Of a DNA stretch of 64,000 nucleotides, positions 1 through 64,000 are shown piece by piece. Below the pieces are notes generated by a model. It saw only the letters and a list, made by a program, of their open reading frames with translations. It was not told the origin of the DNA and did no database searches. This DNA is from Takakia lepidozioides (lineage: Eukaryota > Plantae > Bryophyta). The stretch's first letter is position 1. The number at the start of each line of letters is the position of its first letter. Where the stretch lies: positions 74,710,001 through 74,774,000 of the forward strand of contig CM060732.1 of NCBI GenBank assembly GCA_030704615.1, written 5' to 3'. The translations under genes and the position numbers were made by a program.

Positions 1-2160
1 TGTTTCCACAAGCATCTACGTATCCCTCGGCCCTCCCAAATCTTCGATTACGCTCCCTGCACCCGTCACGGTAGTAGCGCCGATCACTCACCCCCCTTCT
101 TGCAGACCTTTCTTCAAAATATGATGGGCTTGCAGATGCTAACCCCGCTTCCTGCTCCAAAGCACAGCCACGCTCATCACCGCTCACTTCCCACTGCCTC
201 CCATTGGCTGCAGCTTCAGCATCCAACTTCAAGCCAGCTTCATACTCCGGAATCTCCTGCGAAGCCTTGTCAATCATCGCATTGACTGCCGCATCTAGAT
301 CCCACCCATACGCTTCCAACATCTGCTGCGAGAGCAATCCATCCCGCACCCCAGTCACATCCTGAAAGTAGGAACTCTTCTCCTCGTCAATCTCCCCCAG
401 ATGACCTGCCATCTCCCCGCTCTCTTCTCACCCCCTCATCCACTACTACTTTCTTATCTTCCCCTCTCCAACACAAAATCCCCTCTTCTTCCACCTCCCT
501 TTTCTCACAAATCTGCACCGCAATTCCTTCTCAATCTTCTCTGTTTCTCTGTCTCTCTCTGTCTCGCACAAATCGAGCTCAGAACTCAGAACTCTCGCAG
601 TCCGCCCCACAGTCTCTTCACACACTCTCTTCTCTGCAACTGCGGACGTTATATCAAGCAGCTTAATACAACGTGTCACTCATCCAGTGGGTGCACGTCT
701 CAGATCCACGTGGCAGATTTTAAGCGTCTGCTTTAGCTTGAATCGAGAAGCTTCGGACCAGAAGTCTGACGAACCAAAGACCGGGCCTAAAAGAGTGTGT
801 TTGGGAGCCACTCCGATAGCCTTGGTTATAGCTTTGGAGAGTCGCCATACCTCGGCTCCTAGTTTGGGTTTGTCTCGAACCTGATCCCAGACCTAAGAAG
901 GAGCAGGTGACATCGCATCCGAGGGAGATACATCGCGAAGGTTTGAAGAGAGAGAGTGAGGAGACGTTGAATTCGTGTTGAAAAGTCAAGATTTTTACGC
1001 GCGATTGTGACTGGGATTGTGCGCGCAGGTGGCGCTTGGGATTCGTGCATATACCCACATCTTGAAAGCGCCAGGTGGGCTCCAAATGTTGTGCTTAATC
1101 CGTGCTTGCAACGTTCTTGACCCCCCATTTTCTGAATCTTAGTACGAGAACTTTGGAATCACGAGTGACTGTTTTGGAAGTAGATTAAAGATGACAAGTG
1201 TACCGACTTTGGAGTCTAATTATTAGTGTCAGAGTGCTGGGATCTCTCTACCTGCAGCCTTGTTTTGTGGGAGTGACAGCAATTGCCTGCTTCGTTTTAG
1301 CTTGCCGGATTGGATGGGGTGATGTCGCCGGTATTCGGCTTTCGGAAGATGTGGAGTTGAAGGAATTCTGAATTCGAAGAAACTTTCTTCTTCATGGGGA
1401 CATTGTATACGTAGTCGACGGCAGGCTAGCAAGCAATCTCAGCGATGGGAGTTGCGAATCCCTGGTGGGTTGGTTGGTCTGCTTGATCGTTTGGACACCA
1501 TGTGTTCCATGGTCGCTGACTCATTTGTCAGTGCACCCAGAATGTACTGACACGCGCTCTGTGGAGTTTTGTAAATAAGTCTCGGGACGTTTTTCTTATT
1601 GCCTTCTGCTGCAGCTTGTTTATGCAGGGAGTGCATGGGGGGCGGATCTTCTTTGATGAGGAAATCACTTTCCTGCCTTTGTTAATGTTCAGGCTCAAGC
1701 CGTTTGCCTCAACAACCTACAACGTACATTACCTCGGGGGGTGTTGATCATATCTCTCGATGAGGGAGAGGTTCGCTTTCAACAAACTGCACTGAATGAC
1801 TCAAATGGAATTGGGAGTGAAACGTTCGACAAGGAGAAATTCCTAGAGCAGTGGACGAACTAGCCAGTGAGTGATCCAAGAGGTCGAGAAATCGACTGGA
1901 CAGAGTGACAGGCAAAAAATATTTAGTTGTTGAACAAGGTTCTGGGGCTTTGTTGATTAAGTAGGAGAGTCTCAGGAAGGGGAAGTGGAAACCAATAGCT
2001 GCCAGTAACCCAGCGACCTTGGAGGCGATGCCAACAGTAACGAGTAGAAAACGAGGAAGGCAAACGAAAGCGAGTTAGGCAGTTCTTGTACTCAACAAGA
2101 CAGACACACAGACCCGGTGCCTCTCTAAGTGCAGTAGGGGATAGAGTGGTGCAGGTAGCT

Positions 2161-5100
2161 ATGCAGGTGGTAGGAGCGGCCAGGAAGGCCGTCCCCACCC
2201 CTTCCACCACACCATCTGCACCAAACGGAGCAGGTGCCGCCAGCAGTGGCAGTGCTGCTGACCTGCCCATGACACGCGAACAAATACAGCGGGATCGGTA
2301 CTTGAAGACCATAAAAAATCGAAAGTGTTCTGCTTGTGGCAACAATGCACGAACCCGGTAACTCTTGACACACTTGGACATGGTTGGACTGTTGAATGTC
2401 AAGAGTTAGCATTTGGCTACGTTGGGTGTATCACCCTGAGTCCCAGGGCAGGAGCATGGGAAGCATGTTAGTTTTGCGGTCTTGCGCAGGTGTTGCAAGG
2501 CAGGAGAGATGTTATGTTACTATAGGTGGAACTAGTGCAAGCTCTGACAGAGCTGAACATTTTTAAATGCATTCTGAGCAGTGGGTGGCAGAATTTCAAT
2601 GTCGTAGCAAGAGTATGAGTACTGGGACACTTGCTCTGAGAGCTGGGACCCGTTGGCTCCTGGCTGGTGGTGGGGTCACAAATGAAGCATGCGATATGCA
2701 GAAATGTCAGTTGTGAAAACATTCCCCTAAACTCAATTTCTTTGTTTCATGTTGTGGGTGCAGGTGCCCTTTTCAGGCCTGCCAAACTTGCTGCATGAGG
2801 GCCAGGAACCCCTGTCCTGTCCATGGTATGTCAAATATGCAATCAGTTTCTTCCACACATTCTTCTTCATTTGGATGGATATACTTGCTTCTCTGTCTAA
2901 AGGGAGCCCTAGTCACAAGTGTGTATGAATCCTATAAATGACAAAGATGTCAATTTTCTGCTGCACCTTGAAACCATTCACTTGTGAAGCCCAGATATCT
3001 CCCCCCCAGTTCTAGCATTCCAATTTCTGGTAGAAAGCACATTACTTTAGTACCAGTGTGATGTAAGTATTCACCTGACTTAAACCCCAGGAAGTCCAGA
3101 CACAAATCTTGCAAACCGAGCAGAAAGAAAATGCAGCGACAGTCACAGTACCAATGAGAGTGAGTATTCACCCAAGACTTATGCCTCAGGAGGGTCAGAG
3201 CTTTTGGGACAGTCTCAAATGCAAACCAAGCAGAAAGAAAATGCATAGACAGTCAGTCCTTCTCATGCTTTTGAATGGGGATTTTGTTGAATTCCCATTG
3301 CATCATGGAATTCATGCTAACCTCACCATAATACCCACAGGTCAGAAACACTGGTTTGTTTTACTGTACAGAGATAGGCTGCCCACTCTCCGTTTGGACT
3401 TTGGTCTGGTGCCCCAGCCTTTCCTTGAGGCCACTTGTTCAGCCCAGGCTCACCTTTTAGCCTGTGGTCTGCTGACAGTTGGTCTTGCTTCCAATTGATA
3501 GAGTGGAGGATTTGCAGGTATCTCATCTCAAACCAACTGTACCACCATCTCATTTGAAATTGGTTTCTGAATGAAAGTGGGCAGTGCAAGTCTAGAGATC
3601 CATGTAGCAGTCTCAAGGCACCAAGTTGTACGACTTGGAGGCTTCCAGCTTAGGCTTAGATATTTCCCTTGGAGACCTGTATTGAATCGTTGTTCTATGG
3701 GCCTGAACTACATAGGTTTTTTAACTGTTGAGTTGTAGAAAATATTATATTTGGTGACTGTGAAATCTTAACAACCTTGATCATTTGCCGGTTGGATTCT
3801 ATGGCATTGAAACATCTGTGAAAACATCTAGACTAGTGTCTTTTTCTTCCCATTTGACAAGCTATGAAATGTGGCTACCAGCTGCATTTTTGGGGAATTC
3901 AAGTCCTCAAGAGGTCCAAGAGGTCCGGAATGTCTTCTCTCCCCACCACCACTGTTGTCACCGTCAACTGACCTTCGTTCTTTAAAACCACCTTTGTGCT
4001 CTTGCTCATATTGGCGTCAAGTTTTGAAATATCAATGTACCTCCTGACAGTGTTGATCAACCTCCTCTAGGCTTTCAGGGTTTATTCTAGAGCCTACCAC
4101 ACTGACTGAGACCACTAGACTTATCCATAAACAAGGATCGGAACGCTCGTAGGAACACCTCCAGGGAGAGAATGAAAGAGGTACTCGTTAGTTTATGTTT
4201 GCAGTAGCTTAAGTCGATAGAAGCTGTCTAGCTTTGGAAAGTGGAATGGAGAGGAGATGGTGGACAGGAGAGCAGAAGTTGGGTCCCCAAGTGGCCATAC
4301 ATCCTGTGGGCTACATCCTGCTCTGGTTTCATGGCAATCCTAGTATGGAGCTTATAGCTCTTTCTCAGCCAAACGTGTCATATGTATGAGATCGAACCTT
4401 ACTGTACTTGGTCAACTGTAGCTGATTAATTTGTGTTAGGGCTATTCTGACATATGGGAAATGGGATGAATGCAATGCCATGCAGTGTACAAGCCAAACA
4501 AACAAATGACTGGTGCACCCACCTTGAATCCGCGTGATCAAAATTGGTCAGCCACTGTGAGCAGCATGTAAGTCTCTGGTGTACTTCTGCAGCATGGCCC
4601 TTTGTTTACCATTTTGTTGTCCCCAGCTATGCTGTCTTGAGCAACTTAGAGGAAATCAAATATGGGATGACGTTATGACTAAATCAATGCAAGACAGAGG
4701 TGATGCACTCATTGGCTATACCCCGTGGATGTGGGCTACCATCTAAATATCTTTTGAGAGCCAGTTGTGAGGTTAGAACCCACTAGTTAAGAGACTCAAG
4801 GCTAAAATTGTCATCCAGCTCAAGAACAGGCAGTGGTAATCTGAGGTTACCGCTGTCATGTCGACAGGATATGAGTGATTCATACAAAATCAGGTCCAGA
4901 ATATTAGTGACATCATCTGTCTAAAACAGGCCCCATCATACTATCTCCTTTAGAAGAATCAGCCAGCCTATTGAAAGTATACCTTTCATGCATTTTCCAA
5001 TCTCTAACCAACCTCCTTTGCAAGGTTGGGAGAAGAAAGTCATTAGACTGCAGCCACTCCTAGCTATCAAAGCGAAGGTGGAGCCTCACTTCTCCCATCC

Positions 5101-7516
5101 CATGGTTGGTGGTTAATGAGGAATAGCACGCTTTAAGACATGTTTCATCCTTTTGCATATAGGCATGTGTGAAGTGTGCTGGATTTGCCATATGATTTGA
5201 TTCTGGATTGCTTTACTTTGTCTGATTGTTGCAGGCCTGCCTCAATGGGCTCTCCCTATATGAGACCCCCCTACGTTCCTGCATCAGCTTATCATAGCTC
5301 GCCTGGAATAACTGGCATGCGACCTCATGTTGGATATGCAACCTCAACTACACAGTCTGGTCATCATCCTCATGCAGGAGCGTCACCAAGTGCACGGCCA
5401 TGGAGAGCTGTGGGTGCCACTCTCGAACAGCAGGAGTTGTACAGGTTGAAAGCTCTTAAGCTCGCTACGCAAGCTGCTCACCGGGTATGTGAAGGAGTAG
5501 AAGAGGCCTTCTCTTTCCCCATATCAACTTGTAATTGGAATGTTGGGTAGTAATATCATTCTTTGTCTAGCTAGTTACGATACTTGTGTATGAGGGAGAA
5601 AAAACGTTCTGTCTTAAATCTGAATGTCTTTGCAACAGGAAGCAGCCATGATTAATTTATGGAGATTCCAGAAATTGCGAGAGCATCTGGATGGTGAGAT
5701 TGTCATCGAAGATGAAGCATTTGATCGTTACATGCACAACATGTTGTTGCTGGAGGAAGTCTTTCTGGTTAACAGGGATGCACCAGAGGAGGATTCCTCA
5801 GATGGTGAGCTAATTGTCGAAGAGGGTGTGACTCACATTGGATCCAAGGATATGGTTTGTCCGGATTCCTTCATGCTCCCAGATGGCACTCAACTGCAAT
5901 GGTGGATGAATGGGGATAGGAAAGAGGCTAGCCAGCAGCGAAGGAAACGGACAGTTGAGAGGCGGTTACAGATGCTAAGTAGGGGGGAGCAAGAGACGGA
6001 GGATGTTCAGGAGTATGAAGACATGATCCAGGTAGTTGTTCTCGTTATGCACCTCTGTTGGAAATAACTCCTTCCATTTGAAAGTCATGTAGGTTTAATG
6101 TAGGTGTTTGTTGTTGGAGTTTTGTTACGTAAGGGTGAAGGAGGCCACAGTTTAGATTCACGTGACTTTTCTGAACTCCTGCAACCTGGAGCATCCTTAA
6201 AACTGATGCTCAAAGAAGACATTCATAGGCTGAGTTGTGCCAAGCAGGAGCAGAGGGTGGCATTCTCCAAGTGTTCCCGCACTTGAACCAGCCTGTTGCT
6301 TTATCTTAGATTTGACCTGCCACCTAATTGGAGATTGCTTATATTTTGAGACTGCAAATCGTTAAATTTGTCATTGTCAAAGTATTAGAACATTCAAATT
6401 GCTAAGTTAACACATTGTCATGATGGCCTGCTCATGTACTCAGTGATTGAGTCCCTAAGATGCAAAGCTGCATTACTTTGTTCGTTTTTTCCAACCCTCA
6501 TCTTTCTTCTTTCTTATATTCACCAGTTCATTTGTACAACTGTGATTCAGGTAGTAGCACCTGAAGCTCAACGAGACTTGAAGCGTTTCAAGCCACAAAC
6601 AAAGGAGGGAAAGGAATGTTTAGAGCGTATTGGCATGTTCCAAGCTCTTCTCCAGAAGACCAATCAGATTCAGGTTATGGCAGATGTTGATTCGTGTGTG
6701 GAGATGTATAGGCAGAGGTTTGGGCCTGGACTAGATACTCTCTTGTCTCCCTTGTCAGGGATTGTTGAGTGTGTGGGTGCTGAGGTTGGGAAAGAACATG
6801 ATGTTGGCAGAGTTGTAGTGAGCACCTCGGGCTCAGAGTTTAAGGAAGAAGAGGCCAAGAATCCCTTGCTTCCAGTAGACCATCAAGCCGCACTAGATAC
6901 ACCATTCCCTGATAAGGAAGATGGGGTTTTAACAAGTCAAGTGAGTGAGAGTGAAACAGTTGGATTCAAGGTACATGACCTTGAGGCTGCAATAGAGGGC
7001 AAGAGGTTGACTCGAGAAGATACATCAGTTGAGCTCCAGGTACAGGACCTTGAGGCTGCAAATGAGGGCGAGAGGTCGACAGGAGGAGATACATCAGTTG
7101 GGCTCCAGTTACAGAACCTTGAGGCTGCAAATGAGGGCGAGAGGTCGACAGGAGGAGATACATCAGTTGGGTTCCAGGTACAGGACCTTGAGGCTGAAAA
7201 TGAGGGCGAGAGGTTGATAGGAGAAGAGTCCTCATGTGGACTCGAGTTACAGAGGCAAGAGGCTGACCATCAAACAATTGTCAGTAAGAAAAGTGATCAG
7301 GTTTCCTCAGGTGAAGGAAGTGGTGGTTTGTCCAAGTCCGAAAAAATCACAACCACTGAAAGTAAACAACAACACGCCGGAAAGCGGCACTGGTCACAAT
7401 CACAGCAAGGTGCTCTTGTAGCTTGTGGTTGGTGGAAGGTAGACCTGGATGAGAACAGTGCTCAGGCTGTCTGCCAGTCCTTTCTGAAATCAACTGAATC
7501 AGTAGAAGTGTTATGA
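2161..7516 (+). CDS. Multi-exon gene, plant Cys/His zinc-finger protein (At1g32730-like; finger resembles the SHI/STY RING-like motif)
   Basis: Phase-consistent GT-AG exons 2161?-2357, 2764-2825, 4486-4567, 5235-5484, 5639-6031, 6551-7516 give KCSACGNNARTR-CPFQACQTCCMRARNPCPVH ... EAAMINLWRFQKLREHLDGEIVIEDEAFDRYMHNMLLLEEVF. Start codon uncertain (2161 or 2269). Confidence 0.75.
6959..7250 (+). repeat. Coding tandem repeat, about 4 copies of 69 bp (23 aa)
   Basis: VGFKVHDLEAAIEGKRLTREDTS / VELQVQDLEAANEGERSTGGDTS / VGLQLQNLEAANEGERSTGGDTS / VGFQVQDLEAENEGERLIGEESS in the last exon. Confidence 0.9.
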
Positions 7517-9235
7517 CTCCGAATATTTTTTCTACTAGGCCGGACTTCCTTTCCTCAATATCTTTCAGGGTAGCTTCAAAATTGGCTGATGAGTTTTAGT
7601 TTGTACTTATGTGTAGATCTAATCTTGTCTTCCTCTCACAAATCGGCAATCACTGATCCCTGGTTCCCATAATCCCTACTTCATCTTCATACGCAGGATG
7701 TTTTGTGACCCAAACAGAGACCAGTACATTCACCAGCCCACTCTAGGTTACAGTGAAGTTCGAACTCTTACTACTGCGGCTGAAAGTATTGTTGACTGAT
7801 GTCTACAAAACCGTGAACTGGTTTCCTGTCATACAGGGAACTTGAGAAACAGTATGAGAGAGTTACATCAAAGGAAAAGAAAATTACCAAACAGAGAAGG
7901 TTAGACATGCTTCTTTAACCTAGAGTTGGAGCTTCAATGCCTAACAGGTGATATAAAATCAGTGAGTCTCCACAATCTCTCCATGAGGTGTGCTATTGAG
8001 CTTCTTTTTGCTAAATAGTTATTTGTTTATTTTCTTAAAAGGGATTCAGTTCAATGTTCTATCCCCTTTTTTTCTGGAAGCAAAATTTAAAAATTAAGGG
8101 AATAATAAATGGGAAAAGCAAGGCAAAAATGAGCCTCAATTCCCATTTAGCAGTCTTTCTTTCATGTCTACCTACTGTCATACCAGTTTGAAGAGAGGAA
8201 GACAATTACTGACACAAGCTAATTGTCTCACTTCACCCCAAAGGGCTATTTGGAATGTGGACACCATCTGTCTGTCTGTCTAATGACTGTACGACAATGC
8301 GGTTGCCCAACCCTCGGCCCAAAGACTCGAAAGTCCTTAGGTATCCACACATGAAGTGACATTCCTCAAAAGGATGGGATGTATATGATAACTCCAGAGA
8401 TCTGTAGATACTGGAACTGAATCCGCAGCCAAATATTTAGGAAGTTGTAGTGATCCTGATGAAGTCCAGATCCGGATTACAAATCACTTCACTCCAGAGC
8501 AATGTGGTCTTCCAATTTGATGGTAAGGAAAATATTGTCATCTTTCAGCAATATTGTCATCTCTCACAAGCAACTAAGCAACTGGGAAAATAGGACACAG
8601 GACAAGGAACTAGATGCCGCAAGCTTGTTTCCCACTTGCAGGCATTCCAGCCACAACTCTAGGCTCATCATTGTCTTTATTCCCCATTTGTTCTCGAGAC
8701 AGCTTTCCTCAAGGCACAAAAATCGGACCATATTCAATCACTATGTTTGTTCTCAACATGGGACCTTTTACTAGCTGTGGGTTCATAGGCCTGAACAGCA
8801 ACAACCTCTCATGTCTTTAAGGATCAGATGTATCCCATCTTGGCCAAGCACCGGACCTAGTTACAATGCTTTTAAGAACATGAAGAAGGTTGTAAGGTTG
8901 TTTTATCCTATCTTCAGTGCCTTGATAAAATCTACTTGCAAATTATATCACAAAGAGCACACTCGAGTTCTTGGTGCTTCAACTCCACAGCAATGCTCCA
9001 TTGCTAATGTCTAGAGGAAATAACTCTGTTCCTTGGCATGAAATATTTCAACAACAGGACCGAGACACTTCATTTGATGTTCACTTCAAGGCCAGTAGTG
9101 CTCCACTCCCAAGAGAAACTTCATGCAAAAATGCAAGGGTTAAGGTCTGTTGTCCTCCTTGACCTGGAATGTGATGGACTTATGTAGTTCAGTGGCTCTC
9201 CCGACCAGGACATAAGCCTCCAGAAGTGACCTCAA

Positions 9236-12200
9236 TCAACAGTTTAGAGGCTGCTTCATGTTGCCAAGGCACACATACTTGAGCTGCATGCCATAGACCA
9301 AGCAGGAAAGAGGGGCCCCACAATTAGCTTTCCCTTGTTCATTCAACATCACGAGCAATATGCATGAGAACAAAGTACCATGACATGCTTGAGAACAACC
9401 CAAAACCCTCAGAACCCTGAACCCTAGTCAATTCATAACTTTCAGTACTAAAATCACTGAGAAAAGTAGCCAGTCAAAGAAAAGCACCTCTAGGTATTCA
9501 TCAAGGCCGTACTTGGAACCCTCACGGCCCAGTCCAGACTGCTTCATTCCTCCAAATGGGGCCACCTACACAATCTCAACCCAAAGGAAGTATCAGAAAA
9601 TGACAGCTGTGCTTGGGGCAAGCACTCAAAGGGCCTAATATCGCATCTAGCTGTCTTTCCCTGCTTTGGATTTTTTAATGTGGTGAGGGAGCCGGACTCT
9701 CAATAGGCCATATGTATTGATGGTCCCCTATTAAGAGAAAGTCAGAGTGGTGCTTACTAGAAGACCACCAAAAGCCTGTGCGGCTAGTTACCTCAGTTGA
9801 GATTAGGCCCTCGTTCAAACCAACCATGCCATACTCTAAAGCCTCAGCAACCTGCCAACCTCGAGAAATATTTTCTGTGAAAGCGTATGCTGCCAGGCCT
9901 GCCCGCCAGAAGGTACCATGTCAGTCTGTGCCTTGTCATCAGTCCCCTCCTGCCAGGTTGACTCACTTTAAACTCAACCTCTCTGCCTGTTCAATTATAT
10001 ATCAATGGGAAAGCCTACTAACCTGTGAAATCCAAGGGACCAGTATAAAACATAAAGGAAAGCCACATGAAGGAAACCAAAAAGAATGCTGTCTCATCAA
10101 AAGAACTCCCAGCATTGCTCAGGTACAGAGAGTACTGTAGACCTTCAGGGTTGCAAGGTTTCTTATAAGAGTGAAAAACAAATCAACTGTATCCTGTATA
10201 AGAGTGACCAGCCGTTATAACTCCCCAGATGTACTGAGTTTTTGGTTATGGGAAGACTCAGCCAACACATAAAAACTGAGTATACCCATCAATTAGAGGG
10301 TTGGGGATAGAGAAGCAGCAATATACCAAACTCGGTGTCATTGGCCAGCTTGATTGCCTCTTCATCTGTTTTGAAGCGCACAAGAGGTGCTACTGGACCA
10401 AATACCTCCTCCCTTGAACATCCAAACCAACCTCCACACCGTAAAACACCCATGCAAATCTTAAAGATAGTAGTTAAGATAGACCGACAACATTCCTTTA
10501 CACCAACTTGAGCCCAATAACCTCCAACTCTTAAGTGGAACAAAGTACTATGCTTTGTTTGGTTCATCTTCCACCTTACTAACTGCCCAAGACCAAGCAG
10601 AGAAATCCCCACACGATATCCATCTAATGATGTCTAACTGCCTTAGCCATAGAAGTATACCTGAATATTAACATCTGGTCAGTTGAATCACCCAGAACTG
10701 TGGGTTCATAGAAGGTACGCCCAAGACTATGACGTTTGCCTCCTGTTAACAACTTTGCCCCCTGCAAAATTTCATATTTGGCATTGGGCACAGTAAGCCC
10801 CGGTTTATTCTTTGGTAATCGACCAAGTATGCCAATATGCAATCTCAAAGGAACTGCAGCAGGCCATCATCATCCCTTGTTCACCCAGTCCGGCTATATC
10901 TCAACACACATTAAGATACTCACCAATTTGCTCAGACTGACATGACGTGGTGCACACATGTCAGCATAATGTCAGACGTCACCTCACGTCCAAAAACGAC
11001 TTTACTAAACTCAAGTAAGCCACACTCAGAACACTGGTTGCAGTCAAATGAAAAATTCAGTAAAATGTAAATACATTGGGACAGAAACAAACAGGATGGA
11101 CCTAGGGAGAGATCTGAGTGCGAGAGGGAAAATCTGCTGGTCCCAGCCTCCAGGGCTATCTTAGGGATACCGGAGCGTGGAAGGTGGTTAGAAAGACCAC
11201 CCCTGATTAGATGTGTTTCTCTTATTGTTTACCTGTCTAGATCTGCACTCCTTGGTTTACCAAGTTTGTAATTGAAGTGATTCATAAATTCAAGTCTGTT
11301 ATGGGTGTTGCCCAATTTCTTTGTAAAGAATGTACTCATAAGACTTTGTTTGCCCTATTCTTTGTAACGGGAGAGACAGTGACAAATAGGAAAGACTACA
11401 TGTCCACAGAAAGATGAGAGGGAGGGAGAGCGAGATCTAAGTCTTGCCCCTTTCAAAACATTAAAAAAGAGAAAAATAAAAAATAATTACGGAAAAACCA
11501 CCAACTCTCCATACATAGCACCATGCATTTCTTGTCAGTGGAGATGCATGGTCATTTTGTGTCCACTTTCTATCAGGACAAGAAACAGTAACAGAGAGTT
11601 AATTCCATGTACCTTCGCAAGAGCATCTTGCACATGATTTTCCACCTGCACAATGTAGCAACAATCCTTAGCAATGAGGGTACGCATACTTGTTGACAGA
11701 TAAGCACACAAAAAACACTGTCAGTACCGCTTGCTGCATTACTTGTTGGACACAGTGGGACAAACCTGTCCCATCCAAACTTTGATGATAGTCCAGCAGC
11801 TCAGAAGTGAACATGCAACCATGAACCAAATCCTCAATACAACAACAACCACTGAACTAAGGAAATAAGAATAGAATACTAAAGCTCAAAAGCCTTCAGC
11901 ATACTTCATACTACGTCCTCCAAGCTTTATATGATTAAGCGAAAACCAAATAAAATGCACCTTTTTCACTGCTGCGTCGTTGATCAATGGACCCTAGCCA
12001 CAGAGCAACAAATATGATGTTAACAAACTGCCATAATTAACCATCCAAGTTTCTGTTCTGCACTTCAAGCTGCACTTGCACCAGAACAAATGATGGGGCA
12101 GGGAGTAACCTGTGTTACACCTTCCTCTAACCCGTTTCCCACTCGTAGCTGCAAAACCGCTTTTGAAAAGGCCTCTGAAAACTTGTCATAGATGCCTGTT

Positions 12201-13041
12201 TTCCCACCCCACCAAGCCCTTAGCATAAGCTTGCTGTAGTTTTGTGGCCATAGATCTTGTGCCTGATTTTGACAAAGATCACAGAGCATGTACTCACAAG
12301 ATGTTGCAAAGATGAAAGAAAAAGACAAGGACAAATTTAACAGAGTAAATCAAACAGTGCAACTACACTGTAGAGAATGTACTTATAAGACATTGTTTAT
12401 CGTAGCCTTGTGGCCATAGACCCCACCCACTTTGGATCGAACAAGAGGGAACAGATACTACCTTTGTGAGCGGCTCACTCCAGTAGTGGGACTTACCTTG
12501 ATCTAAACAATTAGGTTGGGCTTTCCAGATTTCCTCTACAAATTCCTGACACAAGTTGAATCTGCTGTATGTGAGCCCAGCAATTAGACCCCAACAGGGC
12601 CAGGGCTTCAGGCTCAGACTCGAGATTTTGAAAGTCGGTGAACAGAGGTGCAGGGACTATGTTTTTGATCGTCCTGAAGAGGGTTGCTCTCTGATGAGAT
12701 ATTCTGGTTGTATCTGAAAATGGATATTGTCTTCAGACCGCCTGCACATTGGGCATTGACAATCTCCTTTTCCTCTCTGCATCTGTTTCTTGTTCAAAGG
12801 TAGGACTCCCTGCCGAGGATAGGTCAGCCATTCAGGTCGGCCCTTCAGGTTAAGGTCTGACCGCTGTCTCTCTGCCAGCGTTCTCTAGAACAACTAACGT
12901 GGCTGTTTGGGGTGAATTTGGCATACCGCCCTTTAAGATCTCGGCATGATGAGCTCAAGGTCGGATAGTGGGGTCAGTAGAATTGCATGCCCAGTACCAG
13001 ATACCCTAGGATAATTGACTCTGTTTCTTGGAAGTACACAG

Positions 13042-13079
<38 letters not shown>

Positions 13080-16000
13080 GGCGGGGGGGCAAGAGAGGCG
13101 AGATATTTTCTGAGTCCTTACCATCTTGGACCAGAATTCGATTGATGCAAACACATGTTTGTCCGGTGTTTCGGTATTTGCCTGCCAGCTGCGCTTGCCA
13201 GCATGCCCATGCAAGGTATAGCATCAGGATAATGAAGACCGTGCAGGTCTCACAGAGATCCACTCAACAGGGACCCACTGATTTCAAGTTGATGGTTATT
13301 TTGAGTCGATCTCCAATCCATTAAATCATTGATGTGATATTTTCTTATGCTGAGAGGAAGCTGCGAGCAAGCGAGCAAGTTGGATGCGTGAAGACACCCT
13401 ACTTTTTACGGGGCGCAAGAGAGCCAAGAGTGTGCACGTGGCAAAAATATATCCTTACCAGACTTCACAACAACTAGAGGACCGACTAATAAGAGGTGGT
13501 GACATAATCCAATTTTTCACCCCTGAAATTCCATCTGTCAGGCTCTGAGGAATTCACAAGAGTGAAGGCAGCACCACACAAGAGCACGAGCCCCTGCTTA
13601 CCGTGCCCTTGACTGCTAGCTCCAAATTGGCATCATCAAAGATAATGCAAGGTGCATTTCCTCCCAGCTCCAGAGACATCTGCATTCCCGTTGCCAGCCA
13701 ACTCAATTCAGACCCAAGAAAACACAATCTTTAACAGGGTAGGAGGAAGAATCTTAACTACAAAACCCCACAGACCTTTTTTACGGTGCCTGCAGCTCCA
13801 GCCATAAGTATTTTTCCAACTGCCGTGGATCCTGTGAATGTAATTTTTCGCACCTGCACAGCCGACTATTTGTATTGAATGACACGTTGGATTTTCAGCC
13901 TACACAAATTTATACATCTAAATTCTCCTTTAAGTCCCTCACTGCTAGCTCTCGTCCATTTCTGCAGATAATACAGTACATCTGCTTTAGATTTAAATCA
14001 AAGCCCTTAGCATTGCTCAATCCATCCTGATTAATAAAAATCACAGCAAAATTCCGCACATCCAAGCTTCTCAGCAAAGGCTTCAGCGATTTGCAGCTTG
14101 TCTGACATGAACATTGCAATACTGTACCTGGCTGCTTGCCATAAAGGCTGCACCAATTTGTACAGGGTCCCCAATAATCAGATTCAGCACACCCTGGCAC
14201 ATCACAATGAACTCCTGATCAGGTAAACCTCCAGGGGTACCTGCATAACTACATAAAGGGATGCATCAAAGCAAAATGATTCTGGGTTGATTCTGGGTGT
14301 CCAGAAGTCTACATGATACGTATGACCCAAATAGACTTGATCCTGTTCCACTACCTGACTTGCATGTAGTAAACTGTTGAGTTTCAGTGCCTTTTAATAC
14401 TACATCCTGGTCCAGTCTCCTCATCTTAGCATTTCCTATGACCTTGGATTAAATGGAGGAATGCCTTCCTTAGAATGATTAGACGGATGTAACTTGGTTC
14501 TAATAAAGACCATAACACCTGCAGAATGTAAGAAAATTGGATATGAAAGTACAGGAGGGATGCCGGCTTGAAGGGCAAGTTCACCAGCAGCCAACGCTGT
14601 CAAGGGAGTAAGCTCCGAAGGCTTGACTATAATTGTACACCCCGCAGCCAGTGCTGGGGCCACCTGCTTCAAACTCCCAACCATCCATGTTCAGTGTGCT
14701 GATGCAAGGATGCACAACCCAACCAGTCTTTGGCCAGGCCTTCCAAGCACTAAGATGACTCAACAGCTCAGATACAAGTCTCAGCATTTTCAGAATAAGT
14801 TAACACCACCAACAATGTCTACAATACACAAGGAAGACCATCCAGTTTCACCAAGTAAAACATATACAATGGTACTTTACTATGTGAAGTCTTGACCATG
14901 TTACATGAGGGTGAGATAAAAACCTTGCGAGTAATCATTGCAAGAGGGAAATTCCAGGGTGTGATAGCACCCACAACTCCAACCGGCTACCCACACATAC
15001 AGTCAGCAGTGAGTAACCCACTACTGCTTAGTTCTCTTTTCATGCAGATGTAGCCATGCTTTTGGTCTCCTAGGAAAGCAGATCAATCTCTTTTGTAAAA
15101 GGAAACTATAGTAAGTTCAAAATTTTCATCAATCAACAACTTGTTGTCTCAACAGGACAGTAAAGAGGTGTGTCCCTACAGGGTTGTCCTACATGTTTGA
15201 GCACGAATATCCTCTTATCAGAGACAGGAGATGGAATGATGTCCCCATACATACGCTTTGCTTCTTCAGCGTAAAGCTCCACAAAACCTGCACTGTACAC
15301 AACCTGCACGCGGGAACTTTAGCACTGTCAAATATTTCAACCAACCCCAACTGTATCTGCAGACCTATCTCTCGTGAATCAATTTCAATAAACCACATCC
15401 TCTCAGCACGAAAACAATGAGAAAATCAAGCTTTTTGGATGTGAAACTAATCTAGGGACATTGAGCACCTCTCCAACTGCCTCAGGAAGAGGCTTTCCTT
15501 GCTCCTGTGTCATAATTTGAGCGAGGTCATCTTTGTGTGCAATCAGCAAATCATACCTGCACTCCGATATGATGAGCACCAATGAGATGGAAAGATAGAA
15601 TGGGTAATAGAGCAGCTGATCAGTAATTCCAACAATAGGAGTGAACGTTTGGCATTAATAAGGGGTCACCTGCCTTGTCTCTTCTTATCGTTCCTACCCT
15701 CCCTACCCTTACTGCTCTGTTGAACCTGGAAGCATTGGTGCATAGCAAGAAGCACAATCCCATATGTACATCTATTGATTACCGATCGAATTGGTGACGT
15801 GGTGGCTTTACCATCTGCGCAGAATCTTGCTTCGATCTGCAGCTGTTCTTTGACTCCAAGCTGTAGGAGGACACCCAGTTCTGAAATTTGTCAGGAATCC
15901 GCAGCCAAAGCTAAATATGCTGGAGAAATCCCAGTCATCCAACTTTATGCTCAGATGGAACTGGCAGCATCATCAGAGTGAAAACAATAGCAGGTACCTG

Positions 16001-17083
16001 GAAAAGCGTCAGAGGCAGCCTCAATAGCCTGTAGTGTCTCTGTACCACCCATGAAGGGCACATTCACAAGCAGTTCACCTGTTGCTGGATTATGCACCTG
16101 TCCAACGCCCACCCAATCCATCTCAATGCGACTTGTGCATAGATGACACCAAATTTGCATTAAGCAGCTTGGCTGACCACTCGATTTGAACATCCCCAGA
16201 AAAAAAACCTTCCACGATGGTGGAGAGAATTAACTCAGCAGATGTAATTCATACTGTAAGATTCAGAGAGAAAATCACAGTTCATATGCTAGAGAGATCT
16301 CTAACCAACTACCTCCATGTACCTGAAAGAGGGAGATAGGTGGAAGGGTGAGGACATTTTCTCTTAAGGAAAGAGTAGGGGAGATGAGCAAACCCTTCAT
16401 ACACCCCATCTGTACTATAAGGTGCCATTATTTCACTACCTGGTTCCGTTCCATGTGTGTGTACTGCCCAGGACACGAGAAGCTAGTTTTCAGCAGTATC
16501 GTGCACTATCAAAAATGGCACTATCATGGTCGAGCCACTTCAATAGAGCTTAACAGAATCTATGAGACTCTGATTGATACATACTGGCACAGTGCGCCCA
16601 TCATGAGAATCAGTCCATCGGCCTCCGATCAGTGCTTGACTGCGCAGCAATTTGATGTCACGCACGTGTGAAACTGTACCCATCTGCGGACGTGAACTGC
16701 TGCTCAGTTCTCATAGAGACCACTCTGCCAACTTCCGTAATCGATACTGCAGCCTTCCTATCAAAAACCTGACCTACCTATGTTGAAATAGGAGGGGACC
16801 CCACAGCAACTCCCATCCTTGCCAGTATTCTCAAAATTGGGGAGCTCACTTCTAACATTACTGCACTGCTCTACTTGCATGCATCTGCTAATTCTCACTC
16901 TTCTCTAAATAACAGAATGCTTTCATAACCGAACATGAGAACCCAACTTCTGGCACCATAGACACATCACAGCCCACAAGAACGACATTGCACAGAGGGT
17001 ACACGCGCGGGGAGCATGAGCTAAATCACCTGGCGACCTCCGAGCAGAGGTAGCAGCAGTTTAGTGAAAACGCGCATTAGCAT
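9236..17083 (-). CDS. ALDH5F1: Succinate-semialdehyde dehydrogenase (ALDH family 5), about 20 exons
   Basis: Exons read [18 protein letters not shown] (16585-16683), [65 protein letters not shown] (catalytic Cys), [35 protein letters not shown] and final exon [15 protein letters not shown] (9236-9283). First exon 17030-17083 ([18 protein letters not shown]) is less certain. Confidence 0.93.
13045..13074. repeat. (GA)n microsatellite in an SSADH intron
   Basis: Direct reading of gagaga... run. Confidence 0.9.
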
Positions 17084-18053
17084 AGCGCGTTCTGGCTGCC
17101 AGCTGAGTGGAGACTCGAGAGATGGCAGGCCAGTAAAACTTTACAGCGGGGTGATCGCTGTGATATGAAGATGATCTCCAGGTCTGAACACTGTAGTCAA
17201 GACCCAATTGTGTGGTTGCTCCCGCAGGAACTGCCGCCCTCCACAGACCGAGTCGTTTGTCGTCTGTTTGTGTCTGTTTGTGAATGAGCTTCCAACCTCT
17301 CCACCTATATTTCCTGTACTGGAAAAGCTTCGAAGAGACTATTTTTTTGCACTGGATTGGGGAAGCCACAGTGGTACTTCTTTGCTTCTTTGCTCATTCT
17401 TTGCTTGTTGCCTTTTCTAGCTTCCTCAGACTTTTCTAGTTTGTTGAAGAATCTCTCTTGAAGGAGAGGAGGCAAACACTCAACTCCATTACACTAAATG
17501 GACAGGCAGGGACACCACTAAGTTGCTGAAAGCAAGATGCAGAGAAGGGGCGACAAGCACCTCACCCCCTTGCATATGTTGATGGGAAAGTTCTCAACCA
17601 GTATAATTTCAGTACCCCGTGATCGCAGGTTTTTGATGTAATACAAACAAGGAAACATCACTCACAAGGATTACAGGCCCCGGTATTAGATTTGTCAGAG
17701 ACACTAACAACAGCTTGAAAGTGAAATCAAATGTGTTATTGCTTCTCTGGGGACCAGCAGCACAGATTTCAGAGTGTTCCTTAAGCTACAGCAGCAAAAA
17801 ATGGCCTCCATGACTTTCGAGCAGAATAAGAATGTCGACAGCCTCCCTGCTCCCGGTTCCGGTTAGTGGCGGTTCCTGACCCACTAAGAACCGCCGGTTC
17901 CGCCACCTCCTTCTCATGATTTACTCTGCTTCTACAAAATGGCGGAACTGCAGTCCATTACAGGAAACAATCCCATGACTTATGTTGTTTTAGATTACAG
18001 TGTCTGATATCAAAGAACGGCAGTTCATCGTCCATTGTCCTACCAGAGTGGCA

Positions 18054-21000
18054 CTACCAGTAACCTCTGCCCCGACTGCGACCCCCACGCCAACCACCCC
18101 TGCCCCCAGCCCTGGTGCCTCGTGATAGGCCAGCTAGTGCTCTGCTCACAGGTTCCCTCGAACCTACACCATCCCCTCGTCCCCTTTTTGGTGCTGTGGC
18201 CCCGCCTCCATTTATTGCTGTTGCTCCCCGCTTCACCCTTCAGTTGTCAGAGCCCACACATCTGTCAGTACCAAGAAACTCAAGAGTACACACTGAGTGT
18301 AAACTCATACACCAACATAAGCTCCAATAACCCACTGCATGGTCACATGATTTTAAGCCTGTCAGCCATAGCCAGCAAGCACACCGATGACAAATGTCCA
18401 GCCCTATATGAATGATTCATAATCAGCTTACTCAGAAAACCTCCACATACCAACACTTCCCAGGCACTTCCGTAAGAAGAGAGAGAAGAGCCCACATAAC
18501 AATGCCACCCTTTCCTTCAGACACAACCACTAAAATGCCTAAAACATCTTACCCTGTGGCAGCGTTGGCAGGTGTCACAACATTTTTGGAAAATTCCTTC
18601 CACGAAAGATTGATTATCTTCTTGTCCCCAAAGAATGCAGGTGCTTTCTGATGTAACGGCTGCCAACAGCAGGAACATAAAATCTCAGCAACAATGCCAA
18701 GAGAGAGAGAATACTTTGCTTCCAACGAACAAGCCAGAATGAAAGCAGGGCCTTTCTAATGTTATGGCTGCCAACAGCAGGAACAAACAATCTCCAGCAA
18801 CAGTGCCAAGCAAGAGAGTACTTTGCTTCCAAGAAACAGACTGTGATGGAACATAGTGCAATAACCAGACCTGCGTCAAGGTCAGAACGTTGTTACAAGT
18901 GCGGAGTCCAGTGTGTGTACTCTGTTTCTTTGCTTTCTGTGTATGCCACTGACCCAGACATCAGCTATTCTTCCACAGACACAGAAATCAAATTATTAAC
19001 CGTGAAAACTGAAGAGATGACACCCATCTATAAAGTTCATGCCAAAGCTCATGTCATAACAAACGGCTACCAGCCAAATCACACTGCATGCAATAAAAGT
19101 AATCCCATTGCCGGTTAGACTTCTACATATCTAAATACTGTGCATGTACACACCATTAATTATGGAAACCAAGCTGACAGCTCAGACCTAGCAGGTATCA
19201 ACAAGGTTTTAACCACACCAATAACAACTTACAACAACAGCTTTCGCAGCATCGTTTTTAGCAGCAGACATGGCCTTGTTGAGCTCTGACATTCCCTGCG
19301 CTAGCTTCTTATTGGTCGTCTTTGCCAACTCCTCCACTACTGTCAATCTACACACTCCCAACATAAAAAATTTACCAAATCTTTCATAGACCACGGAAAT
19401 ATCTTTGGCAAGGAAGAGAGAGATAACCCAGGTCAAATTTTTTACCAACCAAACACCTTGAAGACAAGGGTCGCAAGCCAAGAGGACCCACCCTAGCAGG
19501 GCCAGGGGTTGAAGGAACACACCAGGCACAGACAGACTAAGGGCATGTCCCAGGAAAGACAACCCCCACCTAAGGAAAAGAGACAAAAAGACAAAAACCA
19601 AGACCAGTTCCCCAAATGTGGCAGCAGAGGGATAAGACTAGAACCAAGAACCGACCGGAGAGGGTCAACACAGACAATAGAATCAGCCAGGAAAACAAGA
19701 TCCATGCACCACGAAGAACGGCAAAAGCCAGCAAAGAAGGCGTCCAATGCATCCTACCAATCAATGCGGGAAGAGATGCATCACTTGACAGAGGATGAAT
19801 CAAATGAATAATGGCCTTTATATCCCTAAGTATTTAACCTAGCAAGCAAGGCCTCAGGTTTGGCCTCCTTCACTCTCAAGAGAGCTTGCTGCAAGATGGA
19901 ACACGCTCTTCTGGCGGCATTCATCATTTCGAACCAGATGCTGATAGGCCCCGTCATGACCTGCTCATTCTGCAACAGAAGCAGCATCTGGCTTTCCAGA
20001 TATGCCAAAGGGTGTACGCCCTTATGCCAGTCATTCTTCTTCCAGTGACATCAGACATATTGAGGATCCTGAACTCGTAGGAACCCAGAGGGAAAGGGCC
20101 CAGATTTGTTTGGCTTTTGGGCAGAAGAGTAGGCACTGCTCCCAGAGTTTCTATGAGGCCCGCTCCACAACCTTTGCACAAAAGAGAGCTTCCTATCCTC
20201 AGCCATTTCCTCTGCATAAAACTCTGAGGGCGATTTGCCAGAGAAAGGCTCTTATCTTTCTGGGCCTCGATGGAGACCATGTGTTTCCAAATGACGGAAC
20301 AGTTGGTTTCGGATAGGGCCCAGCCACCAGTTCGAAGAGAGAGTAGCAAACAATCTAGTGTTAGCTGCAACTTGCATGCGAGCTTGGGATTGTATTCAGA
20401 AAGGGGATATATGCTGTTCTCCTTGAGCAGTAATAGTACTCCAAAACCCCTCATCAGGATCCCAATCCAGCTTCTTCATAGGACATCCGCCAAACCAGAG
20501 CAGCTCGTTATGCGACTTTTTCTGCCCACATACATGGATCTTTCAAGGGTAGGAGGGTTGCATTTGATGAATTCCTTGTGAGGAGAACACTCCCAGATTC
20601 TCACTTCCTCCAGCTTTGCAAGGGGGAGGGGGCCAGTGGGGCCTTTGTAGCTCATAACATTCTTGGCGAAATCTCAAATTGCCAGCCCCAGCCATTCTTC
20701 CTGTCGGGTTTCTCAAATGGACAAGGATTGAGAATTATGACCATCCTTCCAAATGCAAGAAGAATTGGGAGAGGTTGCTCACAACCGTAGAGAAGGGTGT
20801 CGGGGTCTCTCTCTCACTCTATCTCTCTCTCTCTTGGCTCCTGCAGCTACCGGAGCTAAAAAATACCACGAAAGAAACTCAATTTTTAATGTGTGGTCAG
20901 GGACCCTCAGTAAACCAAAGAGCTGCTCGTCCCTTGCCTTTCAGTGAAGTCTTTAAAGAGCTCCGTAAAGTCCTCTCCTAACCGGTCTGAAGGTTGGCCC

Positions 21001-24000
21001 GTCACTATTTTGAACCCACATAAGCTGTTGGTGGTATTGGGTGTCTGCAGACCCACACACGACCCAGGATCACCCAATTATTAGCATGTGACTAGAAGGA
21101 TTAAGGCTAAGCCCTGTAGCAAAGTGCTTCTGTATTACAGTACACCTTGTGCCATCCACTGCACCATATCAACACCTAAATGCGATTGTTCTTATATGTA
21201 GGAACTTTTGACCAACATTATTATAAATGAATGGGAGCAAGTGTATGCTACCAAACCTGGCATGGCCAGTCAAAAGAACACAATACACTAGCTAGACTGA
21301 CCTGCCTCTGTTTCAAAGATTCAAAAATGCAGACAGAGTAACAAAAGGAATGCAACCTTGTGAGCTAGAAAACAAAATACTTGCTAGACTGACCTGTAAC
21401 TGTTTCAAAGGATCAAAGATGCAGAGAGGATAACAGAAGGAATGTAACCTTGTGAGCTAATTGATGGAACATATACAGCAGACACTCCACATACGTAAAA
21501 TTCAACTCCTCTCCACTCTTCCTGCGTGGCATGTACTTCTGCAAGCATGTTTGTCTGTATGAGATGTAGCAATTTGCATCAATCTGTGGAGGCAGTTCAG
21601 AAAATACACGAGAAATCAAGAGAAAAAAGCCAAATTTGTCTAGAAAAACCATTTCTAAGAGAGGGTGACGTTTGGACCACAGAATTTATTGGAGCACAGG
21701 TACAGCAGGAGAGAACAACATGGCCAATTTACCTTGAGAAGTGTCACAATAGTGGGAAGGAGCTGACGAGCATCGGGTGCAGATGTGAATGGCGAACTCT
21801 CAGCTAGATTTTTGAGCAGGTCCAACTTCCTATCCTCGGGAAGCTGCAATCACTCTTGCTATGTGAGGTAAACCCGATAATCCAAGCGTTAACCTTGCAT
21901 GCTTTAGAAAGTGCACTTCAACTTTATTCCACAGCCAATAATGTAATTTACCTTGTCAAAGACAGGAAGAAGGCGCTTATTGAGGTAATTGAGAAACTTG
22001 CTGTTAGAAGCCCCAAGCTGCACATGAAACAAGCTCCGAATCAGATAACAATTACAGGCTCTAGGAAACCTTGCTTCAGCACTCTGGCCAACTGGAATCA
22101 AGCCTGCAATTCACTGCTGTCCTTCTGTCATACCTTAACATGCTGAGAACGAAAGATATTTTGTCTGAGACAGAAGTGACTGAAATATTACAGAGATCAT
22201 CATCAAAAACATGCCATGAAGGATCGAGTGATACCGGGAAAAAGGAGAGAGCCATATTCAAGCAGGACATCAGACGGTCAATGTGGTCTGTATCTGATAT
22301 CTGCACAGGGGACACACCGGCCGAGTATGTCATCCTTCCTAGCAATATTCCTCTGCTTCGCAGAATTGAAGAAAATATTACTTGACAAAAAGATCCAACC
22401 CTTTACTTGAAAGGATCCAGTTTGAAAGTGCACCACACGGACTACACCTACACCAAACCTCTGAGAAGGAATGACCTAAAAGGGAGAAAATGTGGTTGCT
22501 TCTCTTTTCTCAGACGTGTTCAGAAAGTGATCCAGCAGTGCAATGACCAATATCAGGGTCCATGCCTCAGGAGCCGAGAGGTTGTCATCATTGAAATCCA
22601 CATATGCCCTTGTGATTATTTACCCTAAACCCCCACCAATTCTTTCCCTCACTCAAAAGAGGAGGAAAGTCAATGAACGTGTATGTCCTCTCGACAACAA
22701 CAGCAAGGCAGGGAGGAATGTTCACACACAGTGAAGAGGGCATCCAGATCAGCTTGACCCTCCACAATCTCCAGTAACTCCTGCACACGTTCTGGGGGGG
22801 CCTCGTCTCCAAAAAGCTTCAAGCTCTTGAGAAAGTCCATGAACATCTTGAACTCAGCTCCTGTCACATCTTGAAGACTCTGCATGACGAAACAATGCCA
22901 AATCCGGTGCTAAAACAACCACTCAGCTGCAGTTGTCCCTATGCACCAAGAACGACAGATACATTCTCTTCCATAAGAGGAGAAAGAGGTGGCTTGGAGG
23001 ATAAAATCAGACACAATAAAATTGAAGAGAGGAGCGGCATAAGAAACCTTCTAATGAGATCAGCTTCTGTCACATCTTGAAGACTCTGCATGACGAAACA
23101 ATGCTGCAGTAGCCCCTATGCACCAAGAACGACAGACACATTCTCTTCCATAGAGGAGAAAGATGTGGCTTGGAGGATAAAATCAGACCCAATAAAATTG
23201 AAGAGAGGATCGGCACAAGGAACCTTCTTAATGAGATTGGTGATGTGCCTCTCCATCTCATCCTGAGGTCGCAGTATCTCTTCTTTGACTGGAAACACCT
23301 GCGTTTTGTCGTACACCTCATTTACAAGTCCTACGAGACTTACATCACATACATGTAAGTCACTTGAAAAATAACCAAAAGAAGTACCGACACAGTAAGA
23401 ATTTCATGTGACGAGCACAAACATGGTTCTCTGACCAGCTCCTTCAAGCAACAATTCACCACATCACTGTTGATAACATGCTTGCTGAAGGGACACTACA
23501 TAAAAGGTGAGAGAGCACATACTTTCTCTCTAACAAATATAAGAACCTTCTCCCGTATGTTCTCATCTGGGTTTTCAATGTGCTTGAACAATGCTGTCAA
23601 TGATTCTGCAATAAGTACAATCCCCCATCAGCCAATTCCACCCAATCTTCCGAACTTGAACCAGCATTGTGCTTGAGCACCTCTATAAAAGTCTAGCGCG
23701 AGATGGAATGAACTTCAGAACAACATCAGCATTGGACAATAAGGTGTGCTTCACTCTCATAATGACTGCTGTCAATCAGCCACAGAATAATCTGCTATGG
23801 TTTACCTTTGGTGTCCTGCAGCAGCACTGACATAAGTGCCTTTTGCACAGCATCTCGCTCCAAGCCCTCCTCTGTCACCAGCACCCTGGAAAGTTTAGCA
23901 TGACAACAATAAACGACAAAAATTTGGGCTCACCAAAATTCACATAACTGATAGTAGGAGAGGATGTTGGCACACACCTGCAAGGAGAAGCTGGCCCAAC

Positions 24001-25222
24001 ACATCTGCAATCTTGGGCAAATGCTCCAGAGTGTCCTTGGATAACAAAGGTAGCCCACGAATGGCCTGTACCCGAATCTGAGCTCCCCCATGCATATGTT
24101 CAATACTCTCTTCTGTTCTGAATGTCTCCCAGTCTACACAGACAACAACCACTATTTTTCTCCCTTCTTCTCTCTCACTCCCACCTGCCCTTCCAACCTC
24201 ACCTTCATCTGAATGCTTGTGAATTTCAATGAGACCATTCCATGGAACCCTAACTTACCAGCACTAGCTGCTACCTAAGGAACCTTCCCACCAAGGTGGA
24301 TGAGAACCCGCAGGAACACAAACTACAGCCAAGCATTTGTATTCATTTGGCTGGCATACTACAGCAATAATGCACATCGCAACGTTCAGCAACTACTGCT
24401 TGCTCTAAACACTACATTTCAAAAACTGGGTGAAAAAGGCACCATAATTTAAAGCCTCTAGCCCTCAGACATTTCTTATAGACTACAACATTATACAATC
24501 ATCCTTCCAAACTTCATACGAAGGTAGTGCTGTTGCCACTGAAAGATAATGTCAATATTCTGGCAAACTGCGGCGTTCCAGTAACAATACGTTCTAGTGC
24601 CCGAACAAGAATGACGTCATCAGCACAAATAAGCATGCCAGAAATCGACCAAAACATGTTAACAACCCTTTGTTTTGGTCAACGGCCTAAAGCCAAAACC
24701 TTGTACACTGAAGGTACTAAAACCTCCAACAGCCACTTCTGACTTAAACACGTGCACAAGCAGGAGACTGTAGACCCCGCCTAAATGAATTCGTGCCAGC
24801 CTTCTCCAGGCCCTTCTAACAAAAACCTCAAAACCTAAGAAACTGATAAATGCTCACCCCCAATTCATCTTCCTCGCACAAATCCATCTGGGCGTTGATA
24901 GCATCAGACGAAAGATTGGGAAAATGCTTGAAGAAGCGTGGAATGAGCTGTGCAGCTAGTTGCTTTTCCTTACTGCTGCCCCTTGCCGCTGATATTATGC
25001 CCACATACTCGGCCTCGTTCTGCCCCATCTCACACCAAGCAGGTCTTTCGGTAAGCTACAAACACTACACAACAAGAAATGACATACCTCTCCCTCCCTC
25101 GCTCAGCCAGTGCAGGCAGATGTAATGCAATATACCTTGGACTTGTCAGCCGATTCGTTGAGACGGTCTCCATACTCGTACAGCTTCTCAATCGTAGCGG
25201 ATGCATCCTGGGGTGCAGCCAT
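18054..25222 (-). CDS. API5: Apoptosis inhibitor 5-like protein, about 16 exons
   Basis: Starts MAAPQDASATIEKLYEYGDRLNESADKSK; exons give KQLAAQLIPRFFKHFPNLSSDAINAQMDLCEEDELG, IRVQAIRGLPLL, LQDVTGAEFKMFMDFL, LNFTYVECLLYMFHQLAHK, NSLCGFKIVTGQPSDRLGEDF, GLRTCNNVL, and the RG-rich end GGRSRGRGYW* at 18054. Confidence 0.93.
19500..20800 (-). mobile_element. Degenerate L1-type LINE ORF2 C-terminal fragment in an API5 intron
   Basis: Frameshifted zf-RVT-like segment (LCKGCGAGLIETL...) and plant L1-type YTLWHIWKARC motif in ORF 19954-20454, inside intron 19348-20937. Boundaries approximate. Confidence 0.6.
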
Positions 25223-25668
25223 TAGAGCACAGCAGGTAGAATGTTCCAGCAGAGCAGCCTACATACGCTTCCGATCACGGCCCTCGCACATCACACCACA
25301 CAACACAACAGCGCAGCAGGCTCGCTCGCAGCCAAACTACACTCGGGCCTTCTTCTCCCTTGCGCTCATACTAGGTATATAGCCAGGTACCTTCCCACCT
25401 AAATTCAGGTACCTCGCTGAATCGGTAGGTACCAGTGTTTGGACCAGTATATATGGTCAGACTTGAGTATTCAGTAAAGGTATGATAAGTGGTATGAAGA
25501 ACCATACCCTACTGGTATGAAAGAACATTATACCCAGGTGCATAACCTATTGGGGTGGATATTGAGTTAAGGATTTACTCGTCGATATCAGACCGGATTG
25601 GCCTGGGTTGTCGCCGTTGTTACACTACCTGTGATATGAACCGGTTACAAGCGGCGATGGTGCTCAGT

Positions 25669-25846
25669 ATATATATATATATATTTGACGCCTCCTGAAG
25701 GAAGCGTAAATTATGGTGTCTCCTCACCCCTGAGGAGTTACTGCTTTTTGCTAGGAAGGTGGATACCTTTGTGACACCAAGGGTGGATTGAACCCACAAC
25801 CACTTCCGAGGTGGTATGTGCCTATTACCACTGGGGCTACAACTTG
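25669..25846 (-). mobile_element. tRNA-derived SINE-like repeat, copy 1
   Basis: Minus strand shows A-box-like TAGCCCCAGTGG (25828-25839), B-box GGTTCAATCC (25785-25794), a ~40-bp 3' segment shared with 56859-56898, and a (TA)n tail. Confidence 0.5.
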
Positions 25847-26460
25847 GTTGTCTGAAGCTGGTAGCGTGTGAGCACTCATGTGAGCACAAGGGCATATTCC
25901 CCAAATTTTCGAGAAATTTCCACAGCAAAATGAAATTGACAAAATTAACAATTATGCAAAACTAACACATAAAGGACAAGTAGCCCCTATACCTGATGAA
26001 CATGTTACCCTATAGGCGTGGCTTTTTCTCCATAAGAGGCAGGAGAGTGGGTGGTGAGGCTTCATCTCAACTTTAAGGTCCTTTCCCTTGCAAAATTTAA
26101 CCAAATTAAAAAAATAAAATTCTGAGCCTTTTGTTCCTTTCTAAGAAAATAAATTAAGAATATTTTTATCTCCCATCTATTGGGCGAAGGGGCTCCAAAA
26201 TGAATGAACCTAAGTACATAGGTACCTACTACCTACTTTAGAGTATTTAATGTACCTTTCCTCGATACGTATTTGTGAATTTAATACTTGTACTCGTATG
26301 GTCGATTTCGTATGCATTGAGCATGTATGGGTATGCCCATGCATGGTAGGGCGCTTGAAAATTTGGCGCCACTGGGAAGCAGGTGGTGTGCGAGAGACAG
26401 ACAGAGAGACAGACAGAGAAGAGAATTGAGAGGGAGAGGGAGAGGGAGAGGGAGAGGGAG

Positions 26461-29400
26461 ATGGGGAGGACGAAGAAGGGAGGGGGGAGCGGGCTGGAGG
26501 GAATGAAAGCATGCTACAAGGCTGCCAAGAGTAGCGGGGATCGGGAAGAGGAGGCCAAGTGGGCCAACCAGATAGGGCACGCCTACAAGGAGCGGGGGGA
26601 GTATGTGGAGGCGCTCACCTGGCTGAGGCTGGATTACGACATCTCACTGAAGCGAAAACCTGTAGATGGAGGGCCGATGATAAACATAATGCCATCCTGC
26701 CAATCGCTGGGAGAGGTGTATCTGCGGCTGGAGGATTTCGATGAAGCTCTTGTGTATCAGGTATTCAAGCTCAGGCAGTGGTTTTTGTAGTTGCGTAGGT
26801 GCTGTGCACAATGCTGACAGGGTGCGTGCATGGGATGGCAGCAAAGGCACTTAGACCTGGCGACGGAGGCGAAGGATGTGCTGGAGCAACAGCGAGCCAG
26901 CACACAGCTGGGGCGCACCTACATGGACATGTACGAGCAGCGGGAGTGCCCGTGGGCTCTATCGAGAGCCAAGGAGAATTTATACATGTCTCTTAACCTT
27001 GCCCGCTCACTGAAGGCCAATCCACCTCCTGATAAGAGTTCATCCTCCTTTTTGGAGGAGCTGGTGGATGCGATCAATAACCTGGGGATGTTTAAAATGT
27101 TGAGAGAGGAGCCGCAGGCGGCGTGCGAGGTGTTGCTGGAGGGGCTACAATTGTGTGACGAGGAGGAAGTAGGCGAGAATGACGCCACGCGCTCGCGCTT
27201 GCACCACAACCTGGGCCGCCTCTACGGGGAACAGCGCCAGTGGGAACTTGCCCTCCGTCACACAGAAAAGGACATTAGTATCTGTCGCGTGCTACCACAT
27301 CCGCAGGGGGAGGCCAAGGGGCTCATCAACCTTGGTCAGTTGCACTTCAAGTGTCAGCGCTACACTGAGGCCCTGCAGTGCTACAGCAATGCACTGAGGA
27401 TAGCACAGAAGCTGCAGGATGAAGATCATCTAGCCAGCGATGCACAAACAAACATCGAGGTTGTGCAGGAGGCCATTGAAAAAATGCAGGTTTTTAAAAG
27501 GGCCATGGAGCAGCATGTTAGTTTACAGAAGAAGGTGGATGCAGCTAAAGGCTCTGCCTCGGAACGAAGCCTGTATCTGCAAGAGTTTAAAGCTCTGAAA
27601 GACCTCCTTTCAAAAGCATTTGAGCTTCAAGCGTATGATCAGGTGTGGTTGGTGCCCTCTACCTTCTTGTTTGAAGGAGAAAGAAAAATTAAGCTTAGAG
27701 CAGAAGGAACATCATTGTCTACCTCTCTTCTGGACTCAAATGTTACATTTCGGTAATGAACAGCGACCCATTTTAGATCTGATTGTCCTAGCCGATTGAA
27801 TCTGGAGCTGTCTGTTGCTTGTGAACATGGTAATGTGCAGCTCTGATGTGCTGATTGCAAATGTCTTACTGCTCTTGCTCTCTGATTGTCAAAGCTGATG
27901 CTTACATCAGTTCATACTAGTAGATAAGTTGCCGTTCACTGCCTATAATGTAATATATTGATGGCAGCCTGTGGTTTGTGTACTGGACTTGAAGTACTCA
28001 TTGTACACCTAGAAACCCAAGAGCTGATGCTGGTGCTCTGGCTGTTTACACTGTACTAGGACATCCGAGTCATGTTTGTGCTTGTGAATTTTTCATCAGG
28101 CCTGTTGTTGATGCCAAGCTCACAGTAAACAATGGCTTTTGAACACATGAAACTTGTGATTTCTCCTCTGTGGGGCTCCAATGTACGCAGCACTCTCACA
28201 AAGTATGTTTGCAGCATCTGAGGTTGGCAAAACGGTTGAAGAATGTGGTGACATTTTTGGGAGATATGGAGAAATTAGGTGATACCTTGGGTACAATAGG
28301 TGAGGCGTACGATCATCTTCGCAATCATGAAAAGGCCAAGAAGTGGCATCATCGGAGCTGGCAGGTCTCCAAGAGATTGGAACACTTAGAGGTGAGGATC
28401 TAACTGCTACTGGTGCAAGTCTTGTATGGTGCTACTCTCCTCTTCAGCACTTACATGCCCTTCTTTCTGATGGCAGGGGCAGGCGGTTGCTAAAATAAAC
28501 TATGCCAACGCCTTGGATGCCTCTGGAGACTGGAATGGTGCATTGCAGGCCTTTCAAGATGCTTATGCGTAAGGCCTCTACTTTCTGACCTCTGTTGTTG
28601 CATGAGAGTCCCAGCAAAGATTGTTGGAAGATTATTGCTACAGCTACTGTGTAGAACTTCCATCTCACTTTTCTGTTCAGTACGTCTTCTCTTTCCTTCG
28701 TTCATTAAGCTCTGAGAGCTTCTTGTGGGTGTTCTTAAGTTCCTTTCTATTCTTCAGCGGTTCTCCAATAGCATTATAGATTAGACAACATTATGCCTGC
28801 TTGTGCTGGTGCATCTGTGAGAATCATCTGCTGCTTGGCTGTGGCTTCCAGTTACCCTTCTTTCTCTTTCTCTCATGGCCACCTATGTTCCTTTGTTTTC
28901 ATCAATTGCACTCCCACATTGTTTGTCATGTATCCCCTCTCTTTGTTTGTAGTTGGGGCATTTAATTCCCTTAACTTGACTTGGAGTAGGTTTGTATGAA
29001 TGCAGTTACTTACATTCAGAGCAATTGGGCAATTTTTTCTTCACTTCCCATCTTTCAATGAGTATCCGCCGCTGGGCAGTGCATGTGTACTTAGTTCCAG
29101 TTTCTTATGGCATGGCAGGATTGCAAAGGGCTCACACCTGCTTTCTCAGGAATTGATAGCCCTGGAAAATATCCATTACTGCTATGTTGTGCGCCTGGAA
29201 CGTCTCAACAAGGCAAGGTACAGCACCTGGCAAACTACTTGTAGCGTTCTCAAGCTGGGGATTCGAGTCGACTTTTGCAGGAGTCTCATTTAATGTTACT
29301 GAAGGAACTTTCATCCTTCGTAGTATTGGATGCTGGGAGTTATGACTGGTGGACTCTATTGTGGAGCATGGCTGTAGGAAATTGGAGCCAGAGCTTGAGA

Positions 29401-32400
29401 GACTGAAGCAGCTGAAGGAGGAACAATTGAATAAGGATGGAGAGAATAGCCGGTGCTCAGAGACTGACAGTGAGGCTGAGACTGATTGTGCCCACCCTGG
29501 TTCAGATGAGAACATGCAGGAAAATGAACCTTTTACCCCCAGTAGTAGGTCAACTTTACTGGAAAGAAGAAACACGAGATCTAATGACAAGACTTTGCTA
29601 GGCAACAAGCAGCAGGACTACGCTGCAACCAGGCCTAGAGCTGAGAATGGTGGCAGCAAAGCAACGAAATCACGGACACCCCTTCACCGCAAACGCTCTC
29701 GCATTGTGGTGTCTGATGAGGAAGAAAGTGGTGATCTATTGGAGAGTGAAAGTCCCCGACATCTTTCTAAGAGAAAAGGACGAATAAAGAGTGCCACAAC
29801 TGCTGGTGAGGCACCTGTACAGTTGGGTTTTCTAAGTGCAACAAAAAGGAAGGCAGGGTCTGCTGGCAAAAGAGTACCAGCCACTTTGGAGGCTCAAACA
29901 TTTACTCTCAGCTCTGATGATGACGAGCCCCTTGTACTGCTGAGGAATCCAACATGTATTGATTCAGATGTGTGTGCAGTGTTTGACTCCCCTCCTCTGT
30001 CACCCATACAGAACTGCATGGTGACTCCTAGTGATCGGCCTCCGAGTGGTGGTCAAGGCCTGCTGCACGGAACGGCAGTGCAGCAAGAGGCTGGAAAGAG
30101 CTCCAGACCCAGGAGCAAAATTGGTGTGGAGGATGCTGCATTAGCTGCTGATTCTAATCAAGGGGAAGCTCTCCCATTGTCCAGCAAATCTACCAAGCCA
30201 TTGGATCCGAGCAACTTAGGGGGCTCGTCTGGCAAGGTTGGGATATTGCCAGGCAAGTGCATGGATGTGATGAACCCACCTGACATTCCACCTGTTGCAA
30301 AGTCTGATAAACTGTTACAAGTCATGATCTTTCCTCACAACAAGACTGGGCTGCATAGTCTGCGAACTCGCGCACAGCATGAGATCTCCAAAGCATCTGC
30401 GGATGTAATAAATAGCGTGGACATTAGTAATTTGAAGGAGGACATGGCGTTATCTCACTTGACTCCAGCTCAACGGAAACGAGACAATCCCCTTGAGTTT
30501 GTCACTCCACGTCGAGGGCTAGAAGTTGTGGAGGGCGATGTGGCAGAAGGTAATTTAGGAATGTCTGAATGTGGAATTTTTGTGGAAGATTCTCATATTG
30601 ATATCCACCAGTCAACTTCGACCAATCATGCTGCTGCTAGTTCCCACAATATCGGTTCTCTGATGGAGTTGAACTTCCCAGAGGTGAGTTTCGTTAAAAA
30701 AAACCATCAATGTCTCTGATTTTGCAGAGCATCCTCAGCTTCATTACTACACTCTATGGATCTTTAGTGACAAATTTCATTCTTACATATGCATATGCAC
30801 ACACATCTACAGAGGTAACTTCTGCTACTGAACTAGGCCTTCATCACTACTTTTCCCTCCCCTCTTTCCCATCTTCTCATCCTCCCCTCCTACCAGACCT
30901 CCTACTACCCTAATGTAGTGAGCACATTTTCTCCAGCACAAGGCTTTAGGGACATCCAAACACCCTTCCCTTCTTTTGTTTCTTTCCTTCCTCTTTGAGC
31001 TTACCACAAATGCCATAAAAAAATTTCTCTTTCTTTGTTCTTGGGCTGCTTGCTAGGGCCCCAATCTCTCTTTGTTTCATGCTTTCTCTTGTCCCATAAG
31101 CTCTTCGAGCTTTTACGGACGTTACAAAGTTTCATTTCATTCCATCGCTTCCCTTCTTTTTTTCAGGTCAAGGTGGGGCAAGAGAGGGTGGGGTTGGAGG
31201 GGGGGGGAGGGGGCTGTCCTTGGAGAACAGTTTGTGATCTGTTACAGCTATCATGTGCACATGCAGTGGAGGAGCAGATGACTAATTAGTGGTATGGATG
31301 TTGTGAAGGTGCCTCTGATTGTGCCGGTCAGCATTAACAATCAGACATTGCGAGTGATTCTGAGGAAGTCGGATGGTTCACGTTCAATGAGGACAATTGG
31401 TTGGCTGATGGATGAAATACTTCAGCTTTATGCCTGCGACACTTCAGCAGGTACCAAGGTTGTATTTTAGGTAACTCAATTGAGGATAGCATCCACTTTA
31501 TGTTGCAGATTGATGTTAAAGTGGGAGGTCCTCTTTACTTCACAATGAATGATACCACACCTCATTCCACTTAGAATCATGATGACTGTCTACAGCTATG
31601 GCCATCCTTGGCTGTGAGTCATAGGATGTATCAGAAGAGGATTGATGCTAGAAAACTGTATGTAAGGCTGGAAGGTTTCTGTTAAAGGTTCTTCTCCCTA
31701 CTGAAGTGAGCCTTCAGTGATGGTAGTGCATCCTTACTTTCTGCTCTTTATTTTCCCCTTAATTCTAAACCACCTTTCTCCACCATTTTCAAGAACATGT
31801 GGAGCCATCATAGCAGGAACAGTTCCAATAAGTGCTCTGTCTCCTGAACCCCATCACCCTCATCCTCCTCTTTGGTGGCTTCTCTTCTAGTGCTGGGTGA
31901 GAGTTATTTATTCCAGGTTGAACTTTTGGCAGCACTACACTGGTAGTCGGGCCAACCTCTGCCAGTCGTCTAGAAAGTCTGCCTGCTGAAGTTCAGCTTC
32001 CTGGCTAGATGCTGTTGCCCTCCAAAACAGTTGAAGTATATGCAGGTCCTAGTAAAATTGAAAGCATCAATTTTATTCTAATATCCTGGATGTGGAAAGG
32101 AATTCCTTGTAGGCATGTTGAGGTTTGCAATTCCTTGTAACATGACTCCACTTCCAATGACCACTGAGATTGAGGGAAAGGATCTCTCAGCTAACTGAGG
32201 CAGGCATTGATGATGAGGCACAATGTATGTGGTTGCAGGTAAAAAGCCTGTCAGTTTGAGACTAGAGTTCAAAGGAGCCTTACTCAAGCCTGTCCAAATT
32301 GCTACGGAAGTCCTGCATGACATAACAGCTGAAGACAAGGTTGAAGCCATTATCCAAGGTTTGTCAGGATTTCTCGTGTTCATCACCTGAGGTGCAGGAA

Positions 32401-35400
32401 ACTCTCATAACCAAACAGCCGTGACTGTTTAATGCTTGATTGTTAATAAAATTGCTATTTAGGTTGAGAAATGATTGTTCGCCACTCAAACGCTGAGGTG
32501 AGGGCAGAACAACTATGGATGCTATATAGATTTGACTGCAATATTCTTGTATTGCTGTATTTGGCACAGGTTGGGTGCCCATGCCATTGGTGGAGCGGTA
32601 TGAGGCTAACTGTGCTGCCGGCCGCAGTAGTATTAATTCTGCCCTGGTCACCAAGCTGAATAATCTCAAGGTAGTGTGGATAGCTCGATCCCTTGTATGA
32701 TTGTCAAAAAGCCATAATAGTACACTACAATATGTCAATCAGAGCAACTGAGCAGTGCATTTATGTGCAGGGCTCCTATGAGGAGGTGGATGCATCAGGA
32801 TGCAAGCTGCATGATGCTGCTGCTCAGCCCTTAATTGCTGCCTTGCATGAGAGTGATGCCGTCTCTGTTCTGGACCTGTCTCATAACTTTCTAGGTCAGC
32901 CTACTCCTGGACCTTGCGTTGCAGGTTAAGGGAGAAAGAAACTGCAGAGAGGTAATTACTCCAAGAGAGATGCAAGAAATATTGTATGGCATGCTCCATA
33001 GATGTAGCAGCCTCACAGGTCTTTTCATATCTGTCTCCAACTGTGATTGATTGAACGCAAACTAGAATGTGCAATTGACATGATTGGTTGCTGACATGCA
33101 GGCAATGGAACAGTGCATGCAATCCAGGAGATGATAGCAGCCACCAATCACAGTGATCTAGGGCTTACCTTGGATCTGCACCACAACCAGTTGGGTGCTG
33201 GCTCTCTCATGCAGGTCCATGTCTTAATTTCTAGTCTCCTTTGAGTGGACAAATAATTTAGCTTATTTCAGTGGAACATTTAATAAAAACCTGCAATCTT
33301 CCTGTTAAGGACAAGCAAATCCCACCAAGATGGTCCTGCTGCTCTTTATTTATCTTCTTTTCCAGAATGAAAGTAGTTGATTCAATAAAAGCTGGAGGAG
33401 TTGCTCAGGTCAGAATAGGTTGGACATTAACTTCAACCCTGTATTTTAACAGATTTGTCGGTGTCCTGTGACACTGTCTCGGCTCGAAGTTCTTAAATTG
33501 TCAGGCAACCGCCTCACAGATGCAGCTGCCCGCCATCTGGCTGTTATTCTTGCAGAAAATAAAGGCAAGAATGCCACCTAGACAATCATAACTTCACTTG
33601 TTCCTCCTCGTTTATCAGGGATCTTATCTTTGTACAGGATATGTATTTCTGTGTAGGGTTGTATTTCTCACTGTTAGTTACATGGGGAGATCAATCTGGA
33701 CATGAGAGTACTCTTAGGGTGTCAAAAAAGTTACATTGCAAGTCTTAACTTGCTCTCCATTCAGTTTAGTAGATCTATGGTGGTTGGTACTTCATTGTAA
33801 ATATCTCCTGTTTGTAGGGCAGGTTGTGATCTGTTAAGTGTTTGAACTGCAAGTTTAAGATTAAGCATGACATGGTGGGACCTGTGGGGAGTTGGTGGCT
33901 CAGCCTTGGCAACCTTGGAAGTGGAAGCATGTGGACTTACGACACGCACCATACAGCAAATTGGTAGCTCCCTGCAGCCTGGGTCTGCTCTTGTCAAACT
34001 TTCAATTGGTAAGTTGTTTGATCACTTGGTCAACTCCAGGTTCACATCCACTTATTACGTTAATGCTGAAGGAAGTAAACTCAACAAGCTTATTGAGTAG
34101 TCTGATGCTATGCAGGTGAGAACAATCCTATCGCAGGCAATGCAATGGCTCTCCTACTTCAGAAGCTTTCCACCCTTAGTAGGTATGAAGCAGTCTCACC
34201 TGTTTGTCAGAAATGATCTCATGTTCCTTGTATTTGGGGTTGACTTTAATTTCCATTGCTTTCCAGCTTCACTGAACTTGACATACGAAGGGTGGAGCTT
34301 GATCAAAAAGGAGTGGTGGCCATAACAACTCTCCTGCGCACATCATCAAGTATATCTGTAATGAATATGGCAGGATGCGACATTCAGAATGTAAAAATTC
34401 TTGTCTTTAACTTTTGTTGCTTGTTGTTGTCTCATTCCAATAAAGAGAAGGGGATTGATGACAAGTGAGAGTTAGTGAAGGGATAGATGGATGTGATACT
34501 ATCGCTGAATTTTTCTTGCAATCAGCTAGACCTCCATCATAAGACATTTTCTGTGTCTCATCCTTCTCAATAATGACAAGGACTAAAATAGTTGGAGGGC
34601 GTTTGCTATGCAGCACAATGCACAGGTCATGTGCCAAGGCATGGATGGTCCCTCTTTGCAGCTTTCAAAGCTGGACCTGTCACAGTGTGGCTTTAGCCTG
34701 GAGCCAGCTGTAAAGTTATGCGCACAGGTCATGGCAACCCAAGGTCTTGCCTTTCTCAATCTCAGCAACAACGATCTCAACCAGCAGGTTCCTATCCGCC
34801 CCTTTTTTTTGTCAGCCAGGTTATCCTTGGAATCTGCTGTGGTAGTTGTTGCTAAAGCCCCTGGAGCTGTATGGGTTTGGAAGTCTCTGTGAAGGTGGCT
34901 AACACAGCTTTTTGTGAATGTAGGCTGCGGAAGTGCTTGCACTGACACTTGCCAAAGGAGGATGCCGCTTGAAGTCCCTCTTTTTAAACAACTGTAAACT
35001 TGGGCACAGTGGTGTTCTCACTATCCTGAGTCCCCTTCAAGGCTTGTTCTGCACCCTTCACCAAAAGCTAGCATTGAACTGTTGCATTGGTAGCCCTGAT
35101 GAATGACTTTTTTGCTGTGTGATTTCATTAAAATTTCCTCCATGGGATTTGCAGGGAATTCCTTGCTCTGGGAGCTCCATATGGCTGGAAACTTTAGACC
35201 TGAACCGCAGGAAAGCCTGCTCAGGGCAGCGGCGTTGCCTCAAATAGATCACAGACGACCTGCAGACAGTAGCAACATAAGTTACAAGCAACAGCAAGGG
35301 CATCCACTCAACCATGCTGGTGCAGCCAGTGCGCTGTCTTCCGAGCTTGCCAGTGTGGAAGATGTGGACAAGAGGAGGTGTGCAGTGCCTGTGCCCAAAG

Positions 35401-35936
35401 CCACCGTCGATAACGGTGCAGGGTCCTCCATGAGTCATGATAAGCATTCCACTGCTAACTGTGATACTGCAACTCAGAATTTCGAACATGAGTCTGGCAG
35501 ACACGGAGACAAGCCTCTTGAATTGAAGCAGAGCAGTCTTGAAGTTTGTGACCACAACAGCAGCGACAGAACCTGTACCCAAGACAATGACAGGCAGGAT
35601 GTGTTTCGAGGGCTGCAACAGAATCTCGAGAGTCAGCCTGCAGAGGTTATTAGTGAAGTCGGTACAGGAGTTTGCACTATAAATGCCAATGACATAGTCT
35701 CAAGACTTGACGACCCAACCATGCAGGAACTAGTGGCAAGTATTTTACGGGCACAAGGCCTTCGCTGCCTGGATCTGAGTGACAATGGTTTCACTTCTAA
35801 GGATTTGCAGCAGTTGAGTGTGGCCTGGGGCGCTCGTCTAACTGGAATCACTTCACAACAACAAATAACAGCTCACTTGTTCGTGCCGGATGGCAGGCGT
35901 TGCTCTGCCTATGCCACTTGTTGTTCTAACCACTAG
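26461..35936 (+). CDS. TSK: TONSOKU/BRUSHY1/MGOUN3 (TPR + ubiquitin-like + LRR genome-stability protein), about 16 exons
   Basis: N-terminus [67 protein letters not shown]; LRR exons [45 protein letters not shown]; ends LDLSDNGF...CC SNH* at 35936. Confidence 0.93.
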
Positions 35937-36991
35937 CCATGCTGTAGGGCACGGTAGAAATGCCTGATCACAGTTAAGTTAGCAGCTAGCTGACCTCCCT
36001 AACAAAGTTGGTGTGTTCTCTTCTCCTTGTTCTCATATCTTCAAATGAGCTTGCAAAATGCAGCCAGCCCAAACTGGTCGACCAAACCTCCAAAAGGTTT
36101 GGGAATAATTTCCTGGACTATTGGCAGGAGAACAATGTTGTCTCTTCATCCTACATCCACACTTAATGTTTCCACACTCCCCCATACCGTTCTTGTGTAT
36201 CGGCAGTTGTGTCATCAACAATGTCTTGCCTACAGAAAGGTGCCCACTGCCCACCTTCTCTTATCAATTTTGCTACCTTACTCGTGTACACACTGAACTA
36301 CTATCAAAATCGACCAAGTTACTTTTGAAATGGACGTTACTTTGAAAGTGTGCATTTTCTCCCCACTCTCATGAAACGACCTGATTTGCATTCATTCAGA
36401 ATGTTGCTTTCAAGCTAAATGTATCAAAATACTTCAATCTTTTATTTTTGGAATCATGCTTTCAAGTTACATATATATATGGCCTTTCTTCTCTTTAATA
36501 GTGCATATATGTGGTCTGATGCATAACATGAGCTGATTGTTGTTCAAGGGGCCAATTGAGGCTCCACTATTCACTGAAGTCGAAGTTGATGAGAAAATCA
36601 GATCAGTTTACTTTCATACAATTCCCTGTAGCATTGAGCCATGGTTGATCACCTGTTGCCATGCACACAAGTCAAAATTCATGTACAAGACATGTCCAAT
36701 CCTCTCCCTCCTGGGTATAACTGCCTCGGCATGAGATGTCCTATCAGTATGATGGCAACCCAGTATTTGCATGATCAAGCAAGTCACATTCACAATTGCC
36801 CTTTCAAGTGATGGTCATCACTGCCATGGGTGTGCCCAAGAACAATCAAATGCGCAGAGGCGAGCGTACAAGCCTCTACCCTGTTTAATGAGATCTTAAC
36901 CCTTCAGTGTACAAGCTGCCATACATACGACACGTCCTCAACCTTCATTGTTTACAGAGAAGAAAAGAACCTCAGGGGAAGACAAAACTTC

Positions 36992-39900
36992 CTAAGAAAT
37001 GGTACCAAGATATTCCAAAACCTCCTGCTTTTGCTCACTACTTTGGCAAGCCTCCATGAGGGCAGTCCTGGATTTTTGATCAGCAGTGCAGCCAGCGGCA
37101 AGCATCTCCTTAAAATACGTGAAGGCAGAATCAAATTTGGCCTCTTGGCCAAAGTTGCGCACCAGGACAGTGTAGATGGTCTGATTGGGCTTAATGCCAG
37201 CACCCTGCATCCTCCTAAAGGTGCGCAGCAGTGCCTCTGTATTTCGCACACTCGCATAGCCTAACATCAGGGTGCCAAAGGTCACCACATTTGGCTGTAT
37301 TCCTTCCTTCTTCATTCTCAAAAGTAGTTTCTCTGCCTTCGCCATATCTCCCACATTTACGTATGCAGCCATTAGGGTTGTATACGAGTGTATATCTGGC
37401 CGACACCTGCTTTGCACAGGGGCATTTTCACATCAAAAAACGCTGAACCTCAAAAGTTTTATGTTGTTCAAGCATCACCTGTCCCCAAAGAAATAACCAC
37501 AAAAGGATTGACAGTGACACATGTGAAATACCTGTCCTTAGCCATCTTCTTGAAGACAGTCTCCGCCCCCTCTAATTCTTTGGCTTTTGCATATGCATCC
37601 AGCAGAGCATTGTAGGTTATCCTTGTAGGCCTACAGGCAAATTAGCATATTGCACATCAGAAGGGCTGGCGCAGGAATTCATGATGAACTAGAATGTGGA
37701 TATGGTCTCCTGTAGTCAAGGGAACAGATGATCTCAGATCCTTCAAATAAATCACAAAAGCACCACACATTAAAGTCTCCCAAAAGTGTTCACCTAACAG
37801 CTGAACACACCCCTGGAACAAGGATTAGTGGAAAGACAGCCCATTAAAATTGGAATGAAGGAACTGAGACAACTGTTTCACCTGATTCCAGAAGCAACCA
37901 TCTCCCGAAACACAGCCTGTGCCTCCTCGACTCGCCTAGACTTGGAATACACGTTGATCAAGGCGGTATATGTGACAACGTCAGGCTTGATGCTGGCAAG
38001 CTGCATCTGAGAGCAGGGGCAGAGCGACCTGTCAGATTACCATCAACCTTTATCAGCTTCCTATGCCCCCCACGCTTATTATCTCTGTGTTGAACCGCTT
38101 TCCGGCAAGTGATGAATCGCCAATAAGCGATTCAAACGACCCTCACCATCTCTAAGTGTCAGGGAAATATGATTAAAAAGTGTGAACGTACAGATAAAAG
38201 ATCTGGCACTCTATCACCCAAGCCTATGGCAAGCCGACCCTCCGCAGAAAATAATTACGACTGCGGCACTAGACAGTGTAACTGCCAAGGCCAAGTCAAC
38301 GCGTCTGCTGGAGAGGCTGAATAGGTCAGCAGTTTCCTAGCAGTTCTGAATTGGTTGATGGCTATTATCATGTTCAATAGCTGGATGCCTAAGGAGAATA
38401 TTGTTATCATTAGCTCAGCCATATTAGCTCAGCCATTATCATTAGCTCAACCAAATCCTGTTGGGTGAGTTCTCACTCACCTATGTGCAAATAGAAAAGG
38501 AAAAGATTCCCTTCCACAATCCCATGCACTACGAATATAGATAACTCAATCATCATTGCCCCTGCCATTACCAGTCCACATAGCAGAGTCCCAGATCCTG
38601 TAATGCTAATACTATCCCATTTTCCATCTTGTTGACTCTTCAGAAAGCATATTCCATCCTATTGAACCAAATACAAGCATTTGAAGTCTCCCTTCTACAG
38701 ACTGAGATGGTTCCACTTGGAGTACCTGACGTAGGACTGCCTCAGCATCGGGAACACTCTTCTGGGAAGACATTAAGCTGTTGAAAGTGACAGATGATGG
38801 AAGCAGCCCCAAACCCTTCATTTCACGAAGCAGAGCCTGTGCTTCCGCCACCTTCCCTGACTTCCCATATGAATGGATCATGTAATTGTACAACCTTTCA
38901 TCTGGTTTCAATGTATCCCCTTGGGTCATGCTTGTAAATATCCTGCCAGCTTCCTCAGATTTTCCACCCTGCAAACACAAGTGGATGCTTTGTTAACATC
39001 ATGCATGTCATAGCACAACATTGAAGGAGTTCTGAAACAACACCAGACAAAAATCTGCTCCAATGGCTTCAAGGGGGTTAGGATTATATTCTAACACCAT
39101 ATTCTAGCACCAAGAACTCCGCAAGCTTTCTAACATAGATCACAGGAATACCTCGTGCAACAGCCTAATATATGTTTGATATGTGGCTAAGGTTGGTGCT
39201 GGGCCTGATTCAAGCATTTGTTTGAAGATAGATTCAGCCTTGTCATACAAGCCCTTTTGAGCATATGCCTCAATCAGGGACGTGTGAGGTGCCACTGTGG
39301 GTGCCACCCCTGCATCACGCATCTGCGATAACACAATCTCTGCTTTCTCTGGCTCACCCTGCTTTCCATAAGCTGCAACCAGTAGATTCTGGTCCTCGAG
39401 ACCAAACTTCCACCACTCTTGCTCCCTTAACCACTCGAGTACCTGCAATAAGTACCCAATAGGTTTGAAGCAGTTCAATACAACATAACTAAGGTCCTTA
39501 CAACTCACTCTAGAAAACCCATCTATTGCTCTAAAGACTGGATGACTGGAATAATCAAGACCAAACAAAATAACAACATGCCCAAGAGCATAAGTCCATG
39601 ATACTCTGACTTAAGCTATCTGGTGCGCCCCCACCCCGCCACAAGCTGCACATCCTTTAACCTCCAATACCCCTTATAAGCTGTTGTCTACCGACAGACA
39701 TGTTACTCACATCAATCACTGTTGCCCACAACTGAAGCTGCTTAAGCCGCACAAGAGTGCCCACAACAGTCTTCTTGGACAGTTTGCCTGCCTCCCTGTG
39801 ACTACTCAAAACTGCAATTGCGGATCCTGCCGCTGCAATTTCCTTCATCATCTTCTCCCATCGGAGCTGACTTTTAGATTCTCTAATACTGGACTCTTCC

Positions 39901-40354
39901 AGCTGCTTCACCCTTTTTGGTACAATGGCAACCGAGGCCTTCAATTCTGCCATTCCTCGCAAACTTTGTTCTGGTGGGGCTTCGTTCAGTAGGAGAGCCC
40001 GCATGAGCAGCCGTTTAGAGATAAAAATAGGGGTGTCCCTAACACCCTTTGATTGCTGCTTCCAGCTGGATTCCAGTGGTTGATGGCCATATAACCTGCA
40101 TGGATGACAGATACTCAAAACAACATTATACTACTCCTTGCTATTGACAGATGAAGTCCAGAAGAAGGTGAAATTGCCGTCCAAATTCACGAGCAATAAC
40201 CAACAAATACAAATTTTCAGGCAAATCGAGAACGGTTAGATATCAGAAGTGGCAGAGCTACGAGTAAATACTTGGACTCATCCTAAATGTGCATAGAGGC
40301 ACGTACACACCTTGTCTGAGGACAACATAAGTGCAGAAGTTGAAGTGTGGCCAT
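36992..40354 (-). CDS. P-class pentatricopeptide repeat protein, At3g59040-like, multi-exon
   Basis: Exon 40311-40354 (MATLQLLHLCCPQTR, phase 2) joins LYGHQP...VVGTLVRLKQLQLW; then LEWLREQEWWKF...LLVAAYGKQG and tandem 35-aa P repeats ending EVLEYLGTIS* at 36992. A probable non-coding first exon lies near 40868-41000. Confidence 0.85.
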
Positions 40355-42685
40355 CTTTCTCCCCTACTGCATAAAGAGACAACAGTGGTCAAAGAATATA
40401 CTTTGAGGCGATCTTAGTCGGCATACCGAATCATTAACCCTGAGTCAGACAGGTTTTCTAGAAAGCACAGACCATCCCAGACAACGAATCTAAGAGCTGG
40501 ACGAAAAAAGTGCAAGGGCGCTATAGTTGCAAGCCGATGCTAGCGGAGCTAAGATTTTAGCAACTAAACATCAATTATCAACCATCACAATCAAAACCCA
40601 CGACACTGTGAAACGAGACAAACAGGCTGGCACCAATCCAAGGACATTGTACATGCAATCAAAGCGTTCAATCTTTAAGCTACATTCAGTTCTATAACCC
40701 CTGGAGAGCATCACTCCGCCGGACACAGAGAAGATGAGCTCATTCCAGCACCCGAGCTCTCTTTCCGCGGAGCACCTTGGTGTTGAGCTGAGAAACGACT
40801 GCGGGCTGCAGGAAATGGACAAATAACTCCAACAAACAGAAACCAACTTGAAACGCGTGATCTTACCTGGTATGCACCCTCTCCGAAGCCTGCGGAATTG
40901 AATCTGCAGCGGCACTGCGCTGCGCTACACACCCACCGACGCCGAGCGCAGATCAGGCCAGCACGTCACAAGTCACAACTTCACAACGTCAGCTCCTCAG
41001 CCCTAAAACTAACCCTAAACTACCTTTTCGAAAACAAATTATTTTGTTTTTAACCCTGTTCATCAAATTAAAGAGAGGAAAGAATATAAGCAGCCGCTCC
41101 CAGGTTTCCTTTAAATAATAATAATAATAATTACTCTTGTAGACTGGTTTCAATTCTTTTTCTTTTTTCCTATCTCAAAAACTTTTATTTTTAAAAAAAA
41201 GTGTTTTTTACTGGCAGTTAAACAAACTTTACTTTACTTTTACTTGCTTTATGTTATTTACCGTATGTAATTGCTCATTCTAATAGGCATGACTCAGGCA
41301 CACCAATGACTGTATTGGGACCCCAAAAAAAAAAAAAAAAAAACTAAAATTCAACCTTCATACTCTTTAAGTTCATCAGCCATCCATACACAATGTGTGC
41401 AGAGTTGGAAGCCATGTAATAAAAATCTGCTTGAAGTTTTTTTATTTTGTCTGTTAAAACACATGGTGAGTCCGGGCAGCCGGCCCCTACATAGTTTATA
41501 GAACCTCACCGGACCGCAACTTGTGCAGGTTAAAATCGCTATCATCAACGCTGCGCAACTCAGACGCAGCCCCTAATTAGAAAGTTGATCGCACAATAGC
41601 AGCTAAACCGCATGTTCGCTCCTTGAGGAGTGGTGGCCTGATCGGCCTCATGCGTTACTTTCCTCTCCTCAGTAACAGTGAAAGTGTCACTTTTTTTGGC
41701 AGACCTACCAAACCTTGCTTTAGACGCTATAATAACGACCTCGGAGCATCGGAGAGATAAGACACAAAAACCATGCCCCAACGGTGCACATTACAATCCA
41801 CATGGATGAACCATACAAACTTATTCCTACCTACCAGATGCACAAGCCCCCCAAATTTGGGGAGATTCCACCGTGTAGTTTGGGAGATTATAACATTTGA
41901 AGATGGTGCATTTTTTGGAAAATAGGAAAATAAAATAAAATAAAATAAAATAAATCATATTTGACCAAGCAAAAAATCCATGATCCCAAATTTTCCTGGG
42001 AGAAAAAGTGCTATATTCTAGTGAAGTGCAGAAACCCAAACCCTCACACCAAATTTCACCCCAATCTGCCAAAATGAAGGAGGGGGTGCTTTGTATGTGA
42101 CTGGAATGGGGGTCCAAAAAGAGAATTTGCAGAGGAAATGTTAGAGGTCCCATTAGGAATTCCAATGGTCAGTACCTCATACTATGCCAAGAACTACACA
42201 AGCCTGCCCAAGAGTTTCCCAAAAATTCCCTAAATTCCATTTGGATGTGGGATTTTGTGAAATTTTCCGGTCAGGCAATCGCTGGCCGGAATTTTGACTG
42301 AATCCGGCGACGTTTTCCGGGTCACGTCGACGTTTCCCAATATTTGCCAGGGCCAGCTCATTTGAGCCGTCCCGGTGTTCCTCGGCATTTTGGGGAGGGC
42401 CTCATAAGCACCCGACTCCAATTGTCGGGTTCCTTCTTCGAGGACTCGTCAACTACCACCAAACACGGTGAAAACAGCAGACAGGGGACAAGCACAACAA
42501 GCAAGCTTACACATTGAACTGAGGGGGAGTCGAACCCCCCGATCTGTCCTCATATGCAGACAATTCCCCCCCGCACCCCCCACCCAACACACACACACAC
42601 ACCCACTGATCTATCCGCCATGTCGTGAGGCCAGCGTAGCAGCATCAAACACCTGTAGATGCGGTTCCCACCTACACCTACACAC

Positions 42686-44933
42686 TCATCGACCCCGGAG
42701 TTGATGTGCCTCACGCCAACAATTGCCAAGACACAGGAATGCATCCTCGTATTGGGGACAGCAATAGTAGGTACGCTGCCCACAGCGGATGCACACACGA
42801 CGAAGCGAGCTGTGCAACGATGAATGCCAGCGGGAAGGCTCTGTCGCCAACACGGACGCATGAACCGGGCGCACAGGTAGCCTGGCAAGAGCTCTAAGAG
42901 CGTGTGCCAAGGCCAGCGAGAACTCCAGATGGGTCATCCCATGCAACCCCCTCGCTCGCATGTGATGGACATGCAAGATGTAAGAATTGACAATCGTGGT
43001 GTCCACAAGGAAAAAAAAACACTTTATGCCACCATTTGTGAGTCTTCAGCTGCATGCTATATGCAACTCGCATCTGGTCCTGTACATCTACACCACACAT
43101 GTAAGTTTGGTATCGAACATGCATTGGAACAGAAGGCACCTGCACCCTGGCATTCCCCACAAATCTTCGCACCATCACAGGTGAATTTGGGCCAGATGCT
43201 GGTCAAGATGCAGATGGCACCATGAACACGTCTTTCTTATCCTACCACAAACAAGCAGCAACTTGTCGGCTGCGGTGCATATGCCACCATGTGTCCCCTT
43301 GCTTAGTAATCTTGGACTTGGACAATTGCGTCAAAGAAGGGGCAATCCCTTTCTATTGACCCTGACAGTGTCAGTGGCCCATGTCCCAAGCAAAGCCATG
43401 TCATACAACAACCTTGGTGATGTGAAGTAATTGTCAGTCACCACCACATGGCCGAGTCCATGCAATGGAGACACTATCCTCATGACCACATTATATCCTT
43501 CATTTTTGCCAGACTTCTCCCTCATGCCCTCAGGGCCCCCATTCTTGCCACAGTAGACATCAAAATCATACACATAGCTACTGACTGCATCTACAAGGGC
43601 CCACACTTTAATGCCCCACTTGCATGGCTTTCTAGGCATATACTTTCGTATAGCACAATACTAATTACCTTTGTACCTTATCATAATTTCATCAACTGTC
43701 AGCAATTTGTGCAGGTTCCAATGCCGTTTGCAAGCACTGGCAATGTCTTCACAGGCCCATCTTACTTTCCCAATTTTGTCAAACGCAGGACTGCTACGAT
43801 CAGACACCAGCGTCGAGTTATCCACCAAATGCAAGCAACGCAAAATTGCTTCATAACGATCTCTTGTCGTGACCTTCTTAATCATAGAGCATGCAAAGAA
43901 TACCTCACTCTGCTGCCAGTAGCAGTGGCTGTTTGGCAGCCTTCTTATCCCCATGAACAAACACACACCAAGCCAGGCCAGCACCTCTGGCACAACCAAT
44001 GGGCTCCACGAAGCACCACCTCGAGTTCCAGACGTCACTCTCTCCACCGAGTAATGATTGGTCTCCTGAAAAATTCGCAGCAGGGTTGCGGGGGACCAGA
44101 ATAACTTGAAAAACAATTCCATAGGGGAACAATTCCCAAAAATCTGTTGTGCAGCATAGGCCCACGTGGCGGACCAGTGGAGAATCTCTCTATCACTGCA
44201 GAAGGTAGTTTCAACTTTGCACTCCTAATTCGTAGGAGCGAACAAAGCGGCAAAGGCCTCTTCACTCACCTCCTCCACGTCCTCCAAAGGCCCATTACTC
44301 TCCCAGTCCATTTCCTCACATGAATCGCCCTCATATCCCTCCCTAGGAACCATCTCCACATCCCCATTTTCACAATCCAACAAGTCTAAACCACTAGCAT
44401 CCAAATTGGGCCCCGCATGAGAAGAGCCCTGCAAATTCAAAGACAACGCACGCAGGGAGACCTGCAGGAGTTAGCGGCAAACACACAGTCACCCGCGGTG
44501 AATTGCAATTGTGTGCTACCGCCCCAGTGCACCCCGCATCACTTCTTCTCCTCACACTCTTCTCCTCACATGTGGTCGATGAGGAGGCGAATTGTCCTTG
44601 CCCGCAGGCCTTTCCCACTTCTGGCGCGGTGCATCCCTCATTTGTTTCACTGTCCTCATCTGGCCAGATATCCTCTCTGAGCACAACATTCACAACCTCA
44701 CTAAAGCCCTCTTTATCACATTCTTCCCTTCTCTCTTTCCACCCCAAAATCAAACTAACATGCCTTCTAAACGCAAAGCAAAAATTCACATGACGCGGAA
44801 TATGCTTCGGCCACCGCTGCGCGCGCAGAGGCAGAGGCAAAGAAAGCAAGTACTCCTCACACATCAGACCCAAAATGTCCCTCAATTGCCCATCAGTACA
44901 GTGCTGCTCAATCAACACCCACTGAGTGAGCAA
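42686..44933 (-). mobile_element. Decayed piggyBac-family (PGBD-like, DDE_Tnp_1_7) transposase
   Basis: Frameshifted segments FFKLFWS..IFQETNHY, TRDRYEAILRCLHL, LTVDEIMIRYKG, YMPRKPCKWGIKVW, VVTDNYFTS, YQTYMCGVDVQDQM, KWWHKVFF and a C-terminal Cys-rich tail CIRCGQRTYYCCPQ..LCLGNCWREAH. TIRs and TTAA TSD not identified. Confidence 0.88.
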
Positions 44934-44943
44934 ATCAACAACC

Positions 44944-44945
<2 letters not shown>

Positions 44946-44977
<32 letters not shown>
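44946..44977. repeat. (GA)n microsatellite
   Basis: Direct reading. Confidence 0.9.
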
Positions 44978-44980
<3 letters not shown>

Positions 44981-45389
44981 CTCCGGCCGAAGCCGGCGTA
45001 ACTAAGAGCCATTTCGTCTCACGGCTACTACCCCCTTTCGAGAGTGGGCCCTATAAAGAAACAGGTGTCCATGGGACACCGGGTAACCAGGGGGAAGTGG
45101 TAGATAGGATAGCGGTGCCTAGGGTACCGAGGGTACTATGGGGTACCGAAGAGGGATTAGACTCGAGTTGCCACTTATCGTTAATGATAGTTGTTAGGGA
45201 GCGAAGCGCATTGAGGTGAATAGCCTTAAAGCATTTGTGGATCGGGGGGATAGGAATTTTAAGATTATTGTGTAACGCATTTATACTGGCAGTATGAATA
45301 CCACCTCTAGTTCCGGCTGTGATGACCGAAAGGGGGCCGGTGCGCCAACCACGCTGTGCAGGGTGAATGAGGACAGATACACAGGAGGC

Positions 45390-46440
45390 TTACGTTGGTG
45401 TCCCATGTATGGAGCGTAGCAAAATTTGAGTGTTTGTCGGATTTGCGTGTCAGTGGCAGTCTTGGTGCACTGCCAGAAGTAGTTTGATAACTTATGGTGA
45501 AGAACTGTAGATTGTGTCCATTTTTGGATATGGGCTTTGGTGTGGCTGGTAGATGCTAAGGTTTGTTTGTTTGCTTCTCGTATGAGAATGGTTTGCAGAT
45601 GACGTATAGGCTTGGTGGTTGGGGGTTCTGGTACTGGATGAATTAGCCAGAATGGGTGGGTATGAGCAATATGGATGGGGTCGGCCGTGGGATCCAGTGG
45701 GGGTTTGGCAGCCCCCGACTGGGCGAGGAGGTATGTCTTATCATTGCCGGTGATACCCGTATGGGAGCGAACTTTGATAAAATGTATGGGGTAACCGCAC
45801 GGTTGATGATATCTGTGATGAGGTTTCGATCGGGGTGATGAGGTGGCAGGAGTGGCTGGAGAGGTGGTTGCGAAGAAGAAATAGTGAGGTAAGGCTGTCT
45901 GTGAAAATGTAGTATGGGGTGGGGGAGGGTAGCTGGGAGAGTGCTTCAAAGATTGCCATAAGCTCAGCGCGTAATATAGTGGTTGGGCCTAGAAGTCTAA
46001 GAGTCACGACCCCTTGGTTATTAGCAGCATGATAAATGTCATAGCCGGCGTTAGGCTTGCATTAGAGCCGGATTGGGAGCCGTTTGTATAGTGGAAGTGG
46101 GAGGGAGGGAATTTGAGCGGCATGCGTTGATGGGAGATCGGTGGATCAGGAGAAGGGTGCGAGAGGGGCAGGAGAATGGCACCGTAACGCCCTTATCCAG
46201 GCCTTGCTTCGGTTGACTCATGGAAACAGGTAGGGTGAGGAGCTAGGTGGACTGAATGGGTGGGGATGTGTGGTGGGGGTAATGGAAACTTTCATCCCCT
46301 ATGTGCGTACGAGTAAGTGGTGTAAGGTAAAGGGGAGGCTAATGGGCATGGAGATAGGAGAGGTGTTGGACAAGCAATAATGACGTAATCGTGGATTCCA
46401 AACGTCGGAGGTATTTAGGGGAGGGGGGGATGTACTCGTA
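45390..46440 (-). mobile_element. Non-LTR retrotransposon fragment with RNase H domain (pseudogenised)
   Basis: HYTNGS (degenerate YTDGS, ~46080-46095), TILRAELMAI, YIFTDSLTSL, FIKVRSHTGITGND, followed by LSNYFW and QIRQTLKF; similar G-rich sequence resumes at about 55160-55420. Confidence 0.8.
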
Positions 46441-48504
46441 TAGTAGCTGGCACGGGAGGGGGGTCACTATATGTATTTTTTCCATATCACGTGCGTACAA
46501 AGGTATATTTATACTAGGCTATATTTTTAAAATTTTGCATTTTTTTCCACCTTATCTTTAGGTAATATTGTAAAACCCTTTGTTTTTTCTAACACCCTAT
46601 TTTTTATAATTATTTTTTTGTAACAATTAATTAGACCATATTTTAAATTGTCCTTTTGAATAATTACAAAATTTCAAAGCATGTACACAAACAAATACAT
46701 TCCATATAACATAAGTCAAATGTCGGACCCAAGAAAAAGTTTAATTTTCATTAGCCACGAACTCATTCAAAGCCGCAGCATCACTTGTGACATGGTTTTA
46801 GTCATGGTTATCTAGAATTACCTACTTCTAGTTAACTAGGACATTTTAGATATTTATATTTATATTTTGTGTGTTGGGACTTCATTTGGTCTCACATGCC
46901 AAGTGAGGTGTCAAGCCTCACTTGAGACATGGAGATAGGTTTTCCCCTTGTGAGTGTTGAGGAGGCTCATCTTCTTGTAGTTGAGCCTTCATGAGCTTCT
47001 CTCACCTCCATAGCTCTAGGTATTGAGAGGGAGTGTGTTGAGGGCTTTGTAGGGTGATTCCTTTAGCAAAGGTGCCCTTGGCTTGACTTAGTTTATGTGA
47101 TATAGTGGATTTCACTTGGAAGGACTAGGGCTTGTTCTTCATGTGATTGCTTCATGCTTTGAGAGCTTTCATTGTCTTCTACTTCTCTCATTTCTCATCT
47201 CTTATCACTACAAGAAGATCACCTTATGCTTGTGAGTGCGGAGTGTAAGGATTAGTTTTGCACTTGTATTTTAAAGAGGTTGAGAGCTAGGAGAATTTAG
47301 CTCTTGTATCACAAGGCTTGCAAGGGGTTGCAAGGAAAGGTGCTCGAGTATTGCATGTACCAAGGAGTTGGAGAGCTTGAGAAGAAAGCTCTTGAGTCAC
47401 AAGATTTTGCAAGGATTGTAAGGAGGAAGTCTTGTGTGTGTGGAAGCATGGATTCTAGGGTTTGAGAATCCTTTGTATGCATATGGAGTCGATGGTGTGC
47501 GCCATGGCTTGTGGAGAGTGACTAAAGGTTTGTTAATGCTCATTTCACTATTAAGCAAGTTCAAAGTGTGGATGTTGTGGAAGAGAAGCCAATGAGCTAT
47601 ATATGCTTGGGCTTGAAGACAACAAGGGCAAGCACTTGTAGAGCACTAAGAAGCTCAAGAGGTTTTGAAAGGGAGCATGTGAAGAAATCTTCCAATCATG
47701 GTGGTGTGGAGCCAAGCTTAGGGTGCCATTGGAAGGGCTTGGAGAACATGTGGTGGGAAATCCTTGAAGGGAAATCATCATTCAATGTATGCATAGCTTC
47801 ACCCTAACTATGTAATGTGACAAGAGGGGAAGACAATACTTGGCTATTCATGCTCTTGGTAGTGCGAGCTTTGTGGTGGATAGTTGACCAAGCAAGTGGT
47901 GCATGTGTGGAGCATGCTTGCTTGAGTTTGTAAGTTCAAGTTTGAGAAGGGGAGCTCTTGAACTAGCAAGAGGTGAAGGCCGTTGAGATCCATTTATGTG
48001 TGAAGTGGAGAGGTGTTGATTTATGTTATGATGAAGGAGAGCAACACATAGGCCAAGAGGTCATGGAACATGCATTCAAATGACCACGGGGAGCACATGG
48101 ATGATGGATTGGTGCAAGACCCCAAATGAGGCATATGGCGTGAGAGTGGGATCCAAGGCGGATTGCTTGGGAGCATTATTGTAAGTGACAAGTATTGCTC
48201 CTACACATTGAGATAATTTGTGTTGATTTGGAGCAATTGTCAAGTGATGAGGAGACAAATGCATGATTGCTCGTCAATGGAGATATGGTAGTTTGCAATC
48301 AAATCCCAAGGACTAGAAGGGGGATTGATTTGGTGGACAATGACTTGCAAGTTGAGTTGGACCACTCTTGGTTGCACATTGGGGTGGAAGAGAGCAAAAA
48401 GATGTCTCTTATGACCACCTAGAGACCATATTTTTGCTTGAGTAGAAGTATAGAAGTCGAGGACTTGCATTCTAGCTCTTCATTACAAACCCTAGTAGTG
48501 TATG

Positions 48505-48900
48505 CTCAGACTATACCTCTGTTAGTATACCAAACAGGAGCTTGTCCCTTTGACTATACCTCTGTTGAGGTATCACCATATGTGAACCCTAATGTGAGAC
48601 TATACCTCTGTTAGTATACCAAATAAGAGCTTGTCCATTTTACTATACCTCTATTGAGGTATCACCATATGTGAACCCTAATCAGCTCAGACTATACCTC
48701 TGTTAGTATACCAAATAGGAGCTTGTCCCTTTTACTATACCTCTGTTGAGGTATCACCATATGTGGACCCTAATCAGCTCAGACTATACCTCTGTTAGTA
48801 TACCAAACAGAACCCTCATTTTCAGACTATACCTCTGTAAAGGTATCATCAACATAAGGGACCCTAGCAACCTAGACTATACCTCTGTTAAGGTATCAAC
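48505..48900 (+). repeat. Tandem array, ~90-bp unit with nine CTATACCTCT core copies
   Basis: Cores at about 48511, 48554, 48600, 48643, 48692, 48735, 48784, 48827, 48877; upstream of the Gypsy gag. Confidence 0.9.
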
Positions 48901-48929
48901 AGTGAAAGGACTTAGTGAAATTTAAGGGT

Positions 48930-49100
48930 CTTTGGAGGATTGTTTGGAAGATATTTGAGGGCCCTTGGAGGAGTATTTGGAGGATATTTGGGGTCCTTGG
49001 AGGAGTGTTTGGAGGATCTTTGGGGTCCTTGGAGGACCCTTCGAGGAGTTTTGGTGGACAATGTTGAAGAGCTCTTGAAGGATTGATTGAGGGATATTGA
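48930..49100 (+). repeat. Degenerate TTGGAGGA-rich tandem repeat (~33-bp unit)
   Basis: Repeated ttggaggatatttggggtccttggaggagt-type units. Confidence 0.75.
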
Positions 49101-49630
49101 AGGATACTTGCCACGGCCATACAAGCGAGTGGATAGAGACAGGAGGGAGAGTGGTGGGATGAGAGCATTCTGGGGTTAGGAATTGCTTTAGTTTCTCTTC
49201 TCCATAGTCTTTCACCCTCTCTGTAGACCAAAACCTTTCCGTAGGTGGAGGCAAGAGTCAGTCCGGGTTTGGGCTGGGGTGTCCTTGCAGGAGCGACACT
49301 GTGGAGTGTTTCTGGTGTGGGGGAGTTGCTGTCTTGATTTTCTTGTGTTTGGATCCCCTCCACACCTACATGCTTGACTGTGCGCCATGTTAGCTTTGTG
49401 TGGGCACTTGTTTTCATAGGAGGTTGGTCCGGATTTGATCACCGGCCAATCCTAGAGTATGCTGTCGGTGGTGAGGCTGGAGTGATGACCAACAAGACCA
49501 CCAGTGTTTCTTCTATGGTGAGGCTGGGTTGATGACCAGCAGACCATAGGAGTGCTTGCGGTGGATGCAGGTACAGGTACAGGTCTACGTTAGAAACCAA
49601 TTATTCCTGCTTGAACCAGTAGCCGCAACA

Positions 49631-52600
49631 GGTTCTTTACCCGGTTACCTTGTAGAAAGTGGGGATTAGAGACAGGTTGACAACCGGTTGGGTTGTGAGT
49701 TTTCATCACGGAGGTGCCACCAGCTGCTGAGGGGAGTGCCGGTATGAGCACCAGCGATACTAGTGGGTACACAAGACAAAGTGTGCGGTTTAGGCCACTT
49801 TCACCTTCAGTGTCTTCTGAGGAAGGTTCAGACTCGGAGTCAGGAGGATTCTCGCCGAGGGTGCAAGTAATTTCCGTGCCATTGTTGTGGGACACGATGG
49901 AGGAGATGTATGGAGCTACCAAGGGGCCACGTAGGTACTCTGGAGCTGTGGGCACCATCGAGCTTGATGACTTTATACAAGAGTTTGACAGTTGGTGTGA
50001 TTTGCAGCAAACGCGCAATCCACAACTGTTTACGCCCTTTATGGCGTGGAAGGGGCTATTCCAGCACCTTGAGGGGCCGCCCATGGATGATTACCATGAA
50101 TTTAGGCGAGGACATATGGTGGAGATTGAGGAGTGGCGAGAGTATTGGTCACCTAACTATATCTCAATCACTAGAGGCACAAAGGCAGCGGTGACACCAG
50201 CAGCTACACAAACATCTCCAACTACAAGCACTAGTAGTGGAACAAGTAGTGCCAGTACTTCTGCAGGTGGTACCAGTTCAAAAGGTGCTACTACTCCTCC
50301 TGCCACGACTACAACACATGTGCCTAGATTCAACCCGGTGGTGGAGTTCTTCCAGGAGTTGCGGAGGAACTACCAAGGTGTACGGACAAAGAAACTGCGA
50401 AGTTTGCAAGACTTCCAGCGCAAATCCAGTAAGAGCTTGTGAGAGGCCTACACTCGTATGAGGCGCTTGATAAGTGTGAACCAAGGGGTTACTGAAGCTC
50501 AGGCAGTCCGGTTCTGGTATGGAATTTTGGACAAGGAGCTCAGGAGAAGGGTGCAGGATGCATCCCTGTTACAAGCGGCCCAACTCACATTAGCGGATGT
50601 GTTTCTGCTGGCTGAGCGGATTGAGCTCAATATGGTGGAGGAGCGAGTTGTTACCATTGGATTTGGCAAGGACATGCCTGCACGAGGCGCAGCTGCCAGC
50701 CAACAGGTACAAGGGACTGCCCAACAGCGTGGTCAGGGGGGCAAGGTTGTCCAACTCAAATTCCATGGAGCTTACAGGGGACCTCAGGTGCAGAGGCCAG
50801 TAACAGCAACCAGGGGTGGTATGTTGGACATGTGGAGGACCCCATGTCAAGAAAGATTGCCCAGAAAGTGGCAAATGGAGCCTTATCCCTTCCAGATACA
50901 GATATCTTTGGGAGGATCAGAGCAGGCTCGGGGCATGACACGGCGTGAATTGGCCATTATACTACAGCCGGATCATCCTATAGATGGCTTAGTGATGCGA
51001 GCCAAGGCCATTGTGCAAAACGCGGTCTCTTACGATGTCCTCGTTGGTGGGGCAGTGTTGTATCCCATGGGCTTTACCCTGGATTTTTGGGAGGAGTCAG
51101 CATCCTCAGGCCTGGATGGCAGTCAGGGGATGGTCATCGTATACAGCTCCCTGTGACTTTCATTGGGGGTGTTGCTGCTGCCCAACGGGGCAAGATGCCA
51201 ACACTAGCAGCCTTCACAACTGCAGTTAGTTGGCCTGGAGAGTTGTTGGAGGGCAATGCCCATGCAGAGGATGTGTCACCTCCAGCAGAGCAGGATGACA
51301 TGCATGGTATGGCGGAGTTGCCTGCCATGGTTGCTCACACTCCATTGTGGGGTACGAGCAAGGATTTGCAGCAGGCTACTGATAGACGGGTGCAACAAGC
51401 CTAGGTAGAGGCCTTTGTACCGTCAAGAGAGGAGGAGAGTGCGGTGATTGCACCAGGACCACCTCAGTTGTCGCCATTGGACACCACACCTCTTGTGTGG
51501 CAGTGCCTGGATGAAGGCATATGTCTTCTGGACTTGTTTGGCGGGATTAGCAGTGGATTGGCTGGAGTGCTGCAGGCGGGTGTACGAGTTCGACGTTATC
51601 TATATGTGGAGAGGGATGAGACTGCACGACGCGTCTCACTGCGCCATGTTGCTCAGTTGGTGCAGCAGTACCCTGATTTGTTGCCAGTGTCTGCAGTTCG
51701 TGGATACCAACAAGCCTTGCCAGCAGACATCTCCTTGCTAGGGGCGCATGATTTGGAGCGGATTGGCCCTGCCAAGGGCTTTCATCAGCTGGGTATGGCA
51801 ATGGGTTACAAGACTTAAGGTCACGCCTGTTTTGGGAGATGTTGAGGGTCCTGCGCTATTTACAGCTTCAGCAGATAGACTCTCCGGCATATATCTTGGA
51901 GAATGTGCCATTGATGGGTGATTCTCGGGCCAAGGTGATGGCCAGTGTACATCAAGTGCGGTCTTGGCTTGGGTCAGCAGTGTTGCTGGATGCAGCTGCA
52001 GTGGGGTCACGGGCTTATCGCCCACGACTATGGTGGACCAACTTGATGCCACCTGCATTGCTCAAGCGTGCATTTGATGGGGGTGCAACGGCCACCAAAC
52101 CTGACGAAGGATAGCAATTTGGACATAGGGAGGCAGTCTAAGCGTGTGAGACACGATGACCGATCACCTTTGGCAGTGGTCAATAAGGTGGGCCACCCAC
52201 GAGCAACATTGCCTACACTGCTCAGCTTTCCAGGATCTCATGCTTTCCGGGATGGTGGACCTGGCCTCTTGTGGGATAGCCAGTTGCAGCAGTTAGTGGA
52301 GCCCAATGCTGACGAGCACGAGCGGGCAATGGGTTTCACCAATGGTACCACGGCGGTGCCATCTTTTTCTGAGGCATCACGTCGTCAGGTGTTGGGGCAA
52401 ACAATGGATCTCAATTGCTTGACCTGGATTATCAGCTTGGCTATGGCTGAGCAGCACAGAGTACAGAGTATACTTCCCTTGATGGTCTCCCTGCCTACTG
52501 AGACGGTACAGGCAGCGAGTGGGGGCGAACAGGTGAGGACCACGAGGTGCAGGCCGCATCCATGGCACACGTGGGAGGTGCTCGAGGTTCAAAAGGAGTT

Positions 52601-54618
52601 GGCAGCCAAGGCGGCCGTGATGGATAAGGTTGGGGATTTTTCTCGGGTTGAGGAGGTCCTCAATGATGGGATGATGGGGCAGGATGAGACATTGTCACTG
52701 ACAGAGGAGGCAGTGGTCACTGCTCAAGAGGTTGCAACATAGCAACCACGGGACGCGTCTTCTACCTCTAAGCCTGCTGGACTCAAGGTTGCAGTCACGG
52801 ATGACAACTGGGAGCCTGATGTTGGACCTATAGTCACCGGAGGAGAAAGACGACGTATACGGCAGTTCTTGAGGGCTTATAGGAACTGCTTTGCCTTCAA
52901 TTTGAAGGACTTAGGAGCACTGAAGGGTCAAGAGATTCGCATTGAATTGGCTACTGACACGCCAATCTTTCGGAGACCCTATAGATACAGTGACATGGAG
53001 AGGTCCTTGATTCAGATGAGAACTCAGGACCTTTGGGAGGCTGGTTTGGTGGAGCTATCTGGGGGAGAGTATGCTTCAGCCACAGTGATGCCAGCCAAGA
53101 AGGATGTCTATGGCAATTGGACGGAGAGACGTATGTGCGGTGATTACCGGCCTGTAAATCGTCAGACCAAGTCCGATAGGTATGTCATGCCGACACCAGA
53201 GGAGATCTTTGATGCCATTGGGCATGCCAAGGTCTTTAGCACTTTGGATTTACGATCCGGATATCACCAGTTGCCGATCAATGAAGCGGATAAGCAGAAG
53301 ACGACATTCTGGGGGATCAATGAGCACGGGAATGATTGCCTATACCAGTGGCGGTTCTTACCATTTGGGCTTAAGAACGCTCCGGCAGAGTTTCAGAGAG
53401 TCATGGACATGATTCTAGCAGGGGTGGAGTTTGCTCGGTGCTACATAGATGACATCATCATCTTTAGTGCTACGGTGGAGGAGCATGAGAGACACCTTCA
53501 GGTGATATTTGAGCGCTTGAGGGCGCACGGATTGAAGTTACATCCGGGGAAGTGCAAGTTTTTCCACAACCAAATTGAGTATCTGGGTCACATGATATAT
53601 CCTGGAGGATTGGGGGTACAGCAGACTAAGGTAGAGTCCATTGCACAGATTCCACGCCCCATGTGAGCCGAGTTCGAGCTTTCATGGGGTTAGCAAACTA
53701 TTATAGACGGTTTGTTAAGGGATTTAGTGCCATTGCAAAGGCTCTAACCAAACTGACCAAGGTGGACCAGGAGTGGCAGTGGGAAGATGAGCAAGAACAA
53801 TCTTTTCAAGAGCTCAAGGCGAGGATGACCTCGGCGCCCATCTTGAGACGACCTATCAGGGGCCGTCCTTTTCAGCTGCATACAGATTGGAGCATGCTGG
53901 GGCTTGGAGCGGTGCTCACACAGGTGGATGATGAGGGAAGAGAGTTCGTAGTGGCTTATGCTAGCCGCTTGAACAACGCTGCAGAATCTAAGTATAGCTC
54001 ATATGAGGGAGAATGCTTAGCTGTAGTGTGAGCCGTGGCACACTTCAGGTGCTATCTATACGACAATCTCTTCACCCTTGTCACGGATCACCAACCACTC
54101 AAGTGGTTGATGGAGTCAGACAAGCTTACGGGGAAGCTTGCACGGTGGGCACTCATCCTTTAAGAGTATGACTTTCAGGTTGTGCATCGACCGGGTTTGG
54201 TCAATCGGGATGCAGATGGGTTGAGTCGCAATCCATGCACGAGCCAGCAGGATGATACTGGAGCTCGGTGGCATGGTGAGACGGACGAGGAGATGGTGCC
54301 CGGATGGTATGCATTTGCATTTCTGTGTATCTTTGCAGCGAAAGACCAGGTTGGACCTACAACAACGATGACTGTAGATCGAGTGTCTGAGGACCCTGAG
54401 GCCAACAATGAGCAAGGTGCCGCCAAAGATATACATGAGGATTCAGTTGTGTTGGACCACCTCCGCACTGGAGACACGACAACCACTGTGACTGCCAAGG
54501 AGAGGGATCGGATCCTACAACAAGCCAAGAGGTTCAAGTGGGAAGGGACACGGCTACTCCAAGTGTGGGAGGATGGTCGAGTGAGGATTGTGCCTCACCC
54601 AACACAGCGGGCACGGTT
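49631..54618 (+). mobile_element. Ty3/Gypsy LTR retrotransposon internal region (gag-PR-DNMT-RT-RNaseH-truncated INT), pseudogenised
   Basis: Gag from ~49897 with zinc knuckle CWTCGGPHVKKDC (50822); protease C-half YDVLVGGAVL; RT RMCGDYRPVN, LDLRSGYHQ, LPFGLKNAP, YIDDII (52869-53666); RNase H LHTDWS, YSSYEGECLAV, TDHQPL, NRDADGLSR; sequence breaks at the start of the integrase region. 5' LTR probably ends ...GCAACA at 49630; its start is not resolved. Confidence 0.92.
51516..52435 (+). pseudogene. DNMT3-like C5 cytosine DNA methyltransferase domain inside the Gypsy pol
   Basis: Motif I LLDLFGGIS (51525-51551), motif II YVERD, motif IV WPCQGLS (51764-51784, alternative frame), motif VI ILENV, motif VIII RPRLWWTNL, motifs IX-X EHERAMGF...RRQVLGQTMD; two frameshifts. 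Confidence 0.9.
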
Positions 54619-55994
54619 ATTGCTTCATGCTTTGAGAGCTTTCATTGTCTTTTACTTCTCTCATTTCTCATCTCTTATCATTGTGGTAGAGCTTTCTAGG
54701 ATTGTGTGCTTAGATTGTGTGGTGGACAACGATGTATGTTGTGGCACGATGCTTAGGTGCACGACACTTGGATCTGAAGATTATAAGTTTTGAGATGGTT
54801 CAAATGTCATAGTCATTGTTGAGATTATGGTATCAACATCAATCCACTGTGTATCACTGGAATCATATTTGAACTTCAGGTGACCTCTACCTGATTTCAT
54901 CCTGATGGATTAGAGTTGGATGAAATATGATAAACCTCACAAAGATGGATACATTATATTGTAGATAAAACCCTTTATTACATTAACTTTTAAAGTAAAA
55001 CTCTGGATTTTTGGTGACCCTTCTTTTAAAAAATTGGGTAAAAGGATATTGCCCTACCATGTTTTTTAAGTAATTTTTTTCTACATTTTACCTCAAAAAA
55101 AAAAATAACACCCTATATTTGTTCTCACGTGGTTTTGAAAATATGGGGAGTGACCCCCCAAGGTAGCTGGTCAGTGGTTCAAAGGTGGATATAAGGGTAA
55201 CGCCAGGAGGGAGTTGTAGGAGAACCCTTGTGGTGTGGCTCATTTAGCTCGGGGCTTATCGTGCGTGAAGAACGCACGGGGAACTTCCCCCTTTGCCATG
55301 TCAATAAGCTGGTTTTACGTTTTACCTATTATGTCAACCATTGCCTTTATCTCTTACCTATCATATCAACCGCAGCTTTCTAAATCATCCGCGGTCTTTT
55401 CTGCGCTTTGTGCTTGCAGTGTCTAGTTCGAAGTGCGCTACAACTTTCCTATCTTTTCTCTTTCAGTCCCGAATTCCTTTTCAATCCTAATTCCTATTCA
55501 ATTGTTTTTTTATTCTGTCAGGATGGCTAGAGATCAATGTGGTTGTCCAAGTTTTGACTTTTGACCTCGACATTTCTCACGATGATTGCCTTACAAATTC
55601 TACCATTGCTCATGTAATGAATTCTACCATTGTTTCTTCGGTTAATTCTACCGTCGCTCAAGTGATTTACGGAAGCTCATCTAGTCAAAACAATGATGAA
55701 ACTGCACTTGCCCATGTTGATCTGGTCTCCTGTATTGCTATTTCTGTCGACGCTCCACTTGTACTGTTGAGCCAAGTTTACCATCTGAGAGCATTCCACG
55801 TCTGGATGTTGAGCCTTCTTCTCTCTTCTGGTCCTTCCTACAACACTGTAGATACTTTTGAAGAGGAGATGGATAAGGATATAGCTCACCAGTTTACACA
55901 TTCACTCCGACATGCTGCCATTGTTTCCAACCCTCGTTTCAGGAGATTGACCCAACGGAACTCGATAATGTCAATTATGGTGGCAGATGAAGGA

Positions 55995-56320
55995 GCAAGG
56001 CATCCGAAATCTGGGCTAGAAAAGCTTTGATAATTGGAGGCTATATAGAGGTTTGTCAGTTGAGAGAAGTATGGAAGAACTTTATGAGGGCGAACCTGAT
56101 CTTCATAGCTTCATTGACATGCTTTGTCAATTTACTCTACAAGTTAGAAAGAGAGACGGTACACTTTATCCTCCCGGCAGTGTGCAAGGAGCAATTGATC
56201 GGATTATCATGGGTCACATGGAAAAGCAAGCTGTCGTGATAGGTATAGCATGTACGTCATTTGCCATTTTGAGGCCAGATAAGCGGTACGCCCGAGTGAA
56301 ACTCGCCGGTGATGAGACCA
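55995..56320 (+). mobile_element. Crypton/DUF3504-family (QRICH1/KCTD1-like N-terminal region) fragment
   Basis: KASEIWARKA-(frameshift)-FDNWR...MLCQFTLQVRKRDGTLYPPGSV matches the WA..F..W and F..VRK.DG..YPP.S pattern; no catalytic tyrosine-recombinase half seen downstream. Confidence 0.6.
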
Positions 56321-56852
56321 TCCCCACCGGTGGCTCTGTATGTGGGTACATCAAGTGTTTTTTATTGAGGCATGTGCAGAGCGCTCAAGAAGATGGGGTG
56401 CCTGCTGCTGGATTGCTCCCCACCGGTTGCACGGCAAACCTCACGCCACCCTCCCGCTCAACCTCTCGCTCGCCAGCGTCTCACTTGTGGGATGATCGCC
56501 TGACTCCAGATGCGCACTGGACTCGTCTGACGTTGACTTGCGTGAGCCATAACGGGCCCGGAAGGACACGGCAAGGTCCGGGTCCGGTTCCAATTTGGAG
56601 CGCACCGAACGTATGAACTATGAACGTTGCTAAGCAGGTAGCTGCTGACGTGTGAGGGTGGGTCCCGGAATTGTCCAAAAACCCAAAAATTGCTCTCGTC
56701 CTTTAGGGGTCAAGGTGATAATTTATATCCTACCGGAAATCATGCCCAACCAGATGAGAATCCGAGGAGGAGAAGACAAAGAGAACCTGACAGAAGGTAG
56801 ATATATGGAGTGCAGGATTATAACAGGGGCATTTTTTCTCATTCTCAAAATA

Positions 56853-57124
56853 AATATATGACGCCTCCCAAGAAGAAACGTAGACTATGGTGTCTCCTTT
56901 TTTTAGAAGCATTTTAAGGAAACCTGGGAGCAACAGCCCACAATTCAGGCCTTTGAGGAGGGGGAAATCTAACACCCTTCCATTTATGGGCCATGGAGGC
57001 ACACACGACGAACAACATCCAGATAGAACACCACGAACAATCCCCACATGGGGCAGGGCAGGGGGTTTGAACCCCAAACTACCAAGGCGACACATTGTGC
57101 ACTTACCAGCTGAGCTACCAGCCG
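56853..57124 (-). mobile_element. tRNA-derived SINE-like repeat, copy 2
   Basis: Minus strand TAGCTCAGCTGG A box (57106-57117), GGTTCAAACC B box (57064-57073); 3' segment tgacgcctcc...tatggtgtctcct shared with 25686-25724. Confidence 0.55.
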
Positions 57125-58412
57125 ATGTGCATCTCTTCATCCCAAGGGACTTGCGACTAGTGCCTTCCATTCCATTGGAAGGTGATATTTTGAACCCTAA
57201 AAATTACCTATGCACAATCTCCAACCATTGGACAATGTGCTTAGTGCTTTCCATTCTCCCACTAAGTTCCTAAGTACCCAAATACAGATTTACAAGTATA
57301 GCTAACCAATTTGTGAGGGGTCAAACAAAATGCTATCAATAGCCATTTGCAATCTTGCTTGAAGTTGGATACTTTGGCGGCTTTGATATGAGTGTCATTA
57401 TGCGGGATTTAATTGGAGAATATGGATTGGAGGGCAGTGTTTGGAATGTGGCACAACCGTAGTTGCAATACTTTAACCATCAAAAACCGATGTTGTCCTT
57501 CGGGGGCTGGATTTGAGCCACAATACTCTCTCAAGGAATTTTCCTGAGCTGCACTTGGCAATTTGTTCTGCTTGATCTGTCTTGTGTCTCGACCAATTCC
57601 TTCCTCGCTTTTTAATGAGTGTGATGAAATCGATTCACACACTTGGCATCCAGCTGACTTTCAGGCTCCAAACAAACCACACTCAGGAAGTGTTTGAAAC
57701 TTATAGGCTTGGATTTCACTTTTCTAATGGTATGCAAGGGAAGCCTTTGTGCTGGTTAAACCCCTAGTGTATACTAAGCAAACCGTGCCACACACCCCTT
57801 TTTACCTCATCAATCGGACCTGGATTGAAGAGGCTCCAACAGGAAGTTTGCAGTACAGATTTAGCATCAGCATATTGCAAGCGATTCCATCCGTGCGAAA
57901 GGGGGGGGGGAGAAGCTGCAGGCCTACAATTCACTGCGTCTCAGGATGGGTATTGGTGGGTGGCCCTTCATGGGACCACCCTTCGTTCAGAGCGGTTGTG
58001 GTCTTGAGCAACTTCGAGGGGCAGCCATACAATATGTTACCAATCCCGACCATATTCCTCCCACCTCTAGTTACTCAAGGAATAATCCAACCCTACCATT
58101 TGGCAATTGGATTCTTATTGCCTATGTTACTATTACCTATGTTACGAGAATTTGAGGGTGAGTGAAATTGCAATGGTTCACAACCAGGCAAAAATGATTT
58201 TATAATATCCTGTGATGCAAGGCCATGGAACTGTGTACATGTTCCTCTCTATCTTTAGTCTGGATCAATCATTTTTAAATGTTAATTGAACCAACCCGCT
58301 TTGCCCTTAGGGGGTTTACCTACTCAAAGCAATGAAGGATGCAGACACTCTCACACCTTTCCAGAAAAACCAGGCATTCAATAAATTTGGAGATAACCTT
58401 CAGTGCCCTTTT

Positions 58413-61313
58413 TCACCAGTAATCCCCACAAGAACAAACCCCATCTTCGAAGTGGTGAAAGCGATTAGCGTCCCTTACAACAATTGCTCGGCCAACAATC
58501 TTTGAGATGAACTTGGTGGCGGTGTGACAGTCACCACATACCCGAAGATTCTTGATGATACGGAGAGGCGTCCCAGGGGCTGTGCTGATCAACCCAAAAC
58601 CAATGGCCAGCTTCTCACTGTGGTAGCAAAGAGAAAATTCCTTTTGGTCCTCTCCCACATCATGCAATACAAAGCGCGTGTCAGGCACATACCCTGCATC
58701 CTTCATCTGCCCAGACAATCTTCTCAGCTCAGCATGGATTTCCTCAATTTTTGGATGCAATTTGTCATCTACAACAAAGGTGTGCACCCTGTTGCTGACC
58801 TCAATGCAGCAGCAACCTGGATCCTTTCTAACCCCTCTGACCTGCATCATTTTTCTCATCTTTGCAGTATCGTCCCATCTGCCAGCAGCAGCATAGATGT
58901 TTGATAACAACACGTAAGAAGCGGCGTCCTGTTCATCCCACTGGAGAATATATGTTGCCGCACGCTCAGCCATCTCCACATTGCAATGAATTCTGCAGGC
59001 ACCAAGCAAGGCCCTCCACACCGCAGCATTTGGTCTCATTGGCATTTTGTTAATGAAGTCCTCTGCCTCATCTAATCGCCCTGCACGTCCAAGAAGGTCC
59101 ACCATGCAGCCGAAGTGTTCCACAGCTGGAGTAATTCCATGCTCTTGACTCAGGGAGTCAAAATAGTATCTGCCTTCATCCACTAGGCCAGCATGGCTAC
59201 ATGCAGAGAGAACACATATAAAAGTGACACTGTCCAGCTTCAAGCCTTCCATTTGCATTTCTTCCAATAGTTGCAGGGCCTCCATATCACAACCATGCTG
59301 GGCATATCCTGCGATCATCGAACTCCAGGACACCACATTTCGTTCAGCCATATTGTCGAAGACTCCCTTTGCATCTTTGATGCTCCCGCATTTAGCATAC
59401 ATGTTCACAAGGGTAGAGTTCAGAATGACATCTGGTACAATTCCAGCTTTGACAATGTCACCATGCACCTCTTTGCCCTTTTCCAGGGCTGCCAGGCTCG
59501 CACACGCATTGCAAATGCAAATAAATGTGACCTGGTCGGGATTCACCCCTTCCAGCATCATTTGCTCATAGGTCTCCACAGCCTCCAACCCACACCCAAG
59601 CTTGGCATATCCTGCAATCATTGTGTTCCAGGACACCACATCTCGTTCACCCATATTGTCAAAAACTCCCTTTGCATCTTTGATGCTCCTGCCTTTGGCA
59701 TACATGTCCACGAGGGTATTGTTCAGAATGACACCTGGTGCAATTCCAGCTTTGCTGATATCACCATGCACCTCTTTGCCCTTTTCCAGGAATGCCAGGC
59801 TTGCACATGCATTGCAAACGCAAATGAACGTGACCTGGTTGGGCTTCACCCCTTCCCCCATCATTTGCTCATAGGTCTCCAAAGCCTCCATCCCACGCCC
59901 ATGCTGGGCATATCCAGCGATCATTGTGTTCCAGGACACCACATCTCGTTCAGCCATATTCTCAAACACTCCCTTTGCATCCTCGATGCTCCCGCATTTG
60001 GCATACATGTCCACCAGGGCAGTGTTCAGAATGACATCTGGTACAACTCTAGCTTTGATGATGTCACCATGGACCTCTTTGCCCTTTTCCAGGGCTGCCA
60101 GACTTGCGCACGCATTGCAAATGCAAACGAATGTGAGCTGGTCTGGCTTCACCCCTTCCCGCATCATTTGCTCATAGGTCTCCAAAGCCTCCATCCCATA
60201 CCCATGCTGCACACATCCTGCCATCATCGCAGTCCATGACACCACATTTCGTTCAGCCATACTGTCGAACACTCTCTTTGCATCCTTGGGGCTCCCGCAT
60301 TTGGCATACATATCCACCAGGGTATTGTTCAGTATGACATCTGGTACAATTCCAGCTTTGATGATGTCACCATGGACCTCTTTGCCCTTTTCCAGGGCTG
60401 CCAGGCTTGCACACGCCTTGCAAATGCAAATGAATGTAACCTGGTCTGGCTTCTCCCCTCCCCGTATCATTTGCTCATAGGTCTCCAAGGCCTCCATTCC
60501 ACAACCATGCTGGGCATATCCTGTGATCATTGCATTCCAAGACACCACATCTCGTTGGACCATATTGTCGAACACTCCCTTTGCATCCTTGATACTCCCA
60601 CACTTTGCATACATGTTCATCAGGACAGTGTTTAGAATGACATCTGGTACAATTCCAGCTGTGATGATGTCACCGTGGACCTTTCTGGCCTTTTCCAGGG
60701 CTGCCACGCTCGCACATGCATTGCAAACGCAAATGAATGTGACCCGGTCTGGCTTCACCCCTTCCCCCATCATTCGATCATAAGTCTCCAAAGCGTTCTT
60801 ACCACACCCATGCTTGGTAAATCCTGCCATCATTATATTCCACGTGATTAAGTCTCGTTCAGGCATTTCGCTGAACACTTGGTGTGCATCCAAGATGCTC
60901 CCGCATTTGACATACATGTTGACAAGGGTGTTGTGTAGAAAAACGTTTGGCTTGAATCCACTCTGGATAATGTGAGCGTGCACCTGCTTTCCTGCTTCCA
61001 GCAGTTTCTTTTTTATGCACTTATGCAAGAGACAGACATAAGTGTCTGAATCTGCTGAAAAGCCTCCTTGGTTTAAAATCTGTAAGGCCTCTTTCAGTTG
61101 TCCTGCCTCACATAGTGTCCTCACATGCCCAAAAGTGCCAGAAGAGGTCTTGTGGACTCCCTCTCTTGGTCCTCTTTTGGAACCTGTGGTCATGGTGGAG
61201 GTGAATAATGTTATAAACTGCGCCTCCGCCGCTGCTTCCAGTTGAACACAGCTATTGATCCGCAGGGGATCATAGGTACTCATGTGCTTGAAATCCAGCA
61301 CTGTCGGATTAAT
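58413..61313 (-). CDS. PLS-E-DYW pentatricopeptide RNA-editing factor (DYW:PG type), final exon
   Basis: About 20 P/L/S motifs, E1/E2, PG box ([11 protein letters not shown]), deaminase signature HSEKLA...RVCGDCH and terminal CSCGDYW*; uninterrupted ORF. Confidence 0.97.
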
Positions 61314-61555
61314 CTGGACCCACACTCCATCCCTGTACGTTCAGCTATCCCAGCCTTCGCACCAATAATGCATCCCCTTGCTGCTAGCGCCTGACAATCA
61401 CAGCCTTACATTTGTTCTAGCAAACACCCCAACCCTACTATCACACACTAGTTCTTATGCTATCTTGTTCCCAAGACTTGAAAACGTGCGGGGGAGAGAG
61501 AGAGGATGACAATTTGCTGTCATCTGCTTCTCTACATAATTAAACAGGCATTCAC

Positions 61556-62999
61556 CTTTTTGCCTTGATTGTCCTGCCATTGACTGGGGTCTGAAAAATA
61601 TTCCTTCCAAAGCTTCTCCGCATCTCTGGTTTCTATCTTTGGATATTTGCCTGTTGTCACATTGGCAGTAACATATCAAAACACTCCAAATCACCATATA
61701 TTCACACGATGACCTAACTTGTAGAATTCAACATGAAAACTAGGGATGACTCTGATAGGAGCACAAAAGGCACAAATCTGTTGAAGAAGGTGCCCTCACC
61801 ACATTGTCCTTGACCTTGTGTTATGAAAGCAGCTAGCTTTTCTTTCACCCAAGAAGGATTCAACCAACCATCAACCCAAAGGACCTCTTGTGTGTGCTGA
61901 TTGTGTCTGTAGTTGGGTGATCTCGGAATAGTCTGTGAGAACCACCACGCTGGAGCTGAGCAGCCATAGATTTGGAGACAGCCACCTAAGACCAAGCTAA
62001 CCCTCTCCTGTACCTTTGCAAAAACATGAGGAAAAAGAACAAATCATGATACTGACAGGAAGAACCCACTTTTGCAGAACCAACAAACTTCTCCCTATTG
62101 TACATTAAGAAAGCCACACCTTGCCATTGTGGTTGTCCCACCATTGTGAAGGATCTTTAAAAAACTCATGCCAGCGCTGCTCCATGCTCCAGGGTAGACC
62201 TTCATGCCCAAAATTGTCTACAGAATCAACACTTTGACACTTTTTTTTTTTTTTTTTTTTTTTTTTGGGGAGTGCTAGTGAAGCTTTCAACAGCATTCAT
62301 GCAAGTCACTGGGCTCCATTGGACTCTACACAATGAGGCACATATATAGAAACTTAGACATATGCTAAATAAGCTTGGGCATGACAAGGCTGCCCCTCTC
62401 ATCAGGTCACAGTGAGTATGACTCACTTTCAAGATTTGAAGGTGCTCGACCATCTACGCCAGAATCAGAACTGCACTCTGATAACTTTCCACCACCAGGC
62501 TGTTCTTGATCTTGTGGCACTGCAAATAGTTTTTCTTTCACCCAAGGAGGATTGAACCAAACCTCAATCCAGAAGACCTCTTGGCTGAGCTGCTTATGTC
62601 TGTTGTCTGGAGATTTTGGATTGGTCTGTGAAAACGACCAGGGAGCAGCTGAGCAGCCACAGTCTCAACCCTCCCAAGTAACTTGCGAACTCCAGGGAAA
62701 AGACCTTGCGCATCCTACTTTCATGCCCTGCTTATGAAACACAACCTACGACACTGACAGTAAGGGTAGTTTCTGCAGAGCAAACCGAGATTCTAACTTC
62801 ACTCAACAACTATGGGTACAATCTAGTCCACACAATACTACCATACCAGAGTACAGTCAAACCTAAAATTCCTTCACATCCTACATGGAGAAAGCTCACC
62901 TTGTCAACGCTGCAGTCCCACCATTGTGAAGGATCTTCAAGGACATCCTGCCAGCGCTGTTCCATGCTCCAGCATTGACCTACGTGCCAGATATTCCAA
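61556..62999 (-). CDS. Upstream exons encoding OSB-type PDF motifs, predicted to splice in frame to the DYW-PPR ORF
   Basis: Exons ~62999-62900, 62625-62427, 62217-62120, 61932-61800, 61650-61556 with GT-AG borders and matching phases, encoding three W..FF.DPSQWWD...K / .NP.SPD.RH...E.LW-type motifs. The 5'-most exon (possibly ~63525-63162) is unresolved. Confidence 0.75.
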
Positions 63000-63698
63000 C
63001 TATCAGCCTTGTCTAACTATCAGCTTTCTTGCATCTTTGCCCAGAGTATGTTCATTTACGCTGAATTGCTCAAAAGACAATTCCAAGCGTGGATCCTATA
63101 GCGCATACAACACAACACAGCCACCCCAAGCAAAGAACCGCAAAGTGTTTCATGTTATCACCTACTGTGAATGGCATCCCTTAAGGTTGGCGAGGCGCCA
63201 TAGCCACCACATGAAAAGGACTTCGTCCCCGGCGCATTGCCCAGGGGGATGCCGCTTCCAACTCCACAGCCCAGCCCCTTCATCCGCTGCAAGACCCGAC
63301 GCCTCTCGCATGACCGCCACGAGAGCAGAGGGCCTGGGGTATGGAGTCGGCATGCGCGGTCAGGAGAACGCCGGAAGCCGCTGCCATCCCCGCCAGTGAG
63401 TGAGAAAGAGGCAGAAAATATTTGTCGGTCTGTACTTCCAACGCAGGTGCAAGCAACAGCAGGCTCCTCTAAACATGGCAAACGATGTTCCAGCTTCAAG
63501 GATCGCGCATACGTGTGGACCATCATTTGCTCCTGCATTTCTTACTTCTCCAAAACATCACCAGAAGGAGAGAATGCAGATTTCAGCACATGTCGAAATG
63601 CACCTCCCTTCTGCCATATCTTCACCGTCGTCCCGGTCGTCGAGTGACCTCTGCTTGCCTCCTCCCACCTGCAATCTCGTCTGAGCAGAGAGCGAGAG

Positions 63699-63718
63699 AA
63701 CCCTAACCCTAACCCTAG
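63699..63718 (+). promoter_or_regulatory. Telo-box-like (CCCTAA)3 upstream of ISY1
   Basis: aaccctaaccctaaccctag about 130 bp before the ISY1 ATG; telo-boxes are common in plant translation and RNA-processing gene promoters. Confidence 0.55.
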
Positions 63719-63848
63719 TTTCACGATTTTCTTACATCAGTAGGAGAATTGTCATCCACTTGTCTCTCTCTCTTAAGGACGACTTTTAGGGTTTGTCTTC
63801 TCTCTCTGTTTGTCAGTGTGTTCTTGCCTGTGTTGTGTGCAACTCGCC

Positions 63849-64000
63849 ATGGCTCGTAATGAGGAGAAGGCGCAGTCTATGCTCAGCAGGTTCTTGCAAG
63901 CCAAGAACGAGGAGAAGAAAAAGCCGAAGGAGAGGCGGCCCTTCTTGGCTTCGGAATGCCGGGATCTGGCAGACGCGGACAAATGGAGGCAGCAAATTAT
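63849..64000 (+). CDS. ISY1: Pre-mRNA splicing factor ISY1, 5' end (runs off window)
   Basis: MARNEEKAQSMLSRFLQAKNEEKKKPKERRPFLASECRDLADADKWRQQI, the conserved ISY1 N-terminus. Confidence 0.93.
   Translation, partial: MARNEEKAQSMLSRFLQAKNEEKKKPKERRPFLASECRDLADADKWRQQI

Follow-up and report, generated by a model that had tools for sequence, protein, structure and literature searches.

Does a land-plant retrotransposon carry its own cytosine methyltransferase, and is such a domain an accident of one copy or a lasting part of a family? The question is raised by a locus in the window, the 64,000-nucleotide stretch of Takakia lepidozioides DNA analysed here, in which a Ty3/gypsy element with a DNMT3-like methyltransferase domain (DNMT) between protease and reverse transcriptase (RT) had been predicted. 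The locus almost certainly is a Ty3/gypsy element with a DNMT3-like domain. It is a decayed copy from a high-copy moss Ty3/gypsy family, and its relatives allow the anatomy of the intact element to be reconstructed.

Anatomy of the window copy

The element spans 46788-54766 and is bounded by a 4-bp target site duplication (TSD). Its limits are defined by an empty-site joint (46781 to 54765) present in runs X1 and X5, across which 7983 nt (7979 + 4) are skipped. The features are as follows.

46784..46787, + strand: left 4-bp TSD, equal to 54767-54770 and defined by the empty-site joint
46788..47207, + strand: repeat A1, the 5' end of the element, starting with TG and followed directly by the primer-binding site (PBS)
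46969..46980, + strand: predicted self-primer, complementary at 12/12 positions to 47208-47219
47208..47219, + strand: PBS, directly 3' of A1, complementary to the element's own RNA
47220..49896, + strand: long 5' leader, with a 92-bp tandem repeat at 48508-48872
49897..50860, + strand: Gag, with a premature stop at 50440 and 72-80% identity to Marchantia protein P0011
50863..51164, + strand: aspartic protease, C-terminal half, located by tblastn to P0011/P0009, with a frameshift near 51106
51486..52451, + strand: DNMT3-like C5 cytosine methyltransferase domain, in three segments
52740..52748, + strand: in-frame stop, then CAA, between the DNMT linker and RT, conserved
52866..53657, + strand: reverse transcriptase (RVT_1, E=1.1e-32), with a frameshift near 53660 at its end
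53663..54283, + strand: RNase H (RT_RNaseH_2, E=4e-26), with stops at 54029 and 54161
54425..54615, + strand: start of the integrase; other copies run on into integrase at 54630
54616..54680, + strand: repeat A2, 3' tail (65 nt)
54681..54766, + strand: repeat B2, the 3' end of the element, with CA at its end
54767..54770, + strand: right 4-bp TSD

The last 65 nt of A1 match 54616-54680 at 97%. A1 would correspond to part of U3 plus R-U5, with the 5' end of the element's RNA at 46969..46980. Over leader positions 47373-49118 the summed depth is about tenfold lower, and this segment is probably subfamily-specific. The window copy is dead for many reasons. In addition to the stops and frameshifts entered above, it has a stop at 51402 and frameshifts near 51764 and 52080; a deletion near 50860 removes the region from the Gag zinc knuckle through the N-terminal half of the protease, catalytic motif included; and most of the integrase, the PHD finger, the polypurine tract (PPT), repeat B1 and most of A2 are deleted. 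The full domain order is visible in loci L003 and L151. The order Gag-protease-RT-RNase H-integrase, a DDE integrase and the 4-bp TSD are those of Ty3/gypsy elements, and the integrase part of a profile derived from algal-type relatives has Ty3 Gag-Pol as its best match.

The prediction that all catalytic motifs lie in order on the pol strand was borne out, with LDLFGG (in the frame at 51522), YVERD (51591), WPCQG (51764), ENV (51896), RPRLWWTNL (52016), ERAMGF (52320) and RRQVLG (52380) all found on the + strand, the seven all lying between 51522 and 52405. Their order between protease and RT also stands, with the qualification that the protease is present here only as its C-terminal half. 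When the PF00145 profile proposed as a check was applied, the middle piece (51752-52111) matched by itself (E=2.2e-8, 34.4 bits, cutoff 22); the N- and C-terminal pieces, each searched alone, matched no Pfam family. A deletion had been placed at the word TGGCCC, which lies at 51764-51769; it is real, comprises 28 nt and breaks the frame. A contig from X5 aligns across this position with a gap of 28 letters, and X1 and X5 both have loose ends at 51763/51767, which shows that the segment is present in other copies. The DLVIAG-type segment thought to have been lost is indeed retained elsewhere, in 57 of the 81 WPCxG-containing frames of the moss loci described below. A second frameshift, absent from the original prediction, lies in the G-run at 52079-52083 and leaves the motifs in three segments.

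Motifs I, IV (PC), VI (ENV), VIII (RxR), IX and X, in the conventional numbering, follow the canonical order of C5 methyltransferases. In an alignment of 46 rows the catalytic cysteine is kept in 45, the glutamate of motif VI in 43 and the second arginine of motif VIII in 44. The best PDB match of the middle segment is DNMT3A, with DNMT3B next. An intact environmental homolog, P0008, likewise matches DNMT3A (6e-12), then 4onj (labelled 'DNA methyltransferase' and presumably a plant DRM; 1e-8) and, more weakly, DRM2-named entries (1.6e-4) and HaeIII/HhaI (3e-4 or weaker). Modelled with AlphaFold on the 46-row alignment, P0008 reaches a pLDDT of 92 (34 for a single-sequence fold). By these comparisons the domain appears to belong to the DNMT3 subfamily, nearer DNMT3A/B than DRM, DNMT1, DNMT2 or bacterial enzymes and with its motifs unrearranged, an assignment that is a similarity ranking against the PDB, the DNMT tree having taken in transposon domains alone.

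Relatives, abundance and selection

The proposal that the lineage reaches a land plant is upheld, since Marchantia, Calypogeia and Sphagnum all have relatives of roughly 70% identity. The DNMT middle segment retrieved 34 proteins among 2718 candidates, 16 of them named Marchantia polymorpha, Calypogeia fissa or Sphagnum troendelagicum, and a search with the Marchantia domain retrieved 79 among 7996 candidates, adding Sphagnum fallax, Haematococcus and Monoraphidium; Hariotina is also among the hosts of related proteins. Identity between window and Marchantia is 72-80% in Gag, 65-76% in the DNMT pieces and 66-75% in RT. A metagenome collection yielded 242 matched stretches, of which 211 encode a relative. 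The moss loci are the best 80 of these 211 for a DNMT-containing query, and they are called peat-moss-like because the translation of L003 is, by eye, nearly an S. fallax protein. All 38 loci that hold both protease and RT carry DNMT between them, a count biased by the DNMT-containing query that chose the loci. In the best run 52,191 contigs lie on the element, with DNMT and Gag covered at similar summed depth. The assessment of copies relies on run contigs, in which such depth is not equivalent to copy number. The comparison of substitution rates that had been suggested shows purifying selection on DNMT, like that on RT. Between window and moss loci dN is 0.22-0.28 for DNMT (68-77 loci) and 0.20 for RT (49 loci); synonymous sites are almost saturated (pS 0.71-0.80).

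These data bear on whether the window copy alone captured a fragment of a host DNMT3, or received a nested insertion. The copy is heavily rearranged and frameshifted, as such an accident might suggest, but liverwort and peat-moss proteins, and the moss loci too, have this domain at the corresponding position; it has no introns, is covered at a depth similar to Gag and is under purifying selection. The capture is refuted by family-wide occurrence and purifying selection, and its probability is next to nil. Two outcomes had been named beforehand as fatal to the prediction, a domain missing from other copies and a lack of profile support, and neither occurred. Among viral_contigs an RT query gave no match, and the DNMT profile found phage-type enzymes only, at 22-45% local identity. 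Three of the related proteins (P0016, P0032 and P0039) are annotated as ordinary methyltransferase genes, and such annotation of transposon proteins can inflate counts of bryophyte DNMTs.

Two layouts split in the trees. DNMT lies before RT in the bryophyte clade and in deeper rows, and between RNase H and integrase in 72 rows, named chlorophytes among them; L152, a 3265-codon RT-RH-DNMT-IN-PHD frame, falls in the chlorophyte-type clade. In the RT tree (31 of 90 rows plus L151 and L152) the bryophyte clade has a support of 100/97, with L151 as sister (99/99). The window element lies outside a pair formed by Marchantia and peat moss (100/99), which conflicts with the host tree; the latter, built on TONSOKU from 20 of the 120 matches listed, joins the TONSOKU exon with Ceratodon and one further protein (100/99, long branch), which makes the host a moss, though one distant from Ceratodon; a fern host was considered and rejected. 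The DNMT tree held 64 hand-picked proteins and three window pieces, P0355 having been dropped for low coverage. The contigs of L151 and L152 sit in cyanobacterial MAGs, of which they are probably eukaryotic contaminants. Among the RT-tree rows no DNMT-less sister was found; the four candidates for that position look like truncated fragments, P0380 starting at RT and P0108, P0111 and P0113 lying in the P0080 cluster. No host DNMT3 appeared among the best 150 of the representatives search, whose profile held integrase and PHD columns and whose top 150 consequently favour RT-RH-DNMT-IN-PHD proteins. No match in the protein searches was named Klebsormidium.

Retrotransposon-borne DNMT3 has been described for Klebsormidium and dinoflagellates (PMC5890265, available in part). 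According to the available text, KnitGypsy-Dnmt3 of Klebsormidium nitens resembles the moss element in its intronless Dnmt3-like domain within a Ty3/gypsy polyprotein, its DIRS-like repeats (A-coding-B-A-B) and the purifying selection on its DNMT (PMC5890265). In the moss family the DNMT shares its reading frame with Gag and RT and precedes the conserved stop. Unlike KnitGypsy-Dnmt3, the elements considered here have mosses and liverworts as hosts and form a high-copy family, and the same portion of PMC5890265 makes no mention, for KnitGypsy-Dnmt3, of a self-primer, PPT, palindrome, 4-bp TSD, stop or PHD finger. By layout and described features, rather than by a tree that includes K. nitens, the moss element appears to match the KnitGypsy-Dnmt3 kind. 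Other retrotransposons with a cytosine methyltransferase, the EpiLTRs, carry a DNMT4-related domain together with DAM and a chromodomain, as given in the part of a 2026 preprint that was available (bioRxiv 10.64898/2026.05.21.726589). The preprint, in the same part, mentions 'streptophytes (Gypsy-DNMT3)', citing earlier work, and the mention is repeated in the accessible text of PMC12344493. In the open-access literature such elements were found named by de Mendoza 2018 and the 2026 preprint, and the portions of PMC10952607, PMC11982613 and PMC2774666 that could be consulted hold nothing further on Gypsy-DNMT3 elements.

Self-primer, conserved stop and permuted repeats

Beyond what the original prediction covered, the family has split repeats, a self-primer, a junction palindrome and a conserved stop. 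None of 20000 random window 12-mers matches within A1 as the primer 12-mer does, and self-primer and PBS pair in the folded RNA. A different, compensated primer/PBS pair is found in the moss loci, some 30 nt downstream of a TATA-like word; at the moss primer position 8 of 21 loci have a run of at least 9 nt, and the remaining 13 are decayed and lack it. L151 has a third pair, of 13 nt. The predicted PBS would be of the self-priming kind that characterizes Tf1/sushi-type elements. Self-priming, in place of a tRNA primer, is known for Tf1/sushi elements and plant Tcn1 chromoviruses, and Tcn1 is present in mosses and club-mosses (Neumann et al. 2019; PMC6317226, in the sections available). Unlike Tcn1 and Tf1/sushi as described in those sections, the moss family has a PHD finger for a chromodomain, permuted LTRs and a DNMT domain; the full-length relatives scanned gave no match for Chromo and have the PHD finger at the C-terminus.

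That the stop at 52740 is a lesion is ruled out by its conservation: a stop followed by CAA stands at the same place in 54 of the 55 moss loci aligning over the site (36 TAG, 18 TAA), and also in L151. It is likely a programmed readthrough site. A CAA after UAG is like the leaky-stop context of tobacco mosaic virus, and CAR-YYA is a readthrough motif, to which the moss post-stop context, CAA-CCC, conforms imperfectly. The conserved stop is likely the reason why many database proteins end shortly past DNMT, and 33 of them have protease and DNMT only by our own profiles, some being fragments. A single open frame covers both DNMT and RT in P0058 and P0332, which are deeper relatives, so the stop is clade-specific. 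Readthrough and self-priming both appear highly probable.

In the moss loci the insert opens with A (about 339 nt) and the coding region; a PPT then precedes B (115 nt), which a 2-nt spacer separates from a further A and a final B. Among the 25 loci with a B match, 8 end in B-A-B, 11 have PPT-B and then flank, and 6 are partial or reach the contig end; the PPT-B and B-spacer-A joints recur in other copies from the window's host, where the spacer leads into the beginning of A. Two complete identical LTRs were not found at the ends of the insert, which read A ... B-A-B; the element works like an LTR element whose insert is permuted. No bases are gained or lost at the A2|B2 join in any of 7 copies, with one A shared. 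Of the moss copies with both ends present, 6 are distinct; 4 of them have an exact TSD, and in the other 2 it matches at 3/4 positions. At none of 20 5' ends (17 distinct) does B lie upstream.

The B|A junction forms a near-palindrome in L003 and L006, where two bases separate two CA ends; the sequence is exact in 2 of 8 moss copies, the other six having 1-2 substitutions. It is conserved out to the chlorophyte-type relative, its 10-bp core being found once each in L151 (about 100 nt past a G-run) and L152 (about 230 nt past a G-run); as background, phage and bacterial loci totalling 2.19 Mb contain it once. The B arm contains CG in the window copy as well as in L151 and L152; of 26 moss B ends, 16 have the CG and 10 have TG or CA instead. 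Inserts with a single B were considered as products of 1-LTR circles, an idea that was rejected: the 3' flank of L014, which has a single B, is also that of L071, which ends in B-A-B, and for L014 at least the explanation is therefore recombination between B copies or assembly collapse. A comparable palindrome, with 2 nt between CA ends, is found in prototype foamy virus, whose integrase cuts the palindromic LTR-LTR junction with loss of the 2 nt (Delelis et al. 2005; PMC1180852, text available in part). Unlike that palindrome, which is the LTR-LTR junction itself, the one described here lies inside the LTR, and the insert is permuted. SymbioDIRS-Dnmt3 elements have split repeats and a cytosine methyltransferase with CG activity proven in yeast, and differ from the moss element in using a tyrosine recombinase, so far as the accessible portion of PMC5890265 describes them. 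No tyrosine recombinase family was matched in the relatives, in which rve and Integrase_H2C2 were found, so the family is not DIRS/PAT.

A candidate replication route and the role of the methyltransferase

Taken together, these features can be read as an element with a Gag-PR-DNMT first frame that is self-primed, integrates from an end-joined circle and packages a DNMT that methylates the cDNA, an overall account that may be regarded as fairly probable. Gag-PR-DNMT would be the bulk product, with RT-RH-IN-PHD made by occasional readthrough; the place of DNMT upstream of the stop in the Gag frame suggests that it would be packaged at Gag-like amounts. The first 12 nt of the RNA would prime the minus strand as in Tf1 and the PPT would prime the plus strand, and from the positions of PPT and PBS the cDNA would have LTRs of the form B-spacer-A. 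The U5 end would be joined exactly to the start of U3 (the A2|B2 junction). A staggered cut by the DDE integrase at the palindrome of the left LTR would then leave two CA-3' ends with loss of the 2-nt spacer, so that the insert would be a circular permutation of the cDNA. DNMT would methylate CG on the new cDNA, and the insert might arrive resembling host heterochromatin, or protected.

The circle route, proposed by analogy with foamy virus, seems slightly more probable than its negation. A 2-LTR circle has two equivalent palindromes, and ligation alone thus fails to explain why use of the palindrome is one-sided (0/20); either a methyl mark or RT running on over the shared base could do so. 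The one-sidedness, along with the uniform A2|B2 junction, which would simply be inherited, would be accounted for by PAT/DIRS-like templating, in which the RNA would reach B2 and both ends would be rebuilt with the internal B1|A2 junction as template. Such templating needs no joining of LTR ends, the integrase trimming 2-nt extensions on linear or nicked cDNA, and the repeat layout is that of split-direct-repeat DIRS elements (PMC5890265, as far as available). However, the PPT before B1 and the self-priming PBS after A1 point to LTR-type strong-stop transfer at R, which would bypass B2, and templating would leave both PPT and PBS without their usual role; this explanation is considered rather doubtful. 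Returning to the circle route, a still wider reading would make the circle opened at an internal palindrome the common property of a Ty3 superfamily spanning the green lineage from chlorophytes to mosses and liverworts, in place of integration from a linear cDNA, with a DNMT mark on the CG of the B arm directing the left-only cut. It is decidedly improbable; if true, marking of the B arm would couple self-methylation to integration.

The original suggestion was that the element may methylate its own cDNA or integration site. Methylation of CG on the cDNA would be the likeliest role of the DNMT, held with only a narrow lean in its favor. Depletion of CpG was considered as a sign of self-methylation and was not seen, the observed/expected ratio of the element (0.50) not being below that of its surroundings (window 0.41, DYW gene 0.40). 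The anatomy might then be right and the role of the DNMT a different one, such as nucleic-acid binding, RNA methylation, restraint of the element or marking of target chromatin. Besides the missing depletion, such alternatives can draw on the K. nitens domain, which produced no methylation in yeast, a result that its authors call inconclusive, and they are listed by the same authors in the available part of their text (PMC5890265). Against them stand the conservation of the whole catalytic set, including the arginines of motif VIII, the de novo CG methylation by the related SymbioDIRS-Dnmt3 domains (same part of PMC5890265) and a place upstream of the conserved stop that suggests packaging with Gag. 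A different role is accordingly judged unlikely, at a higher probability than DIRS-like templating.

An element kind that had been described in one freshwater alga is now extended to mosses and liverworts. The DIRS-like repeats of an element with a DDE integrase become readable as a permuted LTR circle opened at a palindrome, and if the circle reading is right, it would be an integration route for which no description in LTR retrotransposons was found in the open-access literature. With an abundant, conserved family in mosses and in the genetic model Marchantia, the role of the DNMT becomes testable on natural cDNA, and the anatomy offers handles for doing so, in that the domain precedes a conserved stop and lies in the Gag frame, which would be the abundant one.

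Host genes and mobile-element remains around the insertion

The DNMT3-carrying element is enclosed by another repeat, and contigs with an empty site exist for its insertion point (window 46500-46787 / 54767-55200). The following features lie around it:

26461-35924 (+), multi-exon TONSOKU/BRUSHY1 gene
39140-40130 (-), PPR-like exon fragments
43661-44224 (-), piece of a DDE_Tnp_1_7 transposase (E=3e-23)
45281-46061 (-), RNase H fragment (E=5e-5, below the cutoff)
46500-46787 and 54767-55200, flanks belonging to the enclosing repeat
58413-61283 (-), intronless PLS-type PPR gene of ~956 codons

The RNase H fragment looks like a non-LTR element. The PLS-type PPR gene carries E, E+, and DYW domains and contains 303-bp repeats.

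Relatives of the element and of its methyltransferase

A second large group of elements (database proteins P0060-P0099 and P0238-P0369, and the chlorophyte-type locus L152), with members in Haematococcus, Monoraphidium, and Hariotina, has the DNMT placed between RNase H and integrase, together with a PHD finger; no description of this group was found in the open-access literature. L151, sister of the bryophyte RT clade, is a circular assembly (1-9285), as its identical 127-nt ends indicate, with two long open frames and a single LTR of the form B-spacer-A, A and B being the split repeats. It is filed in a cyanobacterial MAG, where it is probably a contaminant. The closest viral match to the DNMT domain is a methyltransferase from a phage collection (L081, 9842-10897; 29% over most of the domain, E=4e-22).

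Reverse transcriptase and host relationships

In the RT tree, comparing the window RT with P0009, P0043, L001, L024, and L030, the Marchantia and peat-moss-like RTs group together with the window RT outside, farther from both than they are from each other. This grouping conflicts with the host tree, which is built on the first TONSOKU/BRUSHY1 exon and puts the host within the mosses. The conflict may reflect either horizontal transfer or old paralogous lineages.

CWG o/e is 1.34 in the host's copy (window 49897-54615) versus 0.6-0.7 in peat-moss-like copies (L003, L056, L028, L030, and L017), a compositional difference hinting that their CHG methylation histories may differ.
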